Translations under genes and position numbers: made by a program | The notes under the pieces: model-generated | The model's input: the letters and a program-made list of their open reading frames with translations, nothing else | Database searches by the model: none | Told to the model about the DNA's origin: nothing | In this document: positions 1 through 64,000 of the stretch, one piece after another | Position numbering within the stretch: the stretch's first letter is position 1 | How the letters are laid out: the number at the start of each line of letters is the position of its first letter | IMG/VR virus record: IMGVR_UViG_2871003000_000003 | Span: 101,773-165,772 of that record | DNA length: 64,000 bases | Source of the DNA: a virus | Lineage: Duplodnaviria; Caudoviricetes | Reading direction: 5' to 3' (one strand)

Positions 1-126
1 AAAGGAATCGGAAATGGATCCAAAACGAAGAACATAAACTTAAAATATTCAAGAAAAATTTTAAATTATTTACACAAAATGGACAAAGATAAATTTTTAT
101 TGAATTTTAAACCAAAACAAATTTAG
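1..126 (+). CDS. 3' end of a gene running in from upstream (possibly a YonO-like phage RNA polymerase, by SPbeta synteny)
   Basis: Frame 1 is open from base 1: KGIGNGSKTKNINLKYSRKILNYLHKMDKDKFLLNFKPKQI*. The identity is only a synteny guess. Confidence 0.35.
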   Translation, partial: KGIGNGSKTKNINLKYSRKILNYLHKMDKDKFLLNFKPKQI

Positions 127-420
127 TGTTTATGCACAAAAATTGCCGAATTATTTTGTCAAAAGTTACTAAACCCCTTGTAAATAGTGGGTTTTCAAGA
201 AATCAACTTCGTCCGTAATATGGAAGGATGAGAGTTTTGCTTATATTCAAAATTCTTGAGATGAAATCAAGACTCTTAAGACGACAAACGCTATTGCCAA
301 AGCGTTTAATAAATATGGAGATATATCTATAATAAAGCCCCTATTGAAAGGGGCTTGGGCTTTGCCCAATATAAGCACTTGCTTATAAATACAAATAACT
401 CAGTGCAGATTGGCTTGTCA

Positions 421-960
421 CCATGCTGAGAATATATGAATAGTGAGTTGCGGTATAATACGATAGTTTTATACTGCAGCTTCTGGAATGATGTGAATCA
501 TAAACAGAAAGACGGAAACCGTCAAAACTAAATATATGTACAATAATATATTGCCGTAAAACGCAATTGCCAGATCGCTGACATAATAGACGACTCCAGT
601 GGAGTAATAATCGTGATGCCTGTATCGGTGGAATGTTACAGAGAGATAAGTAGCGAAAATCCAAATAAGTCAGTTGCGTCGTTGATCGGAAGAAATTCCA
701 GTATAAGATCTGTCGAATGTACGAGTAGCCCAAAGTGACGTGAGATTAATACATAAAGAACAAAAAAATTAAATCTTATTATGAATTTTCTTAATACGCT
801 GAATGACATGGGTGAAAGTTTCTCGTAATCAGTCGAGGCTACAATTGCTGTTTATCAGATGTAAAGGAAGTCTAAGGGTAGCTCCCTTATTCTCAGCCCT
901 TTACAAGTAGTGGCGGAATATTATGACGATATATTTGAGTAGGAAGAAGTTCCATTTGTA
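421..960 (+). ncRNA. Large ornate structured RNA, ROOL-like (GOLLD-like as the alternative)
   Basis: About 550 nt with no credible ORF, next to tRNA genes. Perfect 10-bp long-range pairing GCTGAGAATA(425-434)/TATTCTCAGC(888-897), GTAAAGG(861-867)/CCTTTAC(898-904), hairpin TAAGGG-TAGCT-CCCTTA and many local hairpins. Boundaries are approximate. Confidence 0.6.
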
Positions 961-1069
961 TTTATAATCAAGTGCTTATGCGCGCACTTGACGATTTCTA
1001 ATCTCCTTTTCAGTTAGTAATAGCATTGCTGTTCTGGTAGTGCTGTTGCTAACATCTTAGGAGTATTTT

Positions 1070-1141
1070 AGCCCCATCGCCAAGCGGTAAGGCACAGGAC
1101 TTTGACTCCTGCATTCAGTAGTTCGAATCTACTTGGGGCTG
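1070..1141 (+). tRNA. tRNA-Gln(TTG)
   Basis: Acceptor AGCCCCA/TGGGGCT, anticodon arm CAGGA-CTTTGAC-TCCTG, T loop TTCGAAT. No encoded CCA. Confidence 0.93.
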
Positions 1142-1325
1142 CTATCATCCGAAGTGTTGCGCTGACCGTCAATCAGTGGCGCATAAAAACCTATCCCAGT
1201 ATAAATCCAGGTGACACTGGCTTATATGAAGATACGCTCTAGGTTTACTACGTTTTATATAACTATTCACATAACAATTATTTTGTCGTCCTTGTGGATG
1301 GGTGTTTTGGACGAGCAAACAATAA

Positions 1326-1416
1326 GCTGCATTAATCCTCTGTGGTAAGGGGTCGATCTTGAAAAATCGATAGTAGCCGCTTATGCGGTGTCTAAGTTCA
1401 AATCTTAGGTGCAGCG
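1326..1416 (+). tRNA. tRNA-Ser(TGA), class II, with an 8-nt anticodon loop
   Basis: Acceptor GCTGCAT/GTGCAGC, TCGAT-CTTGAAAA-ATCGA, long variable arm CCGC-TTAT-GCGG, T arm CTAAG-TTCAAAT-CTTAG. Confidence 0.8.
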
Positions 1417-1422
1417 TTATAT

Positions 1423-1495
1423 GCAGGCGAGTGGAACGGATTACTACGTCAGACCCATAATCTGAAAATACTGGGTTCGACTCCCAGGCTCTGCA
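1423..1495 (+). tRNA. Atypical tRNA with CAT anticodon (Met or Ile2), possibly a pseudo-tRNA
   Basis: TCAGA-CCCATAA-TCTGA arm with C33, T arm CTGGG-TTCGACT-CCCAG, bulged acceptor stem. Confidence 0.65.
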
Positions 1496-1542
1496 ATACT
1501 CTCCCACTGTGGAGAAATATACAACGAAAGGAATGTTTTATC

Positions 1543-1737
1543 ATAGTTCTTATTACAGACAAAGAATGTAAATTTTTGTTAAGCAAAGGATGGAAATGGA
1601 GAGATCATATTCATCGCACTGTATCCGGAGCAAACAAAAAATATGCAACAGAAAATTATCGATTGATGCAAGATTTAGAAAATTTTAGATCACAGTCGAT
1701 TAAAGAAACAATTCAGATTAAAAAACGTAAAAAATAA
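1543..1737 (+). CDS. Small basic hypothetical protein (64 aa, ATA start)
   Basis: SD GAAAGGA, then an open frame IVLITDKECKFLLSKGWKW...KKRKK*. Not in the ORF track. Confidence 0.6.
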   Translation: MVLITDKECKFLLSKGWKWRDHIHRTVSGANKKYATENYRLMQDLENFRSQSIKETIQIKKRKK

Positions 1738-1772
1738 CTAGAATTAAACTAGAGGAAAGGTGGTTCACCTTA

Positions 1773-3020
1773 TTGGAATGCACATTATTCCTTGATACGA
1801 ATGCATTACTTAGTCTCGGCGAAAATGCATTTAAAGAAAAATTTATTATTGCACAAAAGACACTTGAAGAGATCGAGAATATCAAAGTGTCTAATTCTAA
1901 AGATGGAGAAGTAAAATACAAAGCCAGACAAATTTCAAGACTATTGGATAAACATGATGGCGAATATGATGTGGTTTTATACTCTCCAAAAATTAAAGAA
2001 ATAATTGATAGTTATTTCTTATCTGAAACGCCAGACAACATTATCTTGGCTTCTGCTTATTATTACAATTCAAATGTATCGGAAGTACTTGTATGTTCTG
2101 ATGATTTAAATTGCAAATTCATATCTCGTAATATTTTTGGACTTCCTACAAAGGGAGTTTCGGATATTAACCTTGTCAAAAATCTTGACGAATATCTTGG
2201 ATATAAAGAATTAACATTGTCTGATGAAGAAATGAGTTACTTCTATTGTCATACAAATGAAAACATTTATGATTGTATTTTGAACGAATATCTCATTATT
2301 AAAAAATCAGACGGAGAAGTTGTTGATTATAGAAAATGGGATGGAAATGAATATAGGGCTGTATGTGAAAAAACAGTTCGCTCTACTATTTTTGGAGATA
2401 AAATTAGACCAAAAGATTCATATCAAGCCTGTGCCATTGATTCAATTTTTTCAAATACAATGACAGCTATTACCGGACATGCAGGTAGCGGAAAATCATT
2501 GATATCTTTAATATCTATGATGAGCCTTATTGAAAATGGCGAGTATGATAGAGTGATTATTATGTTTAACCCTAATAAAGCAAAGGGTGCTGCAGATATG
2601 GGTTTCTATTGTGGTAATGCTACTGAAAAGGCACTTCAAAATTCTATAGGTTCCATGTTAACTACAAAATTTGGTGATAGATTTGCTGTTGAAATGTTGT
2701 TGCAGCAAGATAAAATTCGATTAGTATCTATGGCAGATGTACGAGGAATGGAAGTAAGGGATAATGAAATTTTATACATTAGTGAAGCGCAGAATACATC
2801 AATCGAATTATTAAAGTTGTGTTTATCAAGAGCAAGTAGCGGATGTAAAATTGTTATCGAAGGTGATTATGATAGCCAGGTTGATTCTTATTTATTTGAA
2901 GGAAATTCAAATGGTTTTAAACGCGCAATTGATGTGCTTCAAGGTGAATCAGAATTTGGATATGTACATCTTCCGAATGTTTGGAGAAGTAAAATTGCAA
3001 TGTTAGTGGATAAATTATAG
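1773..3020 (+). CDS. phoH: PIN-domain PhoH-family ATPase (PhoH2-like)
   Basis: N-terminal PIN motifs FLDTNALL, PDNIIL and SDD; Walker A GHAGSGKS; RG..SEAQN..GDYDSQVD..RS PhoH motifs. Confidence 0.92.
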   Translation: MECTLFLDTNALLSLGENAFKEKFIIAQKTLEEIENIKVSNSKDGEVKYKARQISRLLDKHDGEYDVVLYSPKIKEIIDSYFLSETPDNIILASAYYYNSNVSEVLVCSDDLNCKFISRNIFGLPTKGVSDINLVKNLDEYLGYKELTLSDEEMSYFYCHTNENIYDCILNEYLIIKKSDGEVVDYRKWDGNEYRAVCEKTVRSTIFGDKIRPKDSYQACAIDSIFSNTMTAITGHAGSGKSLISLISMMSLIENGEYDRVIIMFNPNKAKGAADMGFYCGNATEKALQNSIGSMLTTKFGDRFAVEMLLQQDKIRLVSMADVRGMEVRDNEILYISEAQNTSIELLKLCLSRASSGCKIVIEGDYDSQVDSYLFEGNSNGFKRAIDVLQGESEFGYVHLPNVWRSKIAMLVDKL

Positions 3021-3025
3021 AGAGG

Positions 3026-3241
3026 ATGTTTGTTATAAAAGCTAAACCTATTTTTAATAGTTTTAATATAAATAACAAAACATTAAACCTTGGAACGTTT
3101 GCTAAAATTGAAGATGCAATTGAAGCGAGAAAATCAGCAGAAGTAAAATATTTTGGTGAATTTAGATTTGATATGTCCAACAAAGATATTATAAATGAAG
3201 CTAATCTGGAAGATCATTTAATTTATAAAAAATGCAGTTAA
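3026..3241 (+). CDS. AP2 DNA-binding domain protein (probable remnant of an HNH-AP2 endonuclease)
   Basis: LNLGTFAKIEDAIEARKSAEVKYFGEF is an AP2-domain C-terminal signature. No nuclease domain is present. Confidence 0.65.
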   Translation: MFVIKAKPIFNSFNINNKTLNLGTFAKIEDAIEARKSAEVKYFGEFRFDMSNKDIINEANLEDHLIYKKCS

Positions 3242-3296
3242 TTGCAAATTCGAGTCTAAAAATTACAATTTAAATTTTATATTGCAGGTAACGCAT

Positions 3297-3556
3297 ATGA
3301 AAAAAATAAAACATTATTATCATATATATTAGGTGCATGTACAATCGTAATATTTCTTCCAATTGTAGAAGAAATAGTTAATGTAATTCTGTCTTGGATT
3401 GAATATCTGAAAATTCTTCCGGGAAAACTTGTTATAAAAGGCAATGCAGAATTACAAGAGTTGCAGTCGGATTTTGAGGTTGAATCGACAGATACATGCG
3501 CTATCGGGTTTCATTATGAACCAGAAACTGAAGAATATTATGACGAGGAAGAGTAG
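3297..3556 (+). pseudogene. Small membrane protein with acidic tail, frameshifted in an A7 run right after the ATG
   Basis: Adding one A gives MKKNKTLLSYILGACTIVIFLPIVEE...YYDEEE*. Confidence 0.55.
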
Positions 3557-3601
3557 TCTAATACTGCTCTTCTATTTTTAGTTTAAAGGAGATAATTAGA
3601 A

Positions 3602-3805
3602 ATGATTAAAATTACAAAAACAAAAGAAAAATTAACGCCGGCAAAACAGAATATCCAATTAGATGGTATTTATGTAAAAGATCTAAAATTTGTAGATGAA
3701 ACAGGTGATATTACACAGCAAGTTATTGAAGCTCTTCCGGAAGGAACGGAACAGGTTGGATTTAAAATCACTGTGGAATTACCACTGGACTCTGAAGAAG
3801 AATAG
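3602..3805 (+). CDS. Small hypothetical protein (positional analogue of SPbeta YonK)
   Basis: Strong SD AAGGAG; lies directly upstream of the phosphoesterase. Confidence 0.65.
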   Translation: MIKITKTKEKLTPAKQNIQLDGIYVKDLKFVDETGDITQQVIEALPEGTEQVGFKITVELPLDSEEE

Positions 3806-3821
3806 AGAGTAGGTGGACGAT

Positions 3822-5012
3822 ATAGTACATAACTATAAAAGATTTGATGGTGAAAGTGATGATGAACTCATCCTGAGAATCTGTAATGATAAAGAAAATA
3901 TCGGTACATGGAATGATGTTGCTGCAGTTCTAAACTCTCTTCTTGACTGTAACTACACTGAATCGGCATATAGAAAGAAAGTACAGTATTTCCGAAAGGT
4001 TCTTGATGCTAATCAGTCTAAATTCACAGACGGTGCAGCACAATTAAAAGAACTAAAGGAAGAGCGTATTCTTTTAGAGAAAGAACGTGTCAAAACTCGT
4101 GATGAACGAAATGAGTATCGTAGATTGATTCGTGAAGAAGCACGTAAGGAATCTTATAAAGAACAGATTTTAAGATCCATTTCAGAATATCACGGACAAC
4201 CATTAGATTATGATAAAAGAAAACAGTTTAATGGAATTTTAAAATCAGATAATGATTTAGTAATTTCTGTAACAGATATTCATGCAGGAATTGAAATTGA
4301 TAACTGGTTTAATAAATACAATACAGAAGTTATGTATGATAGATTTAGACAGTACCTGGATAAAATTTTTGAAGTCTATTTACGGCACGGTTCTGAAAAT
4401 ATCTATGTAATTATAAGTGAGTTGGTCTCAGGATTGATTCACAACTCACTTCGGATTGAAAGTAATCAAAATCTAATTGAGCAATTCTTATCCGTATCGG
4501 ATTGTATTTCACAATTTTTATCTGAACTTAGTTATAAATTTAATGAAGTTCATGTTTATGTTTGTCCTGGAAATCATTCTAGGTTACATGCAAAAAAGGA
4601 AGAATCTTTAAAAGGTGAAAATATGGACTGTCTTGCTATTCCATTTTTGCAAGCCAAATTGCAGAACTTTAAGAATATCGAATTTCACGAAAATAAAATT
4701 GATGAATCAATTGCAATGTTTTCTGTTAGAGGAACAAAAATTTTTGGAGTCCATGGAGACAAAGATGACCCTAAAACGGTTGTGCAGAAACTATCGCTTA
4801 TGACACAAATACGTCCAAATATTTTATATATGGGTCATCGTCATGTAAATGCGATGTCTACTGTTTATAATGTGAAAATTTTACAATCAGGTTGTATTTC
4901 TGGAACAGATAACTATTGCTTGGATAACCGATTGCAAAATAAACCAGAACAATTAATTTCAGTTATTAATAATGATGGATTAGATTGTGTGTACGATGTT
5001 AGGTTTCACTAG
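3822..5012 (+). CDS. Calcineurin-like metallophosphoesterase with N-terminal coiled coil (YonJ-like)
   Basis: Motifs TDIHAG, PGNHSR, GVHGD, MGHRH. The track's GTG at 3813 lies inside the SD, so ATA 3822 is the likely start. Confidence 0.85.
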   Translation: MVHNYKRFDGESDDELILRICNDKENIGTWNDVAAVLNSLLDCNYTESAYRKKVQYFRKVLDANQSKFTDGAAQLKELKEERILLEKERVKTRDERNEYRRLIREEARKESYKEQILRSISEYHGQPLDYDKRKQFNGILKSDNDLVISVTDIHAGIEIDNWFNKYNTEVMYDRFRQYLDKIFEVYLRHGSENIYVIISELVSGLIHNSLRIESNQNLIEQFLSVSDCISQFLSELSYKFNEVHVYVCPGNHSRLHAKKEESLKGENMDCLAIPFLQAKLQNFKNIEFHENKIDESIAMFSVRGTKIFGVHGDKDDPKTVVQKLSLMTQIRPNILYMGHRHVNAMSTVYNVKILQSGCISGTDNYCLDNRLQNKPEQLISVINNDGLDCVYDVRFH

Positions 5013-5023
5013 AGGAGATTGTT

Positions 5024-5167
5024 ATGGAATATAAAGACGGATTACCAGTATTAAACTTTGAAGAACTGGTTTCTTATATCATGGAGGAAAGTCAATATCC
5101 CAAAACAGATATTGAGAGAATTCTGGATTTAGAAACAGAATATATGGAAAAAATTGGAATTATTTAG
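5024..5167 (+). CDS. Small acidic hypothetical protein (47 aa)
   Basis: SD GAGGAG; MEYKDGLPVLNFEELVSYIMEESQYPK...IGII*. Confidence 0.65.
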   Translation: MEYKDGLPVLNFEELVSYIMEESQYPKTDIERILDLETEYMEKIGII

Positions 5168-5172
5168 AAAGA

Positions 5173-5421
5173 AGGATATCGGCTATCTGAAGTGTAGAAA
5201 GAACTTTTAACGAGAGAGTTCAATCCGCGGCTCAGGATAAGCAGATTTACAGATTACCTATGTGGCAATCTACGCCAGTGCTCACGTACATGTTCCCACT
5301 TATTAAAGCGGAATCTGTCGTATGCACTAACATGTACAGGAGTTTCTATAGAATAAAAACTTGCCATACGTATCACCTGCCTTCCAAAATAAACTGCATC
5401 ATCTTGGAGAACCGATATCCT
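5173..5421 (+). ncRNA. Candidate structured ncRNA upstream of the HU gene
   Basis: Closing helix AGGATATCGG(5173-5182)/CCGATATCCT(5412-5421); inner helix GTACATGTT(5286-5294)/AACATGTAC(5329-5337). Confidence 0.5.
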
Positions 5422-5495
5422 AGAATGTGGAGAAATCCACGAAATAAATTATAAAAATTTACAAATTAGTTGATAGAAAAGGAGACATTTTAAAA

Positions 5496-5774
5496 ATGAC
5501 AAGATCAGATTTAATTAAAACAATTGCAGAAAAAGTAGACGGAGTAACACAGGAAAAAGCAAAAGAGATTGTTGCTGTAACTCTTGATTCAATTGCAGAT
5601 GCGCTTACCGCTGGAGATAAAGTACAGTTCGTCGGATTTGGAAGTTTTGAAGTAAGAGAAAGAGCTGGAAGAACTGGACGAAATCCACAGGATGGAAGCG
5701 AAATTTATATTGAGCCATCTAAAAATGTAAAATTCAAAGCAGGAAAAGAATTAAAAGATAAAGTAAACGCTTAA
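5496..5774 (+). CDS. hup: Histone-like DNA-binding protein HU
   Basis: GDKVQFVGFGSFEVRERAGRTGRNPQ...KFKAGKELKDKVN. Confidence 0.97.
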   Translation: MTRSDLIKTIAEKVDGVTQEKAKEIVAVTLDSIADALTAGDKVQFVGFGSFEVRERAGRTGRNPQDGSEIYIEPSKNVKFKAGKELKDKVNA

Positions 5775-5792
5775 GATTGGCGGTGTGTCTAT

Positions 5793-6416
5793 TTGAAAAA
5801 AGAAATGATTAAGAAAACATATGATAATATCTATGAATTATGTGAAGATGTTGTGGATACATATGACGTACTAGAATCAAATTATGACAATAATATTGTT
5901 TCTATTATTGCTAAATACGATGAGGCAAGTCTCATTGTTTCGGAATTATGTACAATGGACTTCTCCATTTTTTCATGCGAATTACACGATCCGGAGTTTG
6001 CTGGATATACTGATGAATATTTGATTGAGATTATTGAAGATAAAATCTTTTGTGAGCCAGCAAAACGTAACGGTGATTACATTGGTTCTGGCAGTTCTAT
6101 TGTATATGTATTAGACGACTGCAATTCGAAAGTCATCTCTAAATTTGAAGCAGACTATGCATATGAAGTACATTTGTATGATGAGAATGATGAAGATAAT
6201 ATGGAATATGATTGTGATGGATGTATCTTCTGTGATGAGTGCGACGAGTATGATGAGTATGGTTTTTTGTTGGATGATTGTGTAGATAACAAAGACATGC
6301 ATGGATTTTCTGCCAGCAAGAGTGATGATTATGGTTATCACTCCGTATCATTTTATTCAACAGAGCGAGTTAATCATGATGATATGATGGATTTACTTCG
6401 TATTTTTGGATTATAA
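5793..6416 (+). CDS. Acidic hypothetical protein with a Cys cluster
   Basis: 207-aa ORF, D/E-rich, CDGCIFCDEC. Confidence 0.75.
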   Translation: MKKEMIKKTYDNIYELCEDVVDTYDVLESNYDNNIVSIIAKYDEASLIVSELCTMDFSIFSCELHDPEFAGYTDEYLIEIIEDKIFCEPAKRNGDYIGSGSSIVYVLDDCNSKVISKFEADYAYEVHLYDENDEDNMEYDCDGCIFCDECDEYDEYGFLLDDCVDNKDMHGFSASKSDDYGYHSVSFYSTERVNHDDMMDLLRIFGL

Positions 6417-6441
6417 ATTTTCTGTTATATATGTACATTTC

Positions 6442-6480
6442 AAAGATCCGTAGGTGTCAAAACTTACGGGTCTATTTTTG
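6442..6480 (+). terminator. Intrinsic terminator
   Basis: AGATCCGTAGG...CTTACGGGTCT followed by a T-tract. Confidence 0.65.
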
Positions 6481-6696
6481 TGTTCTCAGTTAGGAGAATA
6501 AGAATTAGAAACATCAGCGAAAGGAATGTGTCGGGTAAGCTCCGACCGCGCTGCATGTTCCAATGCAACATTGGATTTTCAGGAGAGATACGGTGGATTA
6601 GCTACCTACCGGATAAGTGTAACCTCATTCGCACTTCTCTCCTATTTCTATGGAGTGAGGAGAAATAAAATATTTGAATAAAAGGAAGTGAGATTA

Positions 6697-7722
6697 TTGA
6701 GTGAAGAAATTGCAAAGCGTTCAGAGGACATAACTGATGAGATTTGGAATCAGGTTAATGAATTCAATAGAGAAATGGTTCAGGATTATCTTGATAATCA
6801 AACTGACCTTTCACTAAAGACTCGTCCGGCGTATCGCTCTGGATTAAGAGTCTTTTTTGTATATGTAAAAGATCACTTGAACAATAAAGATTTTACACAA
6901 ATAAAGAAAAAAGAATTTCAAAAATATCTTAATTGGTTGACTAATAGAGGTTTATCTGATTCAGCAATTAAATTTAAAAAATCATGTGTAAGTGCATTTT
7001 GTAATTATATAATGTTAATGTATGAAGAAGAATATCCTACATTCAGAAATTTTACTGTTGGATTAAAAGTAGTACAAACAGGATATGTTCATGAGAAAAA
7101 CCCGCTGACACCGGAAGAATATTTAATGCTATGTAAAGAATTAGAAAAACGTGAAGAATGGCAAAAATTAGCATATTTAGTTTTTTCTTATAGCACAGGA
7201 TGTAGACGAGCTGAGGCACGTCAACTTTTGAAAGAAGTTGTTGAGTATAAACCAAAAGAGAAAGAAACAAAAATTAAAGGTGAAGATGGTGTAGAGCATG
7301 TTGCAATTTCTCGCCAATACTTAACACATACAATTAGATGTAAAGGCGCATCGTTGGTTGGAAAACAACGTAAACTAAAATTCGGAGAAGATGCTATGTA
7401 TTGGTTAAAAAAATGGATTGAAGCGCGAGGAGAAGATGAATGTCCTTATATGTTTGTTGTAAAACAAAGAAATGGAGAAACTCGTCAAGTTGGCGAGAAT
7501 ACGTTTAATGATTGGTGTAGTGGACTATTTACAGAAATAGTAGGTAGACGCGTACATCCGCACCTGTTTCGAGAAAGTCGCGCAACTAATCTAGTAGTTT
7601 ACGAAAATAAATCTCCAGAAGTTGCTCAAAAACTTTTAGGACATAACGATGTTAGTACAACTACAAATCATTACATAATCAGAAATGATGATTTTGACGA
7701 GTCTGATGAAGCATTCATCTAA
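6697..7722 (+). CDS. Tyrosine recombinase (XerC/D-like)
   Basis: SAM-like N domain; STGCRRAE, KG, HPHLFR, LLGH and HY catalytic residues. Confidence 0.93.
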   Translation: MSEEIAKRSEDITDEIWNQVNEFNREMVQDYLDNQTDLSLKTRPAYRSGLRVFFVYVKDHLNNKDFTQIKKKEFQKYLNWLTNRGLSDSAIKFKKSCVSAFCNYIMLMYEEEYPTFRNFTVGLKVVQTGYVHEKNPLTPEEYLMLCKELEKREEWQKLAYLVFSYSTGCRRAEARQLLKEVVEYKPKEKETKIKGEDGVEHVAISRQYLTHTIRCKGASLVGKQRKLKFGEDAMYWLKKWIEARGEDECPYMFVVKQRNGETRQVGENTFNDWCSGLFTEIVGRRVHPHLFRESRATNLVVYENKSPEVAQKLLGHNDVSTTTNHYIIRNDDFDESDEAFI

Positions 7723-7813
7723 CCATCTTTAATTTCCCATAATTTACCAGATCAATACTCTTCTATTCTGTGTTATACTGTTTCCGAGAATCATAGCACC
7801 GGAGGTTTATAGA

Positions 7814-8164
7814 ATGGAAAGACTGGTAAAAACAGGATACGTCAAAATGATTGCAATTGATGTTCATGATTTGGAGTCAAAAATCTTAGATGAACGGAAT
7901 ACAAATTTTCTGTGTGATATAGAAAATTTTCAGAATAAGTATTCTAATATATCTACAGTAAAATGTGTGTACATACATATGGACGATAATTATGATATCA
8001 CTTTCTTAGATTATAAGAAAGTCCATCCACATATACATCCATTTGATTATATGAGAGACATCGTCAAAAAGCATGATGGAAAGTTAATCAAGGGAAGTGA
8101 TTATTTGCGGATCACACACGAAGATGATTATGTAGAATTAATCGAAATAGATTTGAGAGATTAA
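7814..8164 (+). CDS. Hypothetical protein (moron-like)
   Basis: SD GGAGG, upstream TGTTATACT extended -10, downstream hairpin terminator. Confidence 0.7.
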   Translation: MERLVKTGYVKMIAIDVHDLESKILDERNTNFLCDIENFQNKYSNISTVKCVYIHMDDNYDITFLDYKKVHPHIHPFDYMRDIVKKHDGKLIKGSDYLRITHEDDYVELIEIDLRD

Positions 8165-8198
8165 TGGAGAGCTGTGCTGCTCTCCTATTTTTGTATTT

Positions 8199-8270
8199 GG
8201 CTCCATGGTCAAGAGGCTAAGACATCGCCCCTTCACGGAGGTAACACTGGTTCAATTCCAGTTGGAGTCA
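8199..8270 (+). tRNA. tRNA-Glu(TTC) with C33 and an anticodon-stem mismatch
   Basis: GGCTCCA/TGGAGTC acceptor, TCGCC-CCTTCAC-GGAGG, T arm ACTGG-TTCAATT-CCAGT. Confidence 0.85.
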
Positions 8271-8347
8271 TTATTATATTCCGGCTTTCAAAAGAAATGC
8301 CGGTTTCATATCGGCAGAAAATAGAAAAAAGAAAGCGAGGAAAAATA

Positions 8348-9265
8348 ATGGTAACATTACAGAAAATTGGTGGTGACATGAATCGTAATGTATTAGAGAT
8401 TACTGGATTATCTACAGACGAAAAACCTGTTGAATTTATCGAAACAACATACATTACCAATGGAAGCACATATGAAGAAATTGATACCGGTACAGTGTAT
8501 AAATATAACGAATCTGGCAAGAAATGGATAGAGCAACCTGCAATTGGTGGTTCAGGCGGAAATATTTCTCTTGATTATACTGCATTAACAAATAAGCCAC
8601 AAATTTCCGGAATTGAATTAACTGGAAATAAAACCTTGGATGATCTTGGTATTCAGAAAAAAGGTGCTTATATTACAAAAGAAACTGATCCAACTGTACC
8701 GGCATGGGCAAAAGCAGAAACAAAACCTACTTATACCGCAGACGAAGTTGGAGCCTTACCAAAAACTACGACTACACTTCCAAATCCTAAAAAGATTAAA
8801 TTTACAGGTGCAGTTGTTGGTGAATATGATGGTTCCGTTGAGAGAACATTTAATATTCCGACAGGAAGTTCTTATACTCTTCCACAGGCAACTGACAAAA
8901 TTCTTGGAGGAGTTAAAGCAAAAGCAAAGACAAACGAAACCGTAGAAGTTGCAATTGATACTACAACAGGTAAATTATTCGTTCCGGCTTATCCAACTGG
9001 TGCAGGAACTGAACTTGACAAAACACTTGCTGTGGAAGGAAAAGCTGCGGATGCAAAAGCTGTTGGAGATGCACTGAAAACTAAGATTGGATCTGATGCT
9101 CTTACTGCATATATGAAGACAGTTGATGCAGATAAGAAATATGCAACAAAAACTGAATTGCCAAAAAAAGGCGTTGCAGTTGCAGACGCAGGAGATGCAG
9201 ATGTAAAAGATAAACTTAATGCTTTGTTGGCAAGTCTCAGAACTGCTGGGATTATTGCTCAGTAA
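8348..9265 (+). CDS. Head-fibre/decoration-type structural protein
   Basis: YTLPQATDKILGGVK motif, ETDPTVPAWAK, and C-terminal LNALLASLRTAGII head-fibre motif. The start is ATG 8348 because the track's upstream extension overlaps the tRNA. Confidence 0.7.
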   Translation: MVTLQKIGGDMNRNVLEITGLSTDEKPVEFIETTYITNGSTYEEIDTGTVYKYNESGKKWIEQPAIGGSGGNISLDYTALTNKPQISGIELTGNKTLDDLGIQKKGAYITKETDPTVPAWAKAETKPTYTADEVGALPKTTTTLPNPKKIKFTGAVVGEYDGSVERTFNIPTGSSYTLPQATDKILGGVKAKAKTNETVEVAIDTTTGKLFVPAYPTGAGTELDKTLAVEGKAADAKAVGDALKTKIGSDALTAYMKTVDADKKYATKTELPKKGVAVADAGDADVKDKLNALLASLRTAGIIAQ

Positions 9266-9308
9266 ATATGTATAAAACAGGACGGTGCTACTGCCGTCCT
9301 ATTATTAT

Positions 9309-9379
9309 GCTTGGATAGTTTAAAGGTAAAACGATTGACTTGTAATCAATTGTTCCCAGTTCAAATCTTGGTCTGAGCT
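9309..9379 (+). tRNA. tRNA-Thr(TGT)
   Basis: GCTTGGA/TCTGAGC acceptor, ATTGA-CTTGTAA-TCAAT, T loop TTCAAAT. Confidence 0.85.
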
Positions 9380-9427
9380 TTCAGAAAATAAAAGTAATAC
9401 TTTGGTTAAGTTAATGGAGGTGTAATT

Positions 9428-10531
9428 ATAGCTACAAAAAAAGAAATAAAGAAAAAACATTGTTCTTGCTGTGGAAAAGAAAAGCCATTATCTGATTTTT
9501 ATATGAGTAAATCACCATTACATGCTCTTGATAAAAAAACTCCGATTTGTAAAGATTGCATTATTAAATCAAGTATAGATGAAAATACTAACGAAGTCAG
9601 CGAAGAAAAATTCAAAAATATCCTTAGACAAATTGATAAACCATTTTATAAAGACTTATTACAAAGTGCTTTTAATCAATTTAAAAAGGAACATTCTTTT
9701 ATGTCTGAAGAAGAAGTGCATCATTGCGGAGATTCTATAATACGTCTATATATGAAGAATATTGCTTCTTTAAGACAAGTTTCTTCAAAAAGTTATGAAG
9801 AATCTGAAAAAGAAAATTTTATACAAAAACACAGTACCGTCATTCAGAAAACTGAGCGTAGTAAATACAAAAAAGATTTACAAAGTAAAAAAAATGATGA
9901 AATAATTATTTCTGAATCTGATGATTTTGAAGTGACACCAGACATGATTGAAATGTTTGGCGAAGGGTTTACAAGGCTAGAATACAAAAAGATGTGCAAA
10001 AAATATGACGATATGACTAAAACATATGTCATACAGACAAATCTTCATAAAGAGGCATTGCTTACATATGTACGTTTTAAAGTAAAAGAAGAAATGGCTA
10101 CATCAAGAGGAGATGTACAAGAGGCACAGAAATGGTATTCTGCTGCACAGGACGCTGCTGAAAAAGCAAAATTGACACCAAGACAGTTGTCCAAGGAAGA
10201 TTTACAAGGTGGAATCGTAAATTTTAGTGATATATTTTCTGCCGTCGAAGGAGCGAAAGAAAGGATTTCTATATTCCCAGAATTTAAATATCAACCCAAA
10301 GATGCTGCCGATTTCATTATATGGTGTTATGTGAACTATGAAAGAAATTTAAACAACATGCCAGAAGTTGAATATAAAGATATTTACGAATTCTATGACA
10401 GAAAGAAAACAGAATATATTGAAATGTATGGAGACCCGTATGGTATTTTTTCTGACGATACAACTGAATTAAATAGAGAAACTATTGAAAAATTTATCAC
10501 TATACCTGCAGATTTTAAGGACGGTGATTAA
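9428..10531 (+). CDS. Zn-finger protein upstream of terminase (putative small terminase, YonG-like)
   Basis: SD GGAGGTG then ATA 9428, in frame with the track ORF. This adds HCSCCGK to pair with ICKDC. Abuts terL. Confidence 0.7.
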   Translation: MATKKEIKKKHCSCCGKEKPLSDFYMSKSPLHALDKKTPICKDCIIKSSIDENTNEVSEEKFKNILRQIDKPFYKDLLQSAFNQFKKEHSFMSEEEVHHCGDSIIRLYMKNIASLRQVSSKSYEESEKENFIQKHSTVIQKTERSKYKKDLQSKKNDEIIISESDDFEVTPDMIEMFGEGFTRLEYKKMCKKYDDMTKTYVIQTNLHKEALLTYVRFKVKEEMATSRGDVQEAQKWYSAAQDAAEKAKLTPRQLSKEDLQGGIVNFSDIFSAVEGAKERISIFPEFKYQPKDAADFIIWCYVNYERNLNNMPEVEYKDIYEFYDRKKTEYIEMYGDPYGIFSDDTTELNRETIEKFITIPADFKDGD

Positions 10532-12154
10532 ATGGATGATTACGGATTTAATATCGATAATTGGGAATATTTTTGTAGTTATTCAAGATGGTTCCCTGAT
10601 TCATTCTTAGATTTAACAAAACCGCCCAAAGGCGGATTAAATTTACATTTAGATCAGCGTATTTATCTAAGAGTAATGTTAAGATTCACGTCTTTTTATG
10701 GAGTATTTCCGCGAGGTTATGGAAAAACATTTGACGAAGTGCTTGCGTCCATGTTAGCTTGTATATTTTTTCCAGAAATTTCTATTTCGTTATCTGCTCA
10801 AACAAAAGAAAATGCTGCAGATCTTTTAAAAGATAAGTATAATGAAATACTTAGATTTTATCCATTGCTAAAAAATGAAATAGATAAAGCTAATTTTGCT
10901 AAAGGAGACGCACTCGTTGTATTCAAAAATGGATCAAGACTGGATAACTTAGCAAACTCACAAACATCGAAGGGGCAACGTAGAAAACGTATTAATATGG
11001 AGGAGTCTGCATTAATTGATAATGATACATTTTTGGATGCGCTATTGCCAATTGTTGAAGTGCCTAGAGTTTGTGTTGGAAAATACTCAATAGTTGATCC
11101 AGAAGAATTGAATCAGCAAATTAACTTTTTCACTACTGCTGGATTCAAAGGGTCTGATGAATATCAACGGTCTGTTGATATGGTAAAAGATATGATAAAT
11201 CTTAACGGTAAAATAGTTCTTGGTTCAAGTTTTTGGCTCCCTTGTTGGTATGGAAGAGGCTCAACAAAGAGTCAGATTTTTCAAAAAAAACGTGATATGA
11301 CAATGATATCATTTGCACAAAACTATGAATCAAAATGGGTTGGAGCTGCTTCAGGGGCGTTAGTGAATATTAATAAACTTATGAATTGTAGGTCTTTGAC
11401 ATCTCCTGTTCTATCATCAAAAAACAAAGAAGATGAATTTTATATTGGCGTAGATGTTGCAAGAAGCCAAAATACAAGCAATAATCAATCATTCATTTCT
11501 GTAATAAAAGTCAATAGAACAAAAGACAAGACAAAAATTGTATCAATGGATCTTGTCAATCTTATAAATATTCCAAATATTATGAATTTCACTGCACAAG
11601 CATGTGTTATTAAGAAATACAAAAAACTTTATAATGCAAAAAATGTAATTGTTGATGGGAACGGTCTTGGAGCCGGATTGATCGACGAATTGCTTAAAGA
11701 AAGTTTCGATCCAATAACCAAAGAATCTTTAGGATGTTGGGACACTATTAATGATGATAATATGCCAGAAGTCCCAGAAATTGCAGAAAAAATTTTATAT
11801 AATCTAAAAGCACAATCTGCGCAAAGTAAAATTGTTACTAATTTTATTGATGTTGTTGACAGTGGAAAATTTAGAATGTTGGAAAGCAAACAACAATCTG
11901 AATTTACAGAAAAGGAATATGACGACTTTGATAATTGTATAGCTCCTTATCTTCAAACCGATTGTTTATTTGAAGAAATTGCAAATCTCAAATTAAAACA
12001 TTTGTCAAATGGTGGGGTGACTATTGAAAAGGTCGTAAACAAATTAGACAAAGACCGTGTATCTGCAACAATATATGTATTATGGTACATAAATGAATTT
12101 TGTCGAGATATATATGCAGTTTCCGATTATGAATTTACGTGTCTTATAAATTAA
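10532..12154 (+). CDS. Terminase large subunit
   Basis: PRGYGKT Walker A, INMEES Walker B, TTAG motif III, and nuclease motifs GVDVAR, VDGNGLG and DKDRVSA. Confidence 0.93.
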   Translation: MDDYGFNIDNWEYFCSYSRWFPDSFLDLTKPPKGGLNLHLDQRIYLRVMLRFTSFYGVFPRGYGKTFDEVLASMLACIFFPEISISLSAQTKENAADLLKDKYNEILRFYPLLKNEIDKANFAKGDALVVFKNGSRLDNLANSQTSKGQRRKRINMEESALIDNDTFLDALLPIVEVPRVCVGKYSIVDPEELNQQINFFTTAGFKGSDEYQRSVDMVKDMINLNGKIVLGSSFWLPCWYGRGSTKSQIFQKKRDMTMISFAQNYESKWVGAASGALVNINKLMNCRSLTSPVLSSKNKEDEFYIGVDVARSQNTSNNQSFISVIKVNRTKDKTKIVSMDLVNLINIPNIMNFTAQACVIKKYKKLYNAKNVIVDGNGLGAGLIDELLKESFDPITKESLGCWDTINDDNMPEVPEIAEKILYNLKAQSAQSKIVTNFIDVVDSGKFRMLESKQQSEFTEKEYDDFDNCIAPYLQTDCLFEEIANLKLKHLSNGGVTIEKVVNKLDKDRVSATIYVLWYINEFCRDIYAVSDYEFTCLIN

Positions 12155-12170
12155 CAGAAAGGAGGAGGAC

Positions 12171-13784
12171 ATGTCAGAAATTAATAAAGAGCAATCGGTA
12201 GAGATTCAAAACGAGTCCTCTCCTACTGCTGATGAAAATATATATGAATTTAATAGTTATATATCGCCTGTAGATATGTCCAGTTTATTATTCTCATGCG
12301 GTATTTATGATTATTTTTCTAAGGAAGAAATCGATTCTATTTTGCGTGACCCTATTGGGAATCACGATGCAGCAATTCGCTTATCTAATTTTGTATATAC
12401 CAAAAATGGAATCGTGTCTAACTCAGTCGATTATATGACTGCGCTTCCTTGTCTTGATCGTATCTTAATAAGTAAAAATAGGAAAAATACGAAGACCGTT
12501 CAGGCAAACAAAGCCTTGATGAAATCCACTCTTGAAAAAATTGACGATAAGCAGTTTGTTAGAAACGCACTGTTTACATGTATGTTGGATGGAATTGCAT
12601 TCTTCTATTTCGAAACGAAAAAGAAGAATTATGATAAGTCTAAATTCATGACGGACTATGATGTTGAAAATATTGTAGAAATCAATGAAGTTGGAATCAA
12701 TGCATCTATTATAACACTTCCATGGAGATATACAAAAATAGTTGGAAAGAAAAATGGCAGATATGTTCTTGCATTTAATTTGAGATATTTTGATGACTAC
12801 ACTGGAGACAAGATTGAAAGAAAATTAAGAAAATATCCAGAAGAAATTGTAAAAGCATACAATAGTCGAAAAAATGGTACAACTGGCGGAGACTGGGTTG
12901 TACTTGATAACAATCATACAATGTGCAGAAAAATTAAGTGTAAAGATTCTGAACCTTGGGGTCGAAGTTTAATTATCGCTGCACTTGCAGATGTATTATA
13001 TAAAGATTATTTCACTGACACAAAGAGAAACGTGTTAGATGAAATTAACAATAAAATTATCTATCAAACGTTTCCAGAAGGTAAGGACAAAGGGACAAGT
13101 TCGCTTACAAATAAACAACAGGAGCAACAACATGCTACCGTTCGTCAGGCAGTTATGAATAAAAATTCTCGTGGCGGAATTTCATTCTTTAGTGTTGCCG
13201 CAGGAACAAAACTTGATTCTATTGATGTGTCTACAGATATTTTTGATAGTAAAAACGAATCTGATTTAAATGACCAGATTTCGCTTGATCTTGGAATATC
13301 TTCTGCTTTAATTGGCGCAATGACTACAGGTAATTATGGCGCATCACAAAGTAACTTAGAAATGATTACAGCTCAATTATATACATGGGTATATGAATGG
13401 CAGAATGAATTAAATTATGTAATCAATAAAAATATTATCCAAAATGATAAAAATAAGATTGAGATTTACTACTTTCCTACTTCATTCGTAAATAGGAAGA
13501 ACTTCTTTGAAATGATGTCGAAGTTGTATACGGATTCCGGAGGATCTATGAGTTTTCTCGTTGCTAGTACAGGTGTGGATCCTGACGCATATTTTTCAGT
13601 TTTAGATGAAGAAATTGAAAGTGGAGTGTTTGAAAAATATAAACCACATCAAACATCTTGGACAATGAACGGATCTAATTCTGATAATGCTAAAAAACCA
13701 GAAACAGATAATCCCACAGAAAATACAATCAAAAGTAGAGAAAGTGGTGGAAACTTAAACCCAAGTCCAAGTGATAATAAATAG
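12171..13784 (+). CDS. Portal protein (YonE-like)
   Basis: 537 aa directly after terL; SPbeta-type gene order. Confidence 0.8.
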   Translation: MSEINKEQSVEIQNESSPTADENIYEFNSYISPVDMSSLLFSCGIYDYFSKEEIDSILRDPIGNHDAAIRLSNFVYTKNGIVSNSVDYMTALPCLDRILISKNRKNTKTVQANKALMKSTLEKIDDKQFVRNALFTCMLDGIAFFYFETKKKNYDKSKFMTDYDVENIVEINEVGINASIITLPWRYTKIVGKKNGRYVLAFNLRYFDDYTGDKIERKLRKYPEEIVKAYNSRKNGTTGGDWVVLDNNHTMCRKIKCKDSEPWGRSLIIAALADVLYKDYFTDTKRNVLDEINNKIIYQTFPEGKDKGTSSLTNKQQEQQHATVRQAVMNKNSRGGISFFSVAAGTKLDSIDVSTDIFDSKNESDLNDQISLDLGISSALIGAMTTGNYGASQSNLEMITAQLYTWVYEWQNELNYVINKNIIQNDKNKIEIYYFPTSFVNRKNFFEMMSKLYTDSGGSMSFLVASTGVDPDAYFSVLDEEIESGVFEKYKPHQTSWTMNGSNSDNAKKPETDNPTENTIKSRESGGNLNPSPSDNK

Positions 13785-13818
13785 TTAAAAGGAAAATTAG
13801 TTTTATAGAGATATGTCG

Positions 13819-13852
13819 AGAACACATGTGACTTTAGTCATGAGAGGTTCAA
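13819..13852 (+). mobile_element. IS200/IS605-family right-end remnant
   Basis: CATGTGACTTTAGTCATGAGAGGTTCAA resembles the subterminal hairpin plus TCAA end of Firmicutes tnpB elements. No tnpA/tnpB nearby. Confidence 0.5.
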
Positions 13853-13945
13853 GTTAAAGATGAAAAATTAAATAAATTGTTAAACGAGTGGTCTGCTAAT
13901 AAGTAGATCACTTTTATTTTATGTAAACAAAGGAGGATAAATCTT

Positions 13946-15172
13946 ATGTTAAATAATATCCTCGAAATTTCTCAGCGATCTAATAAAAACGGACGTGTTC
14001 CAATCAAAATTGCCCTTCTTAAAATTCATGACGATCCAAATGAAACTAACAAAAATGGTATCCATTGGAAAAAGGAATATGTATTAAACGCAATTGATTC
14101 AGTTAAAGGAATGCCATTGTGTTGTGAGTTTGCATCAGAAGATAAATCATGCCCTCTCGGACATGGGTTAACAGGAGAAGTTGTGGATTCAAATGGGGTT
14201 CATGAACCAGTATTTGAAAACTCTGAAGTCGTCGGAACTTTTGAGAAAGCAGAAATCGAAACAATTAAAGATATCAATGGAGATGAAATAGAGGCTTTGT
14301 GTGGGTACGGGTATCTATATTATCAGAGATATCCTAAATTGGTTGATTGGGTGCGAAAGGGATTTGCAGTAGGTGAAGTGTGTACTTCTATTGAAATTAT
14401 GGGACTAAAAGAAAATGATAACAAAATCATATATGAAGATGGATATAACGAAAATATGAGATCACCCATGATTTATTCATTTTCGGGGTGTGCGCTCTTA
14501 AGCATTTCTCCAAGTGACGATGCGGCTGTGGTACTTGAGATTTCGCAGAGAAAAACTACAAACAAGGAGGAAAAGAAAAACATGGAATTCGATAAGAAAG
14601 AATTTGAGGAAGTTCTCAAATCTACTCTTGCAGAAATTAACAGTGAAAAGAAATCACACGATGATGAAGTTTCTGAGCTGAACAACAAAATCACAGAACT
14701 GAATTCACAGATTGAAGCAAAAGATGTTGATATTGCTGCTAGAGACACACAGATTGCAGAACTGAATGCAAAAGTTGAGCAGATGGAAAAAGACATGAAG
14801 AAGAAAGATGATGAAAAAGAGGATCTCGAAAAAGAGGTAACAAAAGCAAAAGCATCTGAAAAACTTTCTGAGGTCGAGGCTGCTCTGAAAGACTTTAGCG
14901 ATGAAGAAAAAGAAGTTGCTAAAGAGGACATTAAAAAATTAAAAGATGAAATTAATGCATGTAAAAAGAAATCAGAGTTAAATAATGTCACATCTGAAAT
15001 CAATTCTATTAAATCTAAAATCTGCATGGAAATTGTTGCAAAACAGAAACAGGCAGAATCTGAAGCTCGTATTTCTGAGCAGAATTCAGAAGAAGTAAAA
15101 ATTGAAGATATTTTCTCAGAAGTATGCAGCGAGAAATATGTCGATGATGACGAAGAAGTAAACATTTTTTAA
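13946..15172 (+). CDS. Prohead protease/scaffold (YonD-like)
   Basis: Globular N domain (NKNG, GHG, SIEI) plus a long coiled-coil C-terminus. Internal SD AAGGAGG before ATG 14582 may yield a separate scaffold. Confidence 0.75.
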   Translation: MLNNILEISQRSNKNGRVPIKIALLKIHDDPNETNKNGIHWKKEYVLNAIDSVKGMPLCCEFASEDKSCPLGHGLTGEVVDSNGVHEPVFENSEVVGTFEKAEIETIKDINGDEIEALCGYGYLYYQRYPKLVDWVRKGFAVGEVCTSIEIMGLKENDNKIIYEDGYNENMRSPMIYSFSGCALLSISPSDDAAVVLEISQRKTTNKEEKKNMEFDKKEFEEVLKSTLAEINSEKKSHDDEVSELNNKITELNSQIEAKDVDIAARDTQIAELNAKVEQMEKDMKKKDDEKEDLEKEVTKAKASEKLSEVEAALKDFSDEEKEVAKEDIKKLKDEINACKKKSELNNVTSEINSIKSKICMEIVAKQKQAESEARISEQNSEEVKIEDIFSEVCSEKYVDDDEEVNIF

Positions 15173-15188
15173 GAGGAGGACGAATTAG

Positions 15189-15608
15189 ATGATTAAATTC
15201 AGAAGAATTTCTCAGATCGAGAAATTATACCCATTTATGGATGCAGTTATTGATAAAGATGCACTGAATGGAGATTTTGGTGCAGTCACATCTGGAAAGT
15301 TTGCTCCAAAAGCAGACGCAAAACAGGCGATTATGCAGGTCGAAGTTGGTGATGATATGGACATGCCAGAATATAAAATTCCTGCTGGATCTCATGTAAG
15401 AGTCGTAGACTTTGAAAAACTTGAGGGACAGGAAATCGAAGTATACGGCGCTCAGTTACCAGCAACTTTTGCAAAAGGAAATAAACTGAAATCTGATGCA
15501 ACAGGAAAATTAATTACAGGTGCTAGTGTAGCTCCTTATTTTGAAGTAACTGAGATTATTGGAAACAAAATTGGTCTTGTTGCCAAAGTTGTTACAAAAC
15601 AAGGCTAA
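15189..15608 (+). CDS. Head decoration/capsid stabilising protein (YonC-like)
   Basis: 139-aa beta-rich ORF between scaffold and major capsid. Confidence 0.6.
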   Translation: MIKFRRISQIEKLYPFMDAVIDKDALNGDFGAVTSGKFAPKADAKQAIMQVEVGDDMDMPEYKIPAGSHVRVVDFEKLEGQEIEVYGAQLPATFAKGNKLKSDATGKLITGASVAPYFEVTEIIGNKIGLVAKVVTKQG

Positions 15609-15626
15609 TTGAAGGAGGGTATATAA

Positions 15627-16727
15627 ATGAGTTATACATTTGAGTTAAATAACGAACGTAGAGATGCTTCTTTTGTAAGTGGAAAAATTAATGCCAATTC
15701 TCCAGTTGTAGAAGTATTCTCTGCTATGACAGATGGTAAAGAATTAGCAAAGTTTGGTAAAAAGGGAGATGCTGCAGCTAAATATATTAAAGAATTGAAC
15801 AGCAGAGCTGCGACAAATGATCAAGTAGCAATTTCTGAAATCAATGAACTGAGACGTTTCAAAATGCAGCCAGTACTTATGCAGGAAATCAAACTGCTTG
15901 GAATTTATGGAAATTACAAACCAATCGGATACAATGAATCTTGTGAAGTAGAAATCACAGAGTATGTAAATACTGGTGCTGAAATTCAGGCTGCTGGTCA
16001 GGATGTAAAATTCCCAGCAATCAGAAAAAGACGTGTACCGATTGCAACAACTACTATTTCTGGTGGTTATGCAGTTGACTACAGAAAAGCAGCACTTGGA
16101 GATATGAGTGATGAGAATGAACTTCAGGAACAGGTTCGTGTAGACATCCGAAATAAAGCTGCTAAATATGTAATCGACACTACATATAAAGCAATTAAAG
16201 ATGCAAAAGGTGTGAAATATTTCTTTGAAGGAGCAGGACTTACAAAGACAGGTGTCGATGGAGTTATTGCAAATGTAAGACGTTTTGGTAAACCAACAAT
16301 CTCTGGTGACTATGCTATGATTGCACAGTTTAATGGATTCGCTGGATATGAGGGAACAACACCGACTGTAAACGGAATCTCTCGTACAATCATGGATGAG
16401 ATTCATAATACAGGACTGATGGGCGTATACAATGGAGCCACTCTTGCAGAGATTCCAAATCCGTATGATCTGACAACTCTGAATAAAGATGGTACAAACT
16501 TTGAGACAATGTTACCGGCTGGACTTGCATTTGTAATTCCGCAGGGTGGACAGTCTCCAATTCATACTGTAACAAGAGGTGGACTAACATCATTCTCTGG
16601 AAACGATGTTACAACAGGAATGCAATTATCCAGATTTGACATGGAGTTTGGTTGTCTTGTAGTACCTGGAAGAGAATATGAAGTGGGTATGCTTCATGAT
16701 CAGAACCTTGATTCTCTTGGAAAATAA
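15627..16727 (+). CDS. Major capsid protein
   Basis: 366 aa, strong SD, position in the head module, followed by a terminator. Confidence 0.85.
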   Translation: MSYTFELNNERRDASFVSGKINANSPVVEVFSAMTDGKELAKFGKKGDAAAKYIKELNSRAATNDQVAISEINELRRFKMQPVLMQEIKLLGIYGNYKPIGYNESCEVEITEYVNTGAEIQAAGQDVKFPAIRKRRVPIATTTISGGYAVDYRKAALGDMSDENELQEQVRVDIRNKAAKYVIDTTYKAIKDAKGVKYFFEGAGLTKTGVDGVIANVRRFGKPTISGDYAMIAQFNGFAGYEGTTPTVNGISRTIMDEIHNTGLMGVYNGATLAEIPNPYDLTTLNKDGTNFETMLPAGLAFVIPQGGQSPIHTVTRGGLTSFSGNDVTTGMQLSRFDMEFGCLVVPGREYEVGMLHDQNLDSLGK

Positions 16728-16740
16728 TTTCAAGTAAATC

Positions 16741-16786
16741 TAAGATAGTTTTCGCATTATTTTAAATGTGGAAACTATCTTATTTT
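16741..16786 (+). terminator. Intrinsic terminator after the capsid gene
   Basis: TAAGATAGTTT...AAACTATCTTA followed by a T-tract. Confidence 0.7.
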
Positions 16787-16811
16787 AGTTTAAAGGAGAA
16801 AACAATTAAAT

Positions 16812-16991
16812 ATGAATGAATATTTCTATTGTTATTCAAAAAAATTATCATACTTTATTATGGCATATGATATTCCATATGTTTCAAAATCTGTAAACAA
16901 GAAAAATGGTATGCCATATCATACATTCAAGAAGTCAGAACGACTGGATAAAGTAATTGCATTATATAAAGAAATTATACATACTGTTTAA
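16812..16991 (+). CDS. Small DUF5659-like protein (59 aa)
   Basis: SD AAGGAG; MNEYFYCYSKKLSYFIMAYDIPY...FKKSERLDKVIALY. Not in the ORF track. Confidence 0.65.
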   Translation: MNEYFYCYSKKLSYFIMAYDIPYVSKSVNKKNGMPYHTFKKSERLDKVIALYKEIIHTV

Positions 16992-17040
16992 AAATAATTA
17001 GTTGATAAAATTACATTAATTGCTATGGAGGAAACAGAAA

Positions 17041-17526
17041 ATGATTGAAGACAAAAACACAGTACAGGAATTAAATCTTGAGCAGAAAGTAACTATTAAA
17101 AGTATCGCAAATTGGACAACAGGTTTCAAGAGAATTGAAACAAATGGCGATGTAACAATTCCTGCAAATGGGACAGTTCGCTTACAAAGAAGTGAAATTA
17201 TTACACAGATTCAGAACGGTAATAGATTATTGACAGGAATAGACGACAGAGGTTCTCATGCAACACTTTATGTTGATGATAAGCCAACAAGAATTGAAGT
17301 TGATTTTGAGAGTGAAGATGGAAAACAGGTGCAAAATATTCTTACAGTAGATGCTGTCAAGAAATTGTTTGAATACAAAACCTTAAAGACATTCGAAGAG
17401 AAACTGAAGGATCTTGTCGTTACACGCGCCGAAAAATTTGCAATTTTAGAAATTATTAAAAGAGAAAAACTTAACGATTTTGAAAAAATTAGAATCGTAG
17501 AAAATTACGTAGAACATAAGATTTAG
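17041..17526 (+). CDS. Virion-associated protein (YonA-like)
   Basis: SD GGAGG with ATG 17041; post-capsid position. Confidence 0.6.
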   Translation: MIEDKNTVQELNLEQKVTIKSIANWTTGFKRIETNGDVTIPANGTVRLQRSEIITQIQNGNRLLTGIDDRGSHATLYVDDKPTRIEVDFESEDGKQVQNILTVDAVKKLFEYKTLKTFEEKLKDLVVTRAEKFAILEIIKREKLNDFEKIRIVENYVEHKI

Positions 17527-17537
17527 GAGTGATTTGA

Positions 17538-17930
17538 ATGGGTAATACAACAGCTAACGAAGTGATACAATCATTTGAGTCTTCTTTTGCAGATAAAACA
17601 GTATTGCCTTTATCACTAGAAATGGAATGGTTTAAGAAGGCAATTGGAAGGTATTCTGCAGAATTAAGTGATTTACATTTTGACGTGGAATTAAATCAAT
17701 TTGATTCTGAATTGGATAGATATGTTATTGATACTTTGGCAGAATTTATGAAACAATCATATCAAGAACGTCAGTATTCTAAAGTCAATAAACGAATCAG
17801 CATAACCGGAAAAGATATTGGAATTGATGGGTCTAACGGATCTAAAACTGCAACAAAAGCGGAACTTGATTACGTCGCAGAAAAGGCAAATACGATGGTT
17901 GGAAACCAGAAAGTAACTGCTTTTATTTAG
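17538..17930 (+). CDS. Head-tail adaptor
   Basis: 130-aa helical ORF in the neck position. Confidence 0.55.
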   Translation: MGNTTANEVIQSFESSFADKTVLPLSLEMEWFKKAIGRYSAELSDLHFDVELNQFDSELDRYVIDTLAEFMKQSYQERQYSKVNKRISITGKDIGIDGSNGSKTATKAELDYVAEKANTMVGNQKVTAFI

Positions 17931-17941
17931 GAGGACGCGAT

Positions 17942-18970
17942 ATGCAAGAATGGTATTTATTAAGTCAGAACACTCGTCCAAATGTAACCGGTGGATTTGA
18001 GAATGACATGTTTGTAGAAAACAAGGATGATGCTTTTGCGGAATCGTTAGAAACTGATATTGCGGTTTCTGTTATTCTTTATAATAGCGATTTGAGCAAA
18101 GGTAAAAACATTCGTTGCATCGTACAAGGAAATACAGCAGATACACAATTGAAGTCACTGGAAAGAACAGTACTTTTTTCTATAGGAACTGTAAAAGCTG
18201 GAATGTATGTATTTTTTGAAAATAGGTATTGGCTGATAAATGGCTATCCGGGAAATAACGGAATATACGAAAAAGCTACAATGGTATTGTGTCAATATTT
18301 ACTGCGATGGCAAAATTCTGAAGGAAAGATTATTGAGCGTTGGTGCAACGCTGTTTCAGCCAGTAAATATGATGTAGGTGAAAATGGGAATTATACGATT
18401 ACGCTTTCATCTAATACATATACGATTCTCACACCGGGAGATTCTGAATGTCTAAACTTGGATAGAAAAAGAGTATTTATTGACAAAAGAAAAATAAATC
18501 CGGAAAAAGTGTTTAAAATGACGAGAACAGACGATATCTTATATGATTATGGAGATGAATATCATGGGAGTGTTTTAAGTTTTATTGCAGATAAGACAGA
18601 ATTAAATCTTAAAACAGACAGTCAGGAACTTGGCATTTGTGACTATATAGATATTGATCATTCAGAACATGACAATGATAAAGGAACTGTTTTTGCTAAA
18701 ATTATCGGAAGTGATTCTATAAAGATTAATAGAAAAAGAACATATTATGTTAAATTTTACAGCGACGAGAGTTGTACTGAAGAAATTGAATGTACTAATT
18801 ATACTTGGCATGTATCTGATGATATCCAGGTAAAAAAAACAATCTACGAAAATTCAATTGAAATACTAATATCTGATGAACAGTATATCGGAAAAATTTT
18901 ATCTCTGAAAATCATTTCTAACTCACATCCAATTTCTGAAAAGAAAATCGAAATTAGTAATTTATTTTAA
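17942..18970 (+). CDS. Head closure/neck protein with an Ig-like C-terminus
   Basis: Synteny; VKAGMYVFFENRYWLI...CQYLLRWQ motif typical of SPbeta-like neck proteins. Confidence 0.55.
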   Translation: MQEWYLLSQNTRPNVTGGFENDMFVENKDDAFAESLETDIAVSVILYNSDLSKGKNIRCIVQGNTADTQLKSLERTVLFSIGTVKAGMYVFFENRYWLINGYPGNNGIYEKATMVLCQYLLRWQNSEGKIIERWCNAVSASKYDVGENGNYTITLSSNTYTILTPGDSECLNLDRKRVFIDKRKINPEKVFKMTRTDDILYDYGDEYHGSVLSFIADKTELNLKTDSQELGICDYIDIDHSEHDNDKGTVFAKIIGSDSIKINRKRTYYVKFYSDESCTEEIECTNYTWHVSDDIQVKKTIYENSIEILISDEQYIGKILSLKIISNSHPISEKKIEISNLF

Positions 18971-18980
18971 GGAAGACATT

Positions 18981-19460
18981 ATGAATAAAACAGTATTAAA
19001 AGATATTGGAATTTTTAAATCAAAGCTTCTTTTATCATTTTTAGATTCGTCTGATATTTGTGAATTACTATTAGGTGATAATTATATGCCAGATGATGTT
19101 GACGATCTGGTGTATTCTCAAATCTTTCCTTATTTATATATAGAAGATACTCAAACAGAGGTTAAACCATATCTTTGTTTTGAAGTAAATTTCAAACAAC
19201 AGACAAGGACTATGAAAACTCTTCAGATTATTGTCTATGCGTACTGTCATAAGGATTGCATGAAATATCACAAAGACGGATATTCTGGAACAAGAGCTGA
19301 CATTTTAGCTGATATGGTTGAGCGTCAATTACATGAAACAAATAAATATGGTATAGGAGAATTGAATTTGGAATCTGTAAATTACTACTTTCCAAATAGT
19401 AAATATTACGGAAGACAATTGGTTTTTACAACATCAGATTTTAAATTCAAAAATATTTAG
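18981..19460 (+). CDS. Tail terminator/completion-like protein
   Basis: Synteny; IFPYLYI..Q and RADILADMV motifs. Confidence 0.5.
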   Translation: MNKTVLKDIGIFKSKLLLSFLDSSDICELLLGDNYMPDDVDDLVYSQIFPYLYIEDTQTEVKPYLCFEVNFKQQTRTMKTLQIIVYAYCHKDCMKYHKDGYSGTRADILADMVERQLHETNKYGIGELNLESVNYYFPNSKYYGRQLVFTTSDFKFKNI

Positions 19461-19466
19461 CGAATT

Positions 19467-20246
19467 ATGAAATTAGATTATTTTGATCTAATCTCCCCTC
19501 TCCCACTTGATCTTGTTGGAATTGGAAGAATTAAATCTCCAAAGCTCATTGAGATTGCTGACATATCTTATTACGTCTATGCACAATATGTGTCGTGTCT
19601 AAGAATGACTCCAAGTGATTATATTGAAGATTTTAAAATAGAAGATCCAGATATTAATTTGTATACAAAATTTGACCTTATTTTGTATGATTCAAATTTT
19701 AGAAATATGATTAAAAATGCTCTCAATTTTTTCTTTGTAGAGGATTTCGAATGGTTTGATGAATATAAATCATTTCTATACACAGAGGAAATTGTTAGAG
19801 AAAATGGCGATACTGAACTTCTAGCAAAAGGAATTATAAATTCTAAAAATTATTATGATGTGTTGGATATAATTCTTCAACGAGTGCATATTACACCGGA
19901 CAATACAGAAGTGACTGATATTACAAAGATCAAAAATAAACGTGGATTAAAAATATACAAGAGGTTGCAAAAGGTAAAACGTGAATTCAAAAAAAGTTCT
20001 GGCGGAAATCCAGATTTGTCTTTACCTAACATCATATCGTCCGTTGCTGTAAGAAGCCTGTCATTAAACTGGATAAATATATGGGATATTACAATTTATC
20101 AATTATTCAATGAATTTGAAAGGCTTCAGATAATTGATCAATATGACATTGCTTCTACACAGGTGTCTGTATGGGGAGATAAAGAAAAGAAATTCAAGTT
20201 TGGTGCTTGGAGTTCAAATATATATAACAAAAATGACGCTGAGTAA
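19467..20246 (+). CDS. Tail assembly protein (YomV-like)
   Basis: Synteny; IWDITIYQLFNEFERL motif. Confidence 0.5.
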   Translation: MKLDYFDLISPLPLDLVGIGRIKSPKLIEIADISYYVYAQYVSCLRMTPSDYIEDFKIEDPDINLYTKFDLILYDSNFRNMIKNALNFFFVEDFEWFDEYKSFLYTEEIVRENGDTELLAKGIINSKNYYDVLDIILQRVHITPDNTEVTDITKIKNKRGLKIYKRLQKVKREFKKSSGGNPDLSLPNIISSVAVRSLSLNWINIWDITIYQLFNEFERLQIIDQYDIASTQVSVWGDKEKKFKFGAWSSNIYNKNDAE

Positions 20247-20300
20247 TTCAGTGTCTTTTTTATTGCAAAAAAAACAAATCTTATATAGGAGGAAATTAAA

Positions 20301-21068
20301 ATGGCAAATCAATTTGGAAAACAGATGGCAAACCGAGAAGTCTGTGACATGGTGTTTGTAGATTATAAAACAAAAGAACCATTTCTTTTCTGTGATTACG
20401 CAAATACATCAAGTCAGGAATTGACAGGTGAAAACGTATTTGCGTACGGCGGGAAAGGTCATCCAAAGAAAATTACATTCTCTGGAGAACGTGCTGGTAC
20501 TCTTACGATTGAAACGCAGATTCAGACACCTAAGCTTTGGGAGCTGATGACTGGAGGTAAGAGTTCTAAAACAGCAGAAATTATGAAGAGAGTCAAGGTA
20601 AAAGTTGGCGAAAGCAATAAAGTTAGTATTACTGACACAAAAGTTACTCTCACAAAAGAAAATGTATGGGTTTATGACGGAGCAGATTCTAACATGGAAA
20701 CAAAACTTGGGGTAACTACTGTTTCTGGTCAGGACATTACATTGAAAGATTCAAAGGCAGAAGGAACAGAAGTTGTTGTATTCTACCTTGCTACTAGAAA
20801 TGATGTATACAATATCAGTATTAGATCTACTGACTTCCCGAAAGCGTTTACTGTTTACGGCGATACATATATGAAAACAACAGATGAGGATGTGCTTCCA
20901 TATCTGTTCAAGGCATATAAAGTAGTTCCGCAGGCTAATATGTCTCTGTCTTTTGCAAGTTCCGGAGATCCGGGTACTGTAACACTTACTTGTGACATGA
21001 TGGTTGACGATGATGGAAACATGCTTGACCTGACTCTGTTACCGGACGAGGACGAACCGGGGGAATAG
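20301..21068 (+). CDS. Major tail tube protein, with a probable -1 frameshift extension to 21139
   Basis: AYGGKGHPK motif, tube-like C-terminal strands; ends CCG GGG GAA TAG before a strong stem-loop. Confidence 0.8.
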   Translation: MANQFGKQMANREVCDMVFVDYKTKEPFLFCDYANTSSQELTGENVFAYGGKGHPKKITFSGERAGTLTIETQIQTPKLWELMTGGKSSKTAEIMKRVKVKVGESNKVSITDTKVTLTKENVWVYDGADSNMETKLGVTTVSGQDITLKDSKAEGTEVVVFYLATRNDVYNISIRSTDFPKAFTVYGDTYMKTTDEDVLPYLFKAYKVVPQANMSLSFASSGDPGTVTLTCDMMVDDDGNMLDLTLLPDEDEPGE

Positions 21069-21156
21069 AACCCCCTGAAGATCTCGCCTTGATAGGCAGG
21101 GGGAAAATCGGAAAGGCAAAAGTCGGAAAATCAGAATGAATAAGGAGTGAGTAAAA

Positions 21157-21564
21157 ATGGCATATACACCAACGACATGGAGCGATGGAGATGTTATTAC
21201 TGCTGAAAAGATGAACAAGCTGGAGCAAGGTGTAAAAAATGAACAGGTTGGCGCACCTGGAGCAGCCGCAGGATTCGGAACACCAACTGCAACGGTTGAC
21301 GCAAATACTGGAGTTCCATCTGTAACTGTAACAGCAAGTGGAGCAAACACAGCAAAGGTATTTAATTTTGCATTCAAAAATTTAAAAGGAGCAAAAGGAG
21401 ATCCTGGTGCGACATACACTCTTCCGGCTGCGAATAAAACAACACTTGGAGGCGTAAAACAGTCTACTTTGGTTCCTGAAGCTGCAGGAGAAAATGTCAC
21501 AAAGGCTGAGTTCAAAGCTTTGCTGGACGCTTTGAAAGCAGCCGGTATTATGGCTACATCTTAA
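21157..21564 (+). CDS. Small fibre/decoration protein (collagen-like plus head-fibre motif)
   Basis: MAYTPTTWSDGDVITAEKMNKLEQG N-terminus, GAKGDPG, YTLPAA..TLGGVK, FKALLDALKAAGIM. Confidence 0.7.
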   Translation: MAYTPTTWSDGDVITAEKMNKLEQGVKNEQVGAPGAAAGFGTPTATVDANTGVPSVTVTASGANTAKVFNFAFKNLKGAKGDPGATYTLPAANKTTLGGVKQSTLVPEAAGENVTKAEFKALLDALKAAGIMATS

Positions 21565-21670
21565 AATAACGAGTGATAGATATTTAGTGTGAAGAAAGGG
21601 GTAAATATCTATTATCGGTATTTACCCCATTTTTTTACTCTGCTCCGAATAAGTGAGGAGTGAACTCGAA

Positions 21671-21844
21671 ATTAGAAAGTTAGACAATGAATACCGTACA
21701 GAATCTTCTCACGAAGTCTGTTATTTATCAGAATACGGAATTAAATATACATTTGTAAAAAAAGAAGATGGTGTGACGGTATGGAAGTACAAAAAGACTA
21801 AAGAACTTGGACTTGCTTTAGCTAAGTTCTGGGAACAAAAATAA
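21671..21844 (+). CDS. Small DUF5659-like protein (ATT start)
   Basis: EVCYLSEYGIKYTFVK...WKYKKT; SD GAGGAGTG. Confidence 0.55.
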   Translation: MRKLDNEYRTESSHEVCYLSEYGIKYTFVKKEDGVTVWKYKKTKELGLALAKFWEQK

Positions 21845-21968
21845 AATAGGTTGTTCAAGATGATGAATATAAAGGTGGGTGTCATATTTTTGAGCGTAGT
21901 GTCACGCAGTACACAGGCAATAGTATTAAAGGACTACCACTCTCCTATTTGTATGAAAGGAAAAAATT

Positions 21969-22238
21969 ATGGAATTTTTGAATGAATTTATGATGCCGGT
22001 CGTACTTGGCATTTGCCTTTGCGTCGGATATATTATCAAGAAATGGATTAAAGATGTCGATAACAAGTACATCCCAACAATCTGTGGAGTATTGGGCATT
22101 GTGATAGCTGCATGGATTAATGGTTTTGCATTTAGCCCAGAAATTGTTTTAAGCGGTTTGATTAGTGGTCTTGCATCTACAGGTTTGCACCAGGCACTTA
22201 CACAATTTATCGAAAAGAAAGAACAGAAAACTGAATAA
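21969..22238 (+). CDS. Holin (3 TM)
   Basis: NKYIPTICGVLG and GLISGLASTGLHQ holin motifs. Confidence 0.85.
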   Translation: MEFLNEFMMPVVLGICLCVGYIIKKWIKDVDNKYIPTICGVLGIVIAAWINGFAFSPEIVLSGLISGLASTGLHQALTQFIEKKEQKTE

Positions 22239-22240
22239 AT

Positions 22241-22924
22241 ATGGAATATTTAGAAATGTTTTTTGAGCTAGATTTTGTTTCTATTATTCTCGCAATTGTT
22301 ACCATACTTCTTGCATGGCAATTTTTAGACAAATTGCTTGTATGGTTTTGGGAGAAAACAGGGATTGAATTTAGACATATCAGGAAAAGACGAGAAGAAC
22401 ACGAGCTTCTTATGAAAACCGCTGAAAATTTATCAAGACTACAAGAACAACATCAAGAAGACGTGGAACGTGTTACTCAAAATGATAGAGAAATGCAACA
22501 GGAATTTTCAGAATTTGTTGAAGAGTTAAAGTCTGCTCTTACTGCTCAACGAGAACAGATGGATATTTATGCTCAAAATCGGATTAACGATAGAGAGAAA
22601 TCACGAGAAGTTCAGAGAGAATTGAGTGAATCTATAGATAAGTTAGCAGAAGGGGCAGAAGAAAGAAAAAAACAAATCAAGGCTCTTATGTGTGGAAGTA
22701 TGGAATTGCTTGGAGATAAAATTGACCAAAGATTTAGTAAATATGTAGCAATGAATGGTATACCCGAAAATGAAGTTTCAGAATTTGATGGATTATTTTT
22801 TGCATATAAACTTTTAAATGGAAATCATGGTCGTGAGCAAAAGTATAAATATGTAAAAGAGCATTTACCCGTTCTTCCTGTTGAAATTAACCCCGTTTAT
22901 GATGAGCAAAATACAGAAAAATAA
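22241..22924 (+). CDS. Membrane-anchored coiled-coil protein next to the holin
   Basis: N-terminal TM, coiled coil, YKLLNGNHG motif. Confidence 0.65.
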   Translation: MEYLEMFFELDFVSIILAIVTILLAWQFLDKLLVWFWEKTGIEFRHIRKRREEHELLMKTAENLSRLQEQHQEDVERVTQNDREMQQEFSEFVEELKSALTAQREQMDIYAQNRINDREKSREVQRELSESIDKLAEGAEERKKQIKALMCGSMELLGDKIDQRFSKYVAMNGIPENEVSEFDGLFFAYKLLNGNHGREQKYKYVKEHLPVLPVEINPVYDEQNTEK

Positions 22925-23083
22925 TAAGAATGGAAGTTGCTATATGTGATGTGGTGACTTCTCTTCTTATTTAAATATATTTGTTAATCAAAGTTCAGTA
23001 GTTTAACAAATATATTTATGAGCAGATGAGCACATACTGAACCACTACTCTACTGCTCTTAAATATTATATAAGGAAGTGACA

Positions 23084-23512
23084 ATTATAAAAATTATTAT
23101 AGATAATGATGTTGTTAATAGATATAATGAATACTATTTTAAGCAGCATCCAAGAGCAAAAAAGAAACAGATTGAAAAGTGTATACATCCATCCATAAAT
23201 ATTTGGAGTATTAAACCAAGAATTCAAATGAATGCACTAAAGCAGTCGTGGAAAAATTTTATTATTTGGCTTGTTGATGATTTAGGATATACAAATATGA
23301 AACTAAATAATATAGATGTTATTTACGACATATACCATCCAACAAAAAGAAGAACCGATCCAGATAACTACAGCCCTAAATTCATCCATGACGGATTTGT
23401 TGAATCGGGATTTTGGGAAGATGACGACAGGGAACATCTACATAGTCTTATGATAAGATGTCATGTTGACAAAGAACACCCAAGAACAGAAATTGAAATT
23501 ATAACGCATTAA
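23084..23512 (+). CDS. rusA: RusA-like Holliday junction resolvase
   Basis: RRTDPDNY.PKFIHDG...EDD...PRTEIEI. Confidence 0.8.
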   Translation: MIKIIIDNDVVNRYNEYYFKQHPRAKKKQIEKCIHPSINIWSIKPRIQMNALKQSWKNFIIWLVDDLGYTNMKLNNIDVIYDIYHPTKRRTDPDNYSPKFIHDGFVESGFWEDDDREHLHSLMIRCHVDKEHPRTEIEIITH

Positions 23513-23600
23513 TTTTGTCGGAATCTGCGTAACAAAATGTCTTTACTACGTTCCTATTCAGTAATATGCTTGTATTATATAATATAAGGAGGTACAAGTC

Positions 23601-23903
23601 ATGGAAGGAAAAAGAAGAGGAAGACGTAAAAAAGTTGTAGAAAAGAATTACGATGTTTTGATTCAGCAGTGCAACCAAGAAATTTTAACCATCCAAAATA
23701 AAATGGATGAATTAAAAGTTCAGATGAAAGAGAAGAAAATTGAAGTCAAGAAACTTGAAAAAGAAAAGGCTATCTATGATGAGATGAAAGCTGAACAAGA
23801 AAAATCTGAACGTATTCGTGAACTCGCGGAAATGATTGATAAATCAGAATATACTTTGGATGAAATTAAGGAATTATTAAATCATAAAAAATCTGAAGAA
23901 TAA
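23601..23903 (+). CDS. Coiled-coil hypothetical protein (moron-like)
   Basis: SD AAGGAGG; own terminator GAGTCGG-TCAA-CCGGCTC-T6 at about 23940-23963. Confidence 0.7.
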   Translation: MEGKRRGRRKKVVEKNYDVLIQQCNQEILTIQNKMDELKVQMKEKKIEVKKLEKEKAIYDEMKAEQEKSERIRELAEMIDKSEYTLDEIKELLNHKKSEE

Positions 23904-23984
23904 GTTTTAAAAATATAAATTAAAAATTGCCAATTAATAGAGTCGGTCAACCGGCTCTTTTTTGATACAAAAGGAGTATATTGC

Positions 23985-24335
23985 ATGGAAATACAATTAC
24001 GTGAAAAACCAAGAGGATTTTCTATTTATAAAAGAGTTCAATTTCAACGGGATATGTCAAAAGAACTTAATAAATATTTATTTAATATTGGCTTGTGTGT
24101 GTTTAATAATAAAGAAGAACCGGAAATAATTAATACTCATATTATATGCACTAGAGAACAGGCGAACGATTATTTAAACTGTTTGATTGATAAATGTATT
24201 GATGAACTTGGATATAAAAGACATCAAATTTTCGACACATGGATCAAGTCATTAACGAAGGTGGACGATTATGACATTATATTACAAAAAGAATTTCAAC
24301 CTATTATAATCGACCACAGACAATCTAACGTTTGA
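23985..24335 (+). CDS. Hypothetical protein
   Basis: SD AAGGAG, 116 aa. Confidence 0.65.
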   Translation: MEIQLREKPRGFSIYKRVQFQRDMSKELNKYLFNIGLCVFNNKEEPEIINTHIICTREQANDYLNCLIDKCIDELGYKRHQIFDTWIKSLTKVDDYDIILQKEFQPIIIDHRQSNV

Positions 24336-24559
24336 TATATAAATTTTCGCTTTCATTTAGAAATGAAAAGAGAATAAAAAAATATCAATCATCATTTCTT
24401 TCTGACCTATTCTATAGTCGTGGTGATTGGTTTGTAGGTTTCTTATATGTAGGAGCGTAACAGCCGTGGTGACGCACACGGCTTCCTGCATATAGATATT
24501 ATACTACTCATAGAAAATAAAAACATCCAGAACATTTGTTTTAAAGGAGATAGAAAATC

Positions 24560-25261
24560 ATGAAAAAAGAAAATATGAAAATTAAAGAAATTATTACATT
24601 CGAAGATAAAGCAAACGCTATTGAATATATTTGTAACAGTTTATTTGATTTTGGAGAAAATGGTGAAATTACCGACTACTCTCCTTATTATATTGAACCA
24701 GCGCAGGTTTGTGCTATTATAAATTACTTTGTAGAGGGAATTGAATTTGAAGATGGAGAATCTGTTTACGATGTTGCAATTGCAGACAAAGAAATTAATG
24801 ATATTGTAAATCAGTTTTTCATCAAGAATACTACAACAGCAAAAAATACAAAATTAACATATCCACAGGAGATTATGAAATTCGTCATGTCTCATGTTGT
24901 AGAAAAAGTTGAATATATGAAACAGAAAGCTATTCATGCTCCATCATATAGAAAAGATATGGTTGGAGAAGCTCTTGTTGATTTGATCAACGTATTGTCT
25001 TCAAAGGCAGAAGAATTAAATGTATCCGAGGCGAATAAATTTATCGAGAAGTATAACTCACCAGACAAATCTATGGAAGATATTGCGAAGCAGTTTATGA
25101 AAGAGGAATTTGAAAAACGTACTGCTGAACTCGAAAATGCAAATACACAACCAATTTATAAGCCGGATAATGAAGAAAAGGCTACTAAAAATGAAAAGAT
25201 GAGAGAGATGCTTAAACGCGCAATGGAGATTCATGAAACAGCCGAAAATCTTCCTTATTAG
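24560..25261 (+). CDS. Putative tail assembly chaperone
   Basis: Acidic helical protein upstream of the TMP. Confidence 0.45.
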   Translation: MKKENMKIKEIITFEDKANAIEYICNSLFDFGENGEITDYSPYYIEPAQVCAIINYFVEGIEFEDGESVYDVAIADKEINDIVNQFFIKNTTTAKNTKLTYPQEIMKFVMSHVVEKVEYMKQKAIHAPSYRKDMVGEALVDLINVLSSKAEELNVSEANKFIEKYNSPDKSMEDIAKQFMKEEFEKRTAELENANTQPIYKPDNEEKATKNEKMREMLKRAMEIHETAENLPY

Positions 25262-25272
25262 AAGGTGTTGCT

Positions 25273-25674
25273 ATGGCAAAAAAAGTTGTTTCCAGTTTTT
25301 TGGAAGTTAAAGGATTGGTTGAAAAAGATGTGAGATCTGGAATGAATGCTGCTAGGGATGAAGTGGAGCCAACTTTAGAAGATAATACATTGGGATATTA
25401 TGGAGCTGGCAATCCAGTAATATATGATAGAACAGGCACATTATTGGAATCTCCTAATACCACTCCTGTTTCTGGTGGAGGAAATCATTTTGAATTTAAG
25501 GTAGAAATGGAAGAAAATATTTCATATCATACAGGAACATTTTCTGGAGCAGAAGTAATTGACGCAACAGAGCAAGGTCATTCAGGAACACTCGGTAACC
25601 ATGGATATTTTGCAAAGACAGAAGCGGAAATACCTGAAATCGTGAATAGGAATATGTCGAAGTATCTGAAATGA
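25273..25674 (+). CDS. HK97 gp10-like tail completion protein
   Basis: YDRTGTLLES motif and a C-terminal YF..TE helix. Confidence 0.55.
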   Translation: MAKKVVSSFLEVKGLVEKDVRSGMNAARDEVEPTLEDNTLGYYGAGNPVIYDRTGTLLESPNTTPVSGGGNHFEFKVEMEENISYHTGTFSGAEVIDATEQGHSGTLGNHGYFAKTEAEIPEIVNRNMSKYLK

Positions 25675-25772
25675 TACAATAATAACACCCAGGACGATGG
25701 TGACATCCTGGGCTTTTAGGAGAAAACTATAATGACATATATTCAGATTTAATTAAATGATTTATTATTTTA

Positions 25773-25946
25773 TCATCTACGGTTTTTACGCAATGACAAT
25801 GAATATTCAAACTTTATATATTTAGAAAGCTGAATTTTGCATTTTGCGTTTTTTACATCTTTAGAAAATGTATTAAACGTAAAAACAAGAATAATTAAAA
25901 GAACTAATGTAATAACAATAAGACTTAAAATTATAATTGTTGTCAT
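25773..25946 (-). CDS. Small single-TM basic protein (57 aa), type I toxin-like
   Basis: SD GAAAGGAGTG; MTTIIILSLIVITLVLLIILVF...LRKNRR*; TGTTATAAT extended -10 about 230 nt upstream on the minus strand. Confidence 0.6.
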   Translation of the reverse strand: MTTIIILSLIVITLVLLIILVFTFNTFSKDVKNAKCKIQLSKYIKFEYSLSLRKNRR

Positions 25947-26267
25947 TTTTCACTCCTTTCTGTACTTTGATATACAGAACAGGGAGTGTTTGCGGAAGAA
26001 AACCGCAGAGATATGATGTAAAGAAATGATACATATAATAACTAATCACCTTTCTGATATATGTACTGTTTTCATTTCGTATACAAAATGTACACTTCCA
26101 CAGACGCTTCTGCCGGACATATACCCGTGACACCGGATTGGTTGTGGTAGATCCAATCGATATACATCCAATTTCATTATAACAGAATTTCACTGGAATT
26201 AAATATAGATTTTCTCCGTTTCGTATAGTATGATAATAACAAACTATTATGAAACGGAGAAATTATT

Positions 26268-26408
26268 ATGTGTGAAAATTCAAGAAACCGTGAACCTATT
26301 AGATGGGAAATATCAAGTAAGAATCCGTCGAGAGGTGATGCTCCATCTCCTATCGATATTTTCAATCAAGATATTTCTATGAATCAGGAAGGGGAAAACG
26401 AAGATTAA
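26268..26408 (+). CDS. 46-aa peptide coupled to the DUF6338-like gene (cassette 1)
   Basis: SD GGAG; MCENSRNREPIRWEISSKNP...GENED*; the stop overlaps the ATT start of the next gene. Confidence 0.6.
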   Translation: MCENSRNREPIRWEISSKNPSRGDAPSPIDIFNQDISMNQEGENED

Positions 26409-26988
26409 TATAAATATCAATGAGTTATTATACCAAATGCCGCTCCTACTGGAATTCTTAGTTCCTGGTTTTATATTTATGACAATGTTTAATTATTTCA
26501 CATCGTCAAAAATAGAACATTCAATTCTATGGAGCGTTGCAATAAGCTACATATTAAAAGCATTATGTAGTTTTTTACACGAGTTCATTTTTAAAGATGT
26601 TATTTTCAAATGGAATGAACGTGTTATAATTCTTGTTTTAATATCAATTATTTTAACAATAATTCTAATTCGATTTTACGAGTCAGAATGGTTGCATAAA
26701 ATATTCAAATTTATCAATTTCAAAACCCAACATGATTGTATTTGGAATGATGTAATTGATATGAAAAGAGGAACAACATTAAAAGTTATTTGTAATGACA
26801 CAACTTATATAGGAATATTGTATATGTTTGAAGAACATGGAAAAGATTCTTGGTTTGTGTTATCAGATTATATTATAGAAGAAAATGGGAAAGCTTATGA
26901 TTCAAGTAAATCAAATTTTCCATGCAAAATTGCAATTAATTTGAATGATGCAAAAAGAATAGAATTATATTATGGAAACACAGAGTAG
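26404..26988 (+). CDS. DUF6338-like membrane protein (cassette 1)
   Basis: LVPGFIF, three TM segments, IWNDV, and a beta-rich C domain. Paralogue of 43173-43760. Confidence 0.7.
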   Translation: MNININELLYQMPLLLEFLVPGFIFMTMFNYFTSSKIEHSILWSVAISYILKALCSFLHEFIFKDVIFKWNERVIILVLISIILTIILIRFYESEWLHKIFKFINFKTQHDCIWNDVIDMKRGTTLKVICNDTTYIGILYMFEEHGKDSWFVLSDYIIEENGKAYDSSKSNFPCKIAINLNDAKRIELYYGNTE

Positions 26989-27081
26989 ATTTATTTCTCT
27001 CTGTGTTTATTTATTTACTACTGCTCTCCTTTCGTGAGGGCTTTTTTGATGTCCGAAATTGAAAGGAGTTGATTACTAAAA

Positions 27082-28263
27082 ATGAGTACATATGAAGTCA
27101 AGGTCAGCACGAATGTAGACACAAGTGAACTCGATGCTGCACAGAAAAAATTAGATAGTTTAGTTAAAAATGGAAAACATATTAAAGTTGATTTTGATAT
27201 TCAGGGAATGAAGAACCTGAATAAGATCAATGGTGTCTTAAAAGGAATCGAAAAAAATAATAAGATCAGTGTAAAAGCTGATATGGATACATCCGGAATT
27301 AAAAAAGGATTATCTGATATTGAAAAAGCGAAACGAAGTGTGTCTACTTTGAAGATTGATGCAGATGTGTCAAAGGCGAATGCAGATTTTAAAAAGTTTG
27401 AATCTCTTACGACAAAATCCGCGGAAAAGGCTCGAAAGTTATTATCTGACATCAATAAGGATATTAATAACGTGAAATTGGCTCCAAATGATTCCATTAT
27501 GGAGATTAATTTTAAAAAACTTACTAGTGATTTAGAAAAATACAGGAATCAGATTAAGGTTGTACAAAATGAGCAAAAAGCTCTTGGTAATTCTATTACA
27601 TCTGTATCAAAATCATTTAGTAAAATTGATGCAGTAACTGCCTCTAACAAGACCTTAACGTGGTTAAAAAACAATAGTCGCGCTGCAAAAGTATATGGCG
27701 ATCAACTAAAAGAAATTGCAGAATCTCAGAGAAAAGCAACATCAGATTCAGAGCTAACTTCACTAAATAAAGATTTCAACAAAACTGTATCTGAGGCAAA
27801 ATTACTTGGACTTACTGGTAAAAGTTTTACAGCGGAATTTAAACGTGCATTTTCTCAAATTGCACAGTTTACGCAAATTTATGGTGGAATTGAAAATGTA
27901 ATTCAGACTATTCAAAACTCTGTTATTGAATTAAAAAATGTTGATTCTATTTTAACAGAAATTTCTAAAACATCTGATATGACAACAGATCAACTTACAA
28001 AACTTGGAGAAACATCTTTTGATTCCGCAAGCAAGTGGGGAAAGAAAGCAAGTGATTACCTACTTGGTATCCAAGAAATGAGTAGATCTGGCTATTATGG
28101 CAAACAGGCTGAACAAATGGCTGAAACAAGTATTCTTGCTCAGGCAGCCGGTGATTTAAATTCAGATGTTGCAAATAGTTATCTTTTGGCATCGAATGCC
28201 GCATATCAATATTCTGGAAATGTTCAAAAACTTAATGCATTGCTTGATGGACAAAATATGATT
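27082..28263 (+). CDS. Tape measure protein, exon 1
   Basis: TP901-type TMP core begins (LKNVDSILTEISKT...LDGQNMI). Confidence 0.88.
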
Positions 28264-29480
28264 AATATAGTGGTCATGCTATATAGAAATATATAGCTTC
28301 ATAGTTGGCTTTTATCCCGGAAACTCCAGAGATGGACAATCGGGAGGATAAGTTAAATAAAATACGGTAGAAAGAGGATATTATAGAAATAAAATTAAAA
28401 TCATGGCAAACTCTCGCAAACTGTAAATTTTGTAATAAAGAGTTTGTAACTACTAAATATAAGGTTAATAATAATAAAAATGGTGTTTTTTGTAGTAGAA
28501 GTTGTTATGCTGACTACAAAAAAGAAACGATGACAGGTTCACAAAATATAAATTATAAAGAAAAGGTAAAGGTTCATTGCGATAATTGTGGTAAGGAAAT
28601 TGAAAAAATACCATCTTTAACACATAATATAAACAAACAAGGAGAAAACCATAACTTCTGTTCTTATGAATGTTATTGGGAATTTCGTAAAAAATATTAT
28701 GTCGGGGATAAATTATATAATACTGGAAAAAAGATGGACGAAATTTTTTGCAATAAGGTAAGAGAAGCAACATTAAAACAATATCAAGATGGTATACTTG
28801 ATAGACAAACAATACCACAAAAGATAGTTAATAGTATATTAGAAAAAAATAATATTAATTATATCAATGAAAAAACTTTTAAATATTATTCTGTCGATAA
28901 TTATTTAATAGAACATAATTTAATTATTGAAGTTATGGGTGATTATTTTCATGTGAACCCTTTAATTTATACAGATTCAAATGAGATAAATAATATGCAG
29001 AAAAAGGATATTGATAGAGACAAAAGTAAACATACATATATAAAAAAATATCAGGATGTTGAAATTTTATACCTATGGGAATCCGATATAAAAAATAATC
29101 CTTTATTATGTGAAGAATTAATAAAAAAATATATAGAATCAAATGGCAAGTTGGAAGAATATAATTCTTTTAACTTTTCTTTTTGTGATAACAATTTAAA
29201 ATTAAATAACAATATTATTAAACCGTATTTTATTTAACCCCCTAACGACTAAGTTGTAATATGGTAACATATTGCACACGCCGACTTCGATAGATATAGT
29301 CTATCCGTTACCTATAAGTCCGTAGGAACGCCTAACGTAAAACGAGGGAAAAGATATAGTCTAGTCTCACGCTATAATCTAAAAATGAAACGTGAGAGGT
29401 AGGATTAACGTCCTATCCGCTTTATTGTTATTTAACAATAAAGTCCAATGCTTTGTCCTGGAAGCATAGTAATAGAACAA
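28264..29480 (+). mobile_element. Group I intron 1 in the TMP gene (homing-endonuclease bearing; terminal nucleotide A)
   Basis: P1 ATGATT/GGTCAT with U-G; P10 TAGT/ACTA; P3 GTTGGC(28304)/GCCGAC(29280); P7 GACTA(29247)/TAGTC(29357) within S element AAGATATAGTCT. Splicing gives LDGQNMI|TNRNSVSM. Confidence 0.88.
28383..29237 (+). CDS. Intron-encoded homing endonuclease: Zn-finger repeats plus Vsr/DUF559-like (EDxHD) nuclease
   Basis: CKFC..FCSRSC and CDNC..FCSYEC repeats; VDNY..IIEVMGDYFH..RDKSK..LYLWESDI. ATA start after GAAAGAGG. Confidence 0.8.
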   Translation: MEIKLKSWQTLANCKFCNKEFVTTKYKVNNNKNGVFCSRSCYADYKKETMTGSQNINYKEKVKVHCDNCGKEIEKIPSLTHNINKQGENHNFCSYECYWEFRKKYYVGDKLYNTGKKMDEIFCNKVREATLKQYQDGILDRQTIPQKIVNSILEKNNINYINEKTFKYYSVDNYLIEHNLIIEVMGDYFHVNPLIYTDSNEINNMQKKDIDRDKSKHTYIKKYQDVEILYLWESDIKNNPLLCEELIKKYIESNGKLEEYNSFNFSFCDNNLKLNNNIIKPYFI

Positions 29481-30173
29481 ACTAACAGGAACAGTGTATC
29501 CATGCAGGATATGGCAGAAGCCACAACTCAAGCAGCTTCAATGGCATCAGAATTGGGGGTTCAAGAAAATCAACTTTCTGCGATGATTGGAACAATTGAG
29601 TCCAGAACAAAAGCAGGTGGCAATGAGGTTGGTAATGCGATCAAATCATTGTTGATAAACGTTCAGAATGTAAATAACTCAAAAATTGCAGAAACGTTTA
29701 AAAAAGCTGGCGTTGCTCAGACAGAGTTTGTAAACGGTGTAGAAAAAATGCGTAATCCAATTGAAGTATTGGAGGATCTTGCGAAAGTATTTAATCAATT
29801 AGAAGAGTCAGATCCACTGCGTACAGAAATTCTTACAAATATTGGACAGAAATACCAAGCGAACAAACTAAGTGCTTTATTATCTGGATGGTCTGACTAT
29901 GAAAAAATGCTTGTAGATTATTCTGAGGGTACAGGAAGTGCTGCAAAAGAAGCAGAAAAATCTGCAAATAACTGGGAAGGATCTCTAAATAAATTATCAA
30001 ATACTTGGACTGGATTTATTCAGAATTTTGCTAATTCCAACATGATTACTTCTGGATTACAAGGACTTACTGGAATAATTAAAATAATCGACACAGTTGT
30101 TTCAAAAGCAGGAACACTCGAAACTGTTATGGGAGTTTTAGGTGGAGGATTAGCGAGTAAAACAGGATGGGGT
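29481..30173 (+). CDS. Tape measure protein, exon 2
   Basis: GNEVGNAIKS, GSAAKEAEK..NWEGSLNKL TMP motifs; ends ...KTGWG. Confidence 0.88.
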
Positions 30174-30739
30174 AAAACTATCGTAGTTTATAATGCCCCT
30201 TTCTATAAGGTTGCATAATAATGCCATGCAATTAACGTAGAGAGTGTTTATATTATATATCGTAATGTAATATGACCATCCTTGAAAACATAGATTTTCT
30301 AAATTGTCGAATATCGGGGGAAGCCGTAAGCCTATTTATATAGGTACTGGATCGATGCAATAAAAGCGTATTATTATATAGAAGAAATACGTTCGTGAAG
30401 GAATAAGCATTTAATGCGAAAATGGTAGTCCCGACGCACTATAACTAAAACATGGAAGTGTAGTTCCATATATAGGGCGCGAGAGACTGACAAGACATGA
30501 CGTGATACAGGCGTAATTGTATCATATGGTACACAACATACAGTCCGTACCTGGGGAAAGCCCAGGGTAGTCAATATGAGATACGGCAGTATACACTACT
30601 GCTCTATTGACACAAACTACACAACCTGTTGCTGACTTGCAAAAACAGGACAGGATATTCATAGTGGTATTCCACTCGGCGCATCTCTCGTCGTTTTCTA
30701 ATAGAGATAAAAAATAGACACAAATTGTTTACATTCTAC

Positions 30740-30840
30740 TTGACTTAATACAAAAAGAGTGTATAATAATACATGAGTTAAAAATAATATAGCTCGTAAC
30801 ACCACGATGTAAGGACAGGATATAATTCCCTGTCCTTTTG
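30740..30840 (+). ncRNA. Promoter-driven small RNA (about 70 nt) inside intron 2
   Basis: TTGACT-16 nt-TATAAT (30740-30767), no ORF, terminator AAGGACAGG..CCTGTCCTTTT. Confidence 0.5.
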
Positions 30841-31163
30841 TTATGTTGTGGAAACAAATAAATAGAATAATTTTTCTTTCCAAAAACACAAGAGATATTT
30901 TAAATATAGAGAAAACAACTATATATAGGAAAAATTTATATAATTAGTGTGTTTTTTATTTTTCTGCACTATATCTAGCGGTTGAACAAATTTAATAAAA
31001 AATGTATAATAAGATACACAAAAAATAGTCTAATTTATTTCTCACGTTATATTTCGACATTTTGTTTAAATTTTTTAATGTATAATTGCTTCAAATACTA
31101 AGGGGTGATTATATGAAGTTAGGTAAAAAAGGATCCATACACACAAAAGAGGAGGTAAGACAT

Positions 31164-31325
31164 ATGGCAGTCTCAATGGCAGTTGTACCGTTATTAAAAG
31201 GGGAAGCGGCTACTAAAATCGTAGATGATTTTAAAAGCAGCAAATTAAAACCATTTACAGACGATCAACGTAAGAAGACTAATGCTAAAGTAGCTGAGAT
31301 ACTCAAAGGTAAACGTAATGGATAA
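31164..31325 (+). CDS. Putative antitoxin of the GNAT toxin
   Basis: SD GAGGAGG; 53 aa; overlaps the GNAT start. Confidence 0.6.
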   Translation: MAVSMAVVPLLKGEAATKIVDDFKSSKLKPFTDDQRKKTNAKVAEILKGKRNG

Positions 31326-31875
31326 CACAGAAAACTTTCAATATAAAGAAGAGTTACTAAGCAAAGAGTCATTAAAACATTTTATGTTAGTAGGTGATTT
31401 TTGCTGTGGCGCAGACAATCCATTAAATACTTTCTTATCAGATGATGCATTTGATTATGCAGAAGAAAAGCAAGGACACACATACATTTTAATGGACAAC
31501 GAATACACTTGTATACTAGCATTTTACACAATTAAGGCTAATGCAATTCATACATTTAATACAGATACAAACGAATATATGGCGTTGCCTGTTGTGGAAA
31601 TAGCAAGAATTGCTGTAGATTTTGACTTCCAAGGGAATGGTTTAGGAAAAATATTATTTTATGATTATATAATACCTAAAATAAAAAAAGTAAGTAAGAT
31701 TATTGCAATATATGGTATCATTGTATTTGTAGAATCGGAAAATGGTCAAGGAATACAATTTTATAATTCACTAGGATTTAAAAGAGCCAATAATGAAATA
31801 CAAAAAGCAGTTGGTGATTCTTATAACGAAAAATGTGAATTGTATGTGCTGAAATTAGATGATATAAAAGAGTAG
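31318..31875 (+). CDS. GNAT acetyltransferase, AtaT/TacT-like toxin
   Basis: FCCG..LNTFL, LAFYTI, PVVEIARIAVD..FQGNGLG, FYNSLGF. Confidence 0.8.
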   Translation: MDNTENFQYKEELLSKESLKHFMLVGDFCCGADNPLNTFLSDDAFDYAEEKQGHTYILMDNEYTCILAFYTIKANAIHTFNTDTNEYMALPVVEIARIAVDFDFQGNGLGKILFYDYIIPKIKKVSKIIAIYGIIVFVESENGQGIQFYNSLGFKRANNEIQKAVGDSYNEKCELYVLKLDDIKE

Positions 31876-32000
31876 GGAGTAATCCTACTCTTTTATTATA
31901 TTGGCTGATGTTTTTATTTTATAGAAACATATGTTCAGACTACTCTTCTATTCATTATTGGTATATAATGGAAATACTAAAGATGAATAGGAGTAATATA

Positions 32001-32810
32001 ATGCCGAAATTTAAAGCCAGTTCTGTTATTTCGATGCTGAAACGGTTTACAGATGAAGAAAAAAATAAAAAAACTCAGTCTTGTCCGGAATTGAAGAATG
32101 AGATTAAAAATGTATTAGACGATACAAAGATCATTCTATATAAACAATCCAGAGAGGACGCGATTAAATATATTTTATGGCAAGGATTATTGAATAGATA
32201 TGGGATTTTTGGGAGCAACAGAAGACAACACCGCTTATTTGGTCAAGATAAAACAGATTATTATGCTCAAGAGTACCAACATGGAGATATTGTAAGTATA
32301 GACTTCGGAACATCGAATATTGGAAGCGAATTTTCGTTTACTCATACCGCACTTGTTTTGCATGAATTTACTGATTTTTTAATTGTTATACCTATTACTA
32401 CTGCTAAAGATGGTAGATTAGAGAATAAGCCATTGGATGAACAGGAATCAACATTTGTAATACATAAAAGTGATTTTTCGTTTATAGAAGCTGATTCATA
32501 TGTATTAATATACCAGATAAAATCTATTTCAAAAAATAGAATCACGAAAAGAATTGGGAATATAACAGGGTCAAAGTTTTTGTGTGACGTTGATAGCGAA
32601 GTGTTTAACATACTATTAGATCCGCTTTCAAAAAAAATATCAGAAGAAATAACAAACCTAAATATAAAGATATCAGATTATAAAAATATGATTGAAGAAA
32701 AAGATGAAAAAATAAGAGAATTAAATTGCTTGGTGGAAAATTTAAAACAAAATATTAAAAATAATGATAAAAATGTGTTGACAAATCTGGATTTCCATGA
32801 TACCATATAG
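32001..32810 (+). CDS. PemK/MazF-like endoribonuclease with a C-terminal coiled coil
   Basis: GDIVSIDFG..IGSEF...HTALVL, VIPITT, QIKSISKNRI. SD AGGAG before ATG 32001. Confidence 0.75.
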   Translation: MPKFKASSVISMLKRFTDEEKNKKTQSCPELKNEIKNVLDDTKIILYKQSREDAIKYILWQGLLNRYGIFGSNRRQHRLFGQDKTDYYAQEYQHGDIVSIDFGTSNIGSEFSFTHTALVLHEFTDFLIVIPITTAKDGRLENKPLDEQESTFVIHKSDFSFIEADSYVLIYQIKSISKNRITKRIGNITGSKFLCDVDSEVFNILLDPLSKKISEEITNLNIKISDYKNMIEEKDEKIRELNCLVENLKQNIKNNDKNVLTNLDFHDTI

Positions 32811-32895
32811 GCATAAAAGATAGATATTTTTAGCAATGGCTATTAAATATAACTACATGGAGAGGTCTTTACGAATAAACGTAAAGACCTTCTTA
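32778..32895 (+). ncRNA. Promoter plus small RNA downstream of the MazF-like gene
   Basis: TTGACA-17 nt-(TG)TACCAT at 32778-32806; hairpin GAGGTCTTTACG/CGTAAAGACCTT. Confidence 0.45.
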
Positions 32896-33041
32896 CTATT
32901 TAAAAATATATTTACGTTTTAATTAAAAAAGACTGGGTTATCATACCTAGTCTTTTCTCATGTATATTTTTAAATTCCAACTACTCTCCTCCCCACTAAA
33001 AATAGCTCTTACAGTTATTACGCTTCCACTGTTTACCGATA

Positions 33042-33479
33042 TTATTTTGGTATATTATTGATAATTGCACTAATGTATTCCGGATCATTTATTATTGCAT
33101 TAAAAATTGTACTGGCGAGTGACATAATTCCATGAATAGACGCAACCCCCATTTTCTTCGCAGATTTTTTCGTTGCATTCCATATTGTCTCTGGTCTAAC
33201 CGTATTTATAAAATTATGACCGCTCCATGAAATGTCATCAACATGACCTGATAATTTTCTGTCTTTCCCATTATAATTTTTATATCCAGTAATATAGCCA
33301 GCGCTCATTAATTGTGTCAGTGTATATGCAACATCTTCTTCGGAATATTTATTGTCTTGTGATAGTTCATTTATTATCGTTTTAAAAGAAATACCTTTTA
33401 TAGAAAAATATTCACACATCACAAGATTATCCTCTAAATATATTAATGTGTCTCTTACACATTCAGGATTTAGTTTCAT
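33042..33479 (-). CDS. DUF2513-family protein
   Basis: MKLNPECVRDTLIYLE...ISWSGHNFINTVR..IWNATK. Confidence 0.8.
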   Translation of the reverse strand: MKLNPECVRDTLIYLEDNLVMCEYFSIKGISFKTIINELSQDNKYSEEDVAYTLTQLMSAGYITGYKNYNGKDRKLSGHVDDISWSGHNFINTVRPETIWNATKKSAKKMGVASIHGIMSLASTIFNAIINDPEYISAIINNIPK

Positions 33480-33509
33480 AAGTTATACCTCCAAGAAAGG
33501 AATGATTAA

Positions 33510-33731
33510 ATGAAAGATATTACTATTCATTATAAAACAGATGATGAAATGACAAATAAAGATAATCCTCTTTATGATCTACGCAGCCGAATAGCGGTTC
33601 TAGTCGATGGAAAACCAATTGAAAGATTAAAAAGGTTCTCAATTGATTTTGATGTTAACGACATAGAACCAACTTATTGTGTGGAGCAATATATGGATTT
33701 TCCCAATAACGATCAAGACTATACGATATAA
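33510..33731 (+). CDS. Small hypothetical protein
   Basis: SD GAAAGGA, 73 aa. Confidence 0.6.
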   Translation: MKDITIHYKTDDEMTNKDNPLYDLRSRIAVLVDGKPIERLKRFSIDFDVNDIEPTYCVEQYMDFPNNDQDYTI

Positions 33732-33747
33732 GTCTATCACTCTCCTC

Positions 33748-34197
33748 TCACGGTTTCCATGTATGACCACAGTTAGAACATCTATTGACTGTTTTATTAC
33801 TTCCTAAGAATCCAGTCAGGATTGAGTAGCCTTTTTGCCCGGCGGTAATTGATGTCGATCCACATTTCGGACAACGTGGCTTGGATTCCTCTGCTTTCTT
33901 GCGCTCTGCTTCTGCTTCTTGAGCTTCTACTTGCGACCGGAATTGTGACATTTTTAATTCGTACTCTATGATATCGTCATCGTGTAATTTTATCATCGCA
34001 TCATAGAAATCTGTGGAATCTGAGATTTTTGACAGAATAATAAAATCATCATCCGGCATTGATGTCATGATTATTGGATGACCATATGGGCATTCTGTAG
34101 CAGTGTCTTCATAGAAATACACATAACCATTTCTATAAATTCCATCTTGTATTTTTTCTTTTTTGCATGTTGGACATATTTTTAAATGATTAACCAT
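33748..34197 (-). CDS. Zn-ribbon accessory protein
   Basis: CPTC..CPYGH and PRCPKCGS...CSNCGHTW. SD AGGGGG before ATG 34197. Confidence 0.75.
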   Translation of the reverse strand: MVNHLKICPTCKKEKIQDGIYRNGYVYFYEDTATECPYGHPIIMTSMPDDDFIILSKISDSTDFYDAMIKLHDDDIIEYELKMSQFRSQVEAQEAEAERKKAEESKPRCPKCGSTSITAGQKGYSILTGFLGSNKTVNRCSNCGHTWKP

Positions 34198-34261
34198 ATT
34201 TATCCCCCTATATATTTTTAATTGCAAGTTATTTATATATAGTTTATCAGAACAATAGACG

Positions 34262-37200
34262 ATTGTAAACTACGACTCTGATGCGGATAAATTCACATCT
34301 ATTTTTGACAATTTTAAAAAGAAAACAAAACCTAAATTTAATCAAGATACATTGGATTTTGCAAAAGAATTCAATAAGCTGGGTAAGAATTCAAATATTG
34401 ATAATATAGTTTCTCAATTTAAAGAGGTGGATTCTAGTGTTGTTGATATGGCAAAGTCTGTAAAAGATGGTTCTATGTCAATGGATGAGTTCATTGAAAA
34501 ATCTACAAAAGCTACAACTACCTCTTCTAAATTCAGTAGAATGGCAAAAACTGCTGGTACCGCACTGAAGTCAATTGGTGCTACTGCTCTGAATATGTTT
34601 GGTGGTTTTCTTATTGCTGAGGGGCTTAGTCTTGCAATAAAAGGAATTTATAATCTTATAAACGCAGACAAGATTGCAATTGAAAATGGGGAAAAGGCTC
34701 AACAGGAAATTAAGGAAGTATTTGATACTTACAACGGAAAAGTCGATACGATTAAAACGCTAGGAAAGAAATTTGCCCAAGATGCAGATTCAATCAAGAC
34801 CACAGGTGATGCCGTAGAATCACTAACTAAAAAATATGCAGAACTTAGAAAAGGTGTCAGTTCAGATAATACAAATCTTACTCTTTCTGAAAAGGAATAC
34901 CAGGACTATCTTGACATAAGCAATCAATTAGCTGAATCATTCCCATCACTTGTATCTGGTAGTGATGCAGCCGGAAATTCTATTTTAAATTTAGGTGACA
35001 ATGCGTCTGTTGCCGCTGACAAAATGGAAAAACTGCAAAAAACACAAATGACGTTGGCTCATAATGATATTGTTGATAAATCAAGAGATACATTTAGGGG
35101 TGCATTTGAAAAAGCAGACAATATTGAAGATGAGATAAAATCATTAAAAGGTCAAGAAAAACAATTAAAAGAATCTGCTTCTCAAATATCTTTAAGCCGA
35201 GATGAAATCAGAGAACAGCTTAAAAGTGGACATCTTATCTTCAAGGATATGTCTAAAACCGACGCAGACAAGATGGAAAAGGCACTTGGAGCATATGTCG
35301 GGAAAGAATTGGGTCGTGTCAGACGGTCTGACGTATCTTTGGATGGTCACACTATTGACAGAATCGAATTTACAATTGATCCTGTAGTAGATGAGAACAA
35401 ACTTAATGAAGCAACTGATATGATTGAGGCTAGAGTTTTAGCTGGAGAAGATGAGATTGCAGCTAAAAAAGGTGAAATACAATCCAATATTAAAGCACAA
35501 GAACAAAAGCAAAAAGAAGTCTGGAATAGTTTTGCTGAAAGCACAGTAAAACCTTATCTTGAAACATCTGCTGCTATTTCTGATATGCCTGTTGAATTAC
35601 TTAATGCAGTAGAAAGTAATTTACAGAATTTAGATTGGAAAAAACTTTATAAAGAATACGGCGGAGATGCCGATCAGATGCTTTTGGATGAATTAGTTTC
35701 GCCGCTAAACAGTCTAGAAAAACCGGCACAAGAAGCTTTGACAAAGGCTCTTAGTTTAGACCCATCAACAATGTCTATTGCTGAATATAATAAAGCTATT
35801 GACTCTGCTTTGAAGGAAGTTTCTGATAACAAAGCAACCAGAAAAGAATGGAAAAATAGATTCTTTAAATCTGCTATCGATTCTGCAACTGAAGATGCTA
35901 ATGCATTAAAAGAGCAGTTTAAGGATGTAGAAAAAGAAATTGATAATTTAAGTGGAGAAGACCGAGAATTAGCATACCAAATTGCTATTGAGGATGAGGA
36001 TTTCGACGGAACATGGCAAGATGTAATGGATAAGATCGAAGTCATGAAAGAAGAATCTGAGAATCCGATGACATTTAATCTTGGTACATTTACATCAGAA
36101 GTTGGAGATGCGATTGCTTTAATTGATACATTAAATGCTGCTCTTGCAAATAGTTATTCTGGAAAAGGATTAAGCGTATCTTATGAAGTAGACGAAGAAA
36201 CTGGTGTTGTACAATTAACTGGAGACATCGCAAATCTTCAAGCAGCTTATTCAGATTTAGAAGGATATGATCCATCTACTCTATTCGAAAGAACAGCAAA
36301 TGGTGTACATATTAACAGAGAAGCTCTTAGACAATTACAGGCTCAAGAAGAGGCTTTGAACAAGTCTAAATGGCTCGAAGACGAAAAGAATCTTACAGAT
36401 CAATTAGCAGTGGCTACCAACAAATTAGCAAATGCAAAGAATTCTGGAAGTGAATCTGAGGTTGCGTCCGCACAAGCAACCGTGGATTCATTACAACAAC
36501 AGTTGGAGCAAGTTCAATTGTTGTCAGCTGCATATGACGGAGCCACTTCTGCATATCAGCAATGGTTAAATGCTCAGTCTTCTGGAGAAGAAGGCGATAT
36601 GTTCCGAAATGTATCCGAGACAATGAAATCTCGTGGCGATCAACTATATAAGGAAGGTCGTTATAACACAGAAGAATTTCGTGCTATCGCTGATTACTTC
36701 TCAAACGAAGATTTGTCTACTGCCCCGATGGAAAAACTTGTGGCAGCATATGAAAATGCAGCTAATGCAAGAGAAAGATATTTTACCGGGAATAAACAGG
36801 GTATTGATAATTTCATGGCTGATATGCAAAATGATGCAGAATTAATGTCAAAAGGGATTGTCAAAACACTGGAAGATGGATCTCTTGAATTCCAAGCTGG
36901 ATCTGACAAAATTTTAGCAGAAAAATTCCATTTGAGTGAAGAAGCAATTCAATCTATTTTAAGAGCTGCTACAGAATATGATCAACATATTAAAATCGGT
37001 AAAATCGATGGTTCGGAAGATTTTAACGCTTCTATTGATGAAATGAAATCAAAAGCTGACGAAGCTAAAGGTAAACTTGAAGAATTAAAGAATGCTGGAA
37101 ATCAGAGTTTGGATTTGAATTTTAATTTTGACAGCACTGATTTGGCAGATTTAGATTCTCAGATTGAAAGAGCAAAAACAAATCTTGATCAGTTTAAAAA

Positions 37201-40065
37201 TGCAGATGGTCAGATTGATTTAAATGTCGAAGGCGCTCAAGAAGCTGTTACAATTTTACAAACCCTTATTCAGCAAAAGATTATGGTGAGCCAGCCTGCA
37301 ATTATGACAATTGACACGACTGGACTTGATGAAGCTACTGCTGATACGGTTTCTAAGTTGCAAGAATTCCAAGAACAATTAAACATCGTTAATTCATTAG
37401 AGATGCAACAAGATTTTGGAATTCAAGTAGATACTAACCAACTTGATGCTGCAAAGGCTAAGGCTCAAGAATTATTCTCAGAATTGCAAGGAAAATCAGA
37501 AGATGGTTCACTTGAAATTACACCAGATGTAAAAGTTGATACAGGATCAATGGAGTCATTGGAGCAAAGTTTGTCTTCTATGACGCCTGAAATAAAAGCA
37601 AAAATTGTTCCAGATGGAAATGTATCTGATACTCTGGTTACTGGTGATATTAAGGTTGAAGACCAGACTGCAAAGGTAGATTATGTAAGAGGAGACCAAG
37701 AAGCCCCTGCAGACAGAACTGCTTCTGTTGATTATATTAAAAAGGGTACAACACAAATTGAACCTGCAGACAAGAGTGCTGCTGTAACTTATAGTAAGAT
37801 TGGTGGAGAACAAGCACCTCCATCGGATAAAAACGCAAATGTTAATTATAAAAAAGGGGAACAAGAAGCACCGAGTAAGAAAAATGCAGTTGTCGATTAT
37901 AAACGTGGATCACAAGAATTGCCTGATTCACCTAAAAGTGCAACTGTTAATTATACTCTTGGAAATGTTGCTACTCCACCAGACGCTTATGTAAAAGTAC
38001 ACTATGATACATCCGGAAAACCAAAAGGTAGTAGTCCAGCCAATGGTACTGCTCATTCACAAGGAAGTGCCAACTCTGGTCATGCATTTTCTGGTGGATC
38101 GTGGGGATTAAAACAACCTGAAAAGGGCGCTCTGATAAATGAATTAGGTGCAGAAATTATTGTCAGAAATGGACAGTGGTTTGTAGAAAATAATGGATAT
38201 CCTACTATCACTAATCTCAAAAAGAATGATATCGTGTTCAATCATGAACAATCCAAAGCTTTGTTAGAACGAGGATATGTTACTGGATCTCATGCTAAAT
38301 TAGCATATGAAGGCAATTCTCATGCAAAAGGAACTGCATTTTCTGGGGGGTCTTGGACTTTTGGGAATACAGGTGGTGGAAACATTGGAGGCACCAACAC
38401 TACTTCCAACAATCTCAACTCCGCATCAAATAATCTTGCCAAAGCTGCTTCTGATACTTCCAAAGCAGCATCTGATACATCCGAAGCTGCCGAGAAATTA
38501 TCAGAGGCAGTATCCGGATACACGGACTGGGTTGAGGTGTTATTTAAACGCCTAGAATCACAGTATGATTTATTGATGAGTCAAATGGAGCGTATCGCAC
38601 ATCTCCCAGATAAGCAACAGAAACTGTACGAAGCAATGTCTAAGAACAGTGAACTACTGAATAGGACTCAGCAAGCAATTGGGACTTATCAAAGTCATTT
38701 TGATTCTATTGTACAACAGAGTGGAATAAACCCACTTATCGTCCATCAGATTCAGAACGGGTCTATGGATATTTCAAAATACGACCAGGATACTCAAAAA
38801 ATAATCAGCGAGTTGCAGTCTTATTATGATAAGCTCGTAGATTGTAATAAACAGTACGATGACCTCTTAAATAAACAGAGTGAACTGGCGCAGACAGCAT
38901 TGGATAATATTGAAGATTACATCGATATGATGACTGGAATTGAGTCCTCTGCTGTAGATTATCAGGAAGCATTACGTGAGTTAGCAGCTGCAAAAGGAGA
39001 ATCTGCATATTCCGACAATATGTATGGCTCTCTGCAAGAATCTATTAAAAATCAACAGGATGTTGCAGGTAAATTACAGTCACAGATTAAATCATATCAA
39101 GATGAAATCAATAAACTCATGGCAAATGGGTATATGGCTGAATACTCAACGGAATGGTTTGAAGCACAAGCTGCGTTAAATGGATTCAGACAAGAAGCTG
39201 CTGAAGCTGAGAAAACACTGATTGAATTACAAGATCAGTTAAGAGAACTTGATTTACTAAAACTGCAACAGGTTATTGATGAGTTAGACAGAACTGCAAA
39301 ACGACTGGAAAACAATTCTGACCTTACAGAATCAAAAGGTGAACAGGTATCTGAAAAAGATTTACAGGCACAGCTTGACAATGCAAATGCACAGATTCAG
39401 GCGAATTATAATAAGCGGAATGAACTGCTTAAAGAACAGGCGAAATATGATGTAGGTTCTGATAAATATAATGAAATTGCAAAAGAGATTGAGGGTCTTG
39501 ATGATGCTATCTTTGATGCAATGGAGAATATTGAAGACCTCAAAAATAAAATCTGGGAAGTAAGATGGCAACCGTTCTTTGATGGACAGGAAGCATTAGG
39601 TGATCTGATTGACCAGACAGATGATTTAAGAGGACTTTTAAATAGTGATGCTTTTCTTGATAAGAACGGCGGTTTAACTGTAGATGGTATTGCAAATTTG
39701 TCTTTGATTAGTCAGGGTATGAATGCTGCGAAACAGCAAATCAAGAATTATCAAGAGGCATTGAAGAAGCTTGATGAGGATTTAAAGAACGGGAATATCT
39801 CAACAAGTGAATATAAGGAGCAGCAAAAAGAATTTCTCAATCAGATTTCAAGCTCTGTTGGCGTTGTTGAAGACTACAAAGATTCTATTGTTGATCTCTA
39901 TACAAAGATGCTTGAGCAAGAGAATGAAGTTGCTCAAAAATCGATTGATAAGCAGAAGGAATTGTTGGATATCAAAAAGAAAAATGCTGATTACAATAAG
40001 ACTCTGCGTAAACAGGCTAGAGATGTGAATACATTGAAAGCTCAGATTTCAGCACTCGAAGGCGT
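34262..40065 (+). CDS. Tape measure protein, exon 3
   Basis: Long helical ORF, open from 34259; contains NELGAEII and HAKGT TMP motifs; ends AQISALEGV. Confidence 0.88.
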
Positions 40066-41527
40066 GAAGTTATTTGCGCGACTTCTATTTAATAGCGGGA
40101 AAGTCCCCACAACCCTATCTTGCTACAACGGAACTGGAAACGGTAAACGTGAATGCGGTACGAGTTTATAACTCAACAGTCTTCGGATAGAAACCATAAA
40201 AAACAGATAGGTCAGGGATAACCGGGTGTGCAAGTCACCCAGACGCAACGAACTTCCTAAGTCATATATGATTTATGATATGGAAGACGCTCAACGACTG
40301 GTAAGTCCTATATATTATATATGTAGGCATAGGGTTACAAGCGATTGGTAACTCGAAAAATATAGACTATTTGAATAAGGAATGAAATGAACAATTAAAT
40401 ATGATATATGTTATAATTAAGATACATCTATGATGCACTTATGAATACAAGAACGTATGTTTTGTATATATTTAACAATTGTAAACATATCACTTTGTTT
40501 GTATTTTGTGTAGAATTTTCTCCGTATATGGGATATAATAATAACAAGAAAACAGCAGTGTTTTCTTAAATATATCTGGTGTGATGCAGCGTAATATGAC
40601 TGCTATAAATAATCTTTGAAGTGTACGCCGGGTTAGGAACCGGTTTACATGGAGATTTACAAAGGTGCGAGGATTTACCATAGCCTAACTAGGAACTATG
40701 TTCTGAAAGAAAGTCCTTGAATGAATAGAAGGGTCATCACCAGTGACTCTTCTATTTTTATACCAAGGAGAAGTTATGGATAATATATCATTGGCACTAA
40801 ATAATTTCAAAGAATTGATGAATTGCAATTATGATTTTATAATAGTTTGTAATAAGCAAAAATCAGATATAAAACTTACATTTGAATCAAAAGATTTTTA
40901 TCATTTAGTAGGGTTTCAATACTTAAAAGATATAGACATCCCTAAAAATGAAAAACAGTTATTTAAAAAAATAGAATCTCTTAAGATTACTGATGAGTAT
41001 TTAGGCAAAAGTGTGTTTTATACAAAAGTGGATTACAGCTATGCAAATGTAAAAGAACGAATTTCCGGATTTAAAGATGTTGATAAATTTATAGAAAACA
41101 AAAATATTATATGTAGATATATAAAAACTAATAACCCTTCATCGGCTATAAAAGCGGATTATTTAATAAAAAGTACTTTATATAACAGAACGGCATATAT
41201 GTTTTTGAGAAAAGAAGCAAAGGAGATGAATATTGTATGTGTTCATTTTTTATGCAACCACAAAATGAATATATAGGTCAAAAAACATATTGGTTGTATA
41301 AAGCCAAAAAACGTATATCGGACAATTATGTTAAAATATTGTTAGATAGAATATCGGAATCCACAGAGCAGTAACAGGTAATACTACTGCTCTTTTATTA
41401 TGTCCAAAATCATTTCAAAAAAAATTCCAAATTATTCAAATAGAAGGTATAGTCTCAACTTCTGAGGATAACTCAGAGAAGTTCATAAGAGAACTGCATA
41501 GCGTAGCGAACTATGTGAAGATAATTG
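40066..41527 (+). mobile_element. Group I intron 3, with cargo in the P8 loop
   Basis: P1 GCGT/GCGC with U-G; P10 TTATTT/AAATAA; terminal G41527; P7 GACTG(40296)/TAGTC(41450); P8 CTATTTGAATAA(40367-40378)/TTATTCAAATAG(41432-41443). Splicing gives ALEGV|NNASAQAELKRL. Confidence 0.9.
40776..41374 (+). CDS. PBECR4-like (RelE/barnase-fold) nuclease, with an apparent 1-nt frameshift near 41210
   Basis: F..KDFYHLVGFQYLKDI, ERI, IKADYLI motifs. The shifted frame continues RSKGDEYCMCSFF..Q.TYWL.K to TAA 41374. Confidence 0.65.
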
Positions 41528-42941
41528 AAATAATGCGAGTGCTCAGGCTGAATTAAAGAGGTTAAAAGCACAACTCAGAGATGCAGAAGAAGAAATGCAA
41601 GACACCCGTGATGACCATGAATATGATGTGCGTCAGAATGGTCTGGACGGTTTGAGTGAGGATCTCGATAAGCAGCTGGAGGAAACATTATACGATGTTA
41701 CTCATAATGCTGAAAAGCAGGAACAAGTAATATCTGGAATGTTAAACCGCGTTGTTGGAAACTACCAACAGGCTTATGACAAAATTCAGCAAATCATCAA
41801 CAGTACAGGATTTGTACCGAATAAGGATTTATCCAATAATCTTGGAAATCTTGGTACAAGTAATGGAGCACAAGATCAGGTTGACAACAGCATGACTAAC
41901 GCTCCTAATTATAGACCGGATGATTGGACGGGTGTGAATACCGGTCAGATTCAGAACGGAACAACACAGGATAAGAATGACCAGATTCAAGGCGATATCA
42001 GCAAGAATCCAGACTTATCCAACAGACCTGTTGCAGAAATTACATTAAGTCCGGGGACACTTTCTATACAGGAAGGTTCTACAGGCACAGTTTCAGCGAC
42101 AATTAGACCAAATGATGCAAAAAATAAGAGTTTGCAGTGGGTGTCATCAAATCCAGATGTTGCTACAGTTGCAAATGGAACTGTTCATGCTGTTAAAGCA
42201 GGTAGCACTACTATTAGTGCAATTGCAACAGATGGTGGCGGTGCTACTTCAACAAATAGTTGTGCAGTAACTGTCACACCAAAACCAGAACCACCAAAAC
42301 CAACTACACCACCCCCGAGTAATAATGGTGGAGGAGACGGAGTACCGAATGTTGGAGACAAAGTAATATTCGCAAGTGGAGATTACTACTACTCTTCTGA
42401 CGGTCAGTCCCCTGCTGGAAATGAAATGCGTGGTCAGGAAGTATATATTACCAGTGTTAATAATGCTAATTGGGCACAGAAGAAATATCATATTAGTAGA
42501 ACATCTCGTTTCGGAGAGCGTGACCTTGGTTGGGTAAGTCTTGACCAGTTAAGAGGTTATGCGTCTGGAACAAAGAAATTTGTAAATGGTTCAGAAATTG
42601 TTCGCATCAATGAAGGAAATAATCCTGAAATGATGGTTAGGCGTGGTGGGTTGACAGGAACAGCTACGACAATTACTTATGGTGATGCTGTTGTAAATGC
42701 AAGACTGTCAAAGAACATTATGGATCTTGGTGAACACAAAGATGATATTTATAGTTCACTGAACATTGCAAACAGCCTTGGTGAAAGACCTAATGTAACA
42801 AACAATTACTATGACAAGATGATAGAAGTTCAAGGAAGTATTGACAAGGAAACCTATCCTGGCATGAAGAAAGTAATTGAAGGAGTTACAAAGGAATTTA
42901 CCAAAGAAGCAAAAAGAGCTGGGGTACACAGATCATTTTAA
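41528..42941 (+). CDS. Tape measure protein, exon 4 (Big_2 Ig-like and SH3-like domains)
   Basis: WVSSNPDVATVANGTVHAVKAG Ig repeat; VGDKV...YHI...LGWV SH3-like; GYASGT motif. Confidence 0.85.
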
Positions 42942-43032
42942 AAATAAGCGGCGGGATTTATTGTCCTGCCGCCTGTAATAAATATACACATATGATAAAA
43001 TATATCAAAATATTGTGTATGGAGATAATTAT

Positions 43033-43167
43033 ATGTGTAGTAAAAATGAAATTTCTAATCGTAACGTCATTGTAGAAATATCTTCTACAGAACGTAACGA
43101 GTTTACTAATAACATAAAAGGATGGATTCAGCAAGAATCATCTAATCAAGAAAATCAAGAGGAGTGA
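43033..43167 (+). CDS. 44-aa peptide coupled to the DUF6338-like gene (cassette 2)
   Basis: SD GGAG; MCSKNEISNRNVIVEISSTE...ENQEE*. Confidence 0.6.
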   Translation: MCSKNEISNRNVIVEISSTERNEFTNNIKGWIQQESSNQENQEE

Positions 43168-43172
43168 TCAGT

Positions 43173-43760
43173 ATAAACTGGATTACTGAAATTATAAATC
43201 AATTACCACAAATTCTTTCTTATATTGTTCCTGGATATATATTTTTAACTATATATCAATGGACAAGATTTAGAGATGGAGATTCTCTAAAAAATATTGT
43301 ATTGAAAAGTATTGTGGTATCATATGTTATTAAAATTCTTTTAAACATATTATTTAAAGAATTACATATTGCAATAAATGATGAGATCATATTTGTAGGG
43401 ATATGTATCATAATTGCAACAATTTCTTCTATATTGTTAAGCATAATTATATCATCTCGTAGATATAATAAAATACTGCGGATACTAAATATAAGTCGCA
43501 CAACAAACAAAAACATATGGGATGATGTATATCAAAATGGCACCGCATTAAAGATATATCAAAGCGATGGAACATTTTACGCCGGTCATTTAAGATTTTG
43601 CGAAGAGAATCAGAGAGAGCCACTTGTTGTATTATCAAGGTATGGTCTGTTTGACGAGAATAATAATATCCTCATAGACAAAACAGAGGATAGTTCAGAA
43701 GAAATAATGCTGAATACAAAAGATTTTAAAAAGATAGAGATTAAACATTTTAAAAAATAA
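43173..43760 (+). CDS. DUF6338-like membrane protein (cassette 2)
   Basis: YIVPGYIF, three TM segments, NIWDDV, FYAG. Paralogue of 26404-26988. Confidence 0.7.
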   Translation: MNWITEIINQLPQILSYIVPGYIFLTIYQWTRFRDGDSLKNIVLKSIVVSYVIKILLNILFKELHIAINDEIIFVGICIIIATISSILLSIIISSRRYNKILRILNISRTTNKNIWDDVYQNGTALKIYQSDGTFYAGHLRFCEENQREPLVVLSRYGLFDENNNILIDKTEDSSEEIMLNTKDFKKIEIKHFKK

Positions 43761-43944
43761 ATCATATTATTACTGTGACCGTATAAATTGTTTGACTCTG
43801 TTCTCTAACTAATATTAGAAATAATTTGGAATATTCTGTCAAACGGATATTCCTGTCATTTATGAATAACGAATACACGAAGAGTTGAGAATTTTCTCAG
43901 CTCTTTTTTGATATAAAAATAAAAGAAAGTTGAGGTGAATTATA

Positions 43945-45018
43945 TTGATTCTAGTATGTAAAGATTTTGAATTTGATGAGCAAACTTTGAAACAACAGAA
44001 TCTTTCTTCTGTTAATTTTGATGACGATACTTCCCTTCCATCAACTATTGTGAGGGAAATGGAATCTACTACAATGAATAAATATCGACCAGAGGTGACT
44101 GGATTTGGAACAACATATACAGAAACACTTGTATTTGAAATACATATCACAAAGGATTACGAGGTAAATACATCTCAGGAAGAATTAGAATTATCTACAG
44201 AAGAATATGAGGAAACGGTTTCATGGCTCACATCACCTCAAGAACATAGATGGTTAAAAATCACAACACAGCAAGAAGAAGTTGTAAAAGTAAAGGGTTA
44301 CTTCTCTTCTGTTACCCCATATGAAAATTGGGGAATTTGTTACGGTCTCCGCTGCACATTTACATGTAACTCTCCATTTTCTTATGTAGAAAAACAAGAT
44401 CAACAAATCATTACACGTAGTAAAAACTTTATGTTGCAGAATACAAGCAGCGACAAATACGGATATGTATATCCAGTTATTAATATACATCCGAAAGCCA
44501 CAGAACAAATCTATATCCATAATCTGTCAGACAGTAAAACACTTGAATCTGGCACAATCTCACTACAATCCACAAACAAATTGACGTTACAATTATTGAT
44601 GAATAAAATTGAAAATTACGCAAAAATGAATGGGTATACTCTTGAATATGTATATGACAAAGATAGTCATGTGGTATCTGTATGCAACAACACTGCTATC
44701 CTATTCTATCTTACCGATTCTTACGGAGTGAAGAATAAGTATGGCGCGTACTATATTGAAAACGGGCAGTATTATATTTTTCAGGGAGGATTTTTCTACT
44801 GCCAGGTGCAACGAGACTTACAGTTAAAATTGGATTGCAAAAATCTTGCATTATATGATGAACTTGGACGACCAGTCGTTTTTGAACGTGTTGGGATTCA
44901 AGCAGAGGATAATATTTATTGGATTAGATTAATCAATGGATATAATACAATCAGGGCGTTTGGAAATGTTACTTTAGATATAACTTACTTGGAACCAAGG
45001 AAAGGAGCGCTGATTTAA
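43945..45018 (+). CDS. Distal tail protein (Dit, YomH-like)
   Basis: First structural gene after the TMP; SWLTSP, FTCNSPFSY, WIRLINGYN. Confidence 0.75.
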   Translation: MILVCKDFEFDEQTLKQQNLSSVNFDDDTSLPSTIVREMESTTMNKYRPEVTGFGTTYTETLVFEIHITKDYEVNTSQEELELSTEEYEETVSWLTSPQEHRWLKITTQQEEVVKVKGYFSSVTPYENWGICYGLRCTFTCNSPFSYVEKQDQQIITRSKNFMLQNTSSDKYGYVYPVINIHPKATEQIYIHNLSDSKTLESGTISLQSTNKLTLQLLMNKIENYAKMNGYTLEYVYDKDSHVVSVCNNTAILFYLTDSYGVKNKYGAYYIENGQYYIFQGGFFYCQVQRDLQLKLDCKNLALYDELGRPVVFERVGIQAEDNIYWIRLINGYNTIRAFGNVTLDITYLEPRKGALI

Positions 45019-48000
45019 TTGCATTTTAATTATGATATATACGGAAAGCACGAAAAAACAGTCGCTTACCTTGCCACGCCAAGCAGAGTCATCTTGTGTG
45101 CTATAAATGGAATTGATGAATCAACTGGGAGTTTTGAAGGAGTTTGTAATGATGTGTCTACTATCGCATTTGACGTGAATCGATATATCGAAACTGATGA
45201 TGGTAAGATGACAGAATCAAATGCGTATAACTGGTTGTCCAAATATATGAAGATGTATATATCTGGATTAGGCTGGTTTATTATGGATAGCCCGGAAATA
45301 CATGGAATCGGAACAAAAGAATATAAAAGCATAACGGCTAATTCCGCTCAAGGAGAGTATGGACAAATACCATTGGACGGATGGAAAGTTAATTGCGGAA
45401 CAACTGATTCTTTAGAAATGTTGGTAGATGGAAATGTAGAAGAAATTGAAGGTGTTGAATTTGCAAAGGAACAAATTAAATTCTACAACGAAAAAACTCC
45501 TCAATTAAGTCTGGTTAATATTTTAGTAGATAAAGTACCTGGATGGAAGGTCGGATATATCGATAATATTCCAAAAGAATATGAAACGATTGAAAACGGC
45601 GAGGTTAAAAAGAAAATTGTTTACTTAAAAGACGAAATCGGAACATTCAATATTGATTACAATGATGTGTACAGTTTTATCACACAGGATTTTGAGAAAT
45701 TTTTTAGCTGTATTGTTGAATTCGATTATAAAAATCTTGTTGTTAATTTTTATCGTGTAGAGAATTTTGGAGAAGAAACGAACGTCACAATAGGATATCG
45801 AAATGTGCAGAACTCACACGATATTACTGTAGATGATGAAAATGTGTATACAAAATATCGAGTGTCTGGAGCAGATGATTTAGGAATTGAACAATGTAAC
45901 GGTGGAAGTAACACACTCTTCTATCTCGATCCATTCTGGCTCAACAATAAATATCTTAGCAATTCTACGATTGAAAAATATAAAGCTTGGTTCAGTTTCT
46001 GCGAACAGGCTAGAGTTGACTATTCAAATATGTCTAAAGAATGGAATACACTTCAGGACAAAATAACTGAAATTTATATTCGCATACCGACCGGAGACTG
46101 CGATCCAGATAATTGGCATAGCTTGTCCGATACTGCTCTCGAAGCTTTAAAAAAGGACTATGAGGCGCAGAAACTTGGGTATGAAAAAATATATGTAGAC
46201 GAGGACGGAAATTTTGATATCGATGCTCTTAATGCATCTCCCGATGCAAATATGTATCATCAGATTGTGGATACGATTCTTCCTAATATCCAGATTGAAT
46301 TTGATAATCGAAAATTACCAACATCGGAAGGTGAAAAGGATTATATTGAAGACTATGAAACAACATGGAAATATTATGGTATCAATGAACTTGAAGTAAA
46401 GTTAAAATCTTATCAAGATCAGGCAAAGTTATTAGCCAAAAGCCATTATGATTTGACATGGGAAAGGTATCAGGAACTCACAAAAGAAGATCCGGAAAAA
46501 TATCCGGCTTTAACCGAGGACGGATTTAAAGACAAACATGAACTCTATGAAAAAAATGCATATCAAACAGACGAAAATAATTCTGATTCATGTGCTGCTG
46601 CTTTAAAAGAGCGTAGAGAAGAAGCTAAAACAGAGGAAGATAAACAAAAAAAACTCGGAAAGAAGCGCGCTTCTCTTGGACAAGATATGGCATTAGAATC
46701 TTGGACAAGTGATACTCTAGGTGGTTTTGAAAAGGAAGAATTGGCGGAGCTTTATCACATAACAAACCCTACTCCATATACGAATGAAAATATATTTGTA
46801 GGAAGTCAAGATTCTCTCACAGATATTGTAACTGTACAAACAGAATTATGTAGGATTGCAATGGAAGAATTAATGGCATCTTCTGTTCCTCAAACAACAT
46901 ATTCTACTGATGTGGATAATTTACTTTCTGCAATAGGATCTGAGCTACACGCTCTGTCTTTAGATTTTGGAAACTTCATTTGGTTAGGAATTCGTGATGA
47001 CTATTTTGTTAAATTGAGGGTCATGACAATTTCATTTAATCCATTTCTTTTTGATAATAATTTTTCTATTACATTCTCCAACATGATAAAGTCCAGATCG
47101 AAAAGAAATGACTTTATTTCAATTCTTGGTTCAGGATCAAACCTTGGTGGATCAGGCGCTCGAAATAATTATGTCGGAAATCTGCAACTTACAGACGATA
47201 ATATTTATCAAATCTTACAGAAGATACTTCAGTCATCATCATTCACTAATAAAGTGCAAAATATTGTAAATGGATCTGGAGGAAGTATTATTGGAGGTTC
47301 TGGTGGAAATTACATCACACCAGGAACCCTTGAAGCAGAAATGATTAAATGTATTAATATACACGCCGAGAATGGATTCTTTCAATATTTACAAGCTGAA
47401 CTTATTTCTGCCGGACAGATCGTTGCTCAATCTGGTGATTTCAAAAAACTTGCTACTTATGTTGCGAATATTGATAACTTGATCTCTGGTAATGTTTCGG
47501 CAGAACTCGGTCACATTATTAATTTGACAGCACAAAATGTGACAATTGATGAAGCTGTTATTAAAGATTTGATTGCAGCGCAGATTACAGTATCAATGTT
47601 AAAAGCAGGTACTATTTCTGCAGATAAATTTCAGATTGAATCTGATGACGGTGGAATGGTAATTGCAGGAAATACAATGCAATTCAAAGACAAGAACGGA
47701 ACAGTTCGTATTCAAATAGGAAGAGATTCAAACAATAATTTTACGTTCTGTCTGTATGACGAAACTGGAAAAGGTGTTCTTATTGATTCTACTGGAATTA
47801 AAGAATCTGCAATTGAAGATGGTTTAATCAAAAATGACATGATTGCAGATTCCACAATTGCTAAAGAGAAATTAGCTTTTCAAGCTGTAGAACAAGATAA
47901 CGATGGGAAAATACATGTGTCTGATGTTGTTATTAATGGACAAGGTATCAACGCATCATTCACTACTATCGAAAACAAATTTTCTAATATGCAAACACAG

Positions 48001-48321
48001 ATTGATGGAATTAAAGTGTCTACTCCGTACACAATGAATATCTATTCCTCTAACGGAACGATGTTCAGACCCGGAATGATAAATACTACTCTCTCACCGA
48101 CGTTATATCTTGGTCAGAGCAATATTACAGATATGTACGATGAGACACATTTTATATGGACAAGACAATCTCCAGATTCTGATGGGGATCATTACTGGAA
48201 CACAGCACATGCAAACGGAACGAAAGGTTTGCATATTACAAACGAAGATGTATTCGGAGGAGCAAGTTTTACTTGTTCCTTTTTTAATGAAGATAAAGAA
48301 CTCGCAAGAGCAGTTTTTTAA
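45019..48321 (+). CDS. Baseplate hub/tail spike (Tal, YomG-like)
   Basis: Follows Dit; YTKYRVSG, LDFGNFIWL; C-terminal PblB-like repeats and VRIQIG. Confidence 0.75.
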   Translation: MHFNYDIYGKHEKTVAYLATPSRVILCAINGIDESTGSFEGVCNDVSTIAFDVNRYIETDDGKMTESNAYNWLSKYMKMYISGLGWFIMDSPEIHGIGTKEYKSITANSAQGEYGQIPLDGWKVNCGTTDSLEMLVDGNVEEIEGVEFAKEQIKFYNEKTPQLSLVNILVDKVPGWKVGYIDNIPKEYETIENGEVKKKIVYLKDEIGTFNIDYNDVYSFITQDFEKFFSCIVEFDYKNLVVNFYRVENFGEETNVTIGYRNVQNSHDITVDDENVYTKYRVSGADDLGIEQCNGGSNTLFYLDPFWLNNKYLSNSTIEKYKAWFSFCEQARVDYSNMSKEWNTLQDKITEIYIRIPTGDCDPDNWHSLSDTALEALKKDYEAQKLGYEKIYVDEDGNFDIDALNASPDANMYHQIVDTILPNIQIEFDNRKLPTSEGEKDYIEDYETTWKYYGINELEVKLKSYQDQAKLLAKSHYDLTWERYQELTKEDPEKYPALTEDGFKDKHELYEKNAYQTDENNSDSCAAALKERREEAKTEEDKQKKLGKKRASLGQDMALESWTSDTLGGFEKEELAELYHITNPTPYTNENIFVGSQDSLTDIVTVQTELCRIAMEELMASSVPQTTYSTDVDNLLSAIGSELHALSLDFGNFIWLGIRDDYFVKLRVMTISFNPFLFDNNFSITFSNMIKSRSKRNDFISILGSGSNLGGSGARNNYVGNLQLTDDNIYQILQKILQSSSFTNKVQNIVNGSGGSIIGGSGGNYITPGTLEAEMIKCINIHAENGFFQYLQAELISAGQIVAQSGDFKKLATYVANIDNLISGNVSAELGHIINLTAQNVTIDEAVIKDLIAAQITVSMLKAGTISADKFQIESDDGGMVIAGNTMQFKDKNGTVRIQIGRDSNNNFTFCLYDETGKGVLIDSTGIKESAIEDGLIKNDMIADSTIAKEKLAFQAVEQDNDGKIHVSDVVINGQGINASFTTIENKFSNMQTQIDGIKVSTPYTMNIYSSNGTMFRPGMINTTLSPTLYLGQSNITDMYDETHFIWTRQSPDSDGDHYWNTAHANGTKGLHITNEDVFGGASFTCSFFNEDKELARAVF

Positions 48322-48333
48322 AGGAGGTATTTT

Positions 48334-50823
48334 ATGGCTTTAGCAAAAGCATATAGTTCTATTACAATTACTGATGCTACAGATGTTGGTCGAATTAGCT
48401 TGTATATCACAAGTAGCTTACCACAGACTGTCATCGAAAATCCGAATGAAGCTACGACTGTATATACTCCAGATTGGAGTAAAACAAATTTGGTTCTTAC
48501 ACCAATTATGTATTTTAATGATCAACAGCTTACACTGCCAAAAACAGGTCTTACTGTAACATGGAAAAGACAAGAGGGATCATCTGCTCCAACGGATTTA
48601 AAAACAGGAGAAACTGTAAAAGATGGAGTTCTTACAGTTTCACAGAATTTTCTTGGGACAATTCAAAGCGGAATCCTTACATATATTGCAAATGTACAGT
48701 ATACAGACCCAAGCACCAATGTAACATTAGAGACACAGGCTCAGATGACTTTTTCACTGTCTAAGCAAGCAACTGAGGCAAAATATTGTTCAGTTTCTGG
48801 AGAGTCTGTATTTTTATATAATTCAAATCAGACTTTAGTAGGTGTTGATACTATTGTGTTAACTGCTACTTGTACAAACGTAAATATTTCACAGTGGCAA
48901 TATAAAAATGCAAATGGTTCATTTGTTGCAATGCCAACGACAAACAATCCATCCATTAACGGAGCTACTATCAATATTAAAGCATCGGAAAATATTTTAT
49001 TTAATAATGATGTGGCAGTAATTAAGTTGGTAACAAATGATTCATCTGTATATGACTTACATACAATCACAAAAATCAGAGATGGTGCTGCCGGAAACAG
49101 TACCGTAGCAGTTGTATTAAGTAACGAAAGTCATACCCTTCCTTGTAATTCAAGTGGTGCTGTTAATCCAGACACTGGTTATAAAGGAGCAGAAACAACT
49201 GTAGGCGTATTTGAAGGTGGTGTTGATGTAACATCTAAATGGACTATCAGTGCAGTTCCAAGTGAAGGAATTATAGGTACGTTTGTAGGCAATAAATACA
49301 CGGTAACAAAAATGGATAATAATATTGATGTTGGTCATGTTGAATTTTCATGTGTGTCAAAAGCAACAACTTTGAAAAAGAGATTTTCATTAATTAAACA
49401 GCGTGCCGGTGTTGATGGGTCTGATGCGGTTATTTATTCTGTTGAAGCATCTACACTTTCTATGAATCTTGGAAAGAATAATGTATTTGCACCAGCTAAT
49501 GTAACATTTTCAGGAATGAAGCAAGTTGGAGCAGCAACAACACAAACCGTATATAATGGTAGATTTGTTATTTTAGAATCAACGGATGGTTTAAATTTCG
49601 GAACAGCTAAATATACATCCTCAACAGATGAGCCTAGTAAAGTATACACACCGTCCAACACAACTGTAAGAGCAATTAAATGTGAGTTGTATGCGTCAGG
49701 TGGAACTACAACAAAATTGGACTCACAGACTGTAATGGTTACAAGAGACGGTACTGATGGTGGAAATGGTAAACCGGGTGAAGATTCTATTTCTGTAATT
49801 ATGGGTAATGAAGCAGAGGTCATCCCATGTAATGCAAATGGTACTGTTAAGATTTCAAGAGATATCAATATCCCATTTTATGCATATAAGGGATTAAGCA
49901 GAGCTGCAGTAACATGCACTCCTGGAACTTTACCATCTGGAGTTACTGTAAAAACAAACACAGCCGGTACAACATCTAATGATGGATTGCTGATTATAAA
50001 TGTTCCTGCAGGAAATAACCTCGGTTCTGCTTCTGATTTATCAGGAACATTCTCTCTTACTTTCACTGTAGGTGGTGTTTCTGTTGTTAAAAAATTTGGT
50101 TGGACAAAGAGTATTCAAGCAACGAATGCGGTACTGTTACAGATTTATGCTCCGCAAGGTGATGTAATCGTAAATGGTGGTAATAATGTCGTATTAGAAA
50201 CTCAACTTTCTGACGGAAGTACAATTATCGCTTCAGGCATTACATATAAGTGGGCAAAATTCAAAAGTGGAAATTACGAAATTATTGAGGGGCAGACAAC
50301 AAGTAAATTAACAGTTACTCCAGTGATGGTAGATTCTCTCGCTTCATTTAAATGTACAGCGACATATGGCGGGAAAGAATATATTGCATATTGGACTGTG
50401 ACCGATAAAAATGATCCGCTTGATTTGCAAGTGTTGTGTTCTGTAGGTACACAACTTACAAATGAAACAACTTTTGGAGCGGTGTATACTTTAGCATATT
50501 TAAATGGAGAAGAAATTGATCCAATTAAATCAACTACATTCTCTACAGAAGCTCCAAAGTCTCCTCATACAGGAGACTTCTATTATCATATTGATAAGGT
50601 AAAAAAAGAAGTTGTTCTCAAGAAATATAATGGATCCGCATGGGCTGATGCTGCAGAAAGTGATTTACCAACTGGAGTTTATAAGTATTACAGACGGCAA
50701 AATGGAGTCGAGCTTGACACAGACAAAGAATGGAAAACAGGAAAAGTTATTTTTGTCGATAGAGAACTTGTAAATAAGAATCTGGTGATTAATTGCGAGG
50801 CAGAAATTTCTTTAACAACATAA
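48334..50823 (+). CDS. Tail/baseplate structural protein (Ig-like repeats)
   Basis: YTPDWS, LSNESHTLPC and GNEAEVIPC repeats. Confidence 0.65.
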   Translation: MALAKAYSSITITDATDVGRISLYITSSLPQTVIENPNEATTVYTPDWSKTNLVLTPIMYFNDQQLTLPKTGLTVTWKRQEGSSAPTDLKTGETVKDGVLTVSQNFLGTIQSGILTYIANVQYTDPSTNVTLETQAQMTFSLSKQATEAKYCSVSGESVFLYNSNQTLVGVDTIVLTATCTNVNISQWQYKNANGSFVAMPTTNNPSINGATINIKASENILFNNDVAVIKLVTNDSSVYDLHTITKIRDGAAGNSTVAVVLSNESHTLPCNSSGAVNPDTGYKGAETTVGVFEGGVDVTSKWTISAVPSEGIIGTFVGNKYTVTKMDNNIDVGHVEFSCVSKATTLKKRFSLIKQRAGVDGSDAVIYSVEASTLSMNLGKNNVFAPANVTFSGMKQVGAATTQTVYNGRFVILESTDGLNFGTAKYTSSTDEPSKVYTPSNTTVRAIKCELYASGGTTTKLDSQTVMVTRDGTDGGNGKPGEDSISVIMGNEAEVIPCNANGTVKISRDINIPFYAYKGLSRAAVTCTPGTLPSGVTVKTNTAGTTSNDGLLIINVPAGNNLGSASDLSGTFSLTFTVGGVSVVKKFGWTKSIQATNAVLLQIYAPQGDVIVNGGNNVVLETQLSDGSTIIASGITYKWAKFKSGNYEIIEGQTTSKLTVTPVMVDSLASFKCTATYGGKEYIAYWTVTDKNDPLDLQVLCSVGTQLTNETTFGAVYTLAYLNGEEIDPIKSTTFSTEAPKSPHTGDFYYHIDKVKKEVVLKKYNGSAWADAAESDLPTGVYKYYRRQNGVELDTDKEWKTGKVIFVDRELVNKNLVINCEAEISLTT

Positions 50824-50885
50824 AATTGTCATTCACGGAGAGTAGGAAGCACTACTCTCCTATTTTAATATAAGGATGGTGAAAT

Positions 50886-53246
50886 ATGAAAGCATATGGA
50901 CAAATTACACTAACTGTTGTGAATGATGGCGAACAAGGAAATCCCGGAACACCCGCATTAAATGTAGTAGTTGCGAATGAATCACAGTCGATCCCATGTA
51001 CGAATGCAGGACTTGTAAGCAAACAAATGCTGCTTGAAATACCTTTCACTGGATATGAAGGCTTTACAAAAATTGCGTGTGAGGTTACAGTTGGTGAATT
51101 GCCATCCGGAATATCTCATACCGTTGAAAATGCAACACCTGAGAAGGACGGAAAAGTTATTTTAAATGTTGCTAAAAATGCAACTCTTGGTGGAGCCGAT
51201 ATTTTGAACGGTGTTATTAATCTAACATTTACGCTAAAAGGACAGTCTGTTGTAAAACAATTCTCTTGGACAAAAACGAAAGATGGGGCTAATGGTTCTG
51301 CGCGAGTATATATGTTACAACCATCTACTTTAATTGTTAAGAAGCTTTCTGGTGATAAGTTTTCACCAGAAGCTGTTACATTTTCTGGTTTTTATAAAGA
51401 TGGAAATGCGGCGGCTACAAATGAATATTCGGGTCGTTTTATCATAGAAAGAAGCATAAATGGAACAACGTTTGAAACAGTATATACCTCTTCAAAAGAT
51501 GAAGCAATCTCCATATATAAAGTACAAAAAGACGATGCTGCAATTAAATGTACTTTATGTGCAAGTGGAAGTATTACTAATAAATTGGATTATCAGACTG
51601 TTACTGTCTTGAATGACGGAAGCAATACAAATTCTGGAGGAGTAAATCTTGTAGAAGAAACAAACAGGGGAGATAAAAATTGGCGATGGAATATGGAAGT
51701 TGGCGATTATACTACTTCTGCCGAATCTTCAAATAAAATAAATTGTGCAAAACTAACGCGAGGGTCTTTAGCTCAAAGCGGATGGTCTTATATTTTATAT
51801 AGCAAGATTATGCCTGAAAAATACAAACCTGATGAAGATTATATGATTTCTTTTGATGTAAAATCTAACGTTACTACTTCTATTAATGCATATCTATGCG
51901 ACGAAAATAGCGTAAAGAATACCAATGATATTGGAGAAACATATACTGCAATCAAAAATGAGATTGTGAAAGACGAATGGAAACAATGTATTTTTCAGGT
52001 AAGAACGAAGAAAACTCTTCCTAGTACTCGACAACAATTATTGTATCTCACTGATATGGATTCCAAACCGAATACATATTATATGTTCAAAAATCTTCAA
52101 ATTGAGCGTGGAACAATTGTTACGGATTGGAAACCTGCTCCAGAAGATGTAAAAAACGATGTCTCTTCATTGGAAGAAACAATTATTACAAAGATTGGAT
52201 TAGAGGTCGATAATTTAAATAAAAAGATTAGTGCGAAGGTTGACCAGACAAAATTCAATCAATATATTGGCGAAAATGGAGAAATAATAACAGGAATAAC
52301 CGATAAGGTAAATAATGTACAAATTGATTTGGAAGGTATAAATACAAAAGTAAGTAAAGTACAATCTACACTTGACAAAAAGGCAGATGGAAGTACAGTA
52401 CAGACATTAAGTCAAGAATTTTCTGCGTTTAAACAATCAACAGAAGGATTTCAACAGACAGTAGAAAAGAACTACATCACCAAAAAAGGACTTAGCGAAG
52501 AATTAAAAAAGAATGCTTCCTTTACTATTTCACTTACAAACGATAATCATATTATACCAACAGATTCAACCGGAGAAAATGGAAATTATAGTGGATGCGA
52601 AACAACTGTTTCTGCTGTTTTTGGTTCAGAACTTGTAACTGAAAATTGTACGTTTACACAGTTGCCGTCACAAGGCGTAACCGGAAATTGGAACCCAAAG
52701 ACATTTACATACACTGTAACAAATATGACAACTGATACTGGATATGTTGATATTACAGCTAAATATTCTGTCACAATTAGTGATAAACAAGAGATTAGAT
52801 CTGACACAAAACGTTTTGTTTTGTCAAAAAGAAAAGACGTAGAAAATACAGTCGTATACACACTTCAATCGTCAGATACAATTATAAAAAAATTAACTGA
52901 TAATACTTTTGACCCTAAAACAATTAAATTTTCTTCGTTTTACAGAGAAGGAAATTTATCTCAGAAAAAATATAACGGGGCTTTTCAAATTCTGGAATCA
53001 GATGGTGGAGTTTTTACAGAAAAATACTTCTCATCCGTAAAACAGTCAGAGATTGTATATACCCCAAAATCAGATAACGTAACAAAAATTCAATGTGTTT
53101 TATATAAAGAACTCGACAAGACAGATGAGTTAGACAGATATACAATCAACGTTATTTCTGATCAGACAGTTGATATAGGATGTCGAAATTTAATTCGAAA
53201 TTCTAAAGATTTAATTTTTAATTCATATGGTCTTGTTAAGATATAA
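50886..53246 (+). CDS. Tail fibre/structural protein with a CBM-like domain
   Basis: GGVNL...QIERGTIVTDWKPAPED; coiled-coil stretch. Confidence 0.65.
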   Translation: MKAYGQITLTVVNDGEQGNPGTPALNVVVANESQSIPCTNAGLVSKQMLLEIPFTGYEGFTKIACEVTVGELPSGISHTVENATPEKDGKVILNVAKNATLGGADILNGVINLTFTLKGQSVVKQFSWTKTKDGANGSARVYMLQPSTLIVKKLSGDKFSPEAVTFSGFYKDGNAAATNEYSGRFIIERSINGTTFETVYTSSKDEAISIYKVQKDDAAIKCTLCASGSITNKLDYQTVTVLNDGSNTNSGGVNLVEETNRGDKNWRWNMEVGDYTTSAESSNKINCAKLTRGSLAQSGWSYILYSKIMPEKYKPDEDYMISFDVKSNVTTSINAYLCDENSVKNTNDIGETYTAIKNEIVKDEWKQCIFQVRTKKTLPSTRQQLLYLTDMDSKPNTYYMFKNLQIERGTIVTDWKPAPEDVKNDVSSLEETIITKIGLEVDNLNKKISAKVDQTKFNQYIGENGEIITGITDKVNNVQIDLEGINTKVSKVQSTLDKKADGSTVQTLSQEFSAFKQSTEGFQQTVEKNYITKKGLSEELKKNASFTISLTNDNHIIPTDSTGENGNYSGCETTVSAVFGSELVTENCTFTQLPSQGVTGNWNPKTFTYTVTNMTTDTGYVDITAKYSVTISDKQEIRSDTKRFVLSKRKDVENTVVYTLQSSDTIIKKLTDNTFDPKTIKFSSFYREGNLSQKKYNGAFQILESDGGVFTEKYFSSVKQSEIVYTPKSDNVTKIQCVLYKELDKTDELDRYTINVISDQTVDIGCRNLIRNSKDLIFNSYGLVKI

Positions 53247-53267
53247 AAATTATTAGGAGGTGAGTGA

Positions 53268-54983
53268 TTGGCTAATTTTGAATCTGTTAAAATGACTAAT
53301 CCATATGGAATTGAAGACACGGTATTAAAATTATCTATAGACAGTGAACAGAATAGTTATAGATTATCAAATTTAATTACTGAGCCTGATAGCTATGTTT
53401 TTGTGATTTGGCACAAGACGAATACACCATGTACAATTTCTATCAACGTATTTGGAGAAATAATCACGTCAGAGTCAAATTCCCAGTGGACAAAAGTTGT
53501 AAAAGTTAAAAAGGTATCAGATGTATCAAATAAGAATATAGATATCACACCTCCGATAAACAGCACGACATTTTTTTACGAAGCATACTTATCAAGAGGT
53601 ACGATTGATACTTCTTGGACTCCTGCACCAGAGGATGATGCGGAAGAAATTATCGGTTTAAAATCTGAAATAAAACAAACAGCAGAGCGTATCGATCTGA
53701 CAGTTGGAAATATGGAAAAAGAAATATCGCAACTGTCAATACGTGCAGGAGAAATAGAACAAACTGTAAAAGATACAGAGAAAAATTTAACAAGTAAAAT
53801 TGAAAGTACAGCCGGAGAAATAAATCAAAAAGTTGAAGACACAAAAAATGATTTAAAAGCGGAAATAAGTTTGTCTGCAGACAATATCATACATACAGTT
53901 GGGAAAAATCATGTTACTGCTATACGCTACATTAGAGATTGGTTAAATGGCAGTAATTTGGATAACCAAAATAGATGGACTGAAATAAATGTATTTTCTA
54001 AAAATGTAAACATTGCAAATGGAATTATCCCAATTTGCAAAGATGAAGATGGCTCTGCAATTACTATCCAATATCCAGAAAGATATACAGATGGTGATAC
54101 ATCGAAATATATTGAAGCAGAAACTGGATGGAAATGTTTAGAATTAGATTTAGGACAGGTTAAAAATGACATTGATTATATAACAATTTGGCATGAATAT
54201 CCTCTTACAAGTGCAGAATTAGATGCGGTAAAGATATTCAATCATCGATTACAGGTTTCCACGGATGGCAAGACTTGGTTCACTTTATATGATTCAAGAT
54301 ATCAGCAAAGTGGAGGATACAAAGAGGATCCTAGCGGGAAAACTTATTATATAAATGATACTATAATAAATGATAACTTCTCTTCTGTTCAACAGAATAT
54401 AGCAGGGATAAATACTACAATTCAAAACGTAGAGGAGAATTTAAGAACTGAAATTAAGGAAAGTGCAAATGGATTCAACGTAAATATTCAAAAAATATCG
54501 CAAGACTTGGAAAATGCAAAATCTGCACTGAACAATGCAATAGACTCCTTGAATACTTCGTTCAATGTTGAGTTAGGAAAAATTACAGGTATCATCGAAG
54601 GAATTGACGAGACGACTGATCAGAAGATATCATCTGCTATTCAGCAATCTGCTTCTGGTTGGCAAGGTGTTTTTAAGAAATATGGAATGTATAACGATGG
54701 TGTGTCTTCCGAACAAATAAATGTAACGATTGACGGAAAAGGCGTGCAAGTATTAAACCCATCTACTTCAAGAAGCACACAAATGACAACAAATGGATTT
54801 GAAGGATGGTATAACGGTAATAAAGTTTTCTGGATGCAAGAAGATGCCACAAAAACATCCCGTGTATATGCAGACAGAGGGGTAGAGTTGCCAACATTAA
54901 AAATGATTCCTTTGACAGTACAAGATAATAATAGTATTACACGAAATGGAATTGCATTTGTAAAAACAGGTGGTTCAAGTTAA
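53268..54983 (+). CDS. Tail structural protein with a discoidin-like insert
   Basis: WTPAPED, SEIKQTAE repeats, RYIRDWLNGS...LDLG...VSTDGKTW. Confidence 0.65.
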   Translation: MANFESVKMTNPYGIEDTVLKLSIDSEQNSYRLSNLITEPDSYVFVIWHKTNTPCTISINVFGEIITSESNSQWTKVVKVKKVSDVSNKNIDITPPINSTTFFYEAYLSRGTIDTSWTPAPEDDAEEIIGLKSEIKQTAERIDLTVGNMEKEISQLSIRAGEIEQTVKDTEKNLTSKIESTAGEINQKVEDTKNDLKAEISLSADNIIHTVGKNHVTAIRYIRDWLNGSNLDNQNRWTEINVFSKNVNIANGIIPICKDEDGSAITIQYPERYTDGDTSKYIEAETGWKCLELDLGQVKNDIDYITIWHEYPLTSAELDAVKIFNHRLQVSTDGKTWFTLYDSRYQQSGGYKEDPSGKTYYINDTIINDNFSSVQQNIAGINTTIQNVEENLRTEIKESANGFNVNIQKISQDLENAKSALNNAIDSLNTSFNVELGKITGIIEGIDETTDQKISSAIQQSASGWQGVFKKYGMYNDGVSSEQINVTIDGKGVQVLNPSTSRSTQMTTNGFEGWYNGNKVFWMQEDATKTSRVYADRGVELPTLKMIPLTVQDNNSITRNGIAFVKTGGSS

Positions 54984-55047
54984 TAAAAGTTTTAAGATGT
55001 CGTGTACAGCATGACATCTTTTTATATAGATTGGAGAGTGATAAAGT

Positions 55048-57369
55048 TTGGCAGGAAGATACGAAAAAAGAATTGACGTTATTAACGAGACTGTAAATGC
55101 GGCTCAAAACACGTCCAACATAACAATTGCTCTGTATTTTAGGAGAACTGATTATTCTTATTGGGGATATAACCGTGAAGGAAGCGCATGGTATAGAATT
55201 GCGATAGAGGGAACTGGATATAATACAGGAAATGTTACTTGGACTTTTGATCTCAATGTTGGTCAGAATGTATGGGTTGAAATTGGACGAAAAACATTCA
55301 CAGATATTCCTCATGATGCAAATGGTGATCTTAGTTTTACAATGTTTGGTGATATGTACTTTGGAACATCAGTGTCCCCAACGGCTGCGGAATTAGGTGG
55401 AACTGGACAGATTCGTAATGCATATTTTGGAAAACATATTGATAGAAATGTAAAGATTACTCAATTTGAAAAAAACAATTCTACTTCAGGAACGACTGTT
55501 GGGTTTAATTGGGCTACATCTGATAATATTGACGCATTACACTTATATGACGGCGACACAAAGCTTAAAGAATTCTCTGTTTCTGGCAAATCCGGATCAA
55601 TTACATATACAGTCACACCAAACAGAAATTATAGGTTTCAAATTCGTGTCAAAAAAACTGGAACAAGCTTGTGGACAAATAGTGGATATATTGAACATTC
55701 TATTGGATATCCGTCAATCACGGGCGACTTCAATTTAAATATAAACTCTCCTATAAATCTATATTTTACCGGAACTACCCCAACATCGTCAGTATACTTA
55801 TATGTTGGTTCAAAAGATGATGACAATTACTTTGCGGAAAAGAAGAATATACAGTCAAGTTATGTATCTATAACTCTCACATCTGATCAAAAAAATAAAA
55901 TTTACAAACTTGCTGGTCTTAAAGAGTGGATTACTGTTGTTATTGTGCAGAACTTACATATCAACGGTATAGAAACACCATATCAACAATATTCTGCGAC
56001 AATGCAATTGAATATTTCTTCTACAGCACCTGTATTTACAAATTACTCGTATAGTAATATTAACTATTCTGTGTCAAATATTATTGGCTCTAGCAAAGCT
56101 CTTGCGAATATACCATGTATGCAAGTTCAAATTAGCACATCAAACAAAGCTCACTCTTCTGTTTCTACAATTAGTAAATATGTATGCACCATTTCCGGTG
56201 GCAACAACAATAGTTTTAGCAGAACATATGAAGCACAGGAATCACAATCAGATGTATTGATCGATCTTGGAGCGATTACTGAATATGGAAGATACTCTAT
56301 ATCTGTTTATGCTGTAGATGCGCGTGGAATATCTTCTTCGCCGGTAGTAAAGCAAAACGCTTTTGAAGTAATTGATTATCATGTTCCACTTGCTACTACA
56401 TTTGAGCTGAAAAGACTAGGAAATTTTGAAAAGGAAGTAAGTTTAAATGTTGTTTGTAATATCTCTAGGGTAAGCGGATATAACACATCTTTTACTTCTT
56501 ATTATAGATATTGTAGGACTGGAACAAGTATGCCTTTATCATGGACTACCATAACTAATATTCAAGATGGCGGAATTGATGGAAGTGATTATAAGAAAAT
56601 AATAATAAATTCTAATTTTTTAACACTAGAAAAGGGAGAATCTTATGATTTCCAATTTAAGTTTAAAGACAGGTTTTCTGAAGTAGTAATCAATCCATCT
56701 TTGTCTCAAGGTGTTGCGCCACTGTCTGTTTATGAAGATGGTACTGTTGCCATAAATCGTGTTCCTGATTTCAATCAGACAGATAGGGCAAAATTGCAGA
56801 TTGACGGCGATATCATGATAAACAGAAACAGTGATAGTGAAGAGGTATTTGTTGCAGAATTCTTAGAGTCTATGAATACAAAGCTTAATACGATTGAAGA
56901 AAATAATTCACAAGTGTTGTCAAAACTTGAGGGGAAAATAGACAGGTCTGATATTGTTGATAATTTAACTTCCAGCTCGGCAACTGTTCCTTTAAGTGCA
57001 AATCAAGGACGAGTTTTAAAAGAACAAATTAATGGTGTTCTTACAGTTGAAACAAGAGACTTATATGGACAACCTTGGGGAAATTCCATGAATGTAAGAT
57101 TAGTAAAACTCGGATCGATTTGTGTATGTAATATTTTTTGGACTGGAGCTACTGGCACAAGCAAAAGTGCAACTATATCCGAAATAACTATTCCTGATGG
57201 ATTTAGACCTTATGGAACGGTTTTTGCTACTGCACAAAATGTTACATCTAACTCTACATATGGTGCCTCAACACGAATTCAAATATCAAACAATGGTAGG
57301 ATTAGCTTTGTTACAGATAATACCGGGATGTTGGAACGACATGTTACATTCGCATACAGTATAGCTTAA
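55048..57369 (+). CDS. DUF859-like minor structural/receptor-binding protein
   Basis: AAQNTSNIT, IPHDANG, AVDARG, PLSANQGRVLK, C-terminal IPDGFRP head. Confidence 0.65.
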   Translation: MAGRYEKRIDVINETVNAAQNTSNITIALYFRRTDYSYWGYNREGSAWYRIAIEGTGYNTGNVTWTFDLNVGQNVWVEIGRKTFTDIPHDANGDLSFTMFGDMYFGTSVSPTAAELGGTGQIRNAYFGKHIDRNVKITQFEKNNSTSGTTVGFNWATSDNIDALHLYDGDTKLKEFSVSGKSGSITYTVTPNRNYRFQIRVKKTGTSLWTNSGYIEHSIGYPSITGDFNLNINSPINLYFTGTTPTSSVYLYVGSKDDDNYFAEKKNIQSSYVSITLTSDQKNKIYKLAGLKEWITVVIVQNLHINGIETPYQQYSATMQLNISSTAPVFTNYSYSNINYSVSNIIGSSKALANIPCMQVQISTSNKAHSSVSTISKYVCTISGGNNNSFSRTYEAQESQSDVLIDLGAITEYGRYSISVYAVDARGISSSPVVKQNAFEVIDYHVPLATTFELKRLGNFEKEVSLNVVCNISRVSGYNTSFTSYYRYCRTGTSMPLSWTTITNIQDGGIDGSDYKKIIINSNFLTLEKGESYDFQFKFKDRFSEVVINPSLSQGVAPLSVYEDGTVAINRVPDFNQTDRAKLQIDGDIMINRNSDSEEVFVAEFLESMNTKLNTIEENNSQVLSKLEGKIDRSDIVDNLTSSSATVPLSANQGRVLKEQINGVLTVETRDLYGQPWGNSMNVRLVKLGSICVCNIFWTGATGTSKSATISEITIPDGFRPYGTVFATAQNVTSNSTYGASTRIQISNNGRISFVTDNTGMLERHVTFAYSIA

Positions 57370-57415
57370 TGACAGTCAATATAGACTGTTTTTTATTTGA
57401 AACGAGGTGATCACA

Positions 57416-58048
57416 ATTTACACAATAATTATGAATGACGACAAATCCCTCACTGCTACTGTCGTCACAACACTATATCAAAGAGAAAAATTAGCAGATA
57501 AAATTCAAATTTTAATCCCTCCGAATTATGGAGAATTGGGCTTGAGTGAATTTACTGCCACATTAAAATACGTGGATCAAGCAAATGTTCCACATGCAGA
57601 AATTTTAAAAAAAGATGCTGAATTGTATAAAGAACACATTCGATATGTTCTGCCGGTAGATACAGAATTAACGCAATATGCTGGCGATATTACAATTCGG
57701 TTAACATTCACAAAAACAGATATGGAAGCAAGAAAAGTGTTCGTAGTACATACCGGAGAACTTGTAATTAAAATTTCTCCTCTAAAAGACTACTACTCTT
57801 TTGTTCCAGATGAATCTCTTGAATTTGTTGATCAGATTGTTTCTGATTTGCAGAATAAGATTTCAGCTTTGGATAAAATTGCTGATATATACGATAAAAC
57901 AAAGGCAGATAATATTCAAATTAAAAATGGGAAAACATTGCAGTTGCTGTCAAACCATATCCCAATTGGAGACGAGGTTACTGTTTCTTCTGAAGGATCT
58001 GGAGGAGATACAGGTTGTGATGACTCATTTGATATTGTTGAATTTTAA
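57416..58048 (+). CDS. BppU-like baseplate upper protein
   Basis: YQREKLAD, LPVDTELTQYAGDI; ATT start after SD GAGGTGA. Confidence 0.55.
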   Translation: MYTIIMNDDKSLTATVVTTLYQREKLADKIQILIPPNYGELGLSEFTATLKYVDQANVPHAEILKKDAELYKEHIRYVLPVDTELTQYAGDITIRLTFTKTDMEARKVFVVHTGELVIKISPLKDYYSFVPDESLEFVDQIVSDLQNKISALDKIADIYDKTKADNIQIKNGKTLQLLSNHIPIGDEVTVSSEGSGGDTGCDDSFDIVEF

Positions 58049-58109
58049 AAATTAGGCGATAGAAAATCTATCGTCTTTTTATATATAAAAAATTAAGGAG
58101 GTACAACTC

Positions 58110-59099
58110 ATGGCAGATTTAAAAGTGAAATTTGCAACAGGTGAAAAAGGGAAAATTGAGGAAGCAAAAACATCCGGAAAGTTGGATGCAAATGATTTCA
58201 TTGTCACAAGCGACACTGATGAACTTGCATTTATTAACAAAAATGGAGAAACAAAGTTTCTGAAATCCAAATCATCTAAAGAGTACACGTTGAAAGGAAC
58301 AGATCTCGGCGCTCTTAAGGCAGGACAGACGATTCCAAAAGAAATTGATATGGATGGTCTGCTTAATCTGATTACCCAGAAATCAATTCCGGCTACTTAT
58401 ACAAAACCTAGTGTTACTTTAGTTAACAACGCAGGAACTGCTGCCGATACTGTTGAAGCCGGAACATCTGTTACACCAAAAATTAGAGCCACATTTAATA
58501 AAAATGATGCCGGTGAATTAACTGCTATTTCCATTAAAAAAGGAGCCGAAAGTGTCAAAGACGGAACGACATCTCCTCTTGATTATGTAGGTGAAGCAAT
58601 CGTTATCGGTGATGAAACAGTGACTTTTACTGCTTCTGCTACTTATAAAGATGGAGCAATTAAGAATGATAACCTTGGTAATCCATCTCCAGATGGTCAA
58701 ATCAAAGCGGGAACTGTTTCATCAGGAGGATATGTATTCACTGGACGACGTAATTCATTCTGGGGAAGCGGAGTCGGGAAAGTTGAGTCTCCTACTTCTG
58801 ATACAGTTCGTAAATTATCAAACAAGAGACTTAATATTGGATCTGGGACTAAAATTTCTATGAAAGTAGAAACTGGTCAACAGAATATCGTATTCGCATT
58901 ACCAGAACCAAGAACACTTACACAGGTTATTTACGATGATCTTGGAGATAAAGGAATGCTGTCTTCTTTCACAAAATCTACGATTCAAGTTGCTGATGCT
59001 AGAGGCGGACAGAATGGATTAAAGGATTATAACTGCTATGTCTATAATTTAAGCGTTCCCGCAGCGGCACCTATGAACTTCACTTTTGCAATCGGATAA
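58110..59099 (+). CDS. Virion structural protein
   Basis: T/G-rich beta protein in the tail module. Confidence 0.6.
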   Translation: MADLKVKFATGEKGKIEEAKTSGKLDANDFIVTSDTDELAFINKNGETKFLKSKSSKEYTLKGTDLGALKAGQTIPKEIDMDGLLNLITQKSIPATYTKPSVTLVNNAGTAADTVEAGTSVTPKIRATFNKNDAGELTAISIKKGAESVKDGTTSPLDYVGEAIVIGDETVTFTASATYKDGAIKNDNLGNPSPDGQIKAGTVSSGGYVFTGRRNSFWGSGVGKVESPTSDTVRKLSNKRLNIGSGTKISMKVETGQQNIVFALPEPRTLTQVIYDDLGDKGMLSSFTKSTIQVADARGGQNGLKDYNCYVYNLSVPAAAPMNFTFAIG

Positions 59100-59120
59100 A
59101 CTGAAAGGAGAAATTAAATT

Positions 59121-60458
59121 ATGGCAAATTATAAAGAACAAGAATTATTGACTGTGGTTAAAGCCTATTCCAGAGCGAACCCACTGGCTTTAGACTCTTC
59201 TTCCGTTCATGATACCCAAGAAGCAGCATCTACATATGCAAAACAACCAAATGCTTATGCAGGTCAGATTATTACTGCAAAAGTGAATGGAAAATATAAA
59301 GCCTATGTTTTACAGGGAACAAATGGTAATTGTACTCTTGAAGCAGTAGGAGCTGATCCGTCCGCAATGAAACAATACGTAGTTGTTGGTACAAGACCTG
59401 AATCTGGTCAGCAACAGGGAATTATCTACATTGATACAAATGTAGGTTATATCTGGGATGGAGCAAAATGGGTAAAAGTATTCGAGGATGTATCTACTTC
59501 TATTACAGACTTCCAGAAACGCATCACAAAACTTGAGGGTGACATTAACCTAAAAGCAAATATTGCAAATGCAAACTTTACAGGAACACTGAAATTAGAA
59601 GGAAAAGATATTGCAACAAAGGAATATGCAGAATCGATTGTAAATGCTGCAAAATCTGAGGTTCCGATTGTAATTGATGAAGACCATCCATTCCCTGATG
59701 AAGCATATAAAGCTGGACAGAAATATGTTGTTGCTCTCGCCGGAACATATCTTGGACAGAAGTGTGAAATCGGTGATTTAATTCTTATCGTAAAAGATTA
59801 CAATGTTGAATCTGTATCTAATGCTGATGGAATCGTGTTGCAGTCTAACATTGACGGTGCTGTTACGAGTGCCGATCCTTCTGCTATTGAAGGCGAGATC
59901 GTTGTAATGAGCGGTGCTACCGGAAAGGTTATCAAATCTTCCAAAGTAAATATCTCTGCTCTGAATGAAGCAATCGCAAAAGCACATGAACATGCAAATA
60001 AGGATAAACTTGATACATACACTAAGACTCAAACTGAATTACTGAATGAGGCATCTACAGATGCACAAAGTAAAGTAGATGCTCTTAAAAATACTGTTGA
60101 TGGTAAAGCAGACAAAGCCACAACATTAGCTGGATATGGTATTGAGGATGCATACACAAAGACTGACATTGACGGAAAACTGAAAGTTATCAAAGATAAT
60201 GTCAATACAAAAGTAGATGCTGCAACTGTTGATTCTAAGATTTCTGCTGCAAAACCTGGAATTCTGTCTGAAGCTGCGCAGGCTGCCAATGAAGCCTTGA
60301 ATACAAAAGTTGGCGATTTAGGTGAGTCTAGTACTGTTGTTGATTATGTAAAACGTGCGGTAGGATCAGGAGGAGTAGATATAACCGACCAAATCAACGA
60401 CGCTATTAAGCAAAGCAAAGCCTATACAGATGAAAAGCTTACTATTACAGAATTTTAA
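59121..60458 (+). CDS. Tail fibre-like protein
   Basis: KADKATTLAGYGIEDAYTK, HEHANK, AKAYTD-type motifs. Confidence 0.65.
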   Translation: MANYKEQELLTVVKAYSRANPLALDSSSVHDTQEAASTYAKQPNAYAGQIITAKVNGKYKAYVLQGTNGNCTLEAVGADPSAMKQYVVVGTRPESGQQQGIIYIDTNVGYIWDGAKWVKVFEDVSTSITDFQKRITKLEGDINLKANIANANFTGTLKLEGKDIATKEYAESIVNAAKSEVPIVIDEDHPFPDEAYKAGQKYVVALAGTYLGQKCEIGDLILIVKDYNVESVSNADGIVLQSNIDGAVTSADPSAIEGEIVVMSGATGKVIKSSKVNISALNEAIAKAHEHANKDKLDTYTKTQTELLNEASTDAQSKVDALKNTVDGKADKATTLAGYGIEDAYTKTDIDGKLKVIKDNVNTKVDAATVDSKISAAKPGILSEAAQAANEALNTKVGDLGESSTVVDYVKRAVGSGGVDITDQINDAIKQSKAYTDEKLTITEF

Positions 60459-60492
60459 CTATAAAAATATATAAGAATCGGAGGTGCTGATT

Positions 60493-62688
60493 ATGGCAAA
60501 AGCTGAATCAAAAACTATATTAAAGGCATACTCTACAGTCGAATCCAAGTTGCCCACTCTTCCACTTGAGGATGGACAACTTATTTTCGTTTACGATAAA
60601 AAGAAGATTATATTAGATAATCACGGAGTTCGTACGGTTTATGAGCAAATACAAACCATAGAAACAGAAGAACAACGTAATGATTTACTTGCACCTATTG
60701 ATTCTTTTTATTTCGTAATTGAAACATCTATATTGTGGAGATATTCAAATGGACATTGGAATCAAATAACAACCTCCCCTCAAGAACAAATTGATAGAAT
60801 TGTCGCAGAGGGAACAAAACAGGTCAAAGCCGTACAGGACAAAGGCACAGAGGTATTGCAGTCCATACCAGAAGATTTCCAGACACAGATGGAAACTAAG
60901 CTGAATAAACAGCAGGGAATCGAGAACAAGGGTAAAGTTCTTGTGATCGAAGAAGATGGTAATGTAGTGCCTGGAGAAGTCGCTAGTGGTGGCGGAGACG
61001 GTATTGCAATCATAAACACCATGAGTGGAGAAAGCCCACTTGTGATACCGGATAGTGCTGAGAGAGTAAATAAGAGGTTGGAGCTTGGTGGGAAGACGGA
61101 GCAGGTGCAGACGAGTGGGAAGAATTTGGTAAACGCCAATGTATACGAACAAGGATATCTAACAAGCGTTAATGCTGGTGATAAAGTATCGTTAACTCAA
61201 ATGCAAAAATCATTCACAACAAATATGGAAGTAAGTTCTATGCAAGGGAAAAACGTTTCAGTGTCAGTCAGAACAAAAGAAAAAACAGGAAAAAAATATG
61301 TATTCACTGATGAGACAGATACTATTATCACCGGAGTGTTTGATACCGGGAGTAATAACTATTCGGAATTTAAAAATATAACAATCCCGAAAAATGCAAA
61401 AAAACTTTTTTTCTCTGTGACTTATGATGCGCAAGAAAACACAGAATTGCAAGTTGAGTTGGGCACTACTGTAACTACTTACGAACCCTACACAGGCGGT
61501 AAACCATCCCCATCACCCGAATATCAGCAGGAGATTAAGAGTGTCGGAAAATGGAATGAAGAGAAGCAGAAGTATGAAGTTAGTGTGAAAGTTACTGGGA
61601 AGAATCTGTTTGATATCGAAAAAGCGGAAGTAAGTGGTGGGAACCTTTGTACTGCAAAACGTGAGAATAATATCGTAAAAATTACAGCAATTGAAACAGT
61701 TACTTCGAAACGTGCATATGCGATAGTATCAGGTGGTGGCATATACTTAAAATCCGGAAAAACTTATTTTCTAAATGGGAGAAAAGTCGGGACATCTAAT
61801 ATGACGCCTATGTTCGCTTTTTTTAAGGAAAAAAATAATGGAGAGTTACTAAAAATGGGTAACTTTTATACCCCAAACGAAGATATATGCATTGATATTG
61901 GAATATATTTAGTTGGAGATGCAATTAGAACAGGTAATACGCTTGAGATAACTGACATAATTGTGTGCGAAGGGAAAGACGCTGCACAATATCAGCCATA
62001 CACCGAGCAAACCATAACTATCACATCCGACCGCCCGATAACCAAGTGGGATAAGCTCGTGGAACAGGGCGGACAGATTGGGTGGTTGTATAATTCCGTG
62101 AATGAAACGATTGACGGAAAAACAGGAAAGTGGTCAATTCAACCTGCGTCTAAAATATTTTATAGGACAGACATTACTTTCCCAATAGCCGTACCGTTCT
62201 GCTCTGAATTGTTAGGATATGACTATTCCAGTGTAGGATACAAAAAAGATACAGGTATTACTATAAATAATTTAGGGATCCTATGTATAACTCTCCCAGA
62301 AGAGGTGGAACTTACACCGGATGCATATAAACAGTATTTGGCAGATAATCCATTGCACGTTCTGTATAAGGGCGATTCCGAAGAATTCGTCCCACTCCCA
62401 GAAGAAGAGCAGAACGCAATCCGAGCATTAAAAACCTACTACCCAACCACAGTCATCACAGTTGACGGAGGGGAGCTTGACCCTGATATTAAAGTAACAT
62501 ATACGGCGGATACAAAGAACTACATTGATGGAAAAGTGTCTGCAAAAGTGGCAAGTATATTAAGACAATACCAGGCTGACACAGCAAATCTGCTATCTTT
62601 AATGCCTATGGAAACACAGGCAACAATGATAGAAAATGACACGAATAACATTTTAAACAACTTAGAAAGTGAGGAAGCACATGAATAA
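60493..62688 (+). CDS. Mosaic tail fibre/receptor-binding protein
   Basis: Two GKNL...Y(E/Q)PY modules, GGKPSPSPEY, LKTYYPTT, YTADTKNYID. Confidence 0.7.
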   Translation: MAKAESKTILKAYSTVESKLPTLPLEDGQLIFVYDKKKIILDNHGVRTVYEQIQTIETEEQRNDLLAPIDSFYFVIETSILWRYSNGHWNQITTSPQEQIDRIVAEGTKQVKAVQDKGTEVLQSIPEDFQTQMETKLNKQQGIENKGKVLVIEEDGNVVPGEVASGGGDGIAIINTMSGESPLVIPDSAERVNKRLELGGKTEQVQTSGKNLVNANVYEQGYLTSVNAGDKVSLTQMQKSFTTNMEVSSMQGKNVSVSVRTKEKTGKKYVFTDETDTIITGVFDTGSNNYSEFKNITIPKNAKKLFFSVTYDAQENTELQVELGTTVTTYEPYTGGKPSPSPEYQQEIKSVGKWNEEKQKYEVSVKVTGKNLFDIEKAEVSGGNLCTAKRENNIVKITAIETVTSKRAYAIVSGGGIYLKSGKTYFLNGRKVGTSNMTPMFAFFKEKNNGELLKMGNFYTPNEDICIDIGIYLVGDAIRTGNTLEITDIIVCEGKDAAQYQPYTEQTITITSDRPITKWDKLVEQGGQIGWLYNSVNETIDGKTGKWSIQPASKIFYRTDITFPIAVPFCSELLGYDYSSVGYKKDTGITINNLGILCITLPEEVELTPDAYKQYLADNPLHVLYKGDSEEFVPLPEEEQNAIRALKTYYPTTVITVDGGELDPDIKVTYTADTKNYIDGKVSAKVASILRQYQADTANLLSLMPMETQATMIENDTNNILNNLESEEAHE

Positions 62689-62863
62689 CACAGTAATCGT
62701 AAAATTAATGACAAATTTGATTGAAAAGAAGTTTTACAACACAAAGGATGAAGCGGTTGCAAAACTGGATGTCTATTTCGCTATGAACCGAATCAGCGAA
62801 GAGGAATACGCAACTCTGACGCTTCTGGCGGAGACAACTTACGCAGAAGTACAGACTGTTTAG
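62681..62863 (+). CDS. XkdX-like small protein
   Basis: KLDVYFAMNRISEEEY. Confidence 0.55.
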   Translation: MNNTVIVKLMTNLIEKKFYNTKDEAVAKLDVYFAMNRISEEEYATLTLLAETTYAEVQTV

Positions 62864-62947
62864 ACATTTTACGGGTGGAGAATATGGAGATTAGAGCAAG
62901 ACCGCACAGGTCTTATTTTTATACTTAAAAATAAATGGAGGAAAGAC

Positions 62948-63229
62948 ATGACAGAAAATGAAGTAGAAGTGAAACTTGCAGAGCACGGAAAAGAAATCGG
63001 CTCTCTAAAACACCGGATGAAAGAAGCGGAGGACGTTGTTAATGTGGTGCACCAGCTGGCACAGGAAATGGTTGGGTTGACCAAGGAGGTTGGCTTTATG
63101 AACCAGACCCTTGTGCAGTTGACCGCAAAAGTTACACATCTTGAGCAGACTCCGGCTAAACGGTGGGACGTAGTAGTAACTGCACTGATCGGAGCTGTGA
63201 TTGGTGGAATAGTAGCAATGTATTTGTAA
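62948..63229 (+). CDS. XhlA/BhlA-like lysis accessory protein
   Basis: Coiled coil plus C-terminal TM, before the holin. Confidence 0.65.
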   Translation: MTENEVEVKLAEHGKEIGSLKHRMKEAEDVVNVVHQLAQEMVGLTKEVGFMNQTLVQLTAKVTHLEQTPAKRWDVVVTALIGAVIGGIVAMYL

Positions 63230-63242
63230 AGGAGAATGCAGC

Positions 63243-63491
63243 ATGAAAAAAATTAACTGGATTGTAAGAATCAAAAACAAGGCTTTCTGGGTGGCACTGA
63301 TCCCGGCAATCTTACTGTTGGTACAGGCTATTGCGGCAGTGTTTGGATTTGCGATCGATCTCGGAGACCTTGGGGATAAGCTGTTGACCGTAATCAATGC
63401 GCTCTTTGCAGTACTGGCAATCCTTGGTGTAGTGGTAGACCCAACAACACCGGGAACAGGAGATTCAGAGAGGGCGCTTACATATAAGTAG
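63243..63491 (+). CDS. Holin, phi LC3 family
   Basis: INWIVRIKNKAFW...LGVVVDPTTPGTGDSERAL. Confidence 0.9.
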   Translation: MKKINWIVRIKNKAFWVALIPAILLLVQAIAAVFGFAIDLGDLGDKLLTVINALFAVLAILGVVVDPTTPGTGDSERALTYK

Positions 63492-63557
63492 ATAATTTCA
63501 GAGGGCTTGGAAACAGGCTCTCTTTTATTGTGCGACATCGCACAAGGAGGTGAGAAC

Positions 63558-63647
63558 ATGAGCGAACAGAACGAATTTGGTAGAGTATCCGCAGAGGAAC
63601 TGGAAAAGGCATTTGAAACGGAAAATCAGGAGGAAGAAAAAGAATGA
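63558..63647 (+). CDS. 29-aa acidic peptide coupled to the endolysin
   Basis: SD AAGGAGGTG; MSEQNEFGRVSAEELEKAF...*; ATGA overlap with the lysin. Confidence 0.5.
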   Translation: MSEQNEFGRVSAEELEKAFETENQEEEKE

Positions 63648-64000
63648 AAATTGGCTTAAGGGGAGGGCATTCCCCAAATTGTAAAGGAGCAATCGGTCTG
63701 ATCGATGAGCAGGTAGAAGTGCGGAAGATCTACAATGAGCTCGCACCAATGTTACAGGCTGTCGGTCATACTGTGGTTGATTGTAATTCCAACGCATCCA
63801 ATGTGTCTGGTGAGCTGTCTGACGGCACAAATAAGGCGAATAGTGCGGGGTGCGATATCTATGTCACCTTGCACATGAATGCGGCAGGAGCGGAATCAGC
63901 TGGCGGTACAGAGGTGTGGTTATACGATGCATCTAACCAGACAATGAACACGATCGCAAGCAATATCTGCCAGAATTTCGCAAATAAAGGATTTGCTAAC
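63644..64000 (+). CDS. Endolysin, N-acetylmuramoyl-L-alanine amidase (Amidase_3), truncated by the window end
   Basis: MKIGLRGGHS..GAIGLIDE...YVTLHMNA..AGGTEVW. Confidence 0.9.
   Translation, partial: MKIGLRGGHSPNCKGAIGLIDEQVEVRKIYNELAPMLQAVGHTVVDCNSNASNVSGELSDGTNKANSAGCDIYVTLHMNAAGAESAGGTEVWLYDASNQTMNTIASNICQNFANKGFAN

Follow-up and report, generated by a model that had tools for sequence, protein, structure and literature searches.

Two base-paired RNAs can together complete group I splicing, as is seen in naturally trans-spliced organellar introns and in engineered bipartite td introns. In these systems the break falls inside the ribozyme, and the two halves are encoded apart. A different arrangement is found in IStrons, which splice in vivo with an insert of roughly 1.5 to 2 kb downstream of P9.2 (PMC4227781), the same place as the insert described below. 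Passages of PMC2504315 describe the TMP-IVS introns of Bacillus cereus-group prophages as ORF-less or as carrying a homing-endonuclease gene, which is complete in two cases and otherwise incomplete. For the transcription of such regions, the relevant precedent is phage SPbeta, whose late transcription requires YonO; this polymerase shows detectable homology to the host enzyme only in the catalytic double-psi barrels, and the flap is the domain used by the host polymerase in hairpin-dependent pausing and termination (PMC5467207). We report here the analysis of intron 2 of a phage tape-measure gene, located in a stretch of 64,000 nucleotides (hereafter the window), in which a candidate ribozyme is followed by a multi-gene cargo.

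Limits of intron 2 and its candidate ribozyme

Intron 2 was placed at 30174-34261 on the plus strand (4088 nt, last base G34261), because P10 abuts a P1 containing a U.G wobble. At the sequence level, the features that designate it as a group I-type intron are this P1, P10, the terminal G and an in-frame junction. P1, as read from the sequence, spans 30164-30204, with 30164-30173 pairing to 30195-30204, and the wobble U30173.G30195 marks the 5' splice site. The guide sequence immediately 5' of G30195 is the intron strand of P10 (30181-30194), and the opening 14 nt of exon 3 (34262-34275) are its exon strand; they form 14 contiguous pairs, including one G.U. On the sense strand of the window, the guide has a single 14/14 partner (shuffle mean 0.35). 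A second complementary block, of 9 bp, joins 30227-30235 to 34218-34226, and both blocks lie inside one gapped match of 59 columns (E 0.005). The preliminary description had put the complementarity between the ribozyme half and the 3' splice-site region at about 35 bp; the pairing is there, but it extends only over 14 bp plus a separate 9-bp block. The longer helix reads as an ordinary, though unusually long, P10 adjoining P1. It follows that position 34275, formerly taken for the end of the intron, is the end of the P10 helix, the derived 3' splice site being 34261|34262.

Variation among relatives preserves P1 and P10. The changes U.G to C.A, U.G to C-G and A-U to G.U were encountered, and all pairs are kept; in P1, five relatives combine C.A in place of the U.G with G.U instead of A-U at 30167/30201. 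P10 survives two substitutions and is kept in both haplotypes. Among the relatives compared, G34261 is conserved and G34258 is not. A Lactonifactor prophage carries an intron in the same codon, with the P1 GGUGGU/GCCACC.

The flanking exons belong to one gene. Exon 2 (29480-30173, plus strand) matches PhageMin_Tail and phrog_4211, and shares 52% identity with the tape measure of relative L006, which is uninterrupted. Exon 3 (34262-40171, plus strand) is coding-constrained from its first codon: differences from L013 over the first 41 codons fall 9/1/16 by codon position. Once joined, the exons give a single ORF of 2594 aa, with the junction ...TGWG|IVNYDSD...; for comparison, one relative has an uninterrupted tape measure of 2721 aa.

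The ribozyme occupies about 500 nt at the 5' end of the intron, and the whole candidate core lies 5' of the cargo. Motifs read from the sequence place this core at 30479-30546 (plus strand), with AGAGACUG as the 5' strand of P7, P3' (CAUGA), a P8 hairpin (30503-30524), J8/7, and CAGUCC, which contains the 3' strand of P7 (30541-30545). AGAGACUG and AACAUACAGUCC look like the R and S elements, a compensating change is seen in P7, and the stretch is invariant: the 51 sites that vary among 13 distinct relatives all lie outside it (P = 2.7e-4). A hairpin with a GAAAG loop at 30550-30566 (plus strand), of which the relatives show several stem variants, is the putative P9. Of seven sequence types, those of the window, L013 and L036 have its simple form as the predicted minimum-energy fold, and for the others it can be drawn by hand. 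At the boundary between ribozyme and cargo, a pseudoknot-like element (30677-30709, plus strand) shows two compensatory changes in L005, but L015 and L018 each have a single change that disrupts it; a weak terminator call falls on its first stem and the UUUUCU that follows. Only the Lactonifactor intron at the same site matches Rfam Intron_gpI, and weakly (23 bits, E 0.0016, under the gathering score of 50).

Cargo, promoters and terminators

The cargo comprises about 3.5 kb, from about 30710, downstream of P9, to the 3' site at 34261. On the plus strand, a 79-aa ORF overlaps a GNAT acetyltransferase gene (31318-31875; the pair spans 31086-31875; Pfam Acetyltransf_7/1/10, phrog_1758 at 1.8e-26), and is followed by a gene with a MazF/PemK-like toxin domain (31908-32810; PF02452 at 8.1e-10) and by a called ORF of 73 aa (33510-33731) for which Pfam and PHROG-type profile searches gave no family match. 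Two genes are antisense to the tape-measure gene, as had been noted earlier: a DUF2513 gene (33042-33479; PF10711 at 1.9e-19) and, adjoining the 3' splice site, a gene for a Zn-ribbon protein (33748-34227; profile match), whose C-terminal ribbon is also found in the L005 gene at the same place (E 2e-7). Across near-identical Mediterraneibacter gnavus prophages the cargo is hypervariable and 4 to 7 kb long. In some relatives only, an IS200/IS605 element (TnpA and TnpB) has inserted secondarily behind TTAC (30729-30732).

This cargo has its own transcription signals. At its left edge, a strong sigma-70-type promoter (TTGACT-16-TATAAT, 30740-30767, plus strand; 11 of 12 matches), conserved in relatives, has the joint best score between 26000 and 41000, tied with a minus-strand site at 28409-28380. 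With the intrinsic terminator 1 (30811-30839, plus strand; -18.7 kcal/mol, z -4.8 against shuffles), it frames a predicted RNA of about 65 nt. Terminator 2 (31868-31895, z -3.9) and terminator 3 (32925-32958, z -5.6), also on the plus strand, have an A-run before the stem and a U-run after it, and therefore look bidirectional; a fourth hairpin lies at 32862-32891 (plus strand, z -5.4). The three terminators proposed initially thus all fold as a stem and U-run far better than shuffled sequences. The minus-strand promoter reported over the 3' splice site was likewise recovered (TTTACA-17-TAAACT with TG, 34269-34241): the splice site falls within its spacer, and the stretch is identical in all 10 relatives that include it. 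A continuous precursor would indeed face obstacles, as the preliminary description argued, namely three or four terminators of host type, plus transcription units that run head-on.

Transcription of the late region and probable route of splicing

Such obstacles are found outside the intron as well. Window 1-20000, the initial 20 kb of the late region, contains 25 terminator-like sites, compared to 6.4 expected, another such site (27023-27041) stands just ahead of the tape-measure start, and tail genes continue on the same strand for about 20 kb downstream, with PHROG matches to at least 57369 and ORFs on to 62688. The data support a requirement for read-through over the whole late region, beyond this intron alone; the earlier suggestion of antitermination is thus retained in modified form, as a need for read-through that is not confined to intron 2.

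A gene that may meet this need opens the late region. It encodes a protein of 923 aa (G000 99127-101898, plus strand), and its 3' end occupies positions 1-126 of the window. The protein matches phrog_8308 (4e-88), and its tblastn matches are annotated 'RNA-dependent RNA polymerase'; searches of Pfam, NCBIfam and PDB gave no match. Pairwise similarity to a 924-aa ORF of Spbetavirus BUCT082 is weak (E 4e-7), with DFDSD aligned to DFDYD. From this similarity, the motif and the gene position, we tentatively designate it a YonO-like two-barrel RNA polymerase. Directly 3' of the gene is a ROOL RNA (375-972, plus strand; Rfam RF03087, 340.9 bits).

We infer that the phage YonO-like polymerase reads through the late region as a one-piece transcript, and that intron 2 is spliced from it in cis. 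This is the best reading, and we hold it to be reasonably probable, because the core lies 5' of the cargo, some 20 kb of tail genes follow, terminators are in excess and a YonO-like gene is present. The host element would be an SPbeta-like prophage of Mediterraneibacter gnavus, in which the ribozyme comes first and is followed by an accessory-gene bay. In the lysogen, transcription of this bay by host RNA polymerase would run convergently from the promoters at both edges, and the bidirectional terminators in mid-bay would halt it, so that cargo transcripts stay inside the intron. During lytic growth, one long RNA would cover the late region and the entire intron with it, probably made by the YonO-like single-chain enzyme, which is expected to disregard host hairpin terminators. 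P1, with U30173.G30195, would then fix the 5' site, and the 14-bp P10 would catch the 3' exon, far downstream, at the position following G34261. Several points weigh against such cis-splicing. Once released, the 5' exon would have to keep its docked position during the transcription of another 3.5 kb, and head-on host promoters could interfere. The window ribozyme gave no Rfam match (RF00028 included) at E values up to 10, no convincing fold could be drawn for the P4-P6 region, and no spliced or intron-free form was found among 5.8 billion proteins. The weakness of the similarity behind the polymerase designation counts here as well.

That weakness leaves some room for cis-splicing in which host RNA polymerase achieves read-through with an antiterminator of the phage, either a protein or an RNA. 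That read-through is needed has been shown, and the large structured ROOL RNA at the start of the late region could be viewed in this light. However, family-library searches, which covered the cargo of the intron, the pair of genes immediately before the window and eight of the tail genes further downstream, revealed no antiterminator, and the order polymerase, non-coding RNA, late genes is that of SPbeta, where YonO drives late transcription (PMC5467207); we consider this variant rather unlikely. It is improbable, too, that no RNA is joined at all, and that exons 1-2 and an exon 3 translated from an internal start yield two polypeptides, the structured RNA being a relic. The lack of an Rfam match for the window ribozyme would fit, as would the annotated proteins, of 639 and roughly 1900 aa, but exon 3 contains no ATG, GTG or TTG before 34352, and is nevertheless under coding constraint over these 30 codons. 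No start is conserved between lineages, in which gene callers choose different ones. Furthermore, directly after a G, exon 3 opens with I-V-N here and with I-T-N in L035, and both the invariance of the core and the paired changes that keep P1 and P10 argue against a relic.

The preliminary description had also raised trans-splicing as a possibility. RNA 1, carrying exons 1-2 and the ribozyme, would end at a terminator in the interval from about 30700 to 30840. RNA 2, started in the right end of the cargo, would contribute exon 3 along with the 3' splice site, and would be held on RNA 1 before exon ligation by the 14-bp P10, to which the 9-bp block might add. The length of P10 would suffice to keep two RNAs paired, the terminators are real, and the weak stem with UUUUCU stands directly behind the ribozyme. 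From the 73-aa ORF to the splice site no plus-strand terminator was found, so that a transcript started there could enter exon 3, and bipartite forms of the T4 td intron do splice in vitro. Against this, the complementarity is a canonical P10 beside P1, and the undivided candidate core lies wholly in the 5' piece, leaving only the terminal G and P10 to the 3' piece. Plus-strand promoters upstream of the 3' splice site do not exceed chance (76 promoter-like sites, 72.5 expected), and the presumed late-promoter region is not repeated near it. The downstream tail genes need through-transcription or their own promoter in any case. In the Lactonifactor lineage, where the cargo is at least 5.4 kb, P10 is only about 4 bp long; a long docking helix is therefore no fixed companion of cargo. 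Among the matches listed in a literature search there was no natural trans-spliced phage group I intron. We conclude that trans-splicing is the more striking possibility but a very unlikely one; it would make this the first group I intron of phages or bacteria to trans-splice in nature, and two transcription events would together gate the assembly of tails.

If cis-splicing of a read-through transcript is correct, a prophage common in the human gut tolerates, within an essential late gene, a freely exchangeable island of 4 to 7 kb with toxin-like and defence-like genes. This tolerance would come from two things: the location of the island in a self-splicing intron, and a phage polymerase that ignores the host-type stop signals of the island. 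A simple rule would follow for islands that are silent toward the tail genes in the lysogen and harmless in lytic growth, together with a link between YonO-type polymerases and cargo-carrying introns, both little studied.

Comparison with known systems

The architecture is closest to that of the IStrons CdISt1 and BcISt1 (PMC4227781), in which the ribozyme is also 5', a large insert lies past the P9 region, the 3' splice site is far away and splicing restores the host gene. Here, in contrast, the cargo consists of 3.5 kb of accessory genes, some of them antisense, together with promoters and terminators of its own, varies among near-identical phages and includes no transposon; there is one copy at one fixed gene site, and intron 2 leaves no room for P7.1/P7.2. 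Identity with an IStron was considered and rejected: family searches found no IS200/IS605 or IS607 transposase gene in the cargo of the window, and the region 30100-30700 has a single match in the 165.8-kb record, even though the position of the insert downstream of P9 does fit.

Like TMP-IVS1/2/3, which passages of PMC2504315 place at several sites per tape-measure gene, with different ribozymes at one site, intron 2 is a group I-type intron in the tape-measure gene of a prophage. Multi-gene cargo, internal terminators and antisense genes, as present here, are not mentioned for the TMP-IVS introns in those passages.

Unlike the organellar and bipartite td introns, intron 2 has its parts in linear order on a single strand, and its candidate core stays whole within the 5' part. 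With regard to transcription, the 923-aa protein is only weakly similar to its Spbetavirus counterpart, and read-through of intrinsic terminators by YonO is not itself shown in PMC5467207. The late operon of SPbeta (PMC5467207) nevertheless has the same order of polymerase, non-coding RNA and late structural genes, and one long late transcript of this kind would explain how internal signals are passed.

Predicted splice sites and candidate ribozyme of intron 2

The window is the right-hand 64 kb of the 165.8-kb virus record, and the SPbeta families YomU, YomV, YomW and YomX were found in the genes upstream. The tape-measure gene is made up of exon 1 (27082 to about 28262), intron 1 (28263-29480, 3' edge approximate), exon 2 (about 29480 to 30173), a 4.1-kb interruption, intron 2 (30174-34261), and exon 3 (34262-40171). 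In Mediterraneibacter gnavus, ATCC 29149 among others, identical exon-1+2 proteins carry the name tape-measure protein. In L006, a more distant relative, the gene is uninterrupted (2721 aa). Most relatives lack intron 1, the common form being 639-aa exon-1+2 proteins; L004, a close relative, has an additional 1.9-kb insertion in exon 2 (L004 10500-12392), at a site, window 29978, that is uninterrupted in the window. A drum RNA (RF02958, 66 bits) lies at 40611-40721, beyond the exon-3 stop (40171).

The end of exon 2, GGGGU (30169-30173), pairs with GCCCC (30195-30199), closed by U30173.G30195, in a P1 helix that reaches 10 bp including one U-U mismatch. Directly 5' of G30195, positions 30181-30194 form 14 contiguous P10 pairs with 34262-34275, a partner that begins right after G34261; over the 64-kb window, no other sense-strand site pairs with all of this 14-mer (shuffle mean of full partners, 0.35). 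Where the preliminary description had claimed about 35 bp of complementarity, the pairing at the 3' site proved real, but it consists of these 14 contiguous pairs and a second, separate block of 9 bp. Judged by its predicted pairings, the P1 and P10 layout is the textbook group I arrangement, and it defines the intron as 30174-34261, with the junction ...TGWG|IVNYDSD... and one 2594-aa ORF. ACGATTGTAAACTACGACTCTGA is unchanged even in relatives sharing just 84% identity in exon 3. A second haplotype, present in 5 of 13 distinct relatives, retains a pair at each change: in P1, U.G becomes C.A at 30173/30195 and A-U becomes G.U at 30167 (with U30201); in P10, U.G becomes C-G at 30191 (with G34265) and A-U becomes G.U at 30193 (with U34263). 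A look-alike of the 3' site closer to the ribozyme (30594-30611) was rejected as being at chance level (E 0.24).

Two segments, AGAGACUG (30482-30489) and AACAUACAGUCC (30535-30546), are similar to the R and S elements of the group I core, P7 showing a compensating change. They enclose a candidate P3' and a 7-bp P8 hairpin, and 3' of AACAUACAGUCC is a P9 hairpin (30550-30566). Since all these elements, through P9, are 5' of the cargo, the candidate core would be complete before the cargo begins. Variable sites number 51 among the 13 relatives, and all lie outside 30479-30546 (P = 2.7e-4). The P9 stem exists in several versions, a hairpin with a GAAAG loop being the predicted minimum-energy fold in three of seven sequence types. 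P4-P6 could not be drawn, and Rfam gave no group I or group II match in 26000-36000 or 30150-30800, nor in the related sequences L005, L004 and L023; only the intron of a Lactonifactor prophage, at the same codon, was matched, weakly (E 0.0016). Four lineages were seen at the site, and their ribozymes share no significant sequence homology (z 0-4); their alignment was therefore left out of the covariation analysis.

Two elements were observed 3' of the core. A 16-nt deletion (30657-30672) in L004 and another relative, L018, removes half of a GUGG-UAUU-CCAC hairpin, which thus seems dispensable. A 33-nt pseudoknot-like element lies 3' of three ribozymes that differ in sequence (window 30677-30709; L005 11287-11319; L023 about 13752-13784), its stems being CGGCG/CGUCG and AUCUCU/AGAGAU. 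Support for it as a structure is mixed: the four differences in L005 are all compensatory, and the relatives L015 and L018 have one unpaired change each. Outside this phage group, a degenerate search returned chance matches only.

Exon 3 and the search for spliced forms

By its coding signature, exon 3 is probably a true exon. Over the first 41 codons from 34262, differences from the relative L013 are distributed 9/1/16 among codon positions. ATG, GTG and TTG are all absent from the stretch bounded by the stop at 34256 and position 34352, and the start chosen by gene callers differs from lineage to lineage. Exon 3 starts I-V-N in the window and I-T-N, directly after a G, in the Lactonifactor prophage.

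Spliced or intron-free forms were sought with a 70-aa junction peptide among 5.8 billion proteins, where cover was at most 59%. Every one of the best 120 exon-3 homologues begins within exon 3, and every one of the best 120 exon-2 homologues ends at the exon-2 end; these protein searches brought up no allele free of cargo or intron. A 12-nt match to exon 3 in the related contigs L003/L008 could be read as a compact cargo-free intron; this was rejected, as the contig ends there, and in this lineage, that of the Lactonifactor prophage, at least 5.4 kb of cargo precedes exon 3, which is located on a different contig. This also undid the proposal that cargo and a long P10 go together, the P10 of this lineage being only about 4 bp.

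Organization of the cargo

The cargo measures about 4 to 7 kb among phages that are 94-99% identical over the aligned ribozyme stretch, and its mix includes GNAT, a PemK-like toxin, DUF2513, a trypsin-like protein (PADLOC PDC-S45), DUF3800, an S24 peptidase and others. Three things are constant among the variants: the ribozyme, a promoter at 30740 with a terminator at 30811-30839, and, at the 3' site, the Zn-ribbon gene together with its promoter. In the window, the DUF2513 gene (33042-33479) and the Zn-ribbon gene (33748-34227) are antisense, and the minus-strand promoter over the 3' splice site, TTTACA-17-TAAACT (34269-34241), matches the consensus and is identical in relatives. Compared with shuffled sequence, the three sense-strand terminators of the cargo (30811-30839, 31868-31895 and 32925-32958) fold much better, and there is a fourth hairpin at 32862-32891. 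The terminators, antisense genes and minus-strand promoter of the preliminary description were upheld. A minus-strand gene and promoter adjoin the 3' splice site in all three lineages with a visible 3' end. Promoters at the edges and bidirectional terminators suggest a bay that is transcribed inward from both sides and then closed. The Zn-ribbon protein is resembled only by hypothetical phage proteins and is not common to the Lactonifactor lineage, whose cargo (L035 230-1790) includes genes for a HipA-like kinase and, after it, a DUF3037 protein.

The sigma-70-type promoter in 30740-30839 is strong (11/12 matches, joint best in 26000-41000), and with the strong terminator it frames a predicted RNA of about 65 nt, conserved in all cargo variants; no convincing complementary target of this small RNA (30775-30840) was found in the genome. 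In four relatives (L015, L017, L036 and L038), TTAC (30729-30732) is followed by an inserted IS200/IS605 element that encodes TnpA and a 486-aa TnpB, placed between ribozyme and cargo promoter and forming an IStron-like composite; L016 has the same TnpB gene at another location. L012, L013, L016 and L021 have another insertion, of about 1.2 kb, on either side of which a 60-bp window segment (33808-33867) aligns.

Read-through, splicing and known introns

The preliminary description suggested that the terminators might call for either trans-splicing or antitermination. Terminators are not special to intron 2: window 1-20000 contains 25 terminator-like sites where 6.4 would be expected, including many strong ones on the sense strand, and one lies at 27023-27041, ahead of the tape-measure start. 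As same-strand tail genes continue for about 20 kb past exon 3, late transcription must cross such signals anyway. The need for read-through thus stood, while nothing requires trans-splicing. The best reading, which we hold with moderate confidence from the sequence, is that the late transcript would read through intron 2 and then splice in cis. Joining of separate 5' and 3' RNAs, for which the complementarity had been cited, is very improbable: nothing but the terminal G and P10 would come from the 3' piece, promoter-like sites are about as numerous as expected by chance (76 versus 72.5), the late-promoter region has no repeat near exon 3, and the Lactonifactor lineage combines its large cargo with a short P10. 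The preliminary observation is confirmed, and its interpretation is partly supported.

For cis-splicing of a read-through transcript, a candidate polymerase is encoded at the head of the late region by a 923-aa gene that lies just upstream of the window and ends at window base 126. Its product matches phrog_8308 (4e-88) and phage genes annotated 'RNA-dependent RNA polymerase', has a DFDSD triad, and aligns (E 4e-7) with a 924-aa ORF of Spbetavirus BUCT082 located two genes ahead of an HU-like gene; it is a candidate YonO-like polymerase. Outside its catalytic barrels, YonO has no detectable homology to the host polymerase, which uses its flap domain in hairpin-dependent termination (PMC5467207). 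We infer that the 923-aa enzyme would ignore the cargo terminators. A ROOL RNA (375-972) comes directly after this gene, where the late region begins; in SPbeta, this position, downstream of the YonO start site, is taken by an unannotated ncRNA.

No description of cargo-carrying tape-measure introns like intron 2 was found in the literature. Prophage tape-measure genes with group I introns are already known (PMC2504315); unlike in intron 2, multi-gene cargo is not mentioned in the parts of that report consulted. Intron 2 has the same layout as an IStron (PMC4227781), but differs in that its cargo is not a transposon and that it is present as a single copy at a fixed site.
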